Below, piece after piece: positions 1 through 64,000 of a stretch of DNA of 64,000 nt. The stretch is from an uncultured Actinoplanes sp. (GTDB taxonomy: Bacteria > Actinomycetota > Actinomycetes > Mycobacteriales > Micromonosporaceae): positions 76,828-140,827 of the forward strand of contig CAXSDA010000014.1 of NCBI GenBank assembly GCA_964236515.1, read 5' to 3'. The notes beneath the pieces were generated by a model. That model was not told the origin of the DNA. It did no database searches and saw nothing but the letters and a program-made list of their open reading frames with translations. How positions within the stretch are numbered: position 1 is the first letter of the stretch; the number at the start of each line of letters is the position of its first letter. The position numbers and the translations under genes were made by a program.

Positions 1-1075
1 ACAGCCACTCGGCGTAGGTGGCGAAGCCCTCGTTCAGCCAGATGTCCGCCCACCGGTAGACCGCGGCGCTGTCGCCGTACCACTGGTGGGCCAGCTCGTG
101 CACCACGACGCTGTCGCCGTCCAGCTGTGTGTCGAAGTCCTGCGGCGTGTAGATCGGGCGGCCCTGATTCTCGAGCGCGTAGTCCCACTCGCCGTCCGCG
201 TCCACGATGCCCCCGGCCGCGCGGAACGGGTACGGCCCGAAGTAGCCGGACAGGAACCGCAGGATCTCCGGCTCGCGCGCGAACGACTTCGCCACCCGGT
301 CGTACGTCGCCTTGGGTAACGCCGGATCGATCGCGTCCAGGAACCGGATCCCGTCCTGGCGGTAGGACTTCACGTCGAACGTGCCGATCGCCGCCATGGC
401 CAGATACGTCGCCATCGGCTCGGCCTGCTCCCAGCGCCACGTCGTCCAGCCGTGGACGGTGGAGCGTCCGGCCGGGGCGCCGTTGGAGATCGCCTGGAGG
501 TCTTTCGGCACGGTCAGCGCGATCGAGAAGGAGGCCTTGTCGCTCGGGTGGTCGTTGGACGGGAACCAGGCCTGCGCGACGTCCGGCTCACCCAGGATGA
601 CCACGCCGTCCGCGGTGGTGAAGGCACCGCCGTCGCCCAGGTCCGGATCGTGGATCACCTTGGGGACGCCGTCGTAGACGATCCGGGTGTCGAAGATGTG
701 TCCCTTGCTCAGCGCCCGTCGGGGCGTCACGGTCAGCTCGGTGCCGCGGCGCGACCACGCCGCCGCGCGGCCATCCACCACGATCGCCCGGATCGTCAGG
801 CCGTCGAGGTCGAGGTTGAACGCCGACAGCCGCTGCGTCGCCTCGGCCCGGATCGTCACCGTCCCGGCCAGCGCATCCGTGGCCGGCGAGTATCTGATCG
901 TGAGGTCGTAGTGCTGAACGTCGTAACCGCCGTTGCCGTCGAGCGGGTAGTACGGGTCGCCGATGCCGGGCGCGCCCGGGGCCGCCGGTGGTGAGACGGC
1001 GCCGGCGGGCGTGCCCACCAGCACGAGCGGCGTCGACACCGCGAGGGCCAGGGCCAGAGCCAGCTTCCGCACCAT
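1..1075 (-). CDS. Secreted M1 family zinc aminopeptidase, 3' end outside the window
   Basis: Hand translation from ATG 1075: signal peptide MVRKLALALALAV, GIGDPYYP..GNGGYDVQHYDL, ALENQ, and zinc motif VHELAHQWYG...WLNEGFATYAEW. Open to base 1, so absent from the ORF track. Confidence 0.92.
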   Translation of the reverse strand, partial: MVRKLALALALAVSTPLVLVGTPAGAVSPPAAPGAPGIGDPYYPLDGNGGYDVQHYDLTIRYSPATDALAGTVTIRAEATQRLSAFNLDLDGLTIRAIVVDGRAAAWSRRGTELTVTPRRALSKGHIFDTRIVYDGVPKVIHDPDLGDGGAFTTADGVVILGEPDVAQAWFPSNDHPSDKASFSIALTVPKDLQAISNGAPAGRSTVHGWTTWRWEQAEPMATYLAMAAIGTFDVKSYRQDGIRFLDAIDPALPKATYDRVAKSFAREPEILRFLSGYFGPYPFRAAGGIVDADGEWDYALENQGRPIYTPQDFDTQLDGDSVVVHELAHQWYGDSAAVYRWADIWLNEGFATYAEWL

Positions 1076-1147
1076 GGGACCAAGCTATCGGTGCCGGAGG
1101 ATGAACACAGTCCCGTCGCCTTGATCGAGACCAGCCCGTGCTCAACT

Positions 1148-1181
1148 ATCTATAAAGATAGTACTTGTGATCTTTATAGAT
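1148..1181. promoter_or_regulatory. Perfect AT-rich 12-10-12 inverted repeat, putative operator
   Basis: ATCTATAAAGAT (1148-1159) and ATCTTTATAGAT (1170-1181) are exact reverse complements, 18 nt upstream of ATG 1200. Confidence 0.7.
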
Positions 1182-1199
1182 CGGCGCTACAACTGAAGC

Positions 1200-1631
1200 A
1201 TGGCATCTGTGACGATCACTTTCGACCCTGACCTCGAGGGGGACATCGAGGAAGCCCGTTCCGTCCTGGACCGGCTCAGCCGGCCCGCCGCCGAAACCTC
1301 CGTCGATCCCGAGGTCCTGCGGGAGAAGATCATCGCGCTGCTCCGGGGATACGGGGAGAAGCGGACGGAGTACATCCGTCAGGTGGCGCTGGCCGCTCCG
1401 GGCCGCGCGGCGTTCGCCGATCTCATCGCCGCCATCGGCTCGGCCAAGGCCATCGGCGGGACCCACTCGGCCATCGAACGGGCGTGGCGGGCCAAGGGCA
1501 TGTCCACGATGTTCATCTCGACGGACGCGATCGGCGACGCGAGCATGGAGCCGCACCTGGCCGAGATCGTGCTCGAGGTGCTGCACGATCAGGTGGACGA
1601 GCCCGATCCACTGCTCAGCGCCCGCTTCTGA
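1200..1631 (+). CDS. Hypothetical protein (143 aa), possibly DNA-binding
   Basis: ATG start, GC3-rich codons, protein-like composition, followed by a strong hairpin. No family recognised. Confidence 0.75.
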   Translation: MASVTITFDPDLEGDIEEARSVLDRLSRPAAETSVDPEVLREKIIALLRGYGEKRTEYIRQVALAAPGRAAFADLIAAIGSAKAIGGTHSAIERAWRAKGMSTMFISTDAIGDASMEPHLAEIVLEVLHDQVDEPDPLLSARF

Positions 1632-1636
1632 GCGAA

Positions 1637-1671
1637 CAAGGGTCCGCCTTCAGGACGAAGGCGGACCCTTG
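1637..1671. terminator. Bidirectional intrinsic terminator hairpin
   Basis: CAAGGGTCCGCCTTC-aggac-GAAGGCGGACCCTTG, 15-bp perfect stem between convergent genes. Confidence 0.8.
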
Positions 1672-1688
1672 ATCACATCGGCGGACGA

Positions 1689-2702
1689 TCAGGCGGAGGC
1701 CTCCTCGGCGAGAGCCCCGCAGCAGGTTTCGATGATCATGCCGGCCACCACGTACGGGTCCATGTTGGCGTTCGGGCGACGGTCCTCGAGCCAGCCCTTC
1801 TTCGCCTTCTCCACGGCCCACGGGATGCGCACCGAAGCTCCGCGGTCGGACGCCCCCCAGCTGAACTTGTCCCAGCTCGCCGTCTCGTGCGCACCGGTCA
1901 GCCGGTCCTTGATGCCGTCGCCGTAGGCCTCCACGTGCGCCAGCGCGTTGCGCCCGAGCGCCTCGCACGCCGTCACGATGGCGTCATAGCCCTGCATCGT
2001 GGCCTTGGTGGAGAAGTTCGTGTGCGCGCCGGCGCCGTTCCAGTCACCCGGCATCGGCTTGGCGTCGAACGAGACGACCACGCCGAAGTCTTCGGCGATG
2101 CGGTGCAACAGCCACCGGGCGACCCACATCTGGTCGCCGATCATCGGAGCGGGCAGCACGCCGATCTGGAACTCCCACTGCCCCATCATTACCTCGGCGT
2201 TCGTGCCCTCGATGGACAGGCCGGCCTTGAGGCAGGCCGTCGTGTGGGCCTCGATGATCTCGCGGCCGACCATCTTCTCGCCGCCGACACCGCAGTAGTA
2301 CGGACCCTGGGGCGCGGGGTACCCGTTCTCCGGCCAGCCCAGCGGACGGCCGTTCTGGAAGAACGTGTACTCCTGCTCGATACCGAACATCGGTTCCTGG
2401 TCGGCGTACTTCTCCGCCGCCGCGACACAGAACGCACGGGTGTTCGTCGGGTGCGGGGTGAAGTCGGTCAGCTCGACGTCGCACAGCACGAGGATGTCGC
2501 CCTCGCTGCGCAGCGGGTCGGGGCAGGTGTAGACCGGCCGCAGGACGCAGTCCGACTGGGCGCCGGGCGCCTGGTTCGTGCTCGAGCCGTCGAAGCCCCA
2601 GATCTCGGGTTCCTTGCCGTCCGCCACGATGCGGGTCTTGTTCCTGAGCAACGGCGACGGCTTGGTGCCGTCGATCCAGATGTACTCGGCCTGATATGGC
2701 AT
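1689..2702 (-). CDS. glnII: Glutamine synthetase type II
   Basis: MPYQAEYIWIDG, WGFDGSSTNQA, GIEQEYT, EVMMGQWEFQIG, DWNGAGAHTNFS, RGASVRIP, LEDRRPNAN. 337 aa from ATG 2702. Confidence 0.96.
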   Translation of the reverse strand: MPYQAEYIWIDGTKPSPLLRNKTRIVADGKEPEIWGFDGSSTNQAPGAQSDCVLRPVYTCPDPLRSEGDILVLCDVELTDFTPHPTNTRAFCVAAAEKYADQEPMFGIEQEYTFFQNGRPLGWPENGYPAPQGPYYCGVGGEKMVGREIIEAHTTACLKAGLSIEGTNAEVMMGQWEFQIGVLPAPMIGDQMWVARWLLHRIAEDFGVVVSFDAKPMPGDWNGAGAHTNFSTKATMQGYDAIVTACEALGRNALAHVEAYGDGIKDRLTGAHETASWDKFSWGASDRGASVRIPWAVEKAKKGWLEDRRPNANMDPYVVAGMIIETCCGALAEEASA

Positions 2703-2950
2703 ACCGCAGCTCCCTTGCCGTTTCTCGCTTGCCGTGAGTCCGCTTGCCGCCCCGCGCCTGCCGTTCCTCCGCCGGCTCGGCCAATGCTTGCCGGGCAAAC
2801 GCTTCCGGACTCGTTGTCGTCACGCGTTGCCGACGTGTGTCGGACCGGTAAACGGATGGCGGCGCCCGTCCCGCTCCGGCGAGAAGAATCGCTCCGCAGC
2901 AACAGTTAACAAACCTTGACATTCGCCCATACTTCGACTGTCATCGATGT

Positions 2951-4252
2951 ATGGGTAGATGGAAGGCTCCGGCGATCGGCGCCGGATTCGTGGCGGCGGC
3001 CGTGGTGGCGATTTTCGCGGTGGTGCTGCCGGCCAGCGCCGGGACGAACCCGATCGGCGATCCCGGCTTCGAGTCCGGCCTGTCCGGGTGGACGTGCAGC
3101 GGCACGGCGGGCGCCGCGACGGGAACGGCTCATTCCGGCGCGTACGCGCTGAAGGCGACGCCCAGCGCCAGTGACGCGGCCCAGTGCACCCAGTCCGTGC
3201 CGGTGGCGCCGAACACGGCGTACACGCTGACGGCGTGGGTGAACGGCAGCTACGTGTACCTGGGCGCAGCCGGGGCGATCATCTGGACGCCGTCCACCGG
3301 CGGGGCCTTCCAGCAGCTGACGACGTCCTTCACCACGTCGGCGTCGGCCACCAGCGTGACGGTGTTCGTGCACGGGTGGTACGGGCAGCCCACGTACTAC
3401 GCCGACGACTTCGTCCTGACCGGCGGCTCGGGTGGCGGGGGAACCATGCCCACGACGGCTCCCGCGACCACCGCTCCGGCGAGCCCGACGCCGACTGCCG
3501 GCCCGACCGCGACCGCGACCGCCAGCCCGACGCCGACCGCCGGCCCGACGCCGACGACAACGCCGCCGACCGGTGGCGGCGGACCCGGTGCGAATCTGGG
3601 CGCCTGCCCGTTCTGGTCGACCGTGACCCCGCCGGCCCGGGTCGTCGGACCGAGCCACAACGCGACGAGCCAGGGGCCGATGCTCAACCTGAGCGGCCGG
3701 CTGCCCGCACCTTCCACTGTGACCGGTTCGCTGAGCGGCTCGACGATGACCATCACGTTCAGCCGGGTGACGGGCGCCGCGGCGTACCGGGTGTGGCGCA
3801 ACAGCCAGTCGGTCGGCTGGGTCGACGACTGGGGCCAGGCGACGCTGTCCGTGACCGACACCGCACCGTGCCGCAACGCGCACTACACGGTCGCGGCCCT
3901 GCGCTCCGACGGCAGTGACGCCTCCACCGGCGCCCTGTCCCAGCCGTACATCCTGGCCGACAGCGGCGTGGTGCAGCCGTACGCGCTCGCGGCCGGAACC
4001 CAATTCCAGTACGAGGTCACGTCGTACAACGATCCCGGCCAGACGGCGAGCGGCTACAGCACCGCCCTGGGCGTCTGCGCGGTCGACACCCGGTACATCC
4101 CGTGGGGAACCCGCTTCAAGGTCGACGGGTACGGATACTGCTACGCGGCCGACATCGGCACCTGGATCCAGGGCCACATCGTCGACGTGTGGCTGCCGGG
4201 CACCGAGGCCGACAACTGGGGCGTGCAGATGAGAACGATCACCATCCAGTAG
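2951..4252 (+). CDS. Secreted protein: carbohydrate-binding module, Pro/Thr linker, Fn3-like domain, C-terminal 3D (Asp-Asp-Asp) domain
   Basis: Signal peptide; NPIGDPGFESGLSGWTC...GAYALKATP module like actinomycete chitinase N-termini; C-terminal VTSY..TASG..CAVDTRYIPWGT..VDGYG..AADIG..IQG..VDVW matches the 3D pattern. Confidence 0.8.
   Translation: MGRWKAPAIGAGFVAAAVVAIFAVVLPASAGTNPIGDPGFESGLSGWTCSGTAGAATGTAHSGAYALKATPSASDAAQCTQSVPVAPNTAYTLTAWVNGSYVYLGAAGAIIWTPSTGGAFQQLTTSFTTSASATSVTVFVHGWYGQPTYYADDFVLTGGSGGGGTMPTTAPATTAPASPTPTAGPTATATASPTPTAGPTPTTTPPTGGGGPGANLGACPFWSTVTPPARVVGPSHNATSQGPMLNLSGRLPAPSTVTGSLSGSTMTITFSRVTGAAAYRVWRNSQSVGWVDDWGQATLSVTDTAPCRNAHYTVAALRSDGSDASTGALSQPYILADSGVVQPYALAAGTQFQYEVTSYNDPGQTASGYSTALGVCAVDTRYIPWGTRFKVDGYGYCYAADIGTWIQGHIVDVWLPGTEADNWGVQMRTITIQ
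3482..3549 (+). repeat. 26-bp direct repeat encoding the Pro/Thr linker
   Basis: AGCCCGACGCCGAC(T/C)GCCGGCCCGAC at 3482-3507 and 3524-3549, one mismatch. Confidence 0.7.
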
Positions 4253-4297
4253 CACCCACGACCGCCGGCGGGTGATCCGGCCGGCTGACCGCGAGCG

Positions 4298-5011
4298 TCA
4301 GGCCGTGGCGGCCCGGATGGCGGCGACGGCGGCCGGGATGCCGCCGGACCACGGCGCGCCGTGACCGGGGAGCACCCACGTCGCCTCGATGCCCTGCAGG
4401 CGGTCCAGCGACGCCAGCGCTTCCGCCGGGTCGTCGGTGAAGGGCGCAGGCTGCGGGCCGCTCCTCCCGGTGAGCACGTTGCGGGTGGTCAGCGCGTCAC
4501 CGGGGAAGACGGCGTCGGCGACCGGCACGTACACGGCGATGCTGCCCGGCGAGTGGCCCGGCATGGCGATGATCTGCGGGGCGCCGGGAAGGTCGAGAAC
4601 CTGGCCGTCGTGGACCGGCACGACGTCGGTGAGGTACGTGGTACGCAGGCCGCCCTTGCGCGCCGTGTACCACAGGAAGCCGGTGACGGCGCCGACCTTG
4701 ACGTGGCCGAAGGACGACTTGGCCTTCTCGAGCCCGCGGGCCCGCGCGGCGTCGGCCTCGTGCACGTAGATCGGTACGCCGTGGTCGCGGCGGAGGCGCT
4801 CGGCGAAGCCGAGGTGGTCGGTGTCGCCGTGGGTCAGCACGACGCCGCGAATGTCGGCCACCGACCGGCCCATGTCCGCCAACTCGGCCTGCAGGTCGTG
4901 CCAGTGACCGGCCAGTCCCGCGTCGATGACGGTCACCCCTTCGTCGGTGTCGACCAGATAGGCGGCCACGATGTCGTTGCCGATCCGGTGCAGGTGCGGG
5001 CCGAGTTTCAC
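4298..5011 (-). CDS. MBL-fold metallo-hydrolase
   Basis: VIDAG, LTHGDTDHLG (HxDxDH variant), PGHSPG, GDAL, VLPGHG. GTG 5011 has GGGAG upstream. Confidence 0.9.
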   Translation of the reverse strand: MKLGPHLHRIGNDIVAAYLVDTDEGVTVIDAGLAGHWHDLQAELADMGRSVADIRGVVLTHGDTDHLGFAERLRRDHGVPIYVHEADAARARGLEKAKSSFGHVKVGAVTGFLWYTARKGGLRTTYLTDVVPVHDGQVLDLPGAPQIIAMPGHSPGSIAVYVPVADAVFPGDALTTRNVLTGRSGPQPAPFTDDPAEALASLDRLQGIEATWVLPGHGAPWSGGIPAAVAAIRAATA

Positions 5012-5056
5012 TGCGTACTCCCCAGGGTTGCTATTGTCGACGTCATGGCTAATGTA

Positions 5057-5075
5057 CGTAGCCATGATGGCTACG
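5057..5075. promoter_or_regulatory. Palindromic TetR-type operator
   Basis: CGTAGCCAT-G-ATGGCTACG, a perfect 9-1-9 palindrome between the divergent MBL and TetR genes; an overlapping CATGGCTA..TAGCCATG repeat is also present. Confidence 0.7.
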
Positions 5076-5094
5076 GTCAATAGCTATCGGAGGA

Positions 5095-5661
5095 GTGAGC
5101 GTGCCCACCCCTGATCGGACGTCGCTCGAGGAGATCGTCCGGGCCGGACGGGACATCCTGGAGTCGGACGGGCCGGCCCGGCTGACCATGCAGGCCGTCG
5201 CGGCGCGGGTCGGCGTACGGCCGCCCTCGCTCTACAAACGGGTGAAGAACCGCGACGAGCTGGTGGGGCTGATCGCCCAGGCCACGGTCGGCGATCTCGG
5301 GAACCTGCTGGCGGCGATCACGCCGCACGGCGACCCGCGCCGGGAGCTGGCCGAGATGGCGCGGGCCGTCCGGGCGTTCGCCCACCGCCGCCCGGCCGGC
5401 TTCGCGCTGATCTTCGCGGCGCCGACCGACCCGGCCCGGCCGGACACCGACGCGCTGACCGAGGCGGTGGCACCGCTGTTGCGGGCGGCGGCCGCCCTGG
5501 CCGGGGAGGAGCACGCCCTGGACGCGGCGCGGACGATCACGGCCTGGGCCAACGGGTTCATCAGCATGGAGCTGGCCGGCGCTTTCGCCCTCGGCGGCGA
5601 CGTGGACCGCGCCTTCGAGTACGGCATCGCGCGGCTCGCCGACGCGCTGGCGGCCGGCTGA
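5095..5661 (+). CDS. TetR/AcrR family regulator
   Basis: N-terminal HTH LTMQAVAARVGVRPPSLYKRVKNRDEL; C-terminal WAWxxG-like motif; GGAGG RBS. Confidence 0.93.
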   Translation: MSVPTPDRTSLEEIVRAGRDILESDGPARLTMQAVAARVGVRPPSLYKRVKNRDELVGLIAQATVGDLGNLLAAITPHGDPRRELAEMARAVRAFAHRRPAGFALIFAAPTDPARPDTDALTEAVAPLLRAAAALAGEEHALDAARTITAWANGFISMELAGAFALGGDVDRAFEYGIARLADALAAG

Positions 5662-5838
5662 GCTTCGAGGAGCAGGCGGCACCGCGAGTCCGGACGAGCG
5701 GCGTGCGGTTGCGCAGATCAAGGACTGACGACGCCGCCGGGCGCGGAGGCCGTCGCCGGCTGAATTTCTCAAGCAGCGCCGGCTCCCGCCGATGGAGAGG
5801 ACCAGCAGCAGTCGTACAGCCATCAGAAAGGCGTCACG

Positions 5839-6132
5839 GTGACCGTTCGCTCTCGACTGCGGCGCGCCTTCTGGATGCGTCGCAACGCCAAGCTGAAGCC
5901 CTACACGGTGGTCGGGCTGGTCGACCTGACGGCCGACGGTGCCCGCGGGCCGCGGCTGGTGATCGCCGGAATCGTCGAGGGGAGCGTCGTCGCGATCGAC
6001 GAGGAACTCTCCGGGGACGGCCGGGCCCGGCGGTTCTGCCATCTGGTGCGGGCGCGGTCCGTCGAGGCGGCCGAGGCCGACGCCCGAGCGCACTTCACGT
6101 ACCTGCACTCGCTGATGGCCCATCCCGTCTAG
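5839..6132 (+). CDS. Small hypothetical protein
   Basis: 97-aa ORF with GC3-biased codons; no family recognised. Confidence 0.55.
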   Translation: MTVRSRLRRAFWMRRNAKLKPYTVVGLVDLTADGARGPRLVIAGIVEGSVVAIDEELSGDGRARRFCHLVRARSVEAAEADARAHFTYLHSLMAHPV

Positions 6133-6182
6133 TGCTCGCGCGGACCGCTCATATTGCGACGAGGACTGCCGAACGGGCACGT

Positions 6183-8408
6183 GTGGAGCGGACACACAGC
6201 GGTCGCGCGTGGCCGGCGTGGCCGGTCGCCGGTGTGCTCGCGATGCTGGTCTACACCCAGGTGCCCCACCCGTCCCTCGCCAGCGGGCTGGCCTCGCTGG
6301 CCGGGGTGACCGCCGTCGTGCTCATCGTGTGGCGGGTGCGCCGGTTCCGCCCCGAGAAGGCGGGCGCGTGGTACCTGATCGCCGGCGGCCTGCTGCTGTG
6401 GGCGGCCGGCGACGGCACTCTGGCCGTCGACCTGGCCGTGCTGGGGCGCCAGCCGTTCCCCTCCTGGGCCGACCTGGCCTGGGTCGGTGCCCACCCGCTG
6501 CTGATCGCCGGCCTCTACGGCCTCACCCGCCGGCCCGGCAAGCAGAATCTGCCCAGCCTGCTCGACGCCGGTGTGGTCGCCACCGGCCTCGGATTGCTCT
6601 ACTGGGTCGGCGTTATCGGGCCGGTGGTGACCGACCACAGCATGCCCGCGCTGGACCGGCTGGTGACCGTTCTCTACCCCACCTTCGGCGTCCTGCTGCT
6701 GGCGGTGCTGGTGCCGCTGGTGAGCCGCTTCGGGCGGCCGACCCCGAGCTTCTGGATGCTCGTGATGAGCTGCTGGGTGGCGGTGATCGGCAACTTCTTC
6801 TACACGCTGATGCCGGACCGGCCGGACTTCGTCACCCGCCTCATCCTGGCCACCTACCTGTTCGCGTACATCTGTGTGCTCGGCGCCGTGCTGCAGCCGT
6901 CGGCGATGCGGATCGCCGGGGCGGCCCCGCCGGAACGGTTCGGCCGCCGGCGGCTGGTGGTGCTGGCCGGTTCGACCCTGCTCGTCCCGGTCATTCTCGT
7001 GATCGAGGGCGTGTACCGGGCCGGGCGGGTCGACTGGCTGGCCGTGGCGATCGGCTCGATCGTCCTGTTCCTGCTCGTGCTGGCGCGGATGTCCGGTTTC
7101 GTGAGGACGGTGCAGGTGCAGGCCGGGCAGCTGGCCGACCTGGCCCTGCGCGACGAGCTGACCGGGCTGCCCAACCGGCGCGCCCTCAAGGACGCGCTGC
7201 GCGCCGCGATGCGCTCCCCCGGCACCCAGGTGGCGATGCTCGACCTGAACGGCTTCAAGGACGTCAACGACCGCTTCGGCCACGCGGCCGGCGACCGCCT
7301 GCTCGTGGCGGTGGCCGAACGGCTGGCCCGTTCGCTGCGGGGCAACGACCTCGTCGCCCGGATGGGCGGCGACGAGTTCGCCGTGCTGGTCGCCGGCGCG
7401 ACCCCGGCGGCGATGGCCGGGATCGTCGAGCGGCTCCTGGCGGCCCTGCGCCGCCCGGTCGAGGTGGACGGGCACGACCTGCTGATCGGTGGCGCCGTCG
7501 GCGTGGGCGACAACTCCGGCACCGACGACCCGTGGGAGGTGCTGCGCCGCGCCGACGTGGCCATGTACGCGGCCAAGAGCGCCGGCGAGGGCACCAGCCG
7601 GCGGTACGACCCCGACATGGACCATCGCGCCGGCGAGCGCGCCCGGCTCGGGGTCGACCTGCGGGCCGCGCTCGGCACCGGCCAGTTCCGCCTGGTCTAC
7701 CAGCCGATCGTGTCGCTGCCGGACGGCCGCGTCCAGTCGGTCGAGGCACTCGTCCGGTGGGAGCACCCGGAACGCGGGTTCGTCGGCCCGGCCGAGTTCA
7801 TCCCGGTGGCCGAGGAGAACGGGCTCATCGTCGAGCTGGGCGAATGGATCCTCCGGACCGCGTGCGCGCAGGCGGTCACCTGGCGCGACGAGTACGGCGA
7901 CGACGCCCCCAAGCGGATGAGCGTGAACGTCTCGGCCCGTCAACTGGCCGAACCCGGCTTCTCCGAACTGGTCACCGAGGTGCTGGCCTGGACCGGCCTG
8001 GGCGCCCACAACCTGATCGTCGAGGTGACCGAGACCGCGGTGTTCGGCGGCGGACAGGCCGTCCGGGCGGTCCAGGAGCTGCACGAGCTGGGCGTCCGGC
8101 TGGCGCTGGACGACTTCGGCACCGGTCACTCGTCGTTGGGCCTGCTGCAGACCGTGCCGGTGGACATCCTCAAGGTCGACAAGTCCTTCGTGGACAACAT
8201 CACCATGGCCGGGCGTCACGCCGTCATCGCCACCGCGCTCATCCAGGTGTCCGACGGGCTCGGTCTGATGGCGGTGGCCGAAGGGGTCGAGACCGCCGAA
8301 CAGGCGACCGAACTGCACCGGCTGGGCTATCGGCTGGCCCAGGGGTACCACTTCGGCCGGCCGGCGGCCCAGCCCGACTTCCCGCATGTCGCCGCGGCCA
8401 CCGGCTGA
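6183..8408 (+). CDS. Membrane GGDEF-EAL protein (diguanylate cyclase/phosphodiesterase)
   Basis: Multi-TM N-terminus; DELTGLPNRR; RGND I-site before RMGGDEF; VEALVRW; ALDDFGTG; LKVDKSF; AEGVET. Start is approximate. Confidence 0.93.
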   Translation: MERTHSGRAWPAWPVAGVLAMLVYTQVPHPSLASGLASLAGVTAVVLIVWRVRRFRPEKAGAWYLIAGGLLLWAAGDGTLAVDLAVLGRQPFPSWADLAWVGAHPLLIAGLYGLTRRPGKQNLPSLLDAGVVATGLGLLYWVGVIGPVVTDHSMPALDRLVTVLYPTFGVLLLAVLVPLVSRFGRPTPSFWMLVMSCWVAVIGNFFYTLMPDRPDFVTRLILATYLFAYICVLGAVLQPSAMRIAGAAPPERFGRRRLVVLAGSTLLVPVILVIEGVYRAGRVDWLAVAIGSIVLFLLVLARMSGFVRTVQVQAGQLADLALRDELTGLPNRRALKDALRAAMRSPGTQVAMLDLNGFKDVNDRFGHAAGDRLLVAVAERLARSLRGNDLVARMGGDEFAVLVAGATPAAMAGIVERLLAALRRPVEVDGHDLLIGGAVGVGDNSGTDDPWEVLRRADVAMYAAKSAGEGTSRRYDPDMDHRAGERARLGVDLRAALGTGQFRLVYQPIVSLPDGRVQSVEALVRWEHPERGFVGPAEFIPVAEENGLIVELGEWILRTACAQAVTWRDEYGDDAPKRMSVNVSARQLAEPGFSELVTEVLAWTGLGAHNLIVEVTETAVFGGGQAVRAVQELHELGVRLALDDFGTGHSSLGLLQTVPVDILKVDKSFVDNITMAGRHAVIATALIQVSDGLGLMAVAEGVETAEQATELHRLGYRLAQGYHFGRPAAQPDFPHVAAATG

Positions 8409-8727
8409 CCTCAGGAGGTGCTCAGGGCCGCGCCCGGCGAGACCGAGAGCTTGGTCCCGTACGCGTCCTCGGCCGAGTCGCCGTCGGCCGGCGGGCACAC
8501 CCGTCCACGGTCAGCGCCCGGCTGCCCGGACTCAGCGTGACGCTCGAACTGCCGCTGACCGGCGACTGCCCGTTCGTACCCGAGAACGAGTAGTTGCTCC
8601 TCCCGGCCCGCACCAGCCGCCCTGCGGACCATAACCGCCGGGCGGCGGACCACACCGGCCGGTCGATCGCCCGCGCCGGTCACGAGGTCGCGACGCCGCG
8701 GTGACGCGCCCCCGGCACACCGGACGC

Positions 8728-8934
8728 ATGGACGACCACGAATCACCGGGCGACGGCGCCGCCCTGGTGTCGGTCCGTGTCCGGCGCCTGACCCGCCCGG
8801 GCCCGGACGTACGTGTGTCCGTCTCGGTCGCCGCGGACATCCGATCGCCCCAGGCCGAGACGTTCGAGACGATGGACCTGGAGGCCACCCTGGACGCGGT
8901 CCGCCGCGCCGCGTCCCAGCTACGCCGACCTTGA
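8728..8934 (+). CDS. Small hypothetical protein
   Basis: MDDHESPGDGAALVSVRVRRL...LEATLDAVRRAASQL; plausible codon usage only. Confidence 0.5.
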   Translation: MDDHESPGDGAALVSVRVRRLTRPGPDVRVSVSVAADIRSPQAETFETMDLEATLDAVRRAASQLRRP

Positions 8935-8991
8935 CCTGACGCTTACACAACGCTGGCCGTTCTCTGACCGGCGGTCCGCACGATCCTCGCC

Positions 8992-9243
8992 ATGAAACGA
9001 ACGCTCGCCATCGCGCTGATCGCCGGGGCCCTGCTGCCCGCCGGCTGCAGCCGTCCGCACGCGCCGGCGTCTTCATCCCCGGCCCCCGCGTCCTCCCCGG
9101 CGGCGGCAGCCCCCGCACACAAGGCCTCCGGTACCTCCGGCGGGGCCGCCGCGCCCGCCTCCCCGGACGACGTCAGCGACCTGCTCAACCAGGTCGACAA
9201 GCAGCTCCAGACCAACGACCAGCCGACCTCCGAGCAGGATTGA
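8992..9243 (+). CDS. Small lipoprotein
   Basis: MKRTLAIALIAGALLPAG-C lipobox, Ala/Pro/Ser linker, acidic C-terminal helix. Confidence 0.8.
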   Translation: MKRTLAIALIAGALLPAGCSRPHAPASSSPAPASSPAAAAPAHKASGTSGGAAAPASPDDVSDLLNQVDKQLQTNDQPTSEQD

Positions 9244-9257
9244 GAGTGACCACCACC

Positions 9258-9860
9258 ATGAACCGAGTCGTACGCACCTGCGTCATCGCGACCACCGTCG
9301 CCGCCACCGCCCTCGGCGTGGCCGGCCCGGCCGCCGCCACGGCCCCCTCGACGAAGTCCCTGGATGTCACGAAGAAGGCGGTCACCGCCCGGATCGACCT
9401 GCGCCTGGCCGCTCTGACCAAGTTTTCCGTCGTGCTCGGCCAGGGGAAGAAGGTCTCCTCGGACCACCGCTCCACGCTCACCGCGCTGATCAAGGAACAG
9501 TCCTCCGACCTGAGCACCCTGCGCAGCAAGGTCGCCGGCGAGACCACGACTGCCGCGGTCAGGACCGACGCCAAGGCGATGGTCGACAACTTCCGGGTCT
9601 TCATCCTGACCGGCCCGAAGGTACGTCTCACCGTGGTCATCGACACCGAACTCGCGGTCGACGCGAAGCTCAAGCAGCAGCCGAACGCCGACACCGCCAA
9701 GCTGAACGCGGTCGGCGCCGGCCTCGACGGCAAGGTTTCCACTCTGCTGGCAATCAAGCCCGGCCCCGACGGCGACGCCATCCGGGCCCAGGTCAAGACC
9801 GTCCGGGACGCGGCCAAGACCGCCCGGACCTCGCTGAAGTCACTCCGCAAGACCAAGTGA
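9258..9860 (+). CDS. Secreted, basic, probably helical hypothetical protein
   Basis: Signal peptide ending PAAA; Lys/Ala-rich amphipathic segments; starts 14 nt after the lipoprotein stop. Confidence 0.8.
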   Translation: MNRVVRTCVIATTVAATALGVAGPAAATAPSTKSLDVTKKAVTARIDLRLAALTKFSVVLGQGKKVSSDHRSTLTALIKEQSSDLSTLRSKVAGETTTAAVRTDAKAMVDNFRVFILTGPKVRLTVVIDTELAVDAKLKQQPNADTAKLNAVGAGLDGKVSTLLAIKPGPDGDAIRAQVKTVRDAAKTARTSLKSLRKTK

Positions 9861-9868
9861 CAACCCCG

Positions 9869-9896
9869 GTGGGCGGCTCTCCTCAGGGCCGCCCAC
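9869..9896 (+). terminator. Hairpin terminator
   Basis: GTGGGCGGC...GCCGCCCAC 9-bp stem just after stop 9860. Confidence 0.55.
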
Positions 9897-10100
9897 GGTG
9901 ATGGCGATCTTGCCGCGGACGCGACCTGCTTCGAGCTGCCGTACGGCGAGCGGCACGTCCTCGAGCGGACAGGTGCGGTCGATGCTCGGAACGAGCCGGC
10001 CGGCCTCGATCAGGCCGGTGAGGCGTTCGTAGGCGCCGGCGCGCTCCGCGGCGACCAGGAAGGCGAGACGCTGCCTGAGGAAGACGGAGAGTCGTATCCT
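9894..10100 (-). pseudogene. C-terminal remnant of an NAD(P)-dependent zinc-binding ADH/quinone reductase family gene
   Basis: Hand translation: LSVFLRQRLAFLVAAERAGAYERLTGLIEAGRLVPSIDRTCPLEDVPLAVRQLEAGRVRGKIAITV. No start and no N-terminal domain. Confidence 0.75.
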
Positions 10101-10283
10101 TCGCGGTGGGCGACCACCGCCTGCACATCGACCGTCGGTACTGGTCCGGGTGCGACCCGATAGGCTTTCCGGTAGTGGGTCCCAGCTCCAGCCGGTCTGG
10201 GCGCTACCGTCTGATTGTCGCGGAGTCGGCCCTTCGAGATCCGCGACGAGCAGTCACGTCCGGGACAGCACGAGGAGACACCG

Positions 10284-10493
10284 ATGACCGACGCCACCAG
10301 CGACGCCGATCCCGCCACCGACGACGGCGAGGCCGAACCGGAGCAGCCGCCGCAGCCCTTCGAGAACCGGGCGGCGCGCCGGTCAAAGGGGAAGACGACC
10401 GTGAACCACACCGAGAATTCCGGGGGCCGCGTCAACGGCCGTTCCGGCGCCGTGCAGAGCCCTCGCCAGTACGGCAACCGTCGTAGCGGCTGA
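10284..10493 (+). CDS. Small hypothetical protein (69 aa), acidic N-terminus and basic C-terminus
   Basis: GAGGAG RBS before ATG 10284; FENRAARRSKGK...QSPRQYGNRRSG. Confidence 0.7.
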   Translation: MTDATSDADPATDDGEAEPEQPPQPFENRAARRSKGKTTVNHTENSGGRVNGRSGAVQSPRQYGNRRSG

Positions 10494-10523
10494 CTCCCGT
10501 TCGGATCGCCGCCGGCCGGCGGC

Positions 10524-11930
10524 TCAGTTGCGCGCGGCGGTGTCGCTGAACACGCCGTCGGCGTCGTAGAACCGGCGGACGTCGTCCAGGCGCCTGGCGC
10601 TCGCCCCGTACACCGCTGTCCGCGCGGTCTCGTCGTCGAGGCCGGCGAAGTTGACGTACACGCCACCGTTCGAGAACGGGTCCAGTGCCGTCCACGACGT
10701 GCGCGCCCAGTCCAGGGCGGTGCCGTCGAACGCGGGGTCGGACCAGTTCGCGTCGATACTGAGGTTGTACCGCGCGCCGCGGTGCGGGTAGCTGCCGTCC
10801 TCGCCGCTCACCCGGGCGATCGCCCCGCCGAGCGTCCGGATGACCATCAGTGACTCCGGGTTGGGTCGTTTCGCGTCGCAGGCGAGCACGGCGTCGATCG
10901 CATCGTCGTCGAGGCCGTCCAGGAAGTGCGACTTGAAGAAGTAGCGGCCGCCGTCGGGGAAGGCCGGGTCCAGGGCACTCTGCACCGCCACGTACGGAAC
11001 GGTTCCGCTGACGTCCATCAACGGGTCTCCGAGCTGCCTCAGCGGGGCCAGCGCGGCGGACCCGTGGGCGGGGTCGCCGGCGTAGACGGCCGCCACGATG
11101 ACCACCTTCTGCCCGTGCAGCTCCGACGGGATCGCCGGGTCCGGCGGGACGCTCCACAGCACGATCTCCGGCGCGACCGTCACCGGAGCGTCCAGGGTCA
11201 GGTCCCGCCATCCGCGCAACACCTGCCGGGCCTGCTCGTACGGGTAGAACACCTGCGCGGTGGCGACCTGGGGCCCCAGCGGGTAGAGGTCGAACTCGAA
11301 GGAGGTCACCACCCCGAGGCCCCGGCCACCGCCGCAGGCGGCCCAGAACAGATCGGTGTGCTCGGTGCGGCTGGCGGTGCGGACCACACCGTCGGCGGTC
11401 ACGATCTCCAGGGACCGGACGTTGTCGCAGGCCAGGCCGTGTGCCCGCATGATCCGCCCCATGCCCCCGCCGAGGGTGAACCCGGCGACCCCGGTCTGGG
11501 AGACCTCCCCGCCGGGGGTCACCAGGCCGAACTGCTGCGTCGCCCGGTCGACGTCGGCCCACCGTGCGCCCGCCTCGACCCGGGCCGTGCGGGCGACCGG
11601 GTCGACGTGCACGCCGCGCATCGTCGAGAGGTCGATGACCAGTCCGTCGTCGCAGACCGCGCCGCCGGCCACCTGGTGTCCGCCGCCACGGATGCTGACC
11701 ACCGGCCGGAACCGCCGGGCGACCTCGACCGCCTCGACGACGTCAGCGGTGTCCGCGCAGCGCGCGATGACCGCCGGATGCCGATCGATCAGGCCGTTCC
11801 ACACCCGCCGGGCCGCGTCGTAGTCCGGGTGGGTCCGGTCCAGGACCGGACCGCGCATCCGGTGGAGCAGCGCCTCCTTGATCGCCTCGTGGGTCTCCCG
11901 GGCCGGTGATGTCGGTTCGCTGATGGTCAT
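10524..11930 (-). CDS. FAD-binding oxidoreductase, berberine-bridge-enzyme-like
   Basis: DYDAARRVWNGLIDRHPAVIARC, IRGGGHQVAG (flavinylation His), TGVAGFTLGGG, GGGRGLGVVTSF, YVNF. Confidence 0.93.
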   Translation of the reverse strand: MTISEPTSPARETHEAIKEALLHRMRGPVLDRTHPDYDAARRVWNGLIDRHPAVIARCADTADVVEAVEVARRFRPVVSIRGGGHQVAGGAVCDDGLVIDLSTMRGVHVDPVARTARVEAGARWADVDRATQQFGLVTPGGEVSQTGVAGFTLGGGMGRIMRAHGLACDNVRSLEIVTADGVVRTASRTEHTDLFWAACGGGRGLGVVTSFEFDLYPLGPQVATAQVFYPYEQARQVLRGWRDLTLDAPVTVAPEIVLWSVPPDPAIPSELHGQKVVIVAAVYAGDPAHGSAALAPLRQLGDPLMDVSGTVPYVAVQSALDPAFPDGGRYFFKSHFLDGLDDDAIDAVLACDAKRPNPESLMVIRTLGGAIARVSGEDGSYPHRGARYNLSIDANWSDPAFDGTALDWARTSWTALDPFSNGGVYVNFAGLDDETARTAVYGASARRLDDVRRFYDADGVFSDTAARN

Positions 11931-12253
11931 GACGGTGTGCTCCCTGCTTCTTGCGGAATGAGGACCGTGATGGTGGTGGGTGCGTCGAGGAGGTCGTACT
12001 CGCGAACCGTGAGGTCTTTGAAGGCCGGGTTGGCCCTCAGGTCCCGGAACAGGTCGGTGTCGCGCGACCGGTCGGCGTCGCCCCGGGTGGAGAACAGATA
12101 GACGCCGCCGTACGTCCCGGAGGTGGCATCGCCCAGCCACCACTTGGCCAGAAGTCCCGGCCACGCCCGGAAGGCCGGGGCGATCTCCGTGGCGTGGCGG
12201 GCGTAGTCATCGGCGGGGACGTCGAGGGTGAAGGTGACGATGCGGACACGCAT
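11927..12253 (-). CDS. YdhR-like putative monooxygenase
   Basis: AFRAWPGLLAKWWL..TSGTYGGVYLF pattern; ATGA overlap with the FAD oxidase start. Confidence 0.8.
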   Translation of the reverse strand: MRVRIVTFTLDVPADDYARHATEIAPAFRAWPGLLAKWWLGDATSGTYGGVYLFSTRGDADRSRDTDLFRDLRANPAFKDLTVREYDLLDAPTTITVLIPQEAGSTPS

Positions 12254-12396
12254 GTCGGCACCTTTCGTCGGAGGATTGGCACGCCTCAGACGCTAGGAGA
12301 ATCGCCCCCGCGGTTCATCGGGTGAACGCTCCAGGGCGCGCTCCATTCACGAATGGAGCGGTCGGCCGGCGAACCGTTTCCGCCGGGTGGACGGGC

Positions 12397-14292
12397 TCAG
12401 CCGGACAGGCCCGCGGCGGCCCATGCGCGGGCGGCCTGGGTCCGGTTGTGCACACCGAGTTTGGTGAAGATGTTGCTGACGTGCCGGTTGGCCGTGCGTT
12501 CGCTGATGAACAGCACCTGAGCCAGCCGGGCGTTCGTCATCCCCTCCGCGAGCAGCGCGATCACCTCCTGCTCCCGGGCGGTCAGGGTCAGCAGGGCGGT
12601 ACGGCCGGCGGAATCCGGGACCGCCGTCGCCGGCGGCGGGGCCAGCTGCTCGGCGAGGACGTGACCGCCGATCCAGGCGTCCACACCCCCCGGGCCGAAG
12701 TCCAGGCACGCGACGACGAATCGCCGCTCGCCGACGGACACCTCCGCCAGCGATTCGAAGCCCATCATCTGCAGCACCGGCGCCGCGGCGGGCCAGTCGG
12801 CGACGACGGTGTAGACGCGCCGAAGGGTCGCCCGCAGCTCGAGGTAGGTGCGCTTGAGGTCGACCACGAGCCCCGCCACCTCCGAGGTCGGCTCCTCGCC
12901 GTGGCGGCGGCCCAGGGCCCACCGGAACACGACGGCCCGCGCATCGGCCGGCATCGGGTCGCGTCGCAGATGGCCGATCACCGCCCCGATCGCCGGGTCC
13001 TCGAGCGGCACGTCGGCCGGGTCACCCAGGGTGGCCACGACGGAGAAGCCGGCCACTCCCCCGCTCTCTCCCCGTACGACGCTGAACGCCTCTCGCCGCA
13101 TCCCCCACCAGCGTGCGGTCAGCCGGGAGGAGTCCTCGCCGGTGAATCTCCGGGCGATGGCGACGATCTGGTCGCGGTCCTCGGCGCGGGCCCGCTCGAC
13201 CGGATGCTGCAGCATCCCCGGCGGCGCGTAGGCGTTACGGATCAGCGGGTTCTGCACCAGGTGGAGCAGATCGGCGGTGCTCTGCCAGTCCAGGCCCACG
13301 GCCAGGGAGTCCACGATGGCCTGCGCGGCGCGGGCCCGCAGCCCGCGCACCCGCAACGGGTCGCGCAGCTCCAGCGCCTCGAGCAGGACCGGCGCGGCCA
13401 CCCCGGACAGCTCGAGGCCCGCGGCCGTCGTGGTCGTGAACGGCAGACTCCGCAGAATCCGCCAGGCCTCCTCGATGTCCTGCCCGTCCACGACGGCGGC
13501 CAGGAGCGGCATGGTGACGCGCCGCAGGACCGACACCGCCTCCACCGTGCCGCGCTCCGGAAGCGGGAGGTCGTCGAGGATCACCGAGAACAGTTCCTCG
13601 ACCACGTCGGCCGGCGCCCCCGATCCGAGCACGAGACCGGGCCGGCGGGCGAGCGCCTCCGCGGTGACCACCACCGCCAGCGGATGCCCGCGGGCGAAGG
13701 TCCGGATCCGCTCGGCGTCGTCACCCCGGGCTCCATGGGCGGCGAGCAGCAGGTCGACCTCGTCGGTGGTCATCGGTCCCAGGACCAGCTCGGCCAGCAG
13801 ACTGCGCCAGCCCGGTGCCGTGCGCCAGGCGACGTTGGGACCACGCCGGCCGACCAGGACGACCGTGACGGAGGCGGGCAGAGCACCGGTCAGTTCGTTC
13901 CTGATCCACCCGTCGAGCAGATTGAGACGCTCGAAGCTGTCGATCACCAGGACGTCCGCGCCGGCGTCGGCGATCGCCTGGGCGGCAGCGGTGGCCGACG
14001 ACGGCGCCGGCACGCCGAGGGCGGTGCCCAGCGCGGCGAGGGCTCCGGGCACGGTCGGTTCCACCTGGCGGCCGTCGAGAGTCACCGCTGTCAGCGGCAA
14101 GGACGCCAGCGTGCCGGTGATCAACGCCGTCTTCCCGATCCCACCGGGGCCGTGGACGAAGACGGCCGCCGGGCCGTCCGGCGCAAGCATGGCGGTCAGC
14201 CGCGCGCGTTCCTCCGTACGGCCGACAAGAGCGCTGGCCGCCGCGGCAGTCAGACGCTCCGATACGGATCCCCGAGGACGGGTGGAGGACAC
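12397..14292 (-). CDS. AAA ATPase / LuxR-HTH transcriptional regulator
   Basis: Walker A GPGGIGKT; C-terminal LTAREQEVIALLAEGMTNARLAQVLFISERTANRHVSNIFTKLGV. Confidence 0.9.
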   Translation of the reverse strand: MSSTRPRGSVSERLTAAAASALVGRTEERARLTAMLAPDGPAAVFVHGPGGIGKTALITGTLASLPLTAVTLDGRQVEPTVPGALAALGTALGVPAPSSATAAAQAIADAGADVLVIDSFERLNLLDGWIRNELTGALPASVTVVLVGRRGPNVAWRTAPGWRSLLAELVLGPMTTDEVDLLLAAHGARGDDAERIRTFARGHPLAVVVTAEALARRPGLVLGSGAPADVVEELFSVILDDLPLPERGTVEAVSVLRRVTMPLLAAVVDGQDIEEAWRILRSLPFTTTTAAGLELSGVAAPVLLEALELRDPLRVRGLRARAAQAIVDSLAVGLDWQSTADLLHLVQNPLIRNAYAPPGMLQHPVERARAEDRDQIVAIARRFTGEDSSRLTARWWGMRREAFSVVRGESGGVAGFSVVATLGDPADVPLEDPAIGAVIGHLRRDPMPADARAVVFRWALGRRHGEEPTSEVAGLVVDLKRTYLELRATLRRVYTVVADWPAAAPVLQMMGFESLAEVSVGERRFVVACLDFGPGGVDAWIGGHVLAEQLAPPPATAVPDSAGRTALLTLTAREQEVIALLAEGMTNARLAQVLFISERTANRHVSNIFTKLGVHNRTQAARAWAAAGLSG

Positions 14293-14359
14293 CCCCGTAG
14301 ACTACGGCGCAGCCGAGCCACGGTGCCGGAACGCGGACGAAGTATGGGGACCGGTGTCC

Positions 14360-14824
14360 ATGACGTCTCAACGTTTCGCCGTCGCGATCACCGCCGTGCG
14401 AGGGGGCACCCTGACGGTGCCGGTCCCGTTCAACCCGGACGAGGTCTGGGGCGCCAAGCAGCACCACCATGTCGCCGGCACCGTCAACGGCTCTCCGGTA
14501 CGGGCAGTCGTCGAGCCGGCCGGCGACGGCTTCGCGTTCACTCTCGGTCCGAAATCACCCGGCGCTCGCGGAGTCGGTGTCGGTGACCTGGTCACCGTGG
14601 AGATCGCACCTGAGGGGCCGCAACGTGACGACCTCGCCGAAGACGTCGCGGCGGCATTGGCGGCCGAACCGGACGCCGGGGTGTTCTTCGACTCGCTCGC
14701 ACAGTTCTACCGCCACGCCTATCTACGGTGGATCGACGCGACGAAGCGCCGACCGGACCAGCGTGCCGGACGCATCGCGGAAATGGTCCATCTCCTGAAG
14801 TCCGGGACCAAGCAACGGCCCTGA
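14360..14824 (+). CDS. DUF1905 + YdeI/OmpD-associated (OmdA-like) protein
   Basis: VPVPFNPDEVWG..VAGTVNG; DLAEDVAAALAAEPDA..FFDSLAQFYRHAYLRWI..TKRRP. Confidence 0.85.
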   Translation: MTSQRFAVAITAVRGGTLTVPVPFNPDEVWGAKQHHHVAGTVNGSPVRAVVEPAGDGFAFTLGPKSPGARGVGVGDLVTVEIAPEGPQRDDLAEDVAAALAAEPDAGVFFDSLAQFYRHAYLRWIDATKRRPDQRAGRIAEMVHLLKSGTKQRP

Positions 14825-14894
14825 CCTCACGATCCCCCCTCGCCCGCGAGCCACCACCAGACGCGCTCCTCTCGGAGACACGGGCGCATGACGG

Positions 14895-15370
14895 GTGTTC
14901 GGCCTCGGAGGAGGGAGATTCCCCGTCGGCTCGAGCTGCCCGGCGGCAGTGAGTGCCCTCCGGGCGTACGGCATCGAAAGGGTCGCCCTGGTCCATCCGC
15001 CGTGGTTCGACGATGAGATCAACGATCTGGGCGCCGCCTACTTCCGGAATCAGGGCTTCGACACCGTCGCGTCGAGGGCGGACTCCCTGCCTGACAACCC
15101 GGCGGACGTACGGCCGGAGCCCGTGGTGGAGTGGCTCAGCCGCCACCTCGGCGACAAAACCGAGGCCGTGTTCTTCGGCGGCAACGGTTCCCGCGCCGCG
15201 GACGCCGTCGAGCCTCGGGAACGGCTTACCGGCCGTCTGGTCCTCGAAGCCGACCAGGTCTTGCGGTGGTCGATTCTGAGCGGAACCCGGACCCCGCTCC
15301 CCATCACCGCGTACGGACGGCTCCTTGGTGACAGCCGGCCGTCGCCGGACCCGGGAACGCACCCGTATGG
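14895..15370 (+). pseudogene. 5'-truncated maleate cis-trans isomerase / Asp-Glu racemase family remnant
   Basis: CPAAVSALRAYGIERVALVHPPWFDDEINDLGAAYFRNQGF...GGNG; N-terminal half missing and reading frame runs on into the convergent TetR gene. Confidence 0.7.
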
Positions 15371-15372
15371 GA

Positions 15373-15966
15373 TCAGGCGAGAGAGTCGATCCAGCGCTGC
15401 AGGCGGTTGGCCTCGCCGGTCAGGATGGCCGGGTCCCGCAGGGTGTTGGCCAGCAGGGCCGCGCCCTCGTAGGCGGCGACGAGGGCGATGCCCAGTTCGC
15501 GGGCGTCCGCACGGCCCATGCCGGCGAACTCGGCGGTCGCGATGTCGATCAGCCGGCCGAGAACCGAGGCCCCGCGGTCGGTGAGGGCGTCGTTGCGTTT
15601 GTCGAGCTCGGAGCACAGGGAGCCGATCGGGCAGCCGTACCGGGTGATCCGCTCGGCGGCGCCGGCCAGCAGACCGACGAAGGCCTTGAGCCGGTCCGGC
15701 GGTGCAGGCTGCGCGTCAAGCAGTTCGTGGACCTTGGCGTAATCGTCGTCGTACGCGTCGAGAACCGCCCGGATCAGGTCGTCCTTGGTCTTGAAGTAGT
15801 AGTACACGTTGCCGACCGGCACGCCGGCGGCGGTGGCCACGTCGGCCAGGGTGGTGCTGTGCACGCCGTGTTCGTGGACGGTGCGGCGGGCCGCGACGAC
15901 CAGAGCGTCGCGTTTCTGGCCGCCCCGGGCCGGCCGGGGCCGGCGCGAGGACGTTGAGTCGGTCAC
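15373..15966 (-). CDS. TetR/AcrR family regulator
   Basis: HTH TTLADVATAAGVPVGNVYYYFKTKDDL; C-terminal GCPIGSLCSEL. Confidence 0.93.
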   Translation of the reverse strand: MTDSTSSRRPRPARGGQKRDALVVAARRTVHEHGVHSTTLADVATAAGVPVGNVYYYFKTKDDLIRAVLDAYDDDYAKVHELLDAQPAPPDRLKAFVGLLAGAAERITRYGCPIGSLCSELDKRNDALTDRGASVLGRLIDIATAEFAGMGRADARELGIALVAAYEGAALLANTLRDPAILTGEANRLQRWIDSLA

Positions 15967-15991
15967 CTAACTGACTATAGACAGCCACTCA

Positions 15992-16024
15992 TTGACATGC
16001 CTAAGGTCAGTCAGTCGACTGACT
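15992..16024 (+). promoter_or_regulatory. TTGACA -35 hexamer and 16-bp palindromic operator
   Basis: TTGACA at 15992-15997; AGTCAGTCGACTGACT at 16009-16024 is a perfect palindrome, in the divergent TetR/MFS gap. Confidence 0.75.
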
Positions 16025-16041
16025 AACTCGGAGGCGCATCC

Positions 16042-17312
16042 ATGGCACGGTCCACCACATCGCCGCCTCGGCGGTCCTGGCTGATTCTGGCCGTACTGGC
16101 GCTGGCCCAGCTGATGATCGTGCTGGACGCGACGATCGCGTTGCCGACGGCGCAGCGTGATCTCGGGTTCTCGGTCGCGGATCGCCAATGGTCGTGACGG
16201 TGTATTCGCTGGCCTTCGGCGGCCTGCTTGTCATCGGTGGCCGGGTCGGTGATCTGGTCGGCCGGCGGCGCACATTCCTGATCGGCCTGATCGGGTTCGC
16301 CGCGGCGTCCGTCGCCGGTGGCGCCGCGCCCTCGTTCGGGGCCTTGGTCGCCGCCCGGGGCGTGCCGGGCGGGTTCGCGGCGCTGCTCGCCCCGTCGGCG
16401 CTGGCCCTGGTGTCGACGACGTTCACCGCCCAGAAGGATCGGGCGAAGGCGTTGAGTGTGTACACCGCGGTGGCCGGCGGCGGAGGCGCGATCGGCCTGC
16501 TGCTCGGAGGTGCGTTGACCGGGGCGGTGAGCTGGCGCTGGTGCCTGTACGTCAACGTCGTCTTCGCCCTGGTGGCGCTGGTCGGTGCGGTGCTGCTGCG
16601 GCCACGCGGGGCCGGGTCCCGCGGTGACCGGCTGGCTCTCGTGGGCAGCCTCGTCGCGGCCGGCGGACTCGCCGGGCTCGTGTCCGGGCTGGGTCAGGCG
16701 TCCACGCACGGCTGGGCCTCGGCCGCGACGCTGGTGCCGCTGGTGCTGGGCGCCACGTTGCTGGCCGTGTTCACACCGATCGAGTCGAGGGTGCGGCGCC
16801 CGCTGGTGCCGCCGTCGGTGCTCGCCGGCCGGACCCGGGGTGGCGCCTATCTCGGCCTGGTCGTCGGCGGGATCGGTGTGTTCGGCATGTTCCTGGTGCT
16901 GACCTACTACCTGCAGACCGTCCTCGGCTACGCGCCGCTCCGCGCCGGTCTGGCGTTCGTCGCCGCGGTCAGCGTGACTGCCGCGCTGGTGGGCAACCGG
17001 CTGCTGCCCCGCTTCGGCCCGCGCCTGGTCGTCCCGGCCGGCATGGTGGTGGCGGTGGCCGGCGCCGGCTAGCTGAGCCGCCTGGAGGGAGACGGTGGAT
17101 ACGCCGTGCGCGTGCTGCCCGGTCTGATCCTGATCGGAGTCGGAGCGGCCGGGATCCTGGTCCCCGCGTTCAACCTCGGACCGGCCGGGGTGCCGGTCGA
17201 GGATACGGGCGTCGCCTCGGCGCTGGTCAACAGCAGCAACCAGATCGGCGGCAGCATCGGCGCGTCCCTGCCGGCGGCGGTGGCCGTTCCGTGCGGGCAG
17301 GTGCACGCATGA
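16042..17312 (+). pseudogene. DHA2/EmrB-QacA-type MFS transporter, disrupted
   Basis: MARSTT..LAQLMIVLDATI-ALP..DRQW, then a 1-nt deletion frameshift near 16190-16197; in-frame TAG at 17070-17072, after which LSRL..VLPGLILIG..DTGVASALVN continues in the same frame. Confidence 0.85.
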
Positions 17313-19507
17313 GCCGCGTGGCCGGCTGGTGCTTCCGGCATCGCGTACTCGTCCTGGTGCTGTGGCTGGTCGCCGTCGCCGCGCTCGCCGGCGCGACCCG
17401 GGCGGCCGGCAAGGACTACACCGACGGATTCTCGCTGCCCGGCACCGACTCCGCCCGCGCTACCCAGTTGCTGTCGGCGGCCGGGCAGCGGCCCGGTTCC
17501 GGCGACGACACGATCGTGCTGCACACATCGGCCCCCGGCCGGTCGATCACCGAACCCGCCGTACGGGAACAGATCACCGCGACCCTGAACGCCGCGTCGC
17601 GTCAGCCTCTGGTCACCAGCATCCGCAGCCCGTACGCGCCCGGCGCCTCCGCGCAGATCAGCGCCGACGGCCGGACCGCGTACGCGGTGGTCGGATTCGC
17701 CCAGCCCGACCAGAATCTGACCCGCCCGGACATCGACCCGTTGGTGACGACCGTGTCCACCCTGCGCAGCGCCGACCTGCAGGTCGAATTCGGCGGTGGC
17801 GGGTTCCAGACGCTCAAGGGCAGCCCGGTCTCCGGCAGCGTCGCCATCGGCCTGGCCGCCGCCGCGGTCGTGTTGTTCCTGGCCTTCGGGTCACTGCTCG
17901 CCACCGTCATCCCGTTGCTGGCGGCGATCCTGTCCGTCGGCGCCGGGATCGAGATCGTCGGACTGCTCAGCCATGTCCTGTCGATCAACTCGATCACCCC
18001 GTCGATCTGCGCCCTGATCGGTATCGGGGTCGCGGTCGACTACGCCCTGTTCGTGGTCACCCGTTTCCGCACCGGCCTGCGCGCCGACCTCGACCCGCAG
18101 CAGGCCACCGTCACCGCGTTGGCCACGTCGGGCCGGGCCGTCGTCTTCGCCGGCGCCACCGTCGCCGTGGCCATGCTCGGCCTCGTCCTGCTCGGGGTCG
18201 ACTTCCTGACCGGAGTCGGGGTGGCCGCCGCGATCACCGTCACGGTCGCCGTCGTCGTCGCCAACACGTTGCTGCCCGCGCTCTTCGGTCTGCTCGGCCG
18301 CCGGGTGCTCAGCCGCCGGGAACGTCGCCGGTCCGGCCCGGCCGACGAGTCGTCGACATCGCGCGGCTGGGCGCGGTGGGCGGGTCTCGTGGCCCGGCAT
18401 CCGGTGCCGCTGGCCGCCGCCGCCGCGATGGTCATGGTGGTGCTGCTGCTGCCGGCCCTGTCGATCCGGCTCGGCGCTTCCGACCAGGGCAACGACCCGG
18501 CGTCCTCGACCACCCGCCAGGCCTACGATCTGCTCGCCGGCGGCTTCGGTGCCGGCTACAACGGGCCGCTCGTCATCGTCGGCGCAACCACCGATCCGGC
18601 CGCCCGGCAGGCCTTCACGGACCTCACCACGCGCCTGAACGACGACCCGGGCGTCGCCTCCGCGACCGTGGTGCCACCGCCGTCCGCCACGGTGGCGGTC
18701 CTGACCGTCGTGTCCCGTACGGCACCACAGTCGGTCGCCACCACCCAGCTGATCGACCGCATCCGGGATCAGGCCATCCCCACGGCCGAACGCGGCACCA
18801 CCCTGCGGGCGTACGTCGGTGGTCAGACTGCCGTCTTCCAGGACTTCGCCGACGTCCTGGCCGGCAAACTGCCGCTGTTCCTGACCGTGGTCATCCTGCT
18901 CGGCTTCCTCCTGCTGGTCGTCGCGTTCCGCAGCCTCGTCATACCACTGACCGCGGCCCTGATGAACGTGCTGGCCGCCGGAGCCGCCTTCGGAGTCGTG
19001 GTCGCCGTCTTCCAGTGGGGATGGGGTTCCAACGCCATCGGGCTCGGCGCGCCCGGGCCGATCGAGTCCTTCCTGCCGGTCATGCTCATCGCGATCCTGT
19101 TCGGCCTGTCGATGGACTACCAGGTGTTTCTGGTGAGCCGGATCCGGGAGGAGTGGCAGCGCAGCCGCGACACCACGGCCGCCGTTCGCGCCGGGCAGGC
19201 CGCCACCGGCCGGGTCATCACCGCCGCCGCGGCCATCATGGTCCTCGTGTTCTGCGCGTTCGTCCTGGAAGGACGCCGCCCGATCGGGGAATTCGGGCTC
19301 GGCCTGGCGTGCGCCATCCTGATCGACGCCCTCGTCCTGCGCACCGTCCTGGTGCCGGCGGTCATGCAACTGCTCGGCCGCTGGAACTGGTGGCTACCCG
19401 GCTGGCTCGACCGGATTTTGCCGGGCCGGGAGGTTCCGATCGACTCGAGCGAAACCCGGCCGGAACGCTTCGGCGAGTACGAGCCGGCGGCCGGTCATGC
19501 CGGCTGA
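17309..19507 (+). CDS. MMPL (RND-type) family transporter
   Basis: MSRVAGWCFRHR..; GVAVDYALF, SGRAVVFAG, FGLSMDYQVFL..RIREE, TGRVITAAA, LVPAVM..LGRWNWWLP. ATGA overlap with the MFS tail. Confidence 0.95.
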   Translation: MSRVAGWCFRHRVLVLVLWLVAVAALAGATRAAGKDYTDGFSLPGTDSARATQLLSAAGQRPGSGDDTIVLHTSAPGRSITEPAVREQITATLNAASRQPLVTSIRSPYAPGASAQISADGRTAYAVVGFAQPDQNLTRPDIDPLVTTVSTLRSADLQVEFGGGGFQTLKGSPVSGSVAIGLAAAAVVLFLAFGSLLATVIPLLAAILSVGAGIEIVGLLSHVLSINSITPSICALIGIGVAVDYALFVVTRFRTGLRADLDPQQATVTALATSGRAVVFAGATVAVAMLGLVLLGVDFLTGVGVAAAITVTVAVVVANTLLPALFGLLGRRVLSRRERRRSGPADESSTSRGWARWAGLVARHPVPLAAAAAMVMVVLLLPALSIRLGASDQGNDPASSTTRQAYDLLAGGFGAGYNGPLVIVGATTDPAARQAFTDLTTRLNDDPGVASATVVPPPSATVAVLTVVSRTAPQSVATTQLIDRIRDQAIPTAERGTTLRAYVGGQTAVFQDFADVLAGKLPLFLTVVILLGFLLLVVAFRSLVIPLTAALMNVLAAGAAFGVVVAVFQWGWGSNAIGLGAPGPIESFLPVMLIAILFGLSMDYQVFLVSRIREEWQRSRDTTAAVRAGQAATGRVITAAAAIMVLVFCAFVLEGRRPIGEFGLGLACAILIDALVLRTVLVPAVMQLLGRWNWWLPGWLDRILPGREVPIDSSETRPERFGEYEPAAGHAG

Positions 19508-20078
19508 CACCCGCGTGCTGCGGCGAACCCTCGGCTGGCTCTACGCCGGGCGGGCCGCGATCGCGGTGGCGTGGGCGATCACGCTGACCGCCGCCCCGGT
19601 CTCGGCCGCCGGGGCGGCGGTGACCGCCCTGCTGTCCGGCTACCCCGCCATCGACGCCGCCGCGACCCTGATCGACCTGCGCGCCCAGCCCCACGGCGCC
19701 GCCGCCGGCGCGCGCATCGCCAACATCGTCGCCAGCGCCATCACCAGCGCCGCCGTCCTGGTCGTGGCCGCGACCCGGCCCGGCGGTATCTGGGCGGTCT
19801 ACGGAGGCTGGGCGGTCGTCACCGGCGGCATCCAGCTGTTCGTCGGAGTACGCCGCCGGCAGATCCTGCCCGGACAGTGGCTCATGGTCATCAGCGGCGC
19901 CGGATCGGTGGTGGCCGGGCTCGGATTCCTGTCCTGGACCGGTCCACCCACCCGAGCCCTCGGCCTGCTGACGCAGTACGCGTTCGGCGGCGCGCTCTGG
20001 TACGCGGTCACCGGCCTCCTGCTCGGGGTCGCCACCTTCAACGGGATCCGCCGGCTCCCGGCGAGTGATCACGGATGA
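19497..20078 (+). CDS. Integral membrane protein, HdeD/DUF308-like
   Basis: LYAGRAAIAVAW..YPAIDAAAT..GGWAVVTGGIQL..GQWLMVISGAGS; about 6 TM segments; overlaps the MMPL stop. Confidence 0.8.
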   Translation: MPADTRVLRRTLGWLYAGRAAIAVAWAITLTAAPVSAAGAAVTALLSGYPAIDAAATLIDLRAQPHGAAAGARIANIVASAITSAAVLVVAATRPGGIWAVYGGWAVVTGGIQLFVGVRRRQILPGQWLMVISGAGSVVAGLGFLSWTGPPTRALGLLTQYAFGGALWYAVTGLLLGVATFNGIRRLPASDHG

Positions 20079-20560
20079 CGGCTGGACAGGCCGGCTCCGA
20101 GGGATCCGAGCAGCACAGTCACGGCGGACACGAGCAGGAGCAGAACCATGGCCGTGCCGAGGTTGTCGTTGACCGCGTAGGTCGCCATGTCCGGGTAGCC
20201 GCTGGTGGCGAAGTCTCGAAGCTGGCCGGCGTCGTAGGGACGCCCGCCGGTGACCATGATTTCGGTGGCCGGGACGAGGAACACGGTGAGGGCGGCCACG
20301 ACGGCCGAAACCAGCGCCGCGCACCGGCCCGCTGTCCGGATGTGCCCACGTCGCGCGCCGACCACGCCGACGGTGATCGATGCCAGCGAGAGGATCAACA
20401 GCGGCACCGTCGACGCCTCGCTCCGCGTCAGCAGTGCGACCCCACCGACGGCCATCCACACCGCGGCCAGGGCACAGACGTGGCGGCCGCCGAGTGGCGC
20501 CCCGATCTGGTCCCAGTACGGCCGGGTGTGGTCGGAGGACGTCTGCGACACCTTCAGTCG
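20069..20560 (-). pseudogene. Membrane protein fragment, probably 5'-degraded
   Basis: Hydrophobic segments and GYPDMATYAVNDNLG near the C-terminus; no convincing start, upstream sequence reads as junk. Confidence 0.35.
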
Positions 20561-20815
20561 TTCGGTCCGGCGGGGTCGTCGCGAACACGATGGCGGCGAA
20601 GCGGTAGGTGCGGGCCAGCAGATGGTCTCCCTCGACACCGGCGATGGGCGAAGGGCGATGCAGAGCGACCAACCCCCACCGGCAAACCGACTGACGCGGT
20701 CGGCATTGCCGCCGGTTTCTGCCGGTAACGGCGGGCGCGCCAGGATTCTCCGGCGGGCGCTCGGGGAGGCGCCATCCCGCCACGCGCCGCAGCGCACGTT
20801 GGGCCGGCCAAGACA

Positions 20816-20872
20816 TTGACACAATCTACGGTCGACGTAACAATTATGAAACCTTGAGAGAGCGCTCTCTCA
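20816..20872 (+). promoter_or_regulatory. Promoter with LacI-type palindromic operator
   Basis: TTGACA 20816-20821, TAACAAT at 20838, and perfect 18-bp palindrome TGAGAGAGCGCTCTCTCA 20855-20872 with the AGCGCT core typical of LacI-family sites. Confidence 0.75.
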
Positions 20873-20978
20873 TAAAGATCCCGTCGCCCGACCTTCGCCG
20901 CCCCCTCGGCTGAAGGCAGCCCGCCGCCTGGTTCCCCTCCGCACGACGCCGGGCAGGCACAAGAACATAGGGAGCCGC

Positions 20979-23195
20979 ATGAGAGTCACCCCCCTCCGGC
21001 GCCGCCGCACGTTGTTCGCGGCGCTGGTACTCACGGTCACAGCCGCACTCAGCATCTTCGGTGGCAACCAGTTCGCTTCGGCCGCCGTCACCGGCAACAC
21101 CATCGCAGCTCCCGGCGGCAAGTGCGTCGACGTGAGCGGCGATGACACCGGCGTCAACGGCACCGCCATCCAGCTCTGGGACTGCCAGGCCACCAGCGCG
21201 GACCAGCACTGGACCTGGAGCGGCACCGCCCTCACCACGATCGGGCGTTGCCTGGACGTGACGAGCGGCGGCACCGCAAACGGCAGCCTGCTCCAGCTGT
21301 ACGACTGCAACGGTACCGGCGCGCAGCAGTGGACCCAGCAAGCAAACGGCAGCCTGAAGAACCCCCAGTCCGGCCGCTGCGTGGACTCGCCCGGCGGGGC
21401 CACCGCCAACGGAACCCGGCTACAGATCTATGACTGCAACGGCACCGGCGCCCAGGCCTTCATGGTCGGGACGACAACGACGCCGCCGCCCACCGGCACC
21501 TGCCCGACGTACTCCGACAACCCCGACTTCGGGGCGAACGTCCACATCTACGACCACTCGATGTCGGACGCCGCCATCCAGTCCTCGCTGGACAGCGTCT
21601 TCAACGCCCAGAAGGACACGCTGTCGGCGCAATTCGGCACCCGCCGCGACGCGTTGGTCTTCAAGCCGAGCACCACGCCGTACAACGTCGGCGCCAACAT
21701 CGGCTTCAACACCTCGATCCTGGGCGTCGGCCAGAACCCCGATGACGTCCGCATCAACGGTGCGGTGACGGTCGACGCATTCAACGCCAGCGACGGTGGG
21801 AACGCCACCCAGAACTTCTGGCGCTCAGCGGAGAACATGTCCATCAACAGTCTTGGCGGGGCCGACCGCTGGGCCGTCGCCCAGGCGGCGCCGTTCCGGC
21901 GGATGCACGTCATCGGTGGACTCAACGCCTACCCGGCCAGTTACGGCTGGGCGAGCGGCGGCTACATCGCCGACTCCAAGATCGACGGTACGGTCGAATC
22001 CGCTTCGCAGCAGCAGTGGTACTCGCGGGACAGCTCGTTCGGCGCGTGGAGCGGCTCCAACTGGAACATGGTCTTCTCGGGCGTGAACGGTGCACCGGCC
22101 ACGAACTTCAACACCGACCCCGCTTCCGGTCCGCGCTACACGACGCTGGCCACCACGCCGGTGTCGCGCGACGTTCCCTACCTCTACATCGACTCGGCCG
22201 GCAAGTACCGGGTCTTCCTGCCGTCACTGCGGACCAACGCCTCCGGGCCGAGCTGGGCCGGCGGCAGCACGCCCGGCTCGTCTCTGCCGATGAGTAACTT
22301 CTACGTCGTCAAGCAGGGCGACTCGGCGGCGAACATCAACACCGCGCTCGCCAACGGCTGCAACCTCTTCTTCACCCCGGGCATCTACCACGTCAACCAG
22401 ACCCTGCACGTGACCAAGGCCAACACGGTCGTGCTGGGCATCGGCTACCCGACGATCATCCCGGACAACGGCGTCAACGCGATGGACGTCGCGGACGTCG
22501 ACGGCGTACGCCTGAAGGGTCTGCTCTTCGACGCCGGAACCACCAACAGCGACACGCTGCTCAAGGTCGGCCTGTCCAAGTCGGGCGTAGCCCACGCGGC
22601 CAACCCGACGACGGTCCAGGACGTATTCTTCCGGATCGGCGGCATGGTGGCCGGCAAGGCCACCAACAGCCTGGTCGTCAACACCAACAACACGATCATC
22701 GACCACACGTGGGCCTGGCGGGCCGACCACGGTGCCGGGATCGGCTGGACGGTGAACACCGCGGACAACGGCCTGACCGTCAACGGTGACAACGTGCTCG
22801 CGACCGGTCTGTTCGTCGAGCATTACCAGAAGAACGAAGTTGTCTGGAACGGTGCCAACGGCAAAATCATCTTCTTCCAGAACGAGATGCCGTACGACCC
22901 GCCGAACCAGGCCGCCTGGATGAACGGCACGGCGAACGGCTACCCGGCGATCAAGGTGGCCAACACCGTCACCACGTTCGAGGCGTGGGGGCTCGGCAGC
23001 TACTGCTTCTTCAACGTCAACAACTCGGTGGCCTCGGCCCGCGCGTTCGAAGTACCCGCAGTAGCCGGGGTGAAGTTCCACGACATGGCGGTCGTCTCCC
23101 TGGGCGGCGTCGGCACCATCTCCAGAATCATCAACAACACCGGCGGCCCGGCCAACTCGACCACCAACAACGTCTACCTGGTCAACTTCCCGTAA
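20979..23195 (+). CDS. Secreted ricin-B (CBM13) + GH55-like exo-beta-1,3-glucanase
   Basis: Ricin QxW repeats; NATQNFWRSAEN, WAVAQAAPFRRMH, WASGGYIADS, SQQQWY, WRADHG, LFVEH, FQNEMPYD, as in bacterial GH55 enzymes. Confidence 0.88.
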   Translation: MRVTPLRRRRTLFAALVLTVTAALSIFGGNQFASAAVTGNTIAAPGGKCVDVSGDDTGVNGTAIQLWDCQATSADQHWTWSGTALTTIGRCLDVTSGGTANGSLLQLYDCNGTGAQQWTQQANGSLKNPQSGRCVDSPGGATANGTRLQIYDCNGTGAQAFMVGTTTTPPPTGTCPTYSDNPDFGANVHIYDHSMSDAAIQSSLDSVFNAQKDTLSAQFGTRRDALVFKPSTTPYNVGANIGFNTSILGVGQNPDDVRINGAVTVDAFNASDGGNATQNFWRSAENMSINSLGGADRWAVAQAAPFRRMHVIGGLNAYPASYGWASGGYIADSKIDGTVESASQQQWYSRDSSFGAWSGSNWNMVFSGVNGAPATNFNTDPASGPRYTTLATTPVSRDVPYLYIDSAGKYRVFLPSLRTNASGPSWAGGSTPGSSLPMSNFYVVKQGDSAANINTALANGCNLFFTPGIYHVNQTLHVTKANTVVLGIGYPTIIPDNGVNAMDVADVDGVRLKGLLFDAGTTNSDTLLKVGLSKSGVAHAANPTTVQDVFFRIGGMVAGKATNSLVVNTNNTIIDHTWAWRADHGAGIGWTVNTADNGLTVNGDNVLATGLFVEHYQKNEVVWNGANGKIIFFQNEMPYDPPNQAAWMNGTANGYPAIKVANTVTTFEAWGLGSYCFFNVNNSVASARAFEVPAVAGVKFHDMAVVSLGGVGTISRIINNTGGPANSTTNNVYLVNFP

Positions 23196-23211
23196 GACCG
23201 CGCCACACAAA

Positions 23212-23247
23212 GACGAGGGGACGCCGAACTCATGGCGTCCCCTCGTC
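23212..23247 (+). terminator. Intrinsic terminator hairpin
   Basis: GACGAGGGGACGCC-gaactcat-GGCGTCCCCTCGTC, 14-bp stem after the GH55 stop. Confidence 0.8.
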
Positions 23248-23656
23248 AGCAGTGTTCCCCGACTGGTTCCGCATGCCGCCGAGCAACGGAGCGACTGCGA
23301 AGCTTTGCGAGCGCTGAATGACCATGCTCAAGAATTGGGCTATCGCCGGGACTCTCCTGAGTTGAAGAGTTTTCACGTCTCTTCATCGCCGTTCAGCGGC
23401 TCAATCCATAGTCGACTCCGTCAAATCGAAGGCAACCCGAGATCAACAAAGGGCGTGCTCCCAGTCCGCTCCCCCGGTAACGACTCGTAAGCCGGCCGCG
23501 CTTTGCACCGACGGGCGTTTTGAGTCGTTGAGCTGCGGTCATACGCGCTCATTCAGTGCGTCGACGAGTCTTGTGTGAGCGGACGGACCGCGGGCCTCTG
23601 ACCTGCGACTCTGCCGACGACCTGCACAGACGCGATGCAGTTCAACGCAGCTCTGG

Positions 23657-24214
23657 TCAAGGGCGATACTCTTCAGCGATCCGAGTGACCGTGCCGGCTT
23701 TGATGGTCACGTACACCAGAAAGTCGTTTCTGTCAGCCGCAGCCATGGAGGAGAACTTGGTGGTGGTCACCGGGCAGCTGCCGCCTTGGTCGATCGAGCC
23801 GATGCAGTCACCGGTGGTCGAGTCGGCGGTGAACAGCTTGACGTCAGGGCTCACCGGAACAGCGGCCTTCTGGTGGCTCTGCACCAGCACCCAGTCGCGC
23901 TCGCAGCGTCCGTCGGTGGACCTTATCCGGTACTTCCGGCAGTAACTGGGGCCCTCCATGAAAATTACCGCCTCGATTACCGCCGAGTGAGCGGCAGCAT
24001 CGAACGAATAGAGCAGCGCAGCTGTAGAGCTGTCGCCCTGGGTGACATCCGGGTAGCTCGGGCTCGCGGCCGGCGGTTTCACCGAGGTCTTCGGGGCGTG
24101 GCTCTGGGTCGGTGTGGGAGCGGCCTGCCGGGCGGGTTCATCCTTGGCGCAGCCGGCCAGGAGCACCAGAAATGGCAGCGTCGCCAAGCCGGCGACGCGA
24201 AGACTCGCATTCAT
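23657..24214 (-). CDS. Lipoprotein of unknown function
   Basis: LPFLVLLAG-C lipobox, Pro-rich linker, four further Cys; alternative start at 24223. Confidence 0.8.
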   Translation of the reverse strand: MNASLRVAGLATLPFLVLLAGCAKDEPARQAAPTPTQSHAPKTSVKPPAASPSYPDVTQGDSSTAALLYSFDAAAHSAVIEAVIFMEGPSYCRKYRIRSTDGRCERDWVLVQSHQKAAVPVSPDVKLFTADSTTGDCIGSIDQGGSCPVTTTKFSSMAAADRNDFLVYVTIKAGTVTRIAEEYRP

Positions 24215-24258
24215 GATCTTCATCCTTCCGGGCGGGACGTGACACCTGCGTGAAGCGA

Positions 24259-25923
24259 TCAAAGCTGCTTGATGTCCACCACGGAGAAGCCCACTCGGCT
24301 GTCCGTGCCCTCTCCGGTCCCGGTCGCACCGAGGACGACCTTGCCGGTTCGCAAGCTCGGATCGTTGACGGTCGCCGCCATCACCTGCTTGCCGTCGACG
24401 GAGACAGTGGCGATGTCGTGGTGGATGGTGATCCCCAGCGCATGCCTACTGCCGGCGGTGAACGTGCTCAACGTCGCCTTCGCCAGCGGGTGCAGGTCGT
24501 CTACATCGTCGAGGGCAACCGCCATGTCGGTGGCGCATGCCGCGACCCGATAGCCGCTGTCCTTGACGTATCGGAACCACACGGTCGCACACGTGTCCTT
24601 GCTGCGAAGCCGCACGTCGACCGTGATGGACTGGTCGCCTGAGAAGGTGTCCGCGGGTCCCGGGCACTGGTAGGCCGTGATCTCTACCGGCGACACCACC
24701 AGCTCACCGTTCGTGAATGTGCAGCTGCCGGCCTCGGTCGACGCTGTCGACCACAGGCCGGGCCTGTCCAGCCGGTCGAAGACTCTCGGCCCTTGAACAT
24801 CGCGGGAGGATGACGAGGCCGACGGCGAGGTGAGGAGAGCGGTCGACCCTGCTCCGGAGCCGAGATCGTGACGGGCCACCAGCACCGCGGCCCCGGCGGT
24901 GGCAAGGACGACCAGCCCGGCGGCGGCCAGTTTCAGCGTACGGCGGGGAGCTTTGCGCACGACGGTCGTGACCGGCGCGACCGACTGCCCGCCGCTCATA
25001 TAGCGGCCGGAGTGCTGCGCCGCTTCAGCCGCGTGCCGCAATTCCGGATATGCGGCCAGGTCGACGGCTGCCTGGTAGGGGCCGGTTGTCAGCAACTGAT
25101 CGAGCAGATCGTGCGCGGTCGGCCGGTCCCCCGGCTCCTTGGCCAGAGTGAGGGCAACCAGATCCTTCAACTGGCCGGTGAGCCCGGTCAACACCGGCGG
25201 CTGGGTCAGGATCCGGGCGGCCGTGGCGGCGGCCGAGTCGCCCGCGAACGGCGTCCGCCCGGTGGCCGCGTACGCCACGACCGCCCCCCAGGCGAACACG
25301 TCGGCGGCTGGGGTGATCGCCCGGCTGTTGCCGTCGAACCGCTCCGGCGCCATGTACGCGACCGTGCCCACCATCTGGTCGGTCTTCGTGTGCTGGCTCG
25401 TCACCTCCAGCGCCCGGGCGATACCGAAGTCGATCACCTTGGGGGTGCCGAGCGAGAACAACACGTTGGCCGGCTTGAGGTCGCGGTGAATGACTCCGGC
25501 GCCGTGGATCGCCGCCAGCGCCGTCGCCACCCCGATCGCGACGCTGTGCAGGTTGCCGGCCGCGAGCGGGCCCTGATCACCGACCACCTGGGCCAGATTG
25601 GGCCCGTCGACGTACTCGACCACCAGGTACGGTGTGCGATGCTCGGGATCGGCGTCGAGCACCTCGGCGGTGCAGAACGGCGGAACCTGCCGGGCCCGGT
25701 TCACCTCGCTGCGGAACCGGGCCCGGAACTCGTCTTCAGCTGCGTACTCGGCCCGAATGACTTTGACCGCGACGAGCCGGCCCGAGGTGGCCCGGCCGAG
25801 GTACACGGTGCCCATCCCCCCTTGACCGAGACGCTCAAGCAACTCGTAACCGCCCAGGTGCCGAGGGTCACCAGGACGCAGCTCTTTGCTCACCGGCCGC
25901 AGGCTACTCGGCCGAGAAGCCAT
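24259..25923 (-). CDS. Membrane Ser/Thr protein kinase with C-terminal extracellular beta-rich domain
   Basis: GQGGMGTVY, VAVKVI, HRDLKPANV, DFG, GTVAYMAPE, DVFAWG; TM helix LKLAAAGLVVLATAGAAVLVA. Confidence 0.95.
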   Translation of the reverse strand: MASRPSSLRPVSKELRPGDPRHLGGYELLERLGQGGMGTVYLGRATSGRLVAVKVIRAEYAAEDEFRARFRSEVNRARQVPPFCTAEVLDADPEHRTPYLVVEYVDGPNLAQVVGDQGPLAAGNLHSVAIGVATALAAIHGAGVIHRDLKPANVLFSLGTPKVIDFGIARALEVTSQHTKTDQMVGTVAYMAPERFDGNSRAITPAADVFAWGAVVAYAATGRTPFAGDSAAATAARILTQPPVLTGLTGQLKDLVALTLAKEPGDRPTAHDLLDQLLTTGPYQAAVDLAAYPELRHAAEAAQHSGRYMSGGQSVAPVTTVVRKAPRRTLKLAAAGLVVLATAGAAVLVARHDLGSGAGSTALLTSPSASSSSRDVQGPRVFDRLDRPGLWSTASTEAGSCTFTNGELVVSPVEITAYQCPGPADTFSGDQSITVDVRLRSKDTCATVWFRYVKDSGYRVAACATDMAVALDDVDDLHPLAKATLSTFTAGSRHALGITIHHDIATVSVDGKQVMAATVNDPSLRTGKVVLGATGTGEGTDSRVGFSVVDIKQL

Positions 25924-25957
25924 CGGGTGCCACACCCGGCGCCATCCACTGATGTGA

Positions 25958-26716
25958 TCAAATAACTCTTCGCGTTCTCCGTTCGTCGAGATGGCTCTCC
26001 ATGTCTGCAGCATCGCGCGTGCCATCCGAGACAGCCGGCGCCGCCGCTGGCCTGTCCGGGCCTGGCACCACCGCAGCCACCCGGACGAAGCCGCCGTGCA
26101 CCTGCCAGCGTCCGGTCACTTCGGTCAGCGGTGGGTGGCCGTCCCGCCGCGGGCCAGGCCGCAGCAGCCGCGCCGTGAATGAGCCCGATGCGGTGAACCG
26201 AAGCTCCGCCTCTTCAAATCCGAGTTGCCGTTGCCCGGTGAGCGGATACCAAGTTTTGAACACGGTCTCCTTGGCGCAGAACAGCAACCGGTCCCAGTGC
26301 AGGCCGGGCACCACCCGGTGCAGCCGGGCCAGATGGTCGCGCTCGGCCGGAAGTGATACCGCATCCAGGACACCGACGGGCAACGCAGCGTGCGGTTCGG
26401 CGTCGATGCCGATTGCGGCCACCGTGCCGTACAGGGCCACGGCCGCCGCCCGGTAGCCCGCGCAGTGCGTGATGCTGCCGACCACCCCGTCCGGCCAGAG
26501 CGGTTCCCGGTCGGGCCCGCTGGGGATCGCCACCGCCGGCACTCCGAGCGCCACCAGGGCCGCACGGGCGCAGCGACGGGCGGTCACAAACTCGCGGCGC
26601 CGCGACGTCACCGCCCGCGCGACGGCCGCCTCCTCGCCCGGGAACACCGGCTCGTCCGGGTCGTCGGAGTACGCCTCCGCGGTCGCCACCCCGTCCGGTG
26701 TCAGCTGCCCGATCAT
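25958..26716 (-). CDS. 4'-phosphopantetheinyl transferase, PptT/EntD-like
   Basis: RRREFVTARRCARAAL, WPDGVVGSITHC, IGIDAEP, LLFCAKETVFKTWYP; ATGA-coupled to the upstream gene. Confidence 0.94.
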   Translation of the reverse strand: MIGQLTPDGVATAEAYSDDPDEPVFPGEEAAVARAVTSRRREFVTARRCARAALVALGVPAVAIPSGPDREPLWPDGVVGSITHCAGYRAAAVALYGTVAAIGIDAEPHAALPVGVLDAVSLPAERDHLARLHRVVPGLHWDRLLFCAKETVFKTWYPLTGQRQLGFEEAELRFTASGSFTARLLRPGPRRDGHPPLTEVTGRWQVHGGFVRVAAVVPGPDRPAAAPAVSDGTRDAADMESHLDERRTRRVI

Positions 26717-27555
26717 CGCGCCGGCGCGGAGGGGTCGAGCACCGGCCGCAGCAACTCGGGCGGACCGCCCCGGCGCCGCCACTCGCGCGGGTAACCCAGC
26801 GATACCTCTCGGAACGGCACGCCGTCGTGGTGCGTGGTCCGCGGGATGTGCAGGTGCCCGTAGACGGCCGAAGCCGCCCGGAACCGCACGTGCCAGTTGG
26901 CGGTCCGCTCCGTGCCGCACCACTGGGCGAACTCCGGGTAGAACAGCACGTCGGTGGGCTCGCGGACGAGCGGCCAGTGCGAGACCAGGACTGTCGGCAG
27001 CTCCGGGTCGCAGGCCTCAAGCCGTCGTTCGGTCTCGACCACCCGGGCATGGCACCACGCGGCCCGGCTCGGATACGGATCCGGGTGCAGCAGCATCTCG
27101 TCGGTGCAGACCACACCCCGTTCGTACGCCTCGGCCAGCGACTGTTCCTCGGTGGTTCCGGGCGCCCGGAACGAGTAGTCGTACAACGTGAACAATGGCG
27201 AGACGACGATCGGCCCGCCGACGCCGTTCCAGACCGGAAAGTCGTCCTCCGGCGTCGACACGCCCAGCCGACGGCAGACCTCCACCAGTTCGCGGTACCG
27301 GGCCTCGCCGCGCAGCGTGACCGGGTCCTCCGGATGCGTCCAAAGCTCGTGATTGCCTGGCGCCCAAATCACTTTGGCGAACCGCTCGGCCAGCCGGGCG
27401 AGGGTGTCCCGCACGTCGGCGAACAACTCGGCCACGTCCCCCGCCACGATCAGCCAGTCCCCCTCGTCCAGCGGCTGCAGCGCGTCGACGATCGGGCGGT
27501 TCTCGGCGTGGGCGACGTGCAAGTCGCTGACCGCGTACAGGGAGCCGGTGTTCAC
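26713..27555 (-). CDS. Calcineurin-like metallophosphoesterase, PptH-like
   Basis: SDLHV, VAGDV, PGNHELW, VSHWP, YGHLH motifs; GGAGA RBS before GTG 27555. Confidence 0.92.
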   Translation of the reverse strand: MNTGSLYAVSDLHVAHAENRPIVDALQPLDEGDWLIVAGDVAELFADVRDTLARLAERFAKVIWAPGNHELWTHPEDPVTLRGEARYRELVEVCRRLGVSTPEDDFPVWNGVGGPIVVSPLFTLYDYSFRAPGTTEEQSLAEAYERGVVCTDEMLLHPDPYPSRAAWCHARVVETERRLEACDPELPTVLVSHWPLVREPTDVLFYPEFAQWCGTERTANWHVRFRAASAVYGHLHIPRTTHHDGVPFREVSLGYPREWRRRGGPPELLRPVLDPSAPAR

Positions 27556-27744
27556 TTCTCCACGGTGCCCGGGCAACCCCTTCAACGCTCGTCCGATGGG
27601 CCAAGTTAGGGGTTGAAGTAGGGGGAGCGGCCGCGACTACCGTCCAACAGTCCCAGGAGAGGTGGGCGTATGGAGCCGTTGTCCGAGGCGGCCCGGGGCC
27701 AGCGCCGATCCGGAGACGCTCGCTGCAGTTCCGGTTCCCACCCA

Positions 27745-28630
27745 CCACGTGGCCGTGTACCTGCGGGTGGAGGATGTCGGCATGTTCGTCGGCGTGGCCG
27801 ACAAGACGTCCGCAAATCATTGCGCGTGGGACAGGTGCCGATGCTGGAACTGGCGCCCGGCGAAGTCCTGGTCGCGGTGATGGCCAGCGCGATCAACTAC
27901 AACACCGTCTGGTCGGCGATGTGCGAGCCGCTCCCGACGTTCCACTTCGTCCAGCGCTTCGCGGCCGCCGGCGGCTGGGCCGGCCGTCGCGATCGGCCGC
28001 ACCAAGTGGTCGTTCCGATGGCGCCGGGGTGGTGGCCTGGAACGGTTCGGGCGTACGGCGGTGGGGGCCGGCGACCATGTGGTGATCAGCCCGGCGTACG
28101 TGGACGAACAGGAACCGCTCAGCCACGCCGACGGCATGCTGGGCGCCGACCAGCTTGCCTGGGGGCTGGCCCACTACACGGTCGTCCGCCGTGCGCCGGC
28201 ACCGCGTACCGATGATGGTCAGCGACAAGTGCGCCCGGATGAAGCTAGGGCGACGTGTTGCTCTACTGGGGTGCGGCGGGGCTCAGAGCGTACGCGATCC
28301 AGCTGGTCCGCAACGGTGGGCGTCGCGGTCGGGTCGGCGGCCGAGGCGGACACGGCCCCGGCACTCGGCTGCGACATGGTTATCCGCCGGGACGAGATCA
28401 AGCTCGACGACAGTTGCGCGGACGACGCCGCCCGCGTGGTCGAGGTCGGCACACGACTCGGCTCCCTGATCCGGCGCGACCGGGGAGGACCGCACATCGC
28501 CTTCTAGCACGTCGGGGGGTCCACTTTCGGCGTCCCGGTGTTCGTCGTGCGCCGCGGCGGCACCGTGGTCACCTTCGGCTCGAGCACCGGTTTGACCACC
28601 GCTTCGACAACCGCCACCTCTACTCCCGAA
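27745..28630 (+). pseudogene. ccr: Crotonyl-CoA carboxylase/reductase remnant
   Basis: Fragments across three frames: DVRKSL..ELAPGEVLVAVMASAINYNTVWSA..PTFHF; SDGAGVV; VISPAYVDEQEP.HADGMLG..QLAWG; CAGTAYR; QLVRNGG; VRRGGTVVTFGSSTG; FDNRHLY. Multiple frameshifts and stops. Confidence 0.88.
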
Positions 28631-28888
28631 TTCTCGATTATCACGATCGCAGCACAGCCGTCCTTCTCCGCGACGGCGCCGGCGCGGCCGGGGACGGTAC
28701 TGGGATCTTCGACGTTGCGCTGGCCTCCCGTGGCGACCTCCACACCCTGATCCGGGTGGAAGCGGGTGGCAGTCGCCGAACGGCCTCAGCCGCCACGCTT
28801 GCGTAGGAAGGCAGTCTCCCCGGTGATTTCGGCGAAAGTATCGACTGCGGTGACGCCGGGCCGCAGCACAAGCTCGATCACGCGGACG

Positions 28889-29092
28889 CTATTCCGCGAC
28901 GTAAGTACGGCCTGTCCAATAATAAATCGCGCCGTCACTGGACGGTTCGCGCTCGAAATGTTCGTAGCCGCCGTAGTGGCAGACTTTGACGCAGTCATCG
29001 GCGCTCGAAACGAGCGGGTGGCGCAGCTCCTCGGGGAGCAATGCCGGGCCGCCGCGCAGGTCAGCAGTTACGAGACGTTGGGTGTCAGTCAT
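28889..29092 (-). CDS. Small DUF5988-like protein
   Basis: LRGGPALLPEELR..VKVCHYGGYEHFER..YYWTGRTYVAE pattern; GGAGG RBS. Confidence 0.8.
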   Translation of the reverse strand: MTDTQRLVTADLRGGPALLPEELRHPLVSSADDCVKVCHYGGYEHFEREPSSDGAIYYWTGRTYVAE

Positions 29093-29136
29093 CGTTACAC
29101 CTCCATCGGTCTGACCAGGAACTTACTTGCTGGGCC

Positions 29137-29152
29137 GCGGGGAATTCCCTAA
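29137..29152. promoter_or_regulatory. PAS-LuxR (PimM-type) operator-like site
   Basis: GCGGGGAATTCCCTAA, 13/16 to CTVGGGAWWTCCCBAG, upstream of the DUF5988-like gene. Confidence 0.6.
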
Positions 29153-29221
29153 AGCACTGGCGATCGACGAACGGTTCCAGTGTCCCGTGCCTGAAGTGAT
29201 TTTACGGTGTGAGTGCAGGGC

Positions 29222-29590
29222 ACTGAGCTTATTATCCCGTTAGGACGACCTTCTTCTGCCGGGCGGCGAGTTTCGGCCGGTAGCGGTGGGGTTTGAACGG
29301 GATTCGGATGCTGCCGCGAGCGCCTTGGTAGGCCTTGTCGGCGAACATCGTCACCTTTCGCTGCTCAGGGCGCCGATGATGTGATGGGTGCGGTCCGCCG
29401 TCCGGTCAGTAGAGCTTCTGGTCGGCGACCCGGTCGATCGGGATCAGGGTGCCATCGAGGATCGCGTACCCGAGCAGCCTGATCCTGTTCGTCGCTGTGG
29501 CCAGGTCGTCAGCGGTCGTGGCGGGCAGGTCGTGGCCTCGCGGACGTATCGCCAGGCCGTCATGACACCGATCTGGAACCCGGCCGCCAG
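29222..29590 (-). mobile_element. Degraded IS5-family (DDE_Tnp_4, IS112-like) transposase remnant
   Basis: Minus-strand fragments RLAAGFQIGVMTAWRYVREA, YAILDGTLIPIDRVADQKLY(stop), MFADKAYQGARGSIRIPFK. Confidence 0.75.
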
Positions 29591-29830
29591 CCGCCCGAGC
29601 AACGCGGCTTCGAGGTTCACCGGAAACGATGGGTGGTCGAACGAACTCTGACCTGGCTGACCGCCCACCGCCGGCTGGCCCGCGACTACGAACGCGACCC
29701 GGAAGTGTCCGCAGAACTGATCCGTCGGGCCGCCATCAACCAGATGCCGCCCCGTGGCAAACCCGCTGCACGACAGCAACGCCGCACCCTGCAACAAGCC
29801 CGAGCTACAACTCTCTAAAACACCCACTGA
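29590..29830 (+). mobile_element. 3' end of a second IS5-family transposase
   Basis: QRGFEVHRKRWVVERTLTWLTAHRRLARDYERDP, followed by a degenerate terminal repeat-like CTCTAAAACACCCACT. Confidence 0.8.
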
Positions 29831-29880
29831 ACTGAGGGGTTCTAGGGGAAACATTCGTTCATTCGTGGGATCACAGAGGC

Positions 29881-30210
29881 ATGAGCGAAGCCGACGAGCC
29901 TCAGCCGATCGTTTCCCTATTCGTCAATGAGGCCGAGAGCTGGGGTATCGATCCGCAGTTAATTCCGTTTATGATGACGGTGCCGTTCACGGCGAACAAC
30001 ACCGGCCGCCACCCCATTACCAAGCCCTACTATCCGCCCGAGCTGCCGGCGCTCAGCCCGAGCCCGATGCCGGCCGACCGCAAGACCGTGCGCATTCGGC
30101 TGCGCGTCCTACTGACGACGATCTGGATGACGCTGATCCTTCGCCGCAAGTCCGTCGCCCCGGCCGAGGAGCCGAACGCCGGAAGGCCGGAGCCGGACGA
30201 GACAGGCTGA
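29881..30210 (+). CDS. Hypothetical protein (109 aa) inside the cluster
   Basis: GAGG before ATG; stop 3 nt from the convergent TEII stop; in-frame TTA codon at 29959-29961. Confidence 0.55.
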   Translation: MSEADEPQPIVSLFVNEAESWGIDPQLIPFMMTVPFTANNTGRHPITKPYYPPELPALSPSPMPADRKTVRIRLRVLLTTIWMTLILRRKSVAPAEEPNAGRPEPDETG

Positions 30211-30213
30211 CCG

Positions 30214-30978
30214 TCAGCCTTGCCGCGCGGTGAGCAGGCGAACCGAGTCGAGTTCGGTCGCGATCTCGCGCTGGACCGCGCCCAGGTGAGCGACGATGAA
30301 AAAGTGGCCCCCCGGGTAGACGGCGCTGCGGAAGTCGCCCTCGGTGTGCAGCCGCCACGCCTGGGACTCCGGCACCGTCGTGAGGGGATCGCTGTCGCCG
30401 GTCAGGGCGACGATCCGACTGCTGATCAGGCTGTCCCCGGTACCCAGGTAGGACTCGATTGCGCGGTAGTCGGCGCGGATCGACGGCATCGCCATCTTCA
30501 GCACATCGTCGTCCAGCCGGGCGACGTCGGTGCCGCCCAGGCGGTGGAGCTCGGCGATGACGCCTTCGTCGTCGCGGCGGTGCACCGTCTCGCGGCGCTG
30601 GGTGCTGGGAGCGCGCCGACCGGAGGCGATCAGCGAACGCGGGCCGGGGCGTCCGGCTCGCTGAAGCCGCAACGCCGTTTCGAAGGCGAGAATGGCGCCC
30701 ATACTGTGCCCGAAGTAGACGGTCGGCTTCTCCGGGTCGTACGAAATCTCCTCGGCCAGCCGGTCGGCCATAGTGGCGACGTCAGCGATGCAGGGCTCGT
30801 GACGCCGGTCCTGACGTCCCGGGTACTGCACCGAGATGACGTCGGCCTCGGCGCCGAACCGCACGGAAATCGGGTGGTAGTAGCTCGCCGAGCCGCCGGC
30901 GTGCGGGAAGCACACCAGCCGGACGCTGCTCTGCGGGTTCGGATGGAATCGCATCAGCCAGCGGGAGTTGCTGTTCAC
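30214..30978 (-). CDS. Type II (editing) thioesterase
   Basis: LVCFPHAGGSAS, QYPGRQDR, GHSMG nucleophile, GGHFF; GTGA overlap with the aminotransferase stop. Confidence 0.95.
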   Translation of the reverse strand: MNSNSRWLMRFHPNPQSSVRLVCFPHAGGSASYYHPISVRFGAEADVISVQYPGRQDRRHEPCIADVATMADRLAEEISYDPEKPTVYFGHSMGAILAFETALRLQRAGRPGPRSLIASGRRAPSTQRRETVHRRDDEGVIAELHRLGGTDVARLDDDVLKMAMPSIRADYRAIESYLGTGDSLISSRIVALTGDSDPLTTVPESQAWRLHTEGDFRSAVYPGGHFFIVAHLGAVQREIATELDSVRLLTARQG

Positions 30979-32063
30979 GGTGTGATCCTCTCGACGGTGG
31001 GGCGGGATGGCCCGTGGTAGAACTGGCGGATCTGGGAGATGACGAATTCCTGATCGGCCGCTGTCATCGAGGTGTAGGTCGGCAGGTAGAAGCCGTCCCG
31101 GCTGAGCCGGCTGGCGTTGAGCGCCGGCCAATCGGGGTGCAGATAGCCGGGCTGGCGGCTCATCGGCTTGAAGAAGACCCGGGTCTCCACCCCCGCCGCG
31201 CGCAGAAACTCCCGCAGCGCTTCGCTGTCGCGGGCACAGATGTCGTACATCCAGAGCACGTCGCGCGGTGGCATCAGGGTGAGTTCGGGGATGTCCTGCA
31301 GACCGGCGTCGTAGCGTTTCTCGATCAAACTGCGGGCGGCGAGGATCTCGTCGAGGCGCTCCACCTGGGCGAGGGCCACCGCCGCCTGCATCGCCGTCAT
31401 CCGGAAGTTGTAGGCCAACTTCCTGTGCAGGAAGCTGTGGTCGGAGGTGAAGGCCATCCCGCGCAGATGCTCGAGCTGGCCGGCCAGCCGGGGGTCGGCC
31501 GTCAGGCACACGCCACCCTCGCCGGAGGTGATGATCTTGTTAGCGAACAGCGAGTAGCAGGCGATGTCGCCCACCGGCCGGACGCCGTGCGCCTCGGCCG
31601 AATCCTCGACCACCCGCAGGTTGTAGTCGTAGGCAAGGCCCATGATCGTGTCCATGTCACACCGCCGGCCGTACACGTGTACCGGCATGATGGCCCTGGT
31701 GCGGCTGGTGATCTTCTCCTCGATGCGGGTGACGTCGATGTTGAGATCGTCGGCGCAGTCGACGAAAACGGGTGTCGCGCCGACGTAGGTGACCGCCCAG
31801 GCCGAGGCGATCATCGTGAACTCGGGGACGATCACCTCGTCGCCCGGGCCGATGCGGAGGGCCCGCAAGGCGAGCGTCAGAGCGGCTGTTCCAGAGGAGC
31901 ACGCGATCGCGTGGGCGTAACCGTTGTAGGTGGCGAAGGCCTGCTCGAAGCGCTGAACGTAAGGCCCTTGCGACGAGATCCAGCCGGCGGTCACGGTGTC
32001 GGTGACGTACTCCAGCTCGCGTCCGTCGAGACAGGGTTTGGATACCGGGTACCGGAAGGTCAT
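30975..32063 (-). CDS. DegT/DnrJ aminotransferase, polyene mycosamine/perosamine synthase type (NysDII/AmphDII-like)
   Basis: YPVSKP..WISSQGPYV, SSGTAAL, EDSAEAHG, SLFANKIITSGEGG (PLP Lys), HSFLHRKLAYNFRM, DVLWMYD, FFKPMSRQP. Confidence 0.93.
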   Translation of the reverse strand: MTFRYPVSKPCLDGRELEYVTDTVTAGWISSQGPYVQRFEQAFATYNGYAHAIACSSGTAALTLALRALRIGPGDEVIVPEFTMIASAWAVTYVGATPVFVDCADDLNIDVTRIEEKITSRTRAIMPVHVYGRRCDMDTIMGLAYDYNLRVVEDSAEAHGVRPVGDIACYSLFANKIITSGEGGVCLTADPRLAGQLEHLRGMAFTSDHSFLHRKLAYNFRMTAMQAAVALAQVERLDEILAARSLIEKRYDAGLQDIPELTLMPPRDVLWMYDICARDSEALREFLRAAGVETRVFFKPMSRQPGYLHPDWPALNASRLSRDGFYLPTYTSMTAADQEFVISQIRQFYHGPSRPTVERITP

Positions 32064-32100
32064 GACCGTCCTCGCAAGGGTCCGCTGGTGGGCTGAGTGC

Positions 32101-33528
32101 TCAGAGCGCGATATTGCCGTGCGCGCCACGCCGCTGGGGCGCTGCCGCGATCGCCTCGGCCAGGTGCCGGCTCGTGCGGGCAGGCTCGATGACCTCGTCC
32201 ACCACCCCGATCTCCAGGGCTTTCGAAACGCCGCCGGCGAGGCGTTCGTGCTCGGCGACCAAGGTGGTGCGGAGCGCTTCGCGCTGGTGGTCCGGCGCCT
32301 CGGCGAGCTTGCGGCGATGCAGGATCTCGATGGCCGCGCCGGCGCCCATGACGGCGACCTCGGCTTCCGGCCAGGCGAAGACGGCCGTCGCCCCGAGCGC
32401 CTTGCAGTTCATGGCGATGTAGGCGCCCCCGTACGCCTTGCGGGTAATCAGCGTGACCGACGGCACGGCCGCCTCGGCGAAGGCGTGCAGCAGCTTCGCT
32501 CCGCGGCGGACCACGCCGTCCCACTCCTGCTGCACCCCGGGCAGATAGCCTGGAACGTCGACCAGGACGACCAGTGGTACCCCGAAGGCGTCGCACATGC
32601 GCACGAACCGGGCCGCCTTCTCCGCCGAGAGCGAGTCGAGGCAGCCGCCTTTGCGCAGCGGGTTGTTGGCCACCACGCCGACGCTGCGTCCGGCCAGGCG
32701 CCCAAACCCAATCACCATGTTGGGCGCCCACTTGGCCTGCAGCTCGACGAAACCGGCGCCGCCGGGGTCGTCGTCGAGCAGCTGATGGACCAGCGGGCGC
32801 ACGTCGTAGGCCCGTTTGGCCGATTCCGGCAACAACGCCCGCGGGTCCCCTGTCCGGGCCCGGGCCGGATCGACGTGGCCGGGGTCGGCCAGCAGCTCGA
32901 CGAGTCGCCGGGTGCGCTGGTACGCGTCGGTCTCGGAGGTGGCGATCACGTGGGCGACGCCCGAGCGGCGGCCGTGGGCGTCGGGGCCGCCCAACGCCTC
33001 CATGTCGATCTGCTCGCCGGTGACCGAGCGGACCACGTCCGGGCCCGTGATGAAGACGCGGGCCTGCTCGGCCATGATGACGATGTCGGTGAGCGCCGGT
33101 CCATAGGCCGCGCCACCGGCCGCCGGCCCGACGACCACGGACAGCTGCGGGATGCGCCCCGAGGCGCGCACCATCGCCGCGAACATCTGCCCGATGCCGT
33201 CCATGGAGGCAACGCCTTCGGCCAGTTTGGCCCCGCCGGAGTGCCAGATGCCGACGACCGGGATGCCTTCGAGCAGAGCCCGATCGATCCCCTGGGCGAT
33301 GACCGGGCAGTCGTCGGCGCCGATCGCGCCACCCATCGAGCGCCCGTCGGTGCAGTAGACGATGACCGGGCATTCGGCGATCCGGCCGCGGGCGACGACG
33401 ACGTTTGTGCGCCGCGCGATGGTCTCGAGCGACTCCGCGTCGAGGAGTTGCCCGATGCGGTAGTACGGTTCTCGCTGGTCCAGACGCGACTCGGCCGAAC
33501 CTTGCTCAGTCACTACGGGGAGCGCCAT
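32101..33528 (-). CDS. Acyl-CoA carboxylase carboxyltransferase subunit, AccD6-like
   Basis: YCTDG..MGGA, WHSGGAKLAEG, GPAAGGAAYGPALTD, FITGPDVV, DVPGYLPG, TRKAYGGAY, GVVDEVI. Confidence 0.93.
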   Translation of the reverse strand: MALPVVTEQGSAESRLDQREPYYRIGQLLDAESLETIARRTNVVVARGRIAECPVIVYCTDGRSMGGAIGADDCPVIAQGIDRALLEGIPVVGIWHSGGAKLAEGVASMDGIGQMFAAMVRASGRIPQLSVVVGPAAGGAAYGPALTDIVIMAEQARVFITGPDVVRSVTGEQIDMEALGGPDAHGRRSGVAHVIATSETDAYQRTRRLVELLADPGHVDPARARTGDPRALLPESAKRAYDVRPLVHQLLDDDPGGAGFVELQAKWAPNMVIGFGRLAGRSVGVVANNPLRKGGCLDSLSAEKAARFVRMCDAFGVPLVVLVDVPGYLPGVQQEWDGVVRRGAKLLHAFAEAAVPSVTLITRKAYGGAYIAMNCKALGATAVFAWPEAEVAVMGAGAAIEILHRRKLAEAPDHQREALRTTLVAEHERLAGGVSKALEIGVVDEVIEPARTSRHLAEAIAAAPQRRGAHGNIAL

Positions 33529-33579
33529 CGGATACTCCTGTCGTCCGCGGAACCATCCCCCGATGACATCGGAATTCGG

Positions 33580-33626
33580 CCCAGGAAAACCTCAGTCCTG
33601 TCTGCGCCAACTAAGCGTTTCCCGAA
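33580..33626. promoter_or_regulatory. Two PAS-LuxR operator-like sites
   Basis: CCCAGGAAAACCTCAG (33580-33595) and CTAAGCGTTTCCCGAA (33611-33626), each 12/16 to the consensus, in the divergent carboxylase/ferredoxin gap. Confidence 0.45.
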
Positions 33627-33676
33627 CAGGCCGGCCGCAGAATGGCTTCGACGACGCCCGTCCGACAAGGAGCATC

Positions 33677-33871
33677 ATGCGCATCGAGGTCGATACCGAC
33701 AACTGCATCGGCGCCGGCCAGTGCGTCCTGTCGGCGCCCGGCATCTTCGACCAGACCGACGAGGGCCTGGTGGATGTGCTCGTGCCGGAACCCGATGGGA
33801 AGGCGGTCGACGATGTCCACGAGGCCATCCACAGTTGCCCCTCCGGGTCCATCCGCCTCATCGAGCAATAG
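33677..33871 (+). CDS. Single-cluster ferredoxin, P450 redox-partner type
   Basis: CIGAGQC...CPSG motif, 64 aa; AAGGAG RBS. Confidence 0.95.
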   Translation: MRIEVDTDNCIGAGQCVLSAPGIFDQTDEGLVDVLVPEPDGKAVDDVHEAIHSCPSGSIRLIEQ

Positions 33872-33888
33872 AGCGGCTGGGGCCCCGC

Positions 33889-34671
33889 TCAGGAGCGGAC
33901 GTAGTCGGGCAAGACCTGGGGCGGCCAGGAGCCGATCCGGAAAAGACCCATGGAATACGACTTCGACACCAGCGCTGCCCGATTGGGCACCTTGAACTGA
34001 CGGAGCATGTTGCCGACGTGGTATTCGACTCCCTGCCGGCTGAGAAACAGCCGCGAAGCCAGCTGAACCGTTGGCGCGCCGGCGGCCACGCCTTCCAAGA
34101 TCTGCGCATTTATTTGCGAGAGCAGTTTCGTGGGGCTTATCAGGGTCCGCCGGTTTCCCCCGTCCTCGGCGTTGATCATGATCAGAATTGATTCGACCCG
34201 GCCGCCGGCGTCCTCATTGGCGCAGGCGGTCACCGTTCCGCTGAGGGTCGTGCTGGTTTCCCACAGAGCGGCCAGGTTCTCGACGAAACTGTTACTGCGC
34301 CGCTGGACCAGGCGATCGAACTGCCGCGTCATGACACCACGGACGCTGGGGTGTAACAGTTCGCAGATATCGCGTCCCAGCAGCGTGTCCGCCGTGCGCC
34401 CGCACTGTTCGACGAAGTATCGGTTGTGGTCGCTGATCCGTGCACTGGCATCGAGCACGGCGATCGCGGCATTGACGTTCTCCATGGCGGACTGCAATTG
34501 GCCCGGAGTCTGCGTCCGCGGTTTCACCAGAGAATCCTCAGCAGGCGCCGCAACGAAATCGCTCAACCCGGGCACACCGGTTGCGAAAACCACGATAGGT
34601 CTCCTATCTGAGATAGAGAAGGCGCGTCTGGGGGGCAGAGTTCTCTTCCTGCGCTCGGATGTCACGGACAT
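33889..34671 (-). CDS. PAS-LuxR pathway regulator (PimM/NysRIV/AmphRIV family)
   Basis: PAS segment; ILEGVAAGAPTVQLASRLFLSRQGVEYHVGNMLRQFKVPNRAALVSKSYSMG..SWPPQVLPDY. True start may be downstream of 34671. Confidence 0.93.
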   Translation of the reverse strand: MSVTSERRKRTLPPRRAFSISDRRPIVVFATGVPGLSDFVAAPAEDSLVKPRTQTPGQLQSAMENVNAAIAVLDASARISDHNRYFVEQCGRTADTLLGRDICELLHPSVRGVMTRQFDRLVQRRSNSFVENLAALWETSTTLSGTVTACANEDAGGRVESILIMINAEDGGNRRTLISPTKLLSQINAQILEGVAAGAPTVQLASRLFLSRQGVEYHVGNMLRQFKVPNRAALVSKSYSMGLFRIGSWPPQVLPDYVRS

Positions 34672-35468
34672 GCCCGCCTGATTCAGCGCGCAATTGCGGA
34701 GAGAGCCCGCGCTTGCTGAGACAATGCCGGGCGGTGCATTGCGGGGCCCGGCAACATCAAGCTAGTAATGCCTCTCGGACCTGCCAACCCCTAGTGCCCG
34801 CGCAGGTCCCCTAAGGCAGGCCCGGTGCCCGATTGCCCTGGAGCACTGTCAATCCACCGTGTTTGCCATGAAGGAAGGAGCGGTTGGTTCGGGCCAAACC
34901 ATAGGTGAACCGCCGGCGTCGGGCACATGGCCGAGGACGCGGTGAGAGCGGGTATCGGAGGGGCAGACCCCGCACTTCGGTAGATTGAGAGCCGTCGATA
35001 TAGCGCGTGGCCTGGGGCCAGCCAGTTAATCAATCCGGGCATCACAGCGCCACTCCGCACCCCGGTACCTGATGTGAACGCCGGACCGTCGGCCCAAATC
35101 ATACGTTAACCCAATGGTCAACCCCTATCCCGCCCCTGGAAACGAACCCTCGGGTTGCCCGTTCAACGATCGGCCGGGAAAGAATAAGGGAGCTTGAGAA
35201 TCGAGGATCGCGACCTCGCCTACCGGGCAGAGGGGTTCTAAATCGCGCGAATCAGACGCGTAACGCTACCAAGCCCCCTAAATACCCACCACGGTGATCA
35301 CGTAGTCGCTGGAGTGAGATTGTTCGTACCCGGCGCTGCTCAACGACTAGGAAGACTCTGGCGCACGAACGGGCACCGTCGCCGCTACGACTGTCGCAGC
35401 AAAGGGGCCGCCGCTAAATTGCGATGTGATGACGAGCTCCTGATAGGGGTCGGCCGAGACGACCCGTA

Positions 35469-38285
35469 GTGGATGTCGACCTGGAAAAGAAGGAAAGCAT
35501 GTCGCTTGTGGGACGCGACGGAGAGTTGAGGCGGCTGCAGGCCGGATTCGACGAGAGCGCCCGGGGCAATGGGCGGATCCTGCTGATCGGCGGACCGGTC
35601 GCGATCGGAAAGACCGGGCTTCTCGAGGCCTTCGCCGGGCGGGCGCGGTCGGCCGGCGCCACGGTGGCCAGCGCCTCCGGGTCGAGCAACGAGCGTAATC
35701 TTTCGCTGAGCGTCATCGGGCAGCTCTTCGCCAGCGCCGGCGTGCCGTCGAACGTCGTCAACGGCGTGATGGACATAGGGCAATGCTTGGCCGACGTCGA
35801 ACCGGGGTCGTCCACCACCGAACGGACCCTGGTCACCCTGCTGCAGGCGGTCGCCGCCGCCCTGCTGGCCCTGGCCGTTAAACAGCCCCTGGTGATCGCG
35901 GTCGATGACATCGACGTCAGCGACGATCTCTCCCTGCGGGCCATCCTGTACCTGGTTCGCCGCATCCGGTCCGCCAACGTCCTGGTGCTGCTCACCCAGC
36001 TCGCGTCCCCCCAGCCGACCCGACCGAACTACTACGCCGAGCTGATGCGACAGCCGCACTGCAGCAGCCTCACGCTCGCGCCACTCTCCCGCCAGGACAC
36101 CGTCGCATTGCTCAGCCGGGACCTGGGCCCCGTCCGCGCAGCCCGGATCGGAGCGGAGTGTTACGACGTGACGGGCGGCAACCCGATGCTGATCCGGGCG
36201 CTTGGGACCGATCAGCCGGCACCGGCCGACGATGCGTCCATCGCGCGCGAGGATCGGCTGGTCGTCGGAAACACGTTCGAACGGGCCATCATCAGCTGCC
36301 TATATCGATCACCCCCCGGATACCGCGAGGTAGCCCACGCGATCGCCATGCTGGACAACTGGACCTCGCCGGCTTTGATCAGCCGGCTGTCGGGCATGGA
36401 CACGGCGGCGGTCGACCGGGCCCTGGCCGGTTTGCGCAGCGGCGGGCTGCTTTATTCGCAACGTCTGCGTCACCACGTGGCCCGGCATGCCATCCTGGCC
36501 GACATTCCCGGCCCAGCGGTCTCGCAGCTGCACCGGCGGGCGGCCGAACTTCTGCACATGGACGCCGCGACGCCGATGGCGATCGCGGAGCACCTGCTGC
36601 AGAGCGACGACGTCGCGCCGCCCTGGGCCGCGGCCACGCTGCGCCTCGCGGCGGACAACGCACTCGACTCCGGTGAGGCCGTGTTCTCCGCGGACTGCCT
36701 ACGGGCGGCGTACGAATGCAGCCTCGACGACAGCGAGCGCGCCCAGGTCCGAGCTGCGGTCGTCCGGGCTCAGTGGCGCGAGGATCCGGCCCTGGCCCTG
36801 CGCTACTTCGACGAGCTCAATGTCGCCATCCGGCGCGGGTACCTGACCGGCCGCGACGCTCTCATGCAGATCTGCCGTATGCTCTGGTACGGCCAGACCG
36901 ACGAGGCTCTGCTGGCCATCGAACGGTTCGGCCGGGCGAGTGACTTCACCTCCGCCGAACTGGTCGCCGATCTGCGCTTCACCCGGGCCTGGGTAAAGTC
37001 CGTGTACCCCGGGCTGCCGATCGAGCAGCAGTTTTCGTCGATGATCGACGCGGCGGCGCCGCTGAGTGCCACGGCTGTGCCCGAACTGAAAGCCGCGGAT
37101 GTGCTCAGCGCCGTACTTGACCGCGGCGTCGACGAGGGCGCCGTGGTGATCATGGAACAGGTACTCAAGCGGACTGTACTGGACGACTACACCCTGATGC
37201 TGCTGACGACCGGGGTCGGCAGCCTGCTGCACGCCGACCGGCTCGAGGAGGCGGCGAGTTGGTGCGACCGGCTCGGTCAGCAGGCCCGGACCCGCCGGGC
37301 GCCGACCTGGCAGGCGATCGTGATGGCCCTCAGGGCCACGGTCTCGCTGCGTGCGGGCGACCTGGAGATCGCCGCCGAGGGTTGCCGCCGGGCCTTCGAC
37401 CTGCTCGAGCCGGACGGCTGGGGGGTGGCCATCGGACTGCCGTTGTCGACCCTGTTGCAGGCAGCGACGTCGAGCGGTGATCTGAGCGCCGCCGCCCGCT
37501 GGCTCGACCAGCCGATCCCGGAGTCCATGTTCCAGAGCACCTTCGGGCTCGCCTACCTACATGCCCGGGGCAGCTACTATCTCGGGACCGGCCGGCCGAA
37601 AGCCGCGCTATCCGACTTCTACGCCTGCGGCAATCTGATGGTGAGCTGGGGAATAGACACCCCCGCCTACGTACCCTGGCGGGCGGAGGCGGCCCAGGCG
37701 TGGCTGCTGATCGGCCGGCCCGGGACCGCCCAGGAACTGATCAACGATCAGCTGCACATCCTGGGCGACCAGCCCTCCCGAGCCCGGGGCCTGACCCTCT
37801 GGCTGCAGGCCGCGATCACCGCTGATCGGCAGCATCTGGCGTTGCTCACCGAGGCGGTCAGCATCCTGGCGACGACCGGGGACCGCCTCTCGTACGCCCG
37901 GGCCGTTCACGACCTCGAACGGGCGCAGCGCCAGTTAGGTGATGGCCTCGCCGCCCGGCAGCAGGCCGATGGACGAGCGTGGTCGGTGGCGGCCGAGTTC
38001 AACACCGGGCAGTCACAGCAGATCACACTGCCCCGCGCCGCCCACCCCCCGGGCATGGGAACTTTCCGGCCGACGGGTGTGGCATCCACGCTCAGCGACG
38101 CGGAGCTGCGGGTAGCGACGCAGGCGGCCCGGGGCCGGACAAACCGAGAGATCGCCCAGGCCCTGTTCATCACGGTGAGCACAGTGGAGCAGCACCTGAC
38201 GCGCGTCTACCGCAAGCTGGGCGTCAACCGCCGCGCCGACCTGGCGTTACGGCTACGCACCCCACGCGCCAACCTCGCCAGCTGA
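35469..38285 (+). CDS. LAL family (large ATP-binding LuxR) regulator
   Basis: LVGRDGEL, Walker A GPVAIGKT, Walker B VIAVDD, TGGNP, C-terminal LSDAELRVA..GRTNREIAQALFITVSTVEQHLTRVYRKLGV. Confidence 0.95.
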   Translation: MDVDLEKKESMSLVGRDGELRRLQAGFDESARGNGRILLIGGPVAIGKTGLLEAFAGRARSAGATVASASGSSNERNLSLSVIGQLFASAGVPSNVVNGVMDIGQCLADVEPGSSTTERTLVTLLQAVAAALLALAVKQPLVIAVDDIDVSDDLSLRAILYLVRRIRSANVLVLLTQLASPQPTRPNYYAELMRQPHCSSLTLAPLSRQDTVALLSRDLGPVRAARIGAECYDVTGGNPMLIRALGTDQPAPADDASIAREDRLVVGNTFERAIISCLYRSPPGYREVAHAIAMLDNWTSPALISRLSGMDTAAVDRALAGLRSGGLLYSQRLRHHVARHAILADIPGPAVSQLHRRAAELLHMDAATPMAIAEHLLQSDDVAPPWAAATLRLAADNALDSGEAVFSADCLRAAYECSLDDSERAQVRAAVVRAQWREDPALALRYFDELNVAIRRGYLTGRDALMQICRMLWYGQTDEALLAIERFGRASDFTSAELVADLRFTRAWVKSVYPGLPIEQQFSSMIDAAAPLSATAVPELKAADVLSAVLDRGVDEGAVVIMEQVLKRTVLDDYTLMLLTTGVGSLLHADRLEEAASWCDRLGQQARTRRAPTWQAIVMALRATVSLRAGDLEIAAEGCRRAFDLLEPDGWGVAIGLPLSTLLQAATSSGDLSAAARWLDQPIPESMFQSTFGLAYLHARGSYYLGTGRPKAALSDFYACGNLMVSWGIDTPAYVPWRAEAAQAWLLIGRPGTAQELINDQLHILGDQPSRARGLTLWLQAAITADRQHLALLTEAVSILATTGDRLSYARAVHDLERAQRQLGDGLAARQQADGRAWSVAAEFNTGQSQQITLPRAAHPPGMGTFRPTGVASTLSDAELRVATQAARGRTNREIAQALFITVSTVEQHLTRVYRKLGVNRRADLALRLRTPRANLAS

Positions 38286-38348
38286 TCCCGGTAACGCCGA
38301 CCGCCACCGGTCTTCGGGACCGATGGCGGGCGAGCGTTCGTGCCGGTC

Positions 38349-40793
38349 TCAGTCGTCGGTTCGGAAGTCGGGTGGCGGAAGACGGCGTATGGCCACGGTG
38401 GGGAAGTCCCGCTTGAGCCCGTCCGGCCTCGGGTCGTACTGGTGCGGATCTTCGCCGGCGGCCTCAATCACCGCGGCCGCGTCGAGCCGGGACATGCAAG
38501 GTGTCCTGCGCCCGCACCAGGCGCAGGTGCGATCACCCTTGTCGACGTGACGCTGATAGGCCTCGATCGAGAGGTGATGGGTGATCGATCCACGCAGGCC
38601 GGTGATGGCTTCGTGCATCTTCGCGGGGGGATAGTCCGGCTCGACGACCGGGATCGGCTCGGGGTCGCTCGCCGGCGGATAGAAGGTGCCGGAAGCGAGG
38701 CCGTTCCCGGCGAGGTGGCGCCCGACCGCAGCCGCCGGCCCATCGGGAATCCGGGGTGTGTCAGGGACCGGGGGAAGGTCGGGCTGGGCGGGGGCCTCGA
38801 CCGCCCGGCCGACCAGAGGCTCCGGCTGCTCCCTGGTCTCATCCGCCGTCGAGGCGTCATCGTCGGGCTCCTGCGGGGGCACCCCCAAGGCGTACAGGCG
38901 GGCATAGTGGCCGTGCGCGGCGATCAGCTCGTCATGAGTACCGCGTTCGACAATATTTCCGTTCTGCATGACCAGGATCAGGTCGGCTTCGCGGATGGTG
39001 GACAGCCGGTGGGCGATCACGAAGCTGGTGCGTCCCTCGCTCAGCTGCGCCAGCGCCTGCCGGATATCCAGCTCGGTGCGGGTGTCCACCGAGCTGGTGG
39101 CCTCGTCCAGCAGCAGGATGCGCGGCTCGGCGAGGAAGACCCGCGCCACCGTCACCAGCTGCTGCTGGCCGGTGCTGATGCCGGCCGAGTCGGGCATGAG
39201 TATCGTGTCGTAGCCCTCGGGCAGCGTGTCGACGAACCGGTCGACGCAGGCCGCCCGAGCGGCGGCCTCGATCTCCTCCCGGGAGGCGTCCGGCCGGCCG
39301 TAGGCGATGTTCTCCGCGATGGTTCCCTCGAAGATCCAGCTGTCCTGGCTGACCAGCCCGATCTCGCGGCGCAGGTCGTCGCGGGTCATCCGGGCGATGT
39401 TCACGCCGTCGAGCATGATGCGGCCCATGTCGAGCTCGTAGAAACGCAACAACAGGTTGCCGAGAGTGCTCTTGCCGGCGCCCGACTCGCCGACTACGGC
39501 AACAGTCTGTCCCGGTTCGACGACCAGGTTGAGGTCCTGGATCAACGGCTGGTCCGGGCTGTAGCTGAACGAGACCCGGGAGAACTCGACGCGGCCCTCG
39601 ACAGTCGCCAGGCGCAGCGGCTCGTCCGGGTCCGGTGACTCCTCCTCGACGTCGAGAATCTCGAAGACGCGCTGGGCGGAGACGTAGCCGGACTGAAGCA
39701 CCCCGGCGACGTTGGTGACCTCGGCGAGGGACTGCCCGAATTGACCCGAGTACTGGATGAAGGCCTGGACGTCGCCGACGGAGATCATCCCGCTGCCGAT
39801 GCGCAACGCACCGACGACCGCGACCGCGACGTAGTTGAGGTTCGTGATGAGTCGCGTCCCCGGCTCGATCGAGCTGGCCAGGAACTGAGCCTTGCCCGCG
39901 GCGTGCAGCATCTTGGCGTTGTGACCGTCGAAGTCGCGCTCGACCACCTCACGGGTGCCGAACCCCTTGACCAGCGCGTGCCCGGTGTACATCTCCTCGA
40001 CGTAGCCGTTGAGCGCCCCGGTGGCGGCCCATTGCTGGCCGAAGCGCAATCGGGCCCGTTTGCCGATGCCGTAGGACAGCACCAAGGTCAGCGGGACGCT
40101 GACGAGGACCACGGCCATCAGTAGCGGGGCAATCAGGTACATGACCGCGAGCAGGCCGATGACCGTGAAGATCTGAGTGAGCACGCTGCTGACGGTCTGT
40201 TGCAGCGTTCGCTGGATGTTGTCGATGTCGTTGGTCATCCGGCTCAGGACTTCGCCCTTGCTGATGGTGTCGAAGGCGCTGAGGGGCAGCCGGCTCAGCT
40301 TGTCCTCGAGCCGTTCCCGCAGATCGAAGACCAGCCGCTGAACGACGACGACGATCAGCCGGCCCTGGATAAACAGGCAGAGCACGTTGGCCATGTAGAT
40401 GGCGAGCGCGATCAGCAGCACATGCTCGATGGCGGCGAAGTCGATGCCTCGGCCGGGGATGACATTCAGTTTCTTGACGATCAGGGCGAGATTGTTCTCA
40501 TCCTTTTCTGCCAGGTACTGCAGGGCGACGTCCTGGGTCACCCCGGGAGCCCGGCGACCGACTTCGCGGCCGATCACGCCGGAGACGATGAGGTCGGTTG
40601 CCCGGCCGAGTAGTTTCGGCCCGGCCAGGCTGAGCGCGACGCTGGCCATACCGAACAACAGCGAGAGCGCGACGATGTACCACTGCGGCGTGAGCAGCTG
40701 CATCAGGCGCCCGACGATGCCCGGCGGCTTCTGTGGTTGCCGGGGCAGCGGTGCCGCCGCCTTTTCCGCTTTCGGTGCCGTGGCGACACTCAT
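38349..40793 (-). CDS. ABC exporter subunit (TMD-NBD) with a ~175-aa C-terminal extension
   Basis: GESGAGKST, ISTGQQQ, ILLLDEATSSVD, AHRL; then a Pro/acidic linker and HVDKGDRTCAWCGRRTPC. ATGA-coupled to the upstream subunit. Confidence 0.93.
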   Translation of the reverse strand: MSVATAPKAEKAAAPLPRQPQKPPGIVGRLMQLLTPQWYIVALSLLFGMASVALSLAGPKLLGRATDLIVSGVIGREVGRRAPGVTQDVALQYLAEKDENNLALIVKKLNVIPGRGIDFAAIEHVLLIALAIYMANVLCLFIQGRLIVVVVQRLVFDLRERLEDKLSRLPLSAFDTISKGEVLSRMTNDIDNIQRTLQQTVSSVLTQIFTVIGLLAVMYLIAPLLMAVVLVSVPLTLVLSYGIGKRARLRFGQQWAATGALNGYVEEMYTGHALVKGFGTREVVERDFDGHNAKMLHAAGKAQFLASSIEPGTRLITNLNYVAVAVVGALRIGSGMISVGDVQAFIQYSGQFGQSLAEVTNVAGVLQSGYVSAQRVFEILDVEEESPDPDEPLRLATVEGRVEFSRVSFSYSPDQPLIQDLNLVVEPGQTVAVVGESGAGKSTLGNLLLRFYELDMGRIMLDGVNIARMTRDDLRREIGLVSQDSWIFEGTIAENIAYGRPDASREEIEAAARAACVDRFVDTLPEGYDTILMPDSAGISTGQQQLVTVARVFLAEPRILLLDEATSSVDTRTELDIRQALAQLSEGRTSFVIAHRLSTIREADLILVMQNGNIVERGTHDELIAAHGHYARLYALGVPPQEPDDDASTADETREQPEPLVGRAVEAPAQPDLPPVPDTPRIPDGPAAAVGRHLAGNGLASGTFYPPASDPEPIPVVEPDYPPAKMHEAITGLRGSITHHLSIEAYQRHVDKGDRTCAWCGRRTPCMSRLDAAAVIEAAGEDPHQYDPRPDGLKRDFPTVAIRRLPPPDFRTDD

Positions 40794-42520
40794 AGCACTG
40801 CTCCCGCAAGCTGAGATTCGGCGATGTCCCGGTAAATTTCGCTGTTGGCCCGCAACTCCTCGTGGGTTCCGGAGCCCACGATGCGTCCTTGGTCGAGAAC
40901 GATGATGCGGTCCGCGGCCCGGACCATGGCGACCCGCTGAGCAACCATCACAACCGCCTTCGAGGCCAGGGCCTCGATGAGCGAGGCCTGGACGAGGGCG
41001 GCGGTCTCGGCGTCCAGCGCCGAGAAACAGTCGTCCAGTAGGTAGATGTCGCATTTGCAGAGCAGGGCCCGCGCTATGGCGAGCCGTTGGCGCTGGCCCC
41101 CGGAAAGTTCAAAGCCGCCCTGATCAGTGGGGGTCCGCAGACCCAGTGGCATCGCCTCGACGAACTCGCGGGCATGGACGATGTCCAGGGCCTGCCACAG
41201 TTCCTCTTCGGTGGATTCAGGACTGCCGAAGAGCAGGTTGCTTTCGATGGTTCCGGAGAACAGGTACGGGGTCTGCGGCACCAACGCGACGGTGCGGGGC
41301 AGGACGTCCTCGGCGATCAGGCGGGCGTCGATGCCGTTGATCAGCACTGAGCCGCCGGTCGGGTCGTACAGGCGGATGGCCAGGTTGAGCAGCGTGGACT
41401 TGCCGCTGCCGGTACGGCCGAGCACGCCGAGGACGTCGCCCGGGCCGCAGCCCAGGTCGATGTCGTGCAGAGCCGGCTCGCGGCCGCCGGGGAAGGCGAA
41501 GGTCACCAAGCGCATCTCGAGCAGGCCGTCGGCGGTGATGGCGTCGACCGCCTTGGACGGCACCGGAACGCCGGTCGCAGTGGTCATCACTTCCATGATC
41601 CGGCCGGCCGAGACCCGGGCCCGGGGCACGCTGGCGAAAACGACGATCGCCATCGTGATGGCCATGACGCAGAAGCCCATGTAGCTCAGCAGGGCGGTGA
41701 GCGTGCCGGGTTCCATCTGCTCGGCACCGATACGGCGGGCACCCCAGTAGATGAGTACGACGCTGAAGAGGTTCATCGTCAGGATCACGGCCGGGGGGAT
41801 GGCGATGATCAGCATGCCGACGTGCTTGGACGCGTTGCGCAGCCCGACGTTCTCCGCGTTGAACCGCCGGCGCTCCCGGTCCTCCATGACAAAGGCACGG
41901 ACCACTTGCACGCCGGAAATCTGCTCCCGCAGGATGCGGTTGATCCGGTCCAGGGAGAACTGCATCTTGGCGTACCACGGTCCCATCCGGGCGAGGATGA
42001 GCAGCGCCGAGAAGGTGACCGCGATCATCGCCCCGACCAGCAGGAACGACATCGGGATGTCGAGGTTGGCGGCCAGCACGAAGGCGCCGATGATAGTGAC
42101 CGGGATCGGGATGGTGTTGTTCAGCATCGCCACGGCGAGGGTCTGCACCTGGTCGACGTCGTTGACGCTGCGGGTGACCAGCGATGACGGCCCGAACCGG
42201 CCCACGTCGCGTTCGGAGAAGTCCTGCACGTGACGGAAGAGGTGCGAGCGCAAATCTCGGCCCACCGAGGTGGCCACGCGCGCGGCGATGTAGACGACGC
42301 CGAGCTGCGCCAAGGCCTGGGCCACGGTCAGGCCGATCATGATCGTGCCGATGTGCAGGATGTAGTCGATGTTCCCCTCGACGACCCCTTTGTTGATGAT
42401 GAAGGCGTTGAGAGTAGGTAGCAGCAGGGTACCGATGACCTGCGCCAGGCTCAGGATGGAAAGAAGCACCAGCCGTCCCCGATATGGGCGAAGATTTGTG
42501 AGCAAGAATTTGGTCAGCAC
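40790..42520 (-). CDS. ABC exporter subunit (TMD-NBD) with degenerate catalytic residues
   Basis: GRTGSGKST, LSGGQRQR, Walker B LLDD (no Glu), AQR (no His); GGAGG RBS before GTG 42520; alternative ATG 42562. Confidence 0.93.
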   Translation of the reverse strand: MLTKFLLTNLRPYRGRLVLLSILSLAQVIGTLLLPTLNAFIINKGVVEGNIDYILHIGTIMIGLTVAQALAQLGVVYIAARVATSVGRDLRSHLFRHVQDFSERDVGRFGPSSLVTRSVNDVDQVQTLAVAMLNNTIPIPVTIIGAFVLAANLDIPMSFLLVGAMIAVTFSALLILARMGPWYAKMQFSLDRINRILREQISGVQVVRAFVMEDRERRRFNAENVGLRNASKHVGMLIIAIPPAVILTMNLFSVVLIYWGARRIGAEQMEPGTLTALLSYMGFCVMAITMAIVVFASVPRARVSAGRIMEVMTTATGVPVPSKAVDAITADGLLEMRLVTFAFPGGREPALHDIDLGCGPGDVLGVLGRTGSGKSTLLNLAIRLYDPTGGSVLINGIDARLIAEDVLPRTVALVPQTPYLFSGTIESNLLFGSPESTEEELWQALDIVHAREFVEAMPLGLRTPTDQGGFELSGGQRQRLAIARALLCKCDIYLLDDCFSALDAETAALVQASLIEALASKAVVMVAQRVAMVRAADRIIVLDQGRIVGSGTHEELRANSEIYRDIAESQLAGAVL

Positions 42521-42578
42521 GGGCACACCCTCCGGGAGCCAAGCCGGGAACGTATAACGCATTCGACCATTGAGCCCG

Positions 42579-42627
42579 CTTAGGGCATCCCTAGTCTTCG
42601 ATCCGCTCCGATCGCTGGTTTCCCTAG
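42579..42627. promoter_or_regulatory. Two PAS-LuxR operator-like sites
   Basis: CTTAGGGCATCCCTAG (42579-42594, 12/16) and TCGCTGGTTTCCCTAG (42612-42627, 11/16) in the divergent ABC/gmd gap. Confidence 0.6.
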
Positions 42628-42729
42628 GGCTGCGCCGATTGTCTTGACCGGGATGGCGCCGCGCTGGGAAGGTCCAGATCACCTGACCATTGGCGCGAGC
42701 GGAAACGACACGGCAGAGAGGCGGGCTCG

Positions 42730-43800
42730 ATGTCCAGGCGTGCACTGATAACCGGTATCACCGGACAGGACGGCTCCTACCTCGCGGAGCACCTGCTGAC
42801 TCAGGGATACGAGGTCTGGGGGCTGGTGCGCGGGCAGGCGAATCCGCACAAGTCCCGGATCAGCCGGCTGGTGTCGGCCGTCTCCTTCGTCGAGGGCGAT
42901 CTGATGGATCAGAGCAGCCTGGTTGCGGCGGTGGAACGGGTCCAGCCGGACGAGTTCTACAACCTCGGCGCCATTTCGTTCGTCCCGCTGTCGTGGCGAC
43001 AGCCCGAGCTGGTGACCGAGGTCAACGGCATGGGCGTGCTGCGCTGCCTGGAGGCGATCCGGATGGTGAGCGGGCTCAACGGTTCCGGTCACGTCGGTGG
43101 CCGGCAGATCCGCTTCTACCAGGCCTCGTCGTCGGAGATGTTCGGCAAGGTCGCCCAGACGCCGCAGTGCGAGACGACGATCTTCCACCCGCGCAGCCCC
43201 TACGGGGTGGCCAAGGCGTACGGGCACTTCATCACCAAGAACTTCCGCGAGTCGTTCGGCCTGTACGCGGTCTCCGGGATGCTCTTCAACCACGAGTCAC
43301 CCCGGCGCGGAGCCGAGTTCGTCACCCGCAAGATCTCGATGGCGGTCGCCCGGATCAAGACGGGCACCCAGCAGGAACTGCACCTCGGCAACCTGGACGC
43401 CGTCCGCGACTGGGGTTTCGCCGGCGACTACGTGCGCGCCATGCATCTCATGCTGCGGCGCGACGAAGCCACCGACTACGTCATCGGCACCGGCCGGATG
43501 CACTCGGTCCGCGAGGCCGTCGAGATCGCTTTCGATCATGTCGGACTCGACTGGCGAGATCACGTCAAGGTCGATCCTGCTCTGGTCCGCCCGGCCGAGG
43601 TGGAGACCCTGTGCGCCGACTCGCGGCGCGCCCAGAACGACCTCGGCTGGAAGCCTACGGTGGACTTCCCGGAGCTGATGAGAATGATGGTCGACTCTGA
43701 CCTGCACCACGCCCACCGTCAGCGCGATTACGAGACGTTCCTCGAGACGGCGCCCAGCCGGCCCGACCACGCGGATGTCGGAGTGCTCGCCGCCTGGTAG
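42730..43800 (+). CDS. gmd: GDP-mannose 4,6-dehydratase (NysDIII/PimJ-like)
   Basis: ALITGITGQDGSYLAE, YQASSSEMFG, PRSPYGVAK, LFNHESPRRG, FVTRKI, LGNLDAVRDWG, RPAEV. Confidence 0.97.
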   Translation: MSRRALITGITGQDGSYLAEHLLTQGYEVWGLVRGQANPHKSRISRLVSAVSFVEGDLMDQSSLVAAVERVQPDEFYNLGAISFVPLSWRQPELVTEVNGMGVLRCLEAIRMVSGLNGSGHVGGRQIRFYQASSSEMFGKVAQTPQCETTIFHPRSPYGVAKAYGHFITKNFRESFGLYAVSGMLFNHESPRRGAEFVTRKISMAVARIKTGTQQELHLGNLDAVRDWGFAGDYVRAMHLMLRRDEATDYVIGTGRMHSVREAVEIAFDHVGLDWRDHVKVDPALVRPAEVETLCADSRRAQNDLGWKPTVDFPELMRMMVDSDLHHAHRQRDYETFLETAPSRPDHADVGVLAAW

Positions 43801-43819
43801 AGCGATGACCGGCTGCCCG

Positions 43820-43853
43820 AGGCCACCTTTCCCGTACCGGAGAAAGGTGGCCT
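43820..43853. terminator. Bidirectional terminator hairpin
   Basis: AGGCCACCTTTC-N10-GAAAGGTGGCCT, 12-bp stem between convergent gmd and VOC genes. Confidence 0.75.
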
Positions 43854-43955
43854 TCGCCGTGCCGGTCGGGAGCTGTCCCCGAATTGATCCACAAACAGGT
43901 CGAGAGCTGATCAAGGGTCATTCCCCTGACCAGCTCTCGCCGTGAAACGGGTTTG

Positions 43956-44321
43956 TTAGAGCTCCGACGCCATGTTGATGATGCCGACGTTGTTGCCCTG
44001 CGGGTCCGAGATCTGGGCGTACTCGTGGCCGCCACCGAGGTGCTTCGGCGGCATCAGAACCTTGCCGCCCTGCTCCTCGACCTTGCGCAGGGTCGCCTCG
44101 ACGTCGTCCACCACGACGACGAAGGTGGCGAAGTTCGGAACGTCGCCGCCGGTGGCGAACAGCGCGCCGCTGATGGTGCCGGCCGGCGTGGTGACGACGC
44201 GGAACGGCTTGTCGCCGTCGAGCACGCCCCAGCCGAACAGCTCAGCGTAGAACTTGGCGGTGACGTCGGGCTGGTCCGTGCCGACTGAGAACCAGCCGAC
44301 GCTGTTGGTCTTACCGGGCAT
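43956..44321 (-). CDS. VOC (glyoxalase/bleomycin-resistance) family protein
   Basis: VGWFSV..AKFYAELFGW..VDDVEATLRKVEEQGGKVL..ISDPQGN; GAGGAG RBS. Confidence 0.9.
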   Translation of the reverse strand: MPGKTNSVGWFSVGTDQPDVTAKFYAELFGWGVLDGDKPFRVVTTPAGTISGALFATGGDVPNFATFVVVVDDVEATLRKVEEQGGKVLMPPKHLGGGHEYAQISDPQGNNVGIINMASEL

Positions 44322-44391
44322 GACAGTTCTCCTCGCGTAGTGTGCCGGTCCCCAATTGATCGGCCTTACTGAGGACAGTAGAGGGATCCGG

Positions 44392-44407
44392 CTGGAGCTT
44401 TCCCTAG
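44392..44407. promoter_or_regulatory. PAS-LuxR operator-like site, best match in the window
   Basis: CTGGAGCTTTCCCTAG, 14/16 to CTVGGGAWWTCCCBAG, 70 nt upstream of the VOC start. Confidence 0.65.
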
Positions 44408-44531
44408 CGCATGGGAATTTCTTTTGAGGCGACCTTGGGAATTGAAAGAGCACAACGACAGAATGCATCCAGGTGAATCGCGTAAAGACTTAGCGATCAC
44501 CGGATGCATTCCACGGATCAATGGAATTCGT

Positions 44532-64000
<19,469 letters not shown>

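Follow-up and report, generated by a model that had tools for sequence, protein, structure and literature searches.

A translationally coupled pptH-pptT gene pair beside a polyene polyketide synthase cluster of an uncultured Actinoplanes: a probable actinomycete counterpart of Rv2795c-Rv2794c

The purpose of removing phosphopantetheine from carrier proteins has been a question since 1967 for AcpH and since 2019 for PptH, and 'remains to be determined' (PMC8557913). PptH has been described as apparently limited to mycobacteria (PMC8557913), and in M. tuberculosis pptH and pptT form one operon (PMC8842310). The NPP and nystatin P1 clusters of Pseudonocardia are annotated with a phosphopantetheinyl transferase (PPTase), NypF/NppF, and with a metallophosphoesterase, NypZ, that was given no function; the nys cluster itself has no metallophosphoesterase partner (PMC2942817). 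Its PPTase, NysF, is reported to be a negative regulator of nystatin production, according to a citing account (Volokhan 2005, cited in PMC9813960). In the ECO-02301/neotetrafibricin-type clusters, ORF25 is a thioesterase, ORF28 a PPTase, ORF29 a metallophosphoesterase, ORF30 a LAL regulator and ORF31 a carboxyltransferase (PMC8312574).

We analysed a stretch of 64,000 nucleotides (hereafter, the window) from an uncultured Actinoplanes sp., in which two minus-strand genes, one pptH-like and one pptT-like, exactly occupy positions 25958-27555. The first (27555..26713; GTG at 27555, TGA at 26715-26713) encodes a predicted phosphopantetheinyl hydrolase of 280 aa, and the second (26716..25958; ATG at 26716-26714, stop at 25960-25958) an Sfp-type PPTase of 252 aa. 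TCAT on the plus strand at 26713-26716 corresponds to ATGA in the coding direction, where the end of the phosphoesterase gene and the start of the PPTase gene overlap by 4 nt. Claimed in the earlier note and read here directly from the sequence, the overlap implies translational coupling, such that the 'writer' would never be made without the 'eraser' and their ratio would be fixed. Indeed, the same 4-nt overlap was present in 40 of 41 distinct pptH-pptT junctions of other actinomycete genomes and is thus not a chance feature. A Ser/Thr protein kinase gene (24259..25923, minus strand; Pfam Pkinase, E 5e-45) follows on the same strand, its likely ATG at 25923 lying 34 nt past the pptT stop, and may therefore share the pptH-pptT transcript; a terminator scan found no terminator-like site in the gap. 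A scan of 25700-30300 for sigma-70-type promoters and terminators returned nothing useful.

The pptH-like product matches Pfam Metallophos (PF00149, E 6e-12), and its sole match in the PDB at E<=0.01 is 6UNC, the M. tuberculosis PptH, with residues 5-275 of 280 aligned (E 1.5e-102; 57.8% identity across 270 aa). SDLH, GDVAE, GNHE, SHWPL, GHLHIP and the cysteine of WCG are kept in this alignment, and the binuclear-site motifs (D-x-H, GD, GNHE, one conserved H and GHLH) are identical in the two proteins. In M. tuberculosis PptH, mutating H246 (H246N) or C225 abolishes activity (PMC8557913); a histidine and a cysteine align with these residues in the window protein, the numbering offset of 3 between the 6UNC chain and the paper having been deduced from C225 and H246 themselves. 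With its full-length homology, its metallophosphoesterase domain and motifs, and its place in an operon upstream of a PptT-type PPTase, the 280-aa protein is clearly a PptH relative, predicted to remove phosphopantetheine from holo-carriers in a Mn/Fe-dependent manner.

The pptT-like product has the two-domain architecture of PPTases of about 220-250 aa, with Pfam matches to 4PPT_N (PF17837, E 7.5e-27) and ACPS (PF01648, E 4.8e-12), and it aligns with the M. tuberculosis PptT structures at E 2e-62 (52.3% identity across 216 aa); residues ~217-252 form a C-terminal tail of about 35 aa beyond the PptT homology. GIDAEPH, FCAKE..K.W and THCAGY are conserved, GIDAEPH and FCAKETVFKTW aligning with GIDAEPH and FCAKEATYKAW of M. 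tuberculosis PptT. We take GIDxE and FxAKEAxxK to be the motifs of the PptT structures that hold the Mg-binding Asp/Glu and the catalytic Glu/Lys. The NCBIfam models PptT (NF050105) and Npt (NF042923) cover the protein from end to end, scoring 239 bits where their cut-offs are 365/370; since both are 'exception' models, meant for the named proteins, such a match argues for a related, orthologue-grade enzyme and not for the named protein itself. Judged by sequence, both window proteins keep intact catalytic motifs. PptT would thus be expected to move 4'-phosphopantetheine from CoA onto the serine of apo-carrier domains, and PptH, as a binuclear metallophosphoesterase, would hydrolyse that phosphodiester and regenerate the apo-carrier.

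The pair is separated from a large biosynthetic cluster by gene debris (27670..30213), where coding signal and GC are low and a GC3 frame plot showed no sustained frame. The debris contains frameshifted pieces at ~27830-28510 that we take, from their motifs, to derive from a crotonyl-CoA carboxylase/reductase (CCR), with 54-56% tblastn similarity to ORFs adjoining PptT/CT in two other loci (L021, L043), as well as weak transposase-like fragments (~29444-29854) and a faint KAS III-like piece; all its Pfam matches were under the cut-off (ACP_syn_III, E 1.9e-4; DDE_Tnp_1_2, E 0.016; HTH_Tnp_4, E 0.071). A type II thioesterase gene (TEII; 30214..30978, minus strand; Pfam Thioesterase, E 4.4e-48) comes next, its GTG start overlapping the stop of the upstream aminotransferase gene (GTGA). 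Pfam matches in the accessory region (30975..44489) identify a DegT aminotransferase, a carboxyltransferase, a PAS-LuxR regulator (34671..33889) and a LAL regulator (35469-38285), two ABC transporters, a GDP-mannose 4,6-dehydratase (GMD) and a glyoxalase-fold protein. A modular type I polyketide synthase (PKS) with repeated KS-AT-DH-KR-ACP units then extends from 44532 to 63998 on the minus strand, with four ACPs in the window, and runs off its end. The KS-AT-DH-KR-ACP runs, together with GMD, DegT aminotransferase, the ABC pair, PAS-LuxR, LAL and TEII, place the cluster among glycosylated polyene macrolide clusters of the nystatin/amphotericin type, an assignment made from the genes of the window. 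The adjacent PKS is a glycosylated-polyene-type system of about 20 modules, whose ACPs PptT would activate.

The pair had been described as standing at the edge of the PKS cluster, which is roughly right: TEII lies 2.7 kb upstream of pptH, across the debris, and the first PKS gene begins at 44532. The 2.7 kb of pseudogene and transposase-like debris before the last cluster gene also means that the present position of the pair may stem from rearrangement. On the other side, the flank at 1-26000 of the window showed no synteny with 96 PptH/PptT loci at >=40% identity and >=50% coverage, kinase-domain matches appearing at lower thresholds only (L036, 68%; L111, 77%).

We then consider which carriers the pair may serve. 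The genome encodes three PPTases: AcpS (contig C22), the PptT-like enzyme of the window, and an AASDHPPT_N-type Sfp enzyme (contig C55) that is unrelated to the PptT type and sits inside its own small cluster. pptH is single-copy, and the window PPTase is the only one of the PptT type. The expectation that the cluster would carry a dedicated copy, additional to a general Sfp-type housekeeping one, was thus not borne out, as the genome contains no second PptT-type gene. The earlier note had counted a sole copy against its own reading; the result agrees with that to the letter, yet the genome holds almost no other targets. Indeed, 21 of the 24 PP-binding domains detected belong to the adjacent polyene PKS; one is the FAS ACP, and the two others are on C55, 3-12 kb from the C55 PPTase. 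The genome's one condensation domain is also on C55. In the KS/AT/ACP mapping of the genome, type I KS domains were confined to C14, C17 and four small contigs (C89, C94, C100 and C111), as a single cluster broken up in the assembly would give. With an assembly of 111 contigs at 96% completeness, some carrier proteins may be absent from it.

From this inventory we infer the client set by elimination: the sole PptT-type PPTase and the sole PptH stand beside the only modular PKS, and since 21 of the 24 carrier domains are found there, the pair most likely serves that PKS, whose ACP domains would be its working substrates. All together, we consider it probable that the two genes make up a functional pptH-pptT operon, which corresponds in this actinomycete to Rv2795c-Rv2794c and serves the ACPs of the adjacent polyene PKS. 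In this operon PptH would most likely reset carriers alongside TEII, by stripping mis-primed or blocked arms or by limiting the holo-ACP pool and the associated CoA drain.

The main alternative is that the genes form a general housekeeping pair, brought beside the cluster by rearrangement, whose adjacency is incidental and which stands outside the regulation and evolution of the cluster. The sole PptT-type copy in the genome and the debris with weak transposase-like fragments between the pair and TEII would fit this explanation, as would the distribution of the genes: PptT-type PPTases were found in 23 of 24 congeners, mostly stand-alone in conserved, core-like non-PKS neighbourhoods, so that in the genus the family acts like an enzyme of general use. 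Across the order, the linkage of pptH with pptT is an old one, and of 16 other families sampled the same 7 have both genes; 21 coupled pairs of a Micromonospora clade have no PKS context. Nevertheless, we regard this alternative as unlikely. The cluster and its fragments make up about 2% of the genome, which makes the chance adjacency of a functionally matched pair unlikely, and the cluster holds nearly all carrier domains. Moreover, the slot on contig C7 (159115-160413) that corresponds to a conserved neighbourhood holding PptT in seven congeners contains neither PptT nor a remnant at E<=1. The window PptT also falls outside the stand-alone clade (97% SH-aLRT), among mostly coupled copies, and the same pair is found in or beside homologous clusters elsewhere.

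Among 91 distinct PptH loci of other actinomycetes, this recurrence was seen in 23, which have markers of a type I PKS, TEII, carboxyltransferase or GMD no more than 10 kb away; such markers were near none of the 20 stand-alone PptT loci of congeners. The PKS-marker loci are scattered on the PptH tree, with at least 15 label changes, at least four of which are forced by well-supported branches. TEII directly adjoins PptH in four loci (L021, L059, L072 and L065). The Actinoplanes couchii pair (L079) is embedded in a homologous cluster, between the PKS/GMD/PAS-LuxR and the ABC/LAL genes, and in Mangrovihabitans endophyticus (L018/L086) the genes run GMD, PAS-LuxR, LAL, carboxyltransferase, PptH, PptT. 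The proposed link between pair and cluster thus goes beyond proximity, given the share of carrier domains in the PKS and the recurrence of PptH, with or without PptT, by type I PKS, TEII and polyene accessory genes. What speaks against it is that, in the trees, the window PptH and PptT show no special closeness to the polyene-associated copies.

PptH relatives proved numerous. A scan of the genome collection confirmed at least 558, and at least 7998 of the 8000 candidates scored in a protein search reached E<=1e-20. Orthologues sharing 58-75% identity abound in Micromonosporaceae, Streptosporangiales, Pseudonocardiaceae and Streptomyces, in contrast with the statement that PptH appears limited to mycobacteria (PMC8557913).

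Upstream motifs shared with cluster promoters had been taken as a hint of co-regulation. The divergent spacer upstream of pptH (27556..27669, 114 nt) carries an inverted pair of CAACCCCTW, at 27574-27582 on the plus strand and 27607-27615 on the minus strand. Four exact copies occur in the window, compared with 0.2 expected from whole-window shuffles, the remaining two being those of the PAS-LuxR/LAL spacer. This count is weak on its own, since 78 8-mers occur at least four times in the 6.8 kb of non-coding DNA versus 56 in shuffles. Better evidence for the motif is its enrichment across genomes, since 8 of 80 other loci carry the 8-mer in the 100 nt preceding PptH, versus about 0.2 expected. 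The better-oriented copy in the spacer points away from pptH. Local alignment of the pptH and regulator spacers gave a score of 23 (null mean 21, maximum 29), with no extended similarity, and the 145 nt upstream of pptH share 20 11-mers with the rest of the window (15 expected). The PimM/PAS-LuxR operator (CTVGGGAWWTCCCBAG), considered as evidence of co-regulation, was rejected, with two matches at <=3 mismatches in the window against 3.3 expected and none near pptH. The motif itself is therefore real, but its orientation, the spacer comparisons and the PimM box leave the hint of co-regulation ambiguous, and no convincing pptH promoter common to the cluster was found.

A second alternative, that the phosphoesterase is a nucleotide phosphodiesterase or acts on CoA-derived small molecules, its coupling serving for example to clear 3',5'-ADP, is very improbable. 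In its favour, homologues are annotated generically at source ('metallophosphoesterase' or "3',5'-cyclic AMP phosphodiesterase CpdA"), PptH occurs without an adjacent PptT in about 40 of 90 homologous loci, and PptH-family assays are known from mycobacteria only. Against it, the CpdA labels were assigned automatically, the window protein shares 58% identity along its whole length with a biochemically and structurally characterised PptH that is its only PDB match at the threshold used, the residues needed for M. tuberculosis PptH activity are conserved, and the conserved coupling to a PPTase fits an opposing activity on the same substrate.

Returning to the pptH-pptT operon serving the polyene PKS, we tentatively suggest an extension that we ourselves hold to be possible rather than likely: TEII, PptH and PptT might recur as a 'carrier-domain maintenance cassette' in very large type I PKS clusters, especially polyene ones. 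TEII would clear wrong acyl groups, PptH would strip arms that resist clearing, whether mis-primed, oxidised or stalled, and PptT, translated along with it, would re-prime the domain. In this extension a promoter-like element, TAGGGGTTG-N20-TAGC, might also link pptH with the regulators of such clusters across several genera. If true, this would be the first physiological role for PptH-type hydrolases, and the present genome, in which essentially one client set is left to the pair, would offer a clean natural setting for testing it. In any case, one PKS and one pair make a simple system for asking what PptH is for. If the 'metallophosphoesterases' of polyene clusters were recognised as PptH, they would become components of PKS quality or flux control that can be put to the test, with a possible use in yield engineering, as deletion of pptH or rebalancing of pptT might raise holo-ACP and titres.

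How the locus compares with known systems may now be stated. E. coli AcpH carries out the same conversion of holo-ACP to apo-ACP as PptH (PMC8557913); it differs in having an HD-family fold instead of a calcineurin-like metallophosphoesterase fold and no coupled PPTase gene. NysF of the nystatin cluster (S. noursei), compared by description only, is, like the window enzyme, a PPTase of the Sfp type that borders a polyene cluster. The NPP and nystatin P1 clusters resemble the window in combining a glycosylated polyene macrolide cluster with PPTase, metallophosphoesterase, thioesterase, GMD, aminotransferase, ABC transporter and PAS-LuxR genes; NypF and NypZ, compared by description only, differ in their relative arrangement as described ('downstream of nypH'). 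The ECO-02301-type clusters have the gene set of the window cluster edge (thioesterase, PPTase, metallophosphoesterase, LAL, carboxyltransferase), a comparison also made by description except for FunC11, the name given in UniRef to a 73%-identical homologue; they differ in their hosts (Streptomyces/Streptosporangium), in belonging to another polyene class and in the PPTase preceding the phosphoesterase in the published table. The NPP/nystatin P1 and ECO-02301 clusters thus had pairs of a PPTase and a 'metallophosphoesterase' in their earlier annotation, with no link drawn to PptH. Compared with M. tuberculosis Rv2795c-Rv2794c, the window PPTase adds the C-terminal tail of about 35 aa and scores under the NCBIfam PptT cut-off, and whereas M. 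tuberculosis PptT is essential and serves many systems (mycolic acids, PDIM, siderophores), the present genome has no mycolate system. Full-length homology (58% and 52%), the hydrolase-first order and the catalytic motifs are all as in that operon.

The pair is encoded on the minus strand. Its metallophosphoesterase gene (pptH-like, 280 aa) runs from a GTG at 27555 to a TGA at 26715-26713, and the phosphopantetheinyl transferase (PPTase) gene (pptT-like, 252 aa) from an ATG at 26716-26714 to a stop at 25960-25958. The forward strand reads TCAT at 26713-26716, ATGA on the coding strand, and the pptH stop and pptT start thus share 4 nt. The pair that an earlier note had placed at 25958-27555, with its ATGA overlap, was exact by sequence reading. 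The same 4-nt overlap was found in 40 of 41 distinct pptH-pptT junctions of other genomes; it is a conserved trait of pptH-pptT operons.

The phosphoesterase carries the Pfam Metallophos domain, and its sole match among all PDB sequences was 6UNC (E = 1.5e-102, residues 5-275), the structure of M. tuberculosis PptH, to which it is 57.8% identical over 270 aa. In this alignment SDLH, GDVAE, GNHE, GHLHIP and the His in SHWPL are identical; the Cys and His matching C225 and H246, mutation of which inactivates M. tuberculosis PptH (PMC8557913), are also kept. The PPTase has 4PPT_N and ACPS domains (Pfam); the NCBIfam PptT and Npt models align with it end to end (239 bits, under their 'exception' cut-offs), and it matches the PptT structures of M. 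tuberculosis and M. abscessus (E ~2e-62; 52.3% identity). GIDAEPH, THCAGY and FCAKE..K.W are kept. Because of this homology and these motifs, we take the pair to be an orthologue-grade pptH-pptT operon, an identification that is secure. The 6UNC match, the PptT-structure matches and the kept motifs bear out the identities first proposed for the two proteins.

The pptH gene is preceded by a spacer of 114 nt, beyond which no coding frame is sustained for ~2.5 kb. This stretch (27670-30213) separates pptH from a type II thioesterase (TEII) gene and holds gene debris: frameshifted pieces, which we take to be crotonyl-CoA carboxylase/reductase (CCR), a piece faintly resembling KAS III and fragments weakly similar to transposases, with a lower GC content (0.59-0.65) around 28750-29850. 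Such debris points to an earlier rearrangement of the cluster border. The cluster itself, annotated with Pfam, is of the glycosylated-polyene type. The TEII gene (30978..30214) overlaps at its start the stop of the upstream DegT aminotransferase gene (30975-32129) as GTGA (30975-30978), a second instance of translational coupling within the cluster; then come genes for a carboxyltransferase (32101-33528), a PAS-LuxR regulator (33889-34671), a LAL regulator (35469-38285), two ABC transporters (38349-42745), GDP-mannose 4,6-dehydratase (GMD, 42730-43800), a glyoxalase-fold protein (43956-44489) and, from 44532, PKS modules of KS-AT-DH-KR-ACP type. On the other side, a Ser/Thr kinase gene (24259-25923, probable start 25923) follows the pptT stop by 34 nt on the same strand, and no terminator-like site was seen between the two. 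Two congeners (L036 and L111) carry homologues of its kinase domain (68-77%) 5-7 kb away from PptT. A second LAL-like regulator gene (AAA_16 + GerE, 631 aa) lies at 12397-14292, 12 kb past the pair on the non-cluster side, and the true cluster border may therefore be further out than TEII.

We next consider which carrier proteins the pair could serve in the source genome (7.62 Mb, 111 contigs, 96% complete). A PF01648 search returned three PPTases: AcpS (contig C22), the window gene and a 242-aa enzyme on contig C55, which has a different N-terminal domain (AASDHPPT_N) and a sequence essentially unrelated to that of the window PptT. PptH is single-copy. All type I KS, AT and ACP matches fall at the end of C14 (the window cluster), at the beginning of C17 or on one of four small contigs; with ~20 modules in total, they fit a single cluster broken up in the assembly. 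The genome's one condensation domain is on C55. A PF00550 search gave 24 carrier domains, 21 of them in the polyene PKS, one the FAS ACP (C3) and two on C55, adjoining the C55 PPTase. Since this inventory of carrier domains and PPTases leaves little else, the polyene ACPs are, by elimination, the only plausible bulk substrate of the pair, and the distinction between a housekeeping and a dedicated pair therefore largely collapses in this genome. Besides the sole condensation domain, the two carrier proteins and an AASDHPPT_N-type PPTase of its own, the small second cluster on C55 (~6-39 kb; L003, L085) has a KS-like gene, an acyl-CoA dehydrogenase-like gene and a MATE-like transporter.

Among 24 congeners (Actinoplanes-like GTDB genus), PptT-type genes were found in 23, the one without being a genome only 54% complete, and PptH in 14; in other families of the order the two were co-present or co-absent, occurring in the same 7 of 16 families. 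Many congeners have PptT alone, apart from PptH; its neighbourhoods there are conserved and lack PKS genes, and none of 20 such loci had PKS, TE or carboxyltransferase markers nearby. One of these neighbourhoods, common to seven congeners, is kept in the source genome at C7:143-177 kb (flanking genes 63-84% identical); the slot at C7:159115-160413 holds an unrelated ORF and no PptT or remnant. The PptT tree gives the window protein a long branch and places it among Micromonosporaceae copies, most of them coupled to PptH, and outside the clade of these stand-alone genes (97% SH-aLRT). PptT is missing next to about 40 of 90 distinct PptH genes; several congeners have the two on separate contigs or megabases apart, in one locus they are convergent (L098, congener G012) and in another their order is reversed (L043).

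To see what accompanies PptH elsewhere, 91 distinct loci (the window, the 80 best genome matches and extra congeners) were compared over 10 kb on each side. At 23 of the 91, markers of type I PKS, TEII, carboxyltransferase or GMD were present, and these loci are scattered in the PptH tree (15 or more label changes); these and the following association figures are counts over related, non-independent genomes, not a statistical test. TEII is directly beside PptH in four loci (L021, L059, L072, L065), and a carboxyltransferase 62-69% identical to that of the window is near it in four (L018, L043, L070, L071). The pair of Actinoplanes couchii (L079) has PKS/GMD/PAS-LuxR genes on one side and ABC/LAL genes on the other; that of Mangrovihabitans endophyticus (L018, on one contig with L086) stands at the end of the series GMD, PAS-LuxR, LAL, carboxyltransferase, PptH, PptT. 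The window's non-cluster flank recurred in none of the compared PptH/PptT loci. The 21 coupled pairs of the Micromonospora clade have their own conserved, PKS-free context, and of the 29 coupled pairs outside that clade, 16 lie near PKS-type genes. All together, the carrier inventory and this recurrence beside PKS genes make the proposed link of the pair to the adjacent polyene PKS well supported.

Upstream motifs shared with cluster promoters had been read as a hint of co-regulation. The motif is real: the window has four copies of the 9-mer CAACCCCTW where 0.2 would be expected, two of them inverted to each other in the pptH spacer and two in the PAS-LuxR/LAL spacer. This count alone would be weak evidence for shared regulation. 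In the 80 other PptH loci the 8-mer was overall no more frequent than words of the same composition, yet 8 of its 39 copies lay within 100 nt upstream of PptH (~0.2 expected). The full form, TAGGGGTTG-N20-TAGC(C/T/A), looks like a promoter, with a -35-like TTGNNN, 17 nt and a -10-like TAGCNT; TAnnnT at 16-19 nt spacing follows 7 of 40 8-mer copies against a background of 0.26%. TAGGGGTTG-N20-TAGC stands upstream of the window PAS-LuxR gene (34785-34793, minus-strand reading from 34794) and, in three other genera (L027, 9949; L035, 9961; L074, 9961), immediately before PptH, which there stands alone and adjoins LAL regulator genes; further copies are at 58, 4250 and 20352 of these loci, respectively. 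In the window spacer, however, the better copy faces the dead CCR gene, and the copy oriented towards pptH is just 19 nt away from its start codon and has no -10 element, so that co-regulation of pptH with the cluster is possible.

PptH has been stated to be apparently limited to mycobacteria (PMC8557913), which does not hold against our genome and homologue searches; databases label the family just 'metallophosphoesterase' or 'CpdA'. Polyene clusters that carry a PPTase and an unexplained 'metallophosphoesterase' have been described before. They include those with NypF/NypZ and the NPP cluster (PMC2942817), and those with ECO-02301 ORF28/29 and of neotetrafibricin type, in which a TE, a LAL regulator and a carboxyltransferase are also encoded (PMC8312574). 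A 73%-identical homologue found by database search bears the name FunC11, and NysF is cited in PMC9813960 as acting negatively on nystatin production. Among the papers searched, none tied such cluster phosphoesterases to PptH. The physiological function of Ppant hydrolases is stated to be unknown (PMC8557913); we infer that the pair may act as a switch or in recycling or editing. Through the window pair, a class of cluster genes that had gone unexplained is tied to PptH, and the source genome, with its one client, is a natural system in which PptH function could be tested.

Follow-up and report, generated by a model that had tools for sequence, protein, structure and literature searches.

Positions 27670-28806 of the window, the 64,000-nucleotide stretch of DNA analysed here (G000:C14:76828-140827, from an Actinoplanes genome that is 96% complete), are a dead two-gene cassette for the supply of alkylmalonyl-CoA. 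A pseudogene of a crotonyl-CoA carboxylase/reductase (CCR) is followed by an internal fragment of a FabH-like KSIII gene, and the surrounding genes are a nystatin/amphotericin-like glycosylated polyene cluster, at whose edge the relic lies. We consider it reasonably probable that the CCR–KSIII cassette was inactivated by deletions and persists as a passenger or leftover that most likely did not serve the present polyene PKS.

Structure of the CCR–KSIII relic

The CCR pseudogene occupies 27670-28617 on the + strand and derives from a CinF-type enoyl-CoA carboxylase/reductase. It was recognised by frameshift-aware alignment and by fragmentary TIGR01751 matches, and its best match in the PDB is CinF (4a0s). 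When the translation was read frame by frame, CCR homology was spread over three + strand frames between 27670 and 28632. A preliminary description of this DNA had reported a heavily frameshifted CCR carrying TFHF, VDEQEPLSHADGMLG, CAGTAYR and QLVRNGG, and all of these motifs are present, distributed over the three frames. The position it gave, 27745-28630, located the CCR correctly but fell short of its 5' end, the original ATG being kept at 27670, and the KSIII fragment at 28618-28800 was missed.

Plain tblastn searches with intact CCRs crossed the frameshifts and produced misleading long, low-identity alignments, and a frameshift-aware dynamic programme was used instead. Under this programme, the relic aligned with residues 1-354 of ~448 in three intact CCRs of the same genus at 59-61% identity (316-320 aligned residues, 8 frame changes); its identity to primary-type Ccr was 46%. 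Hand resolution of the confused middle brought the count to nine frame changes, dividing the relic into ten in-frame pieces: 27670-27696, 27698-27802, 27805-28011, 28014-28064, 28067-28189, 28192-28212, 28212-28250, 28249-28317, 28319-28591 and 28594-28632.

The frame changes are accompanied by further lesions. An in-frame TAG occupies 28505-28507, the codon for Glu or Asp in intact CCRs (IVFEH / IAFDY), and the gene is truncated at its 3' end at about codon 351 of ~448, with the last ~94 codons (~21% of the gene) gone. Alignment revealed two internal deletions: seven codons (GFETNFG) and, ahead of CAGTAYR, ~20 codons. The NADPH motif WGA(A/S/T)GGLG reads WGAAGLRA in the relic, one Gly codon having been lost and one Gly changed to Arg. 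The CO2-binding tetrad of CCRs consists of Asn81, Phe170, Glu171 and His365 in K. setae numbering (PMC6628652); of these, the relic retains only the Asn (in NYN), the Phe-Glu pair lying within the deleted GFETNFG and the His within the missing 3' end. Across 101 intact CCRs, 117 alignment columns reach a conservation of 97% or more, and the relic matches 63 of them. In place of a single ORF of ~440-450 codons, TIGR01751, a family with the MDR fold, detected three fragments in different frames (67, 51 and 23 bits), which leaves the family cut-off of 378.55 bits unreached. The CCR relic has decayed beyond function. The third-position GC content (GC3) of its reconstructed frames is still 0.86, compared with 0.88-0.90 in most intact neighbour genes; the adjacent, mostly non-coding DNA has an overall GC content of 0.635.

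At ~28618, the truncated CCR is joined in frame to the KSIII fragment, which runs from 28618 to 28806 on the + strand: 61 codons at 28618-28800, and a TAG stop at 28804-28806. The fragment was identified by a Pfam ACP_syn_III match (positions 37-59) and by alignment, in which it covers residues 184-248 of the Actinoplanes palleronii cassette KSIII, numbered on a stop-to-stop frame of 371 codons (frameshift-aware alignment score 138, zero frameshifts). The N-terminal ~140 and the C-terminal ~120 codons are gone. FabH enzymes carry a catalytic Cys in the N-terminal region and a catalytic His/Asn pair in the C-terminal region; both catalytic regions are missing here, leaving an incomplete FabH-like KSIII thiolase fold. 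An intact KSIII paralogue with no adjoining CCR, sharing 60% identity with the KSIII of the A. palleronii cassette, is located at G000:C2:148915-149898 (-).

In A. palleronii (G031), the KSIII gene lies directly 3' of the CCR, and the same arrangement recurs widely. At 80 named loci encoding CinF-like CCRs, KSIII immediately follows the CCR on the same strand in 47, is placed divergently upstream in 1 and lies at another point of the flank in 3; PKS genes occur in the flanks of 48. Two of these flanks, in Streptomyces sp. DvalAA-14 (L043) and Sphaerisporangium flaviroseum (L056), each contain two CinF-like CCR copies. Because KSIII directly follows the CCR in 47 of the 80 intact relatives, the remnant indicates that a whole CCR–KSIII cassette decayed here. 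The KSIII fusion is a newly recognised part of the remnant, making it a cassette rather than a lone gene.

Affiliation with the CinF-like CCRs

Judged by its sequence, the relic belongs to the CinF-like clade of secondary metabolism, and is neither a housekeeping Ccr nor an AntE-like enzyme. One of its pieces matches CinF (4a0s) with 87 bits, K. setae Ccr with 59 and AntE with 33; a second piece matches CinF only (45 bits). In trees built on 103 and 47 sequences, the quick tree under a mixture model, a long branch with support of 96-100 parts the primary-like from the CinF-like clade, and the relic falls inside the latter. The primary-like clade consists of Ccrs from other families of the order together with a second Actinoplanes lineage. 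At 23 clade-diagnostic columns, the relic is CinF-like in 20, primary-like in 0 and neither in 3. Once the frame had been rebuilt and the CCR tree run, the split (support 100) and the diagnostic columns bore out the preliminary description in placing the enzyme in secondary rather than primary metabolism.

In the tree, the relic lies nearest to the intact CCR of Actinomadura macra, with which it shares 69% identity over 314 columns, and to two from Kitasatospora, so that none of these neighbours is from Actinoplanes; the exact position of the relic, on a long branch, has weak support (71-88). The A. macra CCR scores 729 bits against CinF, 489 against primary Ccrs and 225 against AntE. The resemblance to AntE-type CCRs suggested in the preliminary description consequently gives way to a CinF-like assignment, both for the relic itself (87 vs 33 bits) and for its nearest intact relative (729 vs 225).

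The position of CinF Ala163, to which the CinF structure paper is said to assign a role, is occupied by Ala in the relic (LAWG) and by Ile in primary Ccrs (RIWG). The position of CinF Gly362 is deleted together with the GSH-x-AN segment, including its His; with this equivalent gone, the former substrate and chain-length preference of the relic is unreadable. A DNA search of 61 relatives, followed by one of 131 genomes of the genus, found no orthologous locus with an intact gene, and the best DNA matches to the relic in those genomes were 72-74% identical and lay in unrelated contexts. G043, an unpublished genome among the matches, is used for no statement here. When the best-conserved piece was searched against 5.8 billion proteins, nothing exceeded 80% identity.

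The polyene cluster, its acyltransferases and its relatives

The relic is flanked on the left by pptT and pptH (25958-27585, -). The next gene on the right is an intact DUF5988 gene encoding 67 aa (28889-29092, -), and ~450 bp downstream of the relic lies debris of an IS5-family transposase in two orientations (29254-29830). Copies on contigs C32, C67, C45 and C49 share 80-86% identity with the IS5 fragments, and matches of lower identity or shorter length occur on C77 and C4; what looks like a complete transposase frame is located at C32:77845-78717. To the right of the debris follow, in order, TEII, a DegT-type aminotransferase (AmT), an AccD6-like carboxyltransferase, a PAS-LuxR regulator, a LAL regulator, two ABC transporters, a GDP-mannose dehydratase (GMD), a glyoxalase-fold protein and the PKS. 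The relic therefore sits between pptH-pptT and TEII-AmT, inside a gene set common to related clusters.

DUF5988 was considered as a further member of the cassette and set aside, since it occurs near a CCR in only three loci. In L132 (G015:C92 ~37.2-39.8 kb), it lies directly upstream of the CCR–KSIII pair in the same orientation, and it is also found near the CCRs of L082 and L085, a weak but recurrent link.

The carboxyltransferase at 32101-33528 (-) was classified by its bit scores against AccD6 and MccB: it matches M. tuberculosis AccD6 end to end with 633 bits, and MccB (5inf/5ing) with 347 bits. It is the only AccD6-type gene of the genome, the next best match being 44% identical, and it seems to form an operon with the aminotransferase and TEII. 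In almost all Actinoplanes genomes, a single AccD6-like copy of 70-74% DNA identity is located elsewhere. By this similarity, the enzyme is predicted to supply malonyl-CoA, and a housekeeping gene for malonyl-CoA supply likely sits inside the cluster here. A CCR-independent, MccB-type route to alkylmalonyl-CoA was rejected for this gene on the same scores, and with it the idea that the branch unit is now supplied otherwise, as the preliminary description had offered, finds no footing in the neighbouring carboxyltransferase (633 bits for AccD6, 347 for MccB).

The PKS is split over contigs C14, C17 and several small contigs. On C14, it comprises a KSQ loading module, eight extension modules and a TE, and includes an uninterrupted ORF of 7566 codons (22.7 kb); the end of C14 (165.4-167.7 kb) cuts a further PKS gene (KR-ACP-docking). 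Ten-N scaffold gaps fall inside PKS genes at C14 151679-151689 and 155638-155648, and the third PKS ORF seems to have no KR and ACP because of the gap at 151679. Contig C17 (1-44 kb) contributes eight more acyltransferases (ATs), 7 with HAFH and 1 with YASH, and carries homologues of the P450 and of the 473-aa ORF, a presumed glycosyltransferase, that flank AmT in the sister cluster G072.

Four extender ATs are visible in the window, with GHSxGE at ~47966, 52826, 57860 and 62900 (-), and each carries HAFH, in agreement with the preliminary description, which had called all four malonyl-type. A six-frame profile scan of the genome detected 21 modular extender ATs, 17 malonyl-type (HAFH) and 4 methylmalonyl-type (YASH), the latter all outside the window, besides 1 degenerate loading AT and 1 FabD. 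The same scan found no AT with a non-canonical specificity motif, as far as motif prediction reaches; examined likewise, the loci L049 and G012 do have an atypical AT near the CCR (APGH and FASH, respectively). On the AT evidence, the product would be built from malonyl and methylmalonyl units only. Nor is there an intact CCR above the family cut-off in this 96%-complete genome, in which the relic is the sole CCR-like tblastn match. Because the genome has neither an intact CCR nor an AT with a non-canonical motif, the relic has no present function.

The loading module, on the first PKS protein, is KSQ-AT-ACP and lies just outside the window, at C14 ~141.9-142.5 kb (window-equivalent ~65.1-65.7 kb). 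Its AT is degenerate, with GQAEGE for GHSxGE, 139 of 300 profile positions and no HAFH region. The loading AT of sister cluster G010 (L127, G010:C368 ~8.3-8.9 kb) is similarly dead and internally deleted (AGNRLGE). In five further sister clusters, the loading AT is complete (GHSIGG/GHSIGA and HAFH).

Six Actinoplanes loci (G072, G026, G065, G022, G076 and G010) share AmT and TEII with the cluster, together with ABC/LAL genes in some and a related loading module in others; G072 additionally shares GMD and pptH-pptT. No CCR or KSIII was found in the 20-60 kb fetched around each of the six. A whole-genome CCR search of five sister genomes found none at all in G065 and G010; the CCRs of G072 and G026 are on other contigs, and that of G076 is ~475 kb away. 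The CCR matches of G022 are on contigs other than the cluster contig. AmT and TEII abut in the window (30214-32129) and in G010. A gap of ~1.5 kb separates them in five sister clusters; in G072 (L116-L118), it is filled by a P450 and a ferredoxin gene.

Two further loci were examined as possible sisters. G012 was rejected as a sister with an intact CCR because its CCR, 42% identical to the relic, falls in the other clade, and as a polyene sister, given that 80 kb gave no GMD, PAS-LuxR, LAL or ABC matches. In that locus (L129, C33 ~432.8-436.9 kb), a primary-like-clade CCR lies between a DegT aminotransferase, 68% identical to that of the window, and TEII, beside a PKS with a FASH-type AT; pptH-pptT is 6 kb off. 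L049 (Actinomadura rugatobispora), with the order CCR-TEII-GMD, was likewise excluded, as its cluster is of another, macrolide-type kind that includes P450s and a methyltransferase.

Origin of the cassette and comparison with known systems

When intact, the cassette would have made an extender unit in two stages: its FabH-like KSIII would help make a medium-chain 2-enoyl thioester, which the CinF-type enzyme would reductively carboxylate to an alkylmalonyl-CoA for a modular PKS. A single deletion of ~0.7-0.8 kb took away the CCR 3' end together with the KSIII 5' end, fusing CCR codon ~351 to KSIII codon ~184, and a second deletion took the KSIII 3' end. Afterwards, the CCR part gained its nine frame changes, the stop codon and several in-frame deletions, including that of the CO2-pocket Phe-Glu motif. 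On this account, the cassette would be a passenger, or else a vestige from a different state of the cluster, at a rearranged, IS-littered cluster edge, and would have decayed because no module used its product.

The cassette probably never served the present nystatin-like PKS, or ceased to do so long ago. That it was probably not meant for this PKS follows from the canonical AT motifs, the sister clusters devoid of CCR and KSIII in the flanks fetched, nearest relatives outside Actinoplanes (a weakly supported placement) and the IS debris. Several observations weigh against a passenger: the relic lies inside the shared gene set; CCRs do occur in polyene clusters, as rimJ illustrates; and the CCR of G012 lies between AmT and TEII. 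Moreover, AT motifs predict specificity imperfectly, the PKS is split so that a module is possibly unassembled, and the sister clusters were read over 20-60 kb. These points leave room for another history, in which a module of this polyene PKS formerly drew on the cassette and the ancestral macrolide bore an ethyl or longer alkyl branch that was lost through AT replacement or drift, after which the cassette decayed. The position of the relic between pptH-pptT and TEII-AmT and its PKS-associated, CinF-like type are consistent with such a history, as is the GC3 of 0.86, which points to fairly recent coding selection; among the four ATs with YASH, all located outside the window, one could descend from an AT for a bulkier unit and could once have taken one itself. 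A precedent is rimJ, which lies in a glycosylated polyene cluster and whose loss is tolerated (PMC4540446). The preliminary description had likewise proposed an ancestral alkyl branch, and the evidence does not support it: the 17 HAFH- and 4 YASH-type ATs include none that is atypical, the fetched flanks of the six related Actinoplanes clusters hold neither CCR nor KSIII, no Actinoplanes CCR is closest to the relic, and IS debris adjoins it. Nystatin-type macrolides, moreover, are not known to need an alkylmalonyl unit. We therefore regard this history as rather unlikely, though not remote; its more specific form, in which an ancestral polyene carried a medium-chain alkyl branch (cf. filipin and rimocidin) and the AT was replaced or retuned while the cassette decayed in place, strikes us as doubtful.

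The remaining explanations fare far worse. The cassette might have supplied a unit for something other than extension, such as an unusual starter, and become dispensable once the loading module changed; the degenerate loading AT here and in G010, set beside five sisters with full-length ones, would fit. CCR products are malonyl-type extender units, a KSQ-type loading KS decarboxylates a malonyl-type unit, and G010 has the same degenerate loading AT but no CCR, all of which makes a starter role very improbable. An intact gene disrupted only by sequencing or assembly errors is conceivable, since the assembly is a draft in 111 contigs and C14 contains 10-N gaps, but nine frame changes, a stop, deletions of 7 and ~20 codons and the KSIII fusion all fall within 1.1 kb, whereas the 22.7-kb PKS ORF and all neighbour genes on C14 are uninterrupted, and we give error almost no credence. 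Descent from a housekeeping Ccr of the ethylmalonyl-CoA pathway has nothing beyond family membership to commend it, against a strongly supported clade split and diagnostic columns that are primary-like in 0 of 23 and CinF-like in 20; the relic is also joined to a KSIII rather than placed beside ethylmalonyl-CoA pathway genes, and most Actinoplanes genomes searched give only weak or chance matches. Its probability is close to nil.

Both the enzyme family and the cassette are well known, and the relic, an ordinary pseudogene within them, carries little weight alone. It matters for product prediction, since annotation software might take the CCR fragment as a sign of an unusual extender unit and arrive at a wrong product. 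It also bears on cassette gain and loss, presenting the CCR–KSIII pair as moving and decaying as a single unit at cluster edges. If closer relatives with an intact copy exist, the locus could serve to time a shift in polyene structure; and if the loss of an alkyl branch is true, it would be a real structural simplification and a natural example of de-branching in a polyene macrolide.

Among solved structures, CinF (PDB 4a0s), the 2-octenoyl-CoA carboxylase/reductase of the cinnabaramide cluster, is the best match for every matching piece of the relic; unlike CinF, the relic is a pseudogene devoid of the Phe166/Glu167 motif and the GSH-x-AN segment. AntE (PDB 4y0k) belongs to the same superfamily and is a distant match. 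The reveromycin cluster contains an experimentally implicated pair for alkylmalonyl-CoA supply, the FabH homologue revR and the CCR revT (PMC5187497). The relic cassette combines the same two enzyme types, and no revS-like medium-chain acyl-CoA ligase was seen beside it; an adjacent CCR–KSIII pair beside PKS genes is found in its intact relatives. In the cluster for rimocidin/CE-108, a glycosylated polyene of the mycosamine type, the CCR gene rimJ lies inside the cluster, and its disruption led to the use of an alternative extender unit without abolishing production (PMC4540446). The rimJ gene is undamaged there and serves a cognate module (step 13), whereas the relic, which resembles it in cluster setting, is dead and accompanied by no AT with an atypical motif.

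Follow-up and report, generated by a model that had tools for sequence, protein, structure and literature searches.

Accessory domains are a main route by which transport by ABC exporters is wired to regulation. The domains known to be added C-terminally to the nucleotide-binding domain (NBD), namely the regulatory domain of MalK (MalT/EIIAGlc), the C2/NIL domain of MetN, the TOBE domain of ModC and the carbohydrate-binding domain of Wzt, occur mostly on importers and have beta-rich, ligand-binding folds; where they are found they link transport to regulation or to ligand sensing. For heterodimeric exporters with one degenerate ATP site, of which LmrCD, EfrCD, BmrCD and PatAB are examples in addition to TM287/288 and MsRv1273c/72c (PDB 8WCW), few accessory domains are to our knowledge on record, and we know of none for exporters encoded in antibiotic gene clusters. 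The degenerate site is recognised by loss of the catalytic Glu and/or the switch His in one subunit, combined with a non-canonical signature motif in the other (PMC7756269, PMC12038006), and in the apo state the C-terminal helices of the two NBDs remain in contact (PMC12038006).

The locus described here lies in a window of 64,000 nucleotides (the whole stretch of DNA that was analysed) from an uncultured Actinoplanes species, and comprises two half-transporter genes, ABC1 and ABC2. Whereas the known heterodimeric exporters stop 10–20 residues past the NBD, ABC2 adds 177, made up of a linker and a putative metal-knuckle domain. In common with MalK, MetN, ModC and Wzt it thus carries an extra domain C-terminal to the NBD, but here this is a His-Cys3 knuckle, held on a long flexible tether and attached to an exporter.

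The exporter pair and its ATP sites

The open frame of ABC2 spans 38349–41054 on the minus strand (from the ORF list and our own translation), and its start has been assigned to the ATG at 40793, which overlaps the stop codon of the upstream ABC1 gene as ATGA, an arrangement indicative of translational coupling. The features of the pair are as follows.

40790..42745, minus strand: ABC1, half-transporter (transmembrane domain plus NBD), TM287-like subunit; Pfam ABC_membrane and ABC_tran; N-terminal start uncertain
38349..40793, minus strand: ABC2 with its tail, 814 aa plus stop codon; ORF list and translation; 100% identical to database protein P0002
39729..40670, minus strand: transmembrane domain of ABC2, aa 42–355; Pfam ABC_membrane, E 9e-48
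38883..39539, minus strand: NBD of ABC2, aa 419–637; Pfam ABC_tran, motifs and structure matches

In both proteins Pfam finds a transmembrane domain (ABC_membrane) joined to an NBD (ABC_tran). ABC1 has a Walker A motif GRTGSGKST and a canonical signature LSGGQ, together with a Walker B motif, LLDD, in which Asp stands for the catalytic Glu, and a Gln in place of the switch His. In ABC2 the Walker A motif is GESGAGKST, the Walker B motif LLLDE includes the catalytic Glu, the H-loop His is kept, and the signature, ISTGQ, is non-canonical. This is the distribution seen in TM287/288 and MsRv1273c/72c, where Walker B and the H-loop are likewise degenerate in the one subunit and the signature non-canonical in the other, and the adjacent, translationally coupled genes are also as expected for TM287/288-type heterodimers. 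On these motifs the pair is assigned as a heterodimeric type IV, TM287/288-like exporter with one degenerate ATP site, in which the tail-bearing ABC2 is the TM288-like subunit, supplying the catalytic residues of the consensus site. Its best structure matches are 8wcw_B (E 7e-189) and TM288 itself (3qf4_B, E 1e-127).

These closest solved chains end near the NBD (8wcw_B at 643 aa, TM288 at 598 aa), and a PDB sequence search matched no solved chain bearing a comparable C-terminal domain. A paralog of ABC2, 48–55% identical, is present in all 60 of the other Actinoplanes genomes compared and at a second locus of this genome; the alignments nearly always stop near residues 634–660, and the few that extend further do so only through stop codons. 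The statement in the initial annotation that such exporters normally end soon after the NBD is borne out by both comparisons.

Anatomy of the tail

The last residues of the NBD, GHYARLYALG, are encoded at 38883–38912, and the frame then continues for exactly 177 aa (the initial annotation had put it at about 175) before reaching the stop codon at 38349–38351. GC3 is 0.77–0.90 in the ABC2 frame over the entire tail; since it stays high, the tail is to be regarded as coding sequence rather than accidental read-through. The tail and the region beyond it can be divided thus.

38610..38882, minus strand: Pro/acidic linker of 91 aa (aa 638–728); from an alignment of five tails and an AF2 model of a 131-aa segment
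38433..38609, minus strand: HC3 core, aa 729–787, helix, CxxCG knuckle, helix; from the family search, alignments and AF2
38352..38432, minus strand: C-terminal tail of 27 aa, ending RRLPPPDFRTDD; from alignment A4 and the five-tail alignment
38288..38346, no strand assigned: GC-rich hairpin; lies within the 63 nt that separate ABC2 from the LAL regulator gene, the two genes being convergent

In the part of the linker that was modelled (aa 684–728) the confidence is low (pLDDT 60–78), and two semi-conserved motifs are found in the linker, a short helix AAAVGRHLAGN (38703–38735) and FYPPASDP (38661–38684). The core, which we call HC3, is in contrast a confidently predicted helix-knuckle-helix fold, for which the AlphaFold check proposed in the initial annotation gave pLDDT values of 95 or more; as the FYPPAR motif is still disordered in a longer AF2 model (pLDDT about 60), the folded module is the core of roughly 60 aa alone. 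The peptide singled out earlier, MHEAITGL...HQYD, is found at 38433–38618, and the H-x7-C-x2-C-x5-C spacing noted in it is exact. The putative ligands are H749 (38547–38549), C757 (38523–38525), C760 (38514–38516) and C766 (38496–38498), and an AAGEDPxxYD motif closes the core. Its net charge is near zero, which argues for binding to protein rather than to DNA. The hairpin beyond the stop codon has a predicted folding energy of -39.4 kcal/mol (z -3.99; none of 200 shuffles was as stable) and resembles a bidirectional terminator, marking a natural 3' end of the gene.

A family of small actinobacterial proteins

When the core was searched against 1.84 billion proteins, it matched 115 cluster representatives at E<=1e-3, of which 33 also passed E<=1e-10; with so many matches in a collection of that size, the His/Cys motif lies far beyond chance. 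Most of these relatives are stand-alone proteins of 80–170 aa. Over the 115 sequences the His is conserved in 98% and each of the three Cys in 99%, and H31, C39, C42 and C48 are invariant in the family alignment (A1). The core motif can be written I-x-G-L-x-G-S ... Y-x-R-H-x(6-9)-C-x2-C-G-x3-P-C ... A-x2-V-I-x-A-A-G-E-D-P-x2-Y-D. The tail of ABC2 fits this family well (phmmer E down to 6e-23), keeping every invariant column but one; the exception is the position two residues ahead of the first Cys, a Gly in 92% of the family but an Arg here. Stand-alone members have in addition a C-terminal motif, GYxLGGxGRRxxVPYxxYER, of which the fused clade shows just a degenerate remnant: the RRLPPPDFRTDD end looks like the GRRxxVPYxxYER part.

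Neither the core nor the tail has any match in Pfam, NCBIfam, PHROG or PDB sequences, and the AF2 fold has no Foldseek match in the PDB or BFVD. By these searches HC3 is an unannotated and unnamed family of small actinobacterial proteins. As the plasmid and phage collections contain no homolog, an origin from mobile elements is without support. A TOBE, NIL or MalK-type identity was rejected for the tail, searched as a 178-aa segment, on the same Pfam, NCBIfam and Foldseek results, as was the ZAS anti-sigma zinc motif (zf-HC2, H-x3-C-x2-C), since HC3 has the spacing H-x7-C and 50 of its members gave no zf-HC2 match in Pfam. Two other candidate relatives were also discarded, P0014 (1632 aa, 8 repeats) being a repeat-inflated false positive and L018, from an Acidimicrobiaceae MAG, matching just through 'EAYQRHVD' in an unrelated protein. 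Scans of metagenome contigs and the first scan of genome contigs gave no match, and among 400 genomes each at class and at phylum level, with 11–12 candidates scored per genome, matches came from the window's genome only.

Fused relatives and the origin of the fusion

The initial annotation had proposed looking for fused and for stand-alone homologs, and both exist. The same ABC-HC3 fusion is present in a second Actinoplanes MAG, G010, which has a related cluster of the same type and gene set, in metagenome proteins P0006 (772 aa) and P0145 (800 aa), and in the metagenome fragment P0007, which begins inside the NBD. At least four other independent sequences thus retain the fusion, at tail identities of 45–57%, and the suspicion that homologs are never fused falls away. 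(A word-index search matched just the window's own protein; it is insensitive and misses P0006 and P0145, which were found by exhaustive search and cluster look-up.) The ABC-linked domains group together in a single clade (support 98/91) inside the HC3 family of some 115 clusters. These results show that the fusion arose once within the family and has been kept in at least five independent sequences.

These data also bear on the reading that the tail is an artefact or of recent and accidental origin, whereby a mistake in sequencing or assembly, or a stop codon lost in this strain alone, joined ABC2 to a separate small gene downstream and the tail does not belong to the functional protein. In its favour are the mostly stand-alone character of the family and the annotation of one JGI metagenome sequence, P0001, as a 679-aa ABC gene and a 150-aa HC3 gene overlapping by 4 bp. 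However, the N-terminal 50 aa of P0001 can be aligned to the linker present in fused proteins, so that the split looks like a frameshift in a fused gene. Further points against such an artefact are the five independent sequences, from different samples, that keep the fusion at such modest tail identity, the continuous in-frame GC3, and the terminator-like hairpin after the stop; an internal start at M726 was considered and rejected, as it is not preceded by a Shine-Dalgarno sequence and the Met itself is not a conserved residue. The concern that a sequencing error had removed a stop is answered indirectly, by the conservation of the fusion in independent sequences within one supported clade, and the artefact reading as a whole is largely refuted and can be given very little credence. 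Since the core is homologous to a mostly stand-alone family, the appendage arose by capture of a small-protein gene, and the capture is an old one that has been maintained rather than a local accident. The two readings first suggested, a regulatory appendage or a small gene captured by loss of a stop codon, are thus each right in part, the capture of a small gene being borne out by homology and a merely local loss of a stop not.

The tail might instead be a neutral or purely structural passenger, harmless, or helping only with folding, stability, oligomerisation or localisation, and playing no part in signalling. This would sit well with a linker that is long and poorly conserved, and with a fused clade that is small and rare (a search with the tail itself found it in 2 of 37 Actinoplanes genomes, while 0 of the 60 paralog alignments in Actinoplanes extend into the core). 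Against this, the ligands and core motifs are fully kept in the fused members at only about 50% identity, and their retention indicates purifying selection on the domain, making a passenger role rather unlikely.

The nature of the putative metal site

A CxxCG knuckle followed by the N-terminus of a helix is a classic arrangement for structural zinc. From the alignments and the model we infer that a single structural metal ion, most likely Zn(II), is coordinated by the His and the three Cys and would stabilise HC3. The earlier description of the motif as a plausible zinc site is strengthened by the near-invariance of all four ligands and by the confidently predicted knuckle, while zinc itself remains our inference.

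A different possibility is that these residues coordinate an Fe-S cluster, or form a Zn-thiolate site that is redox-labile, and that oxidation or loss of the cluster gates ATPase activity and export, or in the stand-alone systems a helix-turn-helix (HTH) partner. Such a sensor is suggested by the likeness to WhiB-like (Wbl) proteins, which are also small and actinobacterial, are likewise spaced C-x2-C-x5-C and have their last Cys where a helix begins; the Wbl Fe-S motif has four Cys, C-xn-C-x2-C-x5-C, and a G[V/I]WGG turn. Wbl proteins work with transcription factors, and HC3 genes are likewise linked to such genes. Three Cys and one His could serve as ligands of an Fe-S cluster, conserved CxC pairs are found in the XRE partners of HC3 cassettes, and in P0024 HC3 is fused to an NAD(P)-binding YbjT-like protein. 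Membership of the Wbl family was nevertheless rejected: HC3 has three Cys and a His and no G[V/I]WGG turn, it has no Whib match in Pfam at E<=1 (nor one to zf-HC2), and hhalign against a WhiB1 query detects no homology (probability 0.55%). The knuckle, too, is more typical of structural zinc. The sequence and model data fit either zinc or Fe-S, with nothing in them that distinguishes the two; taken as a whole, the sensor reading seems to us doubtful.

The gene cluster

The genes surrounding the exporter are as follows.

35469..38285, plus strand: LAL-type regulator (AAA_16 + GerE), convergent with ABC2; Pfam
33889..34671, minus strand: PAS-LuxR regulator, PimM-like; Pfam PAS + GerE
44532..63998, minus strand: giant modular type I PKS ORF, upstream of ABC2 and on the same strand; Pfam KS-AT-DH-KR-ACP and ORF scan

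Together with a GDP-mannose 4,6-dehydratase, a DegT-type aminotransferase and a VOC protein (all from Pfam matches), these place the exporter in what is, by its gene content, a polyene-macrolide-type cluster. The pairs NysG/NysH, AmphG/AmphH and PimA/PimB similarly stand beside a modular PKS, mycosamine genes and LAL and PAS-LuxR regulators, and by analogy ABC1/ABC2 is presumed to export the polyene; we know of no C-terminal appendage on any of these three pairs.

This setting raises the question of whether the tail might act on the substrate side, binding to the polyene itself, to an enzyme of the biosynthetic pathway or to the PKS and so channelling product to the exporter. Fused members were found in association with this type of PKS cluster alone, in one case by way of a DUF5988 neighbour, and their linker has conserved motifs specific to the clade, both of which would suit a docking module. 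However, the stand-alone relatives are found in settings that are unrelated and lack a PKS, a metal knuckle of 60 aa offers no evident pocket in which a macrolide could sit, and no co-varying partner was identified. Docking to the PKS, which had been mentioned in the initial annotation, found no support here, and any such role must be considered improbable.

The link to XRE regulators and a possible function

Stand-alone HC3 genes are adjacent to, translationally coupled to, or fused with genes for XRE-type HTH proteins; they adjoin them in 6 of 9 contexts, P0037 is itself an HTH protein fused to HC3, and DUF397/DUF5753 pairs occur in the same cassettes. It is from this association that the domain may be taken as a module for protein-protein interaction or regulation. 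The BldB/DUF397 partners of WhiJ-like XRE regulators (HTH_31 + DUF5753) are similarly small proteins encoded beside XRE regulators in actinomycetes, but they are a different family, HC3 having no DUF397 match and having a metal motif that DUF397 lacks, so that the analogy is one of position only. For the tail of ABC2 the link to stand-alone members supports a regulatory role only indirectly. A scan of the window ORFs of at least about 150 aa with coding-like GC3 turned up no XRE HTH gene, so that a regulator acting as partner would have to come from a gene located elsewhere or from another family; the fused clade, moreover, has distinct motifs in its linker and no longer shows the family end motif GYxLGGxGRR...YER, and the HTH association of stand-alone members may not extend to it.

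All this considered, the reading we prefer, with a probability of roughly one half, sees the tail as a module for interaction or regulation, probably stabilised by zinc, that is tethered to the exporter. A linker of about 90 aa would suspend HC3 from the C-terminal helix of the NBD that is catalytically competent. There HC3 would engage a soluble partner, for which a transcription regulator is the most plausible candidate, and so couple the state of the exporter to gene expression, much as MalT is held by the C-terminal domain of MalK; alternatively, HC3 might fold back onto the dimer of NBDs and adjust ATPase activity. A more specific and decidedly tentative version is that HC3 is a metal-dependent actinobacterial adaptor, so far undescribed, that binds and controls XRE/WhiJ-type regulators, in which case the fused exporter would be a 'trigger transporter', sequestering or releasing its regulator according to the transport cycle or redox state.

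Significance

ABC-HC3 is a conserved new architecture, located in a cluster for a putative and potentially useful antifungal, and HC3 represents a whole unannotated domain family, with about 115 clusters, a near-invariant His-Cys3 set, a confidently predicted fold that looks novel and a repeated association with XRE proteins. If HC3 does link export to transcription or to redox state, it would offer both a handle for engineering polyene production and a new case of transporter-based signalling in actinomycetes; and were the trigger-transporter reading to be true, there would be direct feedback between the export of an antibiotic and gene expression.

Reading frame and surroundings of the tailed subunit

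In an ORF scan of the window, the minus-strand frame of ABC2, the half-transporter that carries the tail, runs from 41054 to 38349. Because GC3 is about 0.4 over the first 87 codons and rises to 0.8–1.0 only from Met88 on, the start is placed at the ATG at 40793, which forms an ATGA overlap with the stop codon of the ABC gene upstream; the resulting 814-aa product is P0002, the sole database protein identical to the window's. A Pfam scan finds no domain beyond the NBD, after which the frame continues for 177 aa to a stop at 38349–38351, with GC3 of 0.77–0.90 throughout. The peptide and the H-x7-C-x2-C-x5-C spacing reported in the initial annotation are both exact in the translation.

Features of ABC2 (minus strand; domains from Pfam, the remainder from translation)
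aa 42–355: ABC_membrane
aa 419–567: ABC_tran
38883–38912: end of the NBD, GHYARLYALG
38547–38549: codon of putative ligand H749
38523–38525: codon of putative ligand C757
38514–38516: codon of putative ligand C760
38496–38498: codon of putative ligand C766

The 3' end of the gene coincides with a terminator-like hairpin, very stable and GC-rich (38288–38346; -39.4 kcal/mol, z = -4), which fills the 63-nt gap between ABC2 and the convergent LAL regulator gene and is likely to be a bidirectional terminator. The genes around ABC1 and ABC2 are those of a glycosylated polyene macrolide cluster.

Cluster neighbours (Pfam)
44532–63998, minus: giant modular PKS
40790–42745: ABC1, first ABC half-transporter
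35469–38285, convergent with ABC2: LAL regulator
33889–34671: PAS-LuxR regulator
Further neighbours: VOC/glyoxalase protein, GDP-mannose 4,6-dehydratase, carboxyltransferase, DegT-type aminotransferase

A DUF5988 gene (28892–29077, minus) also lies within the exporter's cluster and may recur in clusters of this type; on a metagenome contig (L016:804–1079) such a gene directly follows a fused ABC gene of the same kind. Outside the cluster, the left half of the window has four coding regions (5115–8408, 16628–19507 and 20850–23195, plus; 24259–26115, minus), the products there being a GGDEF-EAL protein, an MMPL transporter next to a TetR regulator, a ricin-B lectin protein and a Ser/Thr kinase.

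An ordinary exporter core

ABC1 combines a canonical LSGGQ signature with a Walker B of LLDD and a Gln where the switch His would be, while ABC2 has the signature ISTGQ and retains the catalytic Glu and His; this is the pattern seen in heterodimeric exporters with one degenerate site, and it is the tailed subunit that provides the consensus site with its catalytic residues. The core itself is ordinary. Its closest solved relative is chain B of 8WCW (mycobacterial MsRv1273c/72c, E 7e-189), followed by TM288 (E 1e-127), but both of these end 10–20 residues past the NBD, where ABC2 goes on for its 177 aa. The tail leaves ABC2 where the NBD C-terminal helices meet in the solved relatives, and those helices keep contact between the two subunits even in the apo state (PMC12038006).

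An untailed paralog, 48–55% identical to ABC2, occurs in all 60 of the other Actinoplanes genomes sampled, and the window's own genome has a second locus with an untailed exporter (G000:C6:124477–126390, 54% identical). The Actinoplanes paralog alignments nearly always end near residues 634–660, the few longer ones crossing stop codons, so that the tail is specific to the cluster-linked copy; the paralog looks like a heterodimeric exporter with a housekeeping role, distinct from it.

Fused relatives and the origin of the fusion

The initial annotation had proposed searching with the tail alone for fused versus stand-alone homologs. Exhaustive HMMER searching with the last 96 aa of ABC2 returned 115 cluster representatives of the family, here called HC3 after the His and three Cys of its core of about 60 aa; most are stand-alone proteins of 80–170 aa, and fused homologs are also present.

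Proteins or genomes in which HC3 is joined to an ABC protein like ABC2
P0006: 772 aa
P0145: 800 aa, 90%-identity cluster mate of fragment P0003
P0007: contig-edge fragment beginning GGYYAKLYSHG within the NBD, with a DUF5988 gene next
G010: Actinoplanes MAG, with locus genes LAL, PAS-LuxR, VOC, ABC1, ABC2 plus tail, and PKS

Among genomes that share the fusion, the nearest is 'MAG: Actinoplanes sp. isolate BP_228', which belongs to the same genus as the window. In P0001 (70% identical) the annotation is split into a 679-aa ABC gene and a 150-aa gene with a 4-bp overlap, the first 50 residues of the latter matching the fused proteins' linker in alignment, the FYPPARxP motif included; such a split would fit a frameshift inside a fused gene.

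A maximum-likelihood tree of 116 cores groups the ABC-linked sequences into a single clade (UFboot/SH-aLRT 98/91) that branches from within the stand-alone proteins, and therefore a small-protein gene was captured once. The suggestion that stop-codon loss had captured a small downstream gene thus holds as regards capture, but the event was single and its product has been kept in diverged relatives. The fused tails have diverged to 45–57% identity while the fusion has been maintained; for practical purposes divergent, conserved fusions in one clade rule out a sequencing artefact.

The HC3 domain

In alignments of 50 and 115 members the His is conserved at 98%, the three Cys at 99% each and the Pro preceding the third Cys at 96%; the C-x2-C-x5-C spacing is invariant, the His-to-Cys distance shifts by 1–2 residues, and there are a CxxCG knuckle and a conserved closing motif, AxxVIxAAGEDPxxYD. 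In an AlphaFold2 model built from the family alignment (mean pLDDT 86.8; 95–97 for residues 11–70) one helix ends at the His, a short hairpin bears the first and second Cys, a second helix has the third at its N-terminus, and a short third helix is also present; a longer construct left the linker motifs disordered. The ligand set and the predicted knuckle-plus-helix geometry are typical of a structural zinc site, and the plausible zinc site of the initial annotation is strengthened to that extent, with zinc itself as the presumed metal.

WhiB-like Fe-S proteins have similar Cys spacing, and a redox or Fe-S sensing domain is a serious rival, if a rather unlikely one; homology with WhiB1 was rejected on direct comparison. 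The net charge of the core is near zero, which does not suggest a DNA binder. At their very C-terminus, most stand-alone members carry another short conserved motif, GYxLGGxGRRxxVPYxxYER, of which the fused clade retains only a remnant.

HC3 has no family in Pfam, NCBIfam or PHROG, no PDB relative by sequence, no Foldseek match in PDB or BFVD, and no homologs in plasmid and phage collections, its members being labelled 'hypothetical protein' in the source databases; the appended domain and its source family are not described in any library searched. A second, distant HC3-like domain in the window's genome (G000:C26:~119365–119517, minus; VQAH...CPVCGEPLPCPTGRAAAEVLFAAG) forms the N-terminus of a protein with a Pro/Ala-rich tail of about 500 aa and has no Pfam family.

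Partners of HC3 elsewhere

An XRE-type HTH regulator is involved in six of nine independent contexts of stand-alone HC3 members.

HC3 contexts with HTH regulators
One type of metagenome cassette, covering three HC3 clusters: HTH_31/HTH_3 gene followed by HC3 after about 40 bp
L034: HC3 and an HTH_58 gene, 4-bp overlap
L020: HC3 divergent from an HTH_31 gene
L003: HC3 divergent from an HTH_31 gene, that neighbour also having DUF5753
L035: HTH_31/DUF5753 gene at 1.2 kb from HC3
P0037: XRE-type HTH fused with HC3

The main cassette (in L008 at 2763–3011, 4187–4939, 4982–5290 and 5379–5582, with L005 and L010 laid out alike) encodes a distant 82-aa HC3 paralog (H-x8-C-x2-C-x5-C; hhalign E 4e-5), a protein that is NsdA-like or unknown, a double-HTH XRE protein in which CxC pairs are conserved, HC3 and a 67-aa conserved protein, with DUF397/DUF5753 pairs in the vicinity. 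In P0024 (349 aa) HC3 is C-terminal, after a long linker, on an NAD(P)-binding YbjT-like protein, and partnership with NAD(P)-binding or NAD-dependent proteins may be a second recurring one. At L036:166–1717 a stand-alone HC3 gene lies immediately upstream of an NAD-dependent epimerase gene. At L019:2907–5965 another is flanked by a homolog of the 67-aa protein and by a 101-aa ORF; an ATP-grasp (MvdD-type) gene and a PCMT methyltransferase gene come next, which makes this a graspetide-like RiPP locus. In these contexts and fusions HC3 thus behaves as a portable module, tethered to or encoded with varied partners, which by gene neighbourhood are most often transcription regulators.

Proposed role on the exporter

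The architecture and its conservation, the family, the conserved ligand set and the predicted fold are established. Beyond them, the likeliest reading is that the His and three Cys bind zinc and that HC3 is a protein-interaction or regulatory module, which a tether of about 90 residues would hold where the active NBD ends in its C-terminal helix. There it could capture a soluble partner, for which a regulator is the best guess from the genes that neighbour the family, although the window ORFs scanned with Pfam include no XRE gene, which counts against such a partner. Alternatively, HC3 could dock back onto the NBD dimer. Either way export would be coupled with regulation, for which MalK-MalT offers a functional analogy without homology; that the tail is instead a passive passenger is quite unlikely, and that it docks the exporter to the pathway is very unlikely. 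What emerges is a new accessory domain on an ABC exporter, and an uncharacterised family, HC3, that merits definition.
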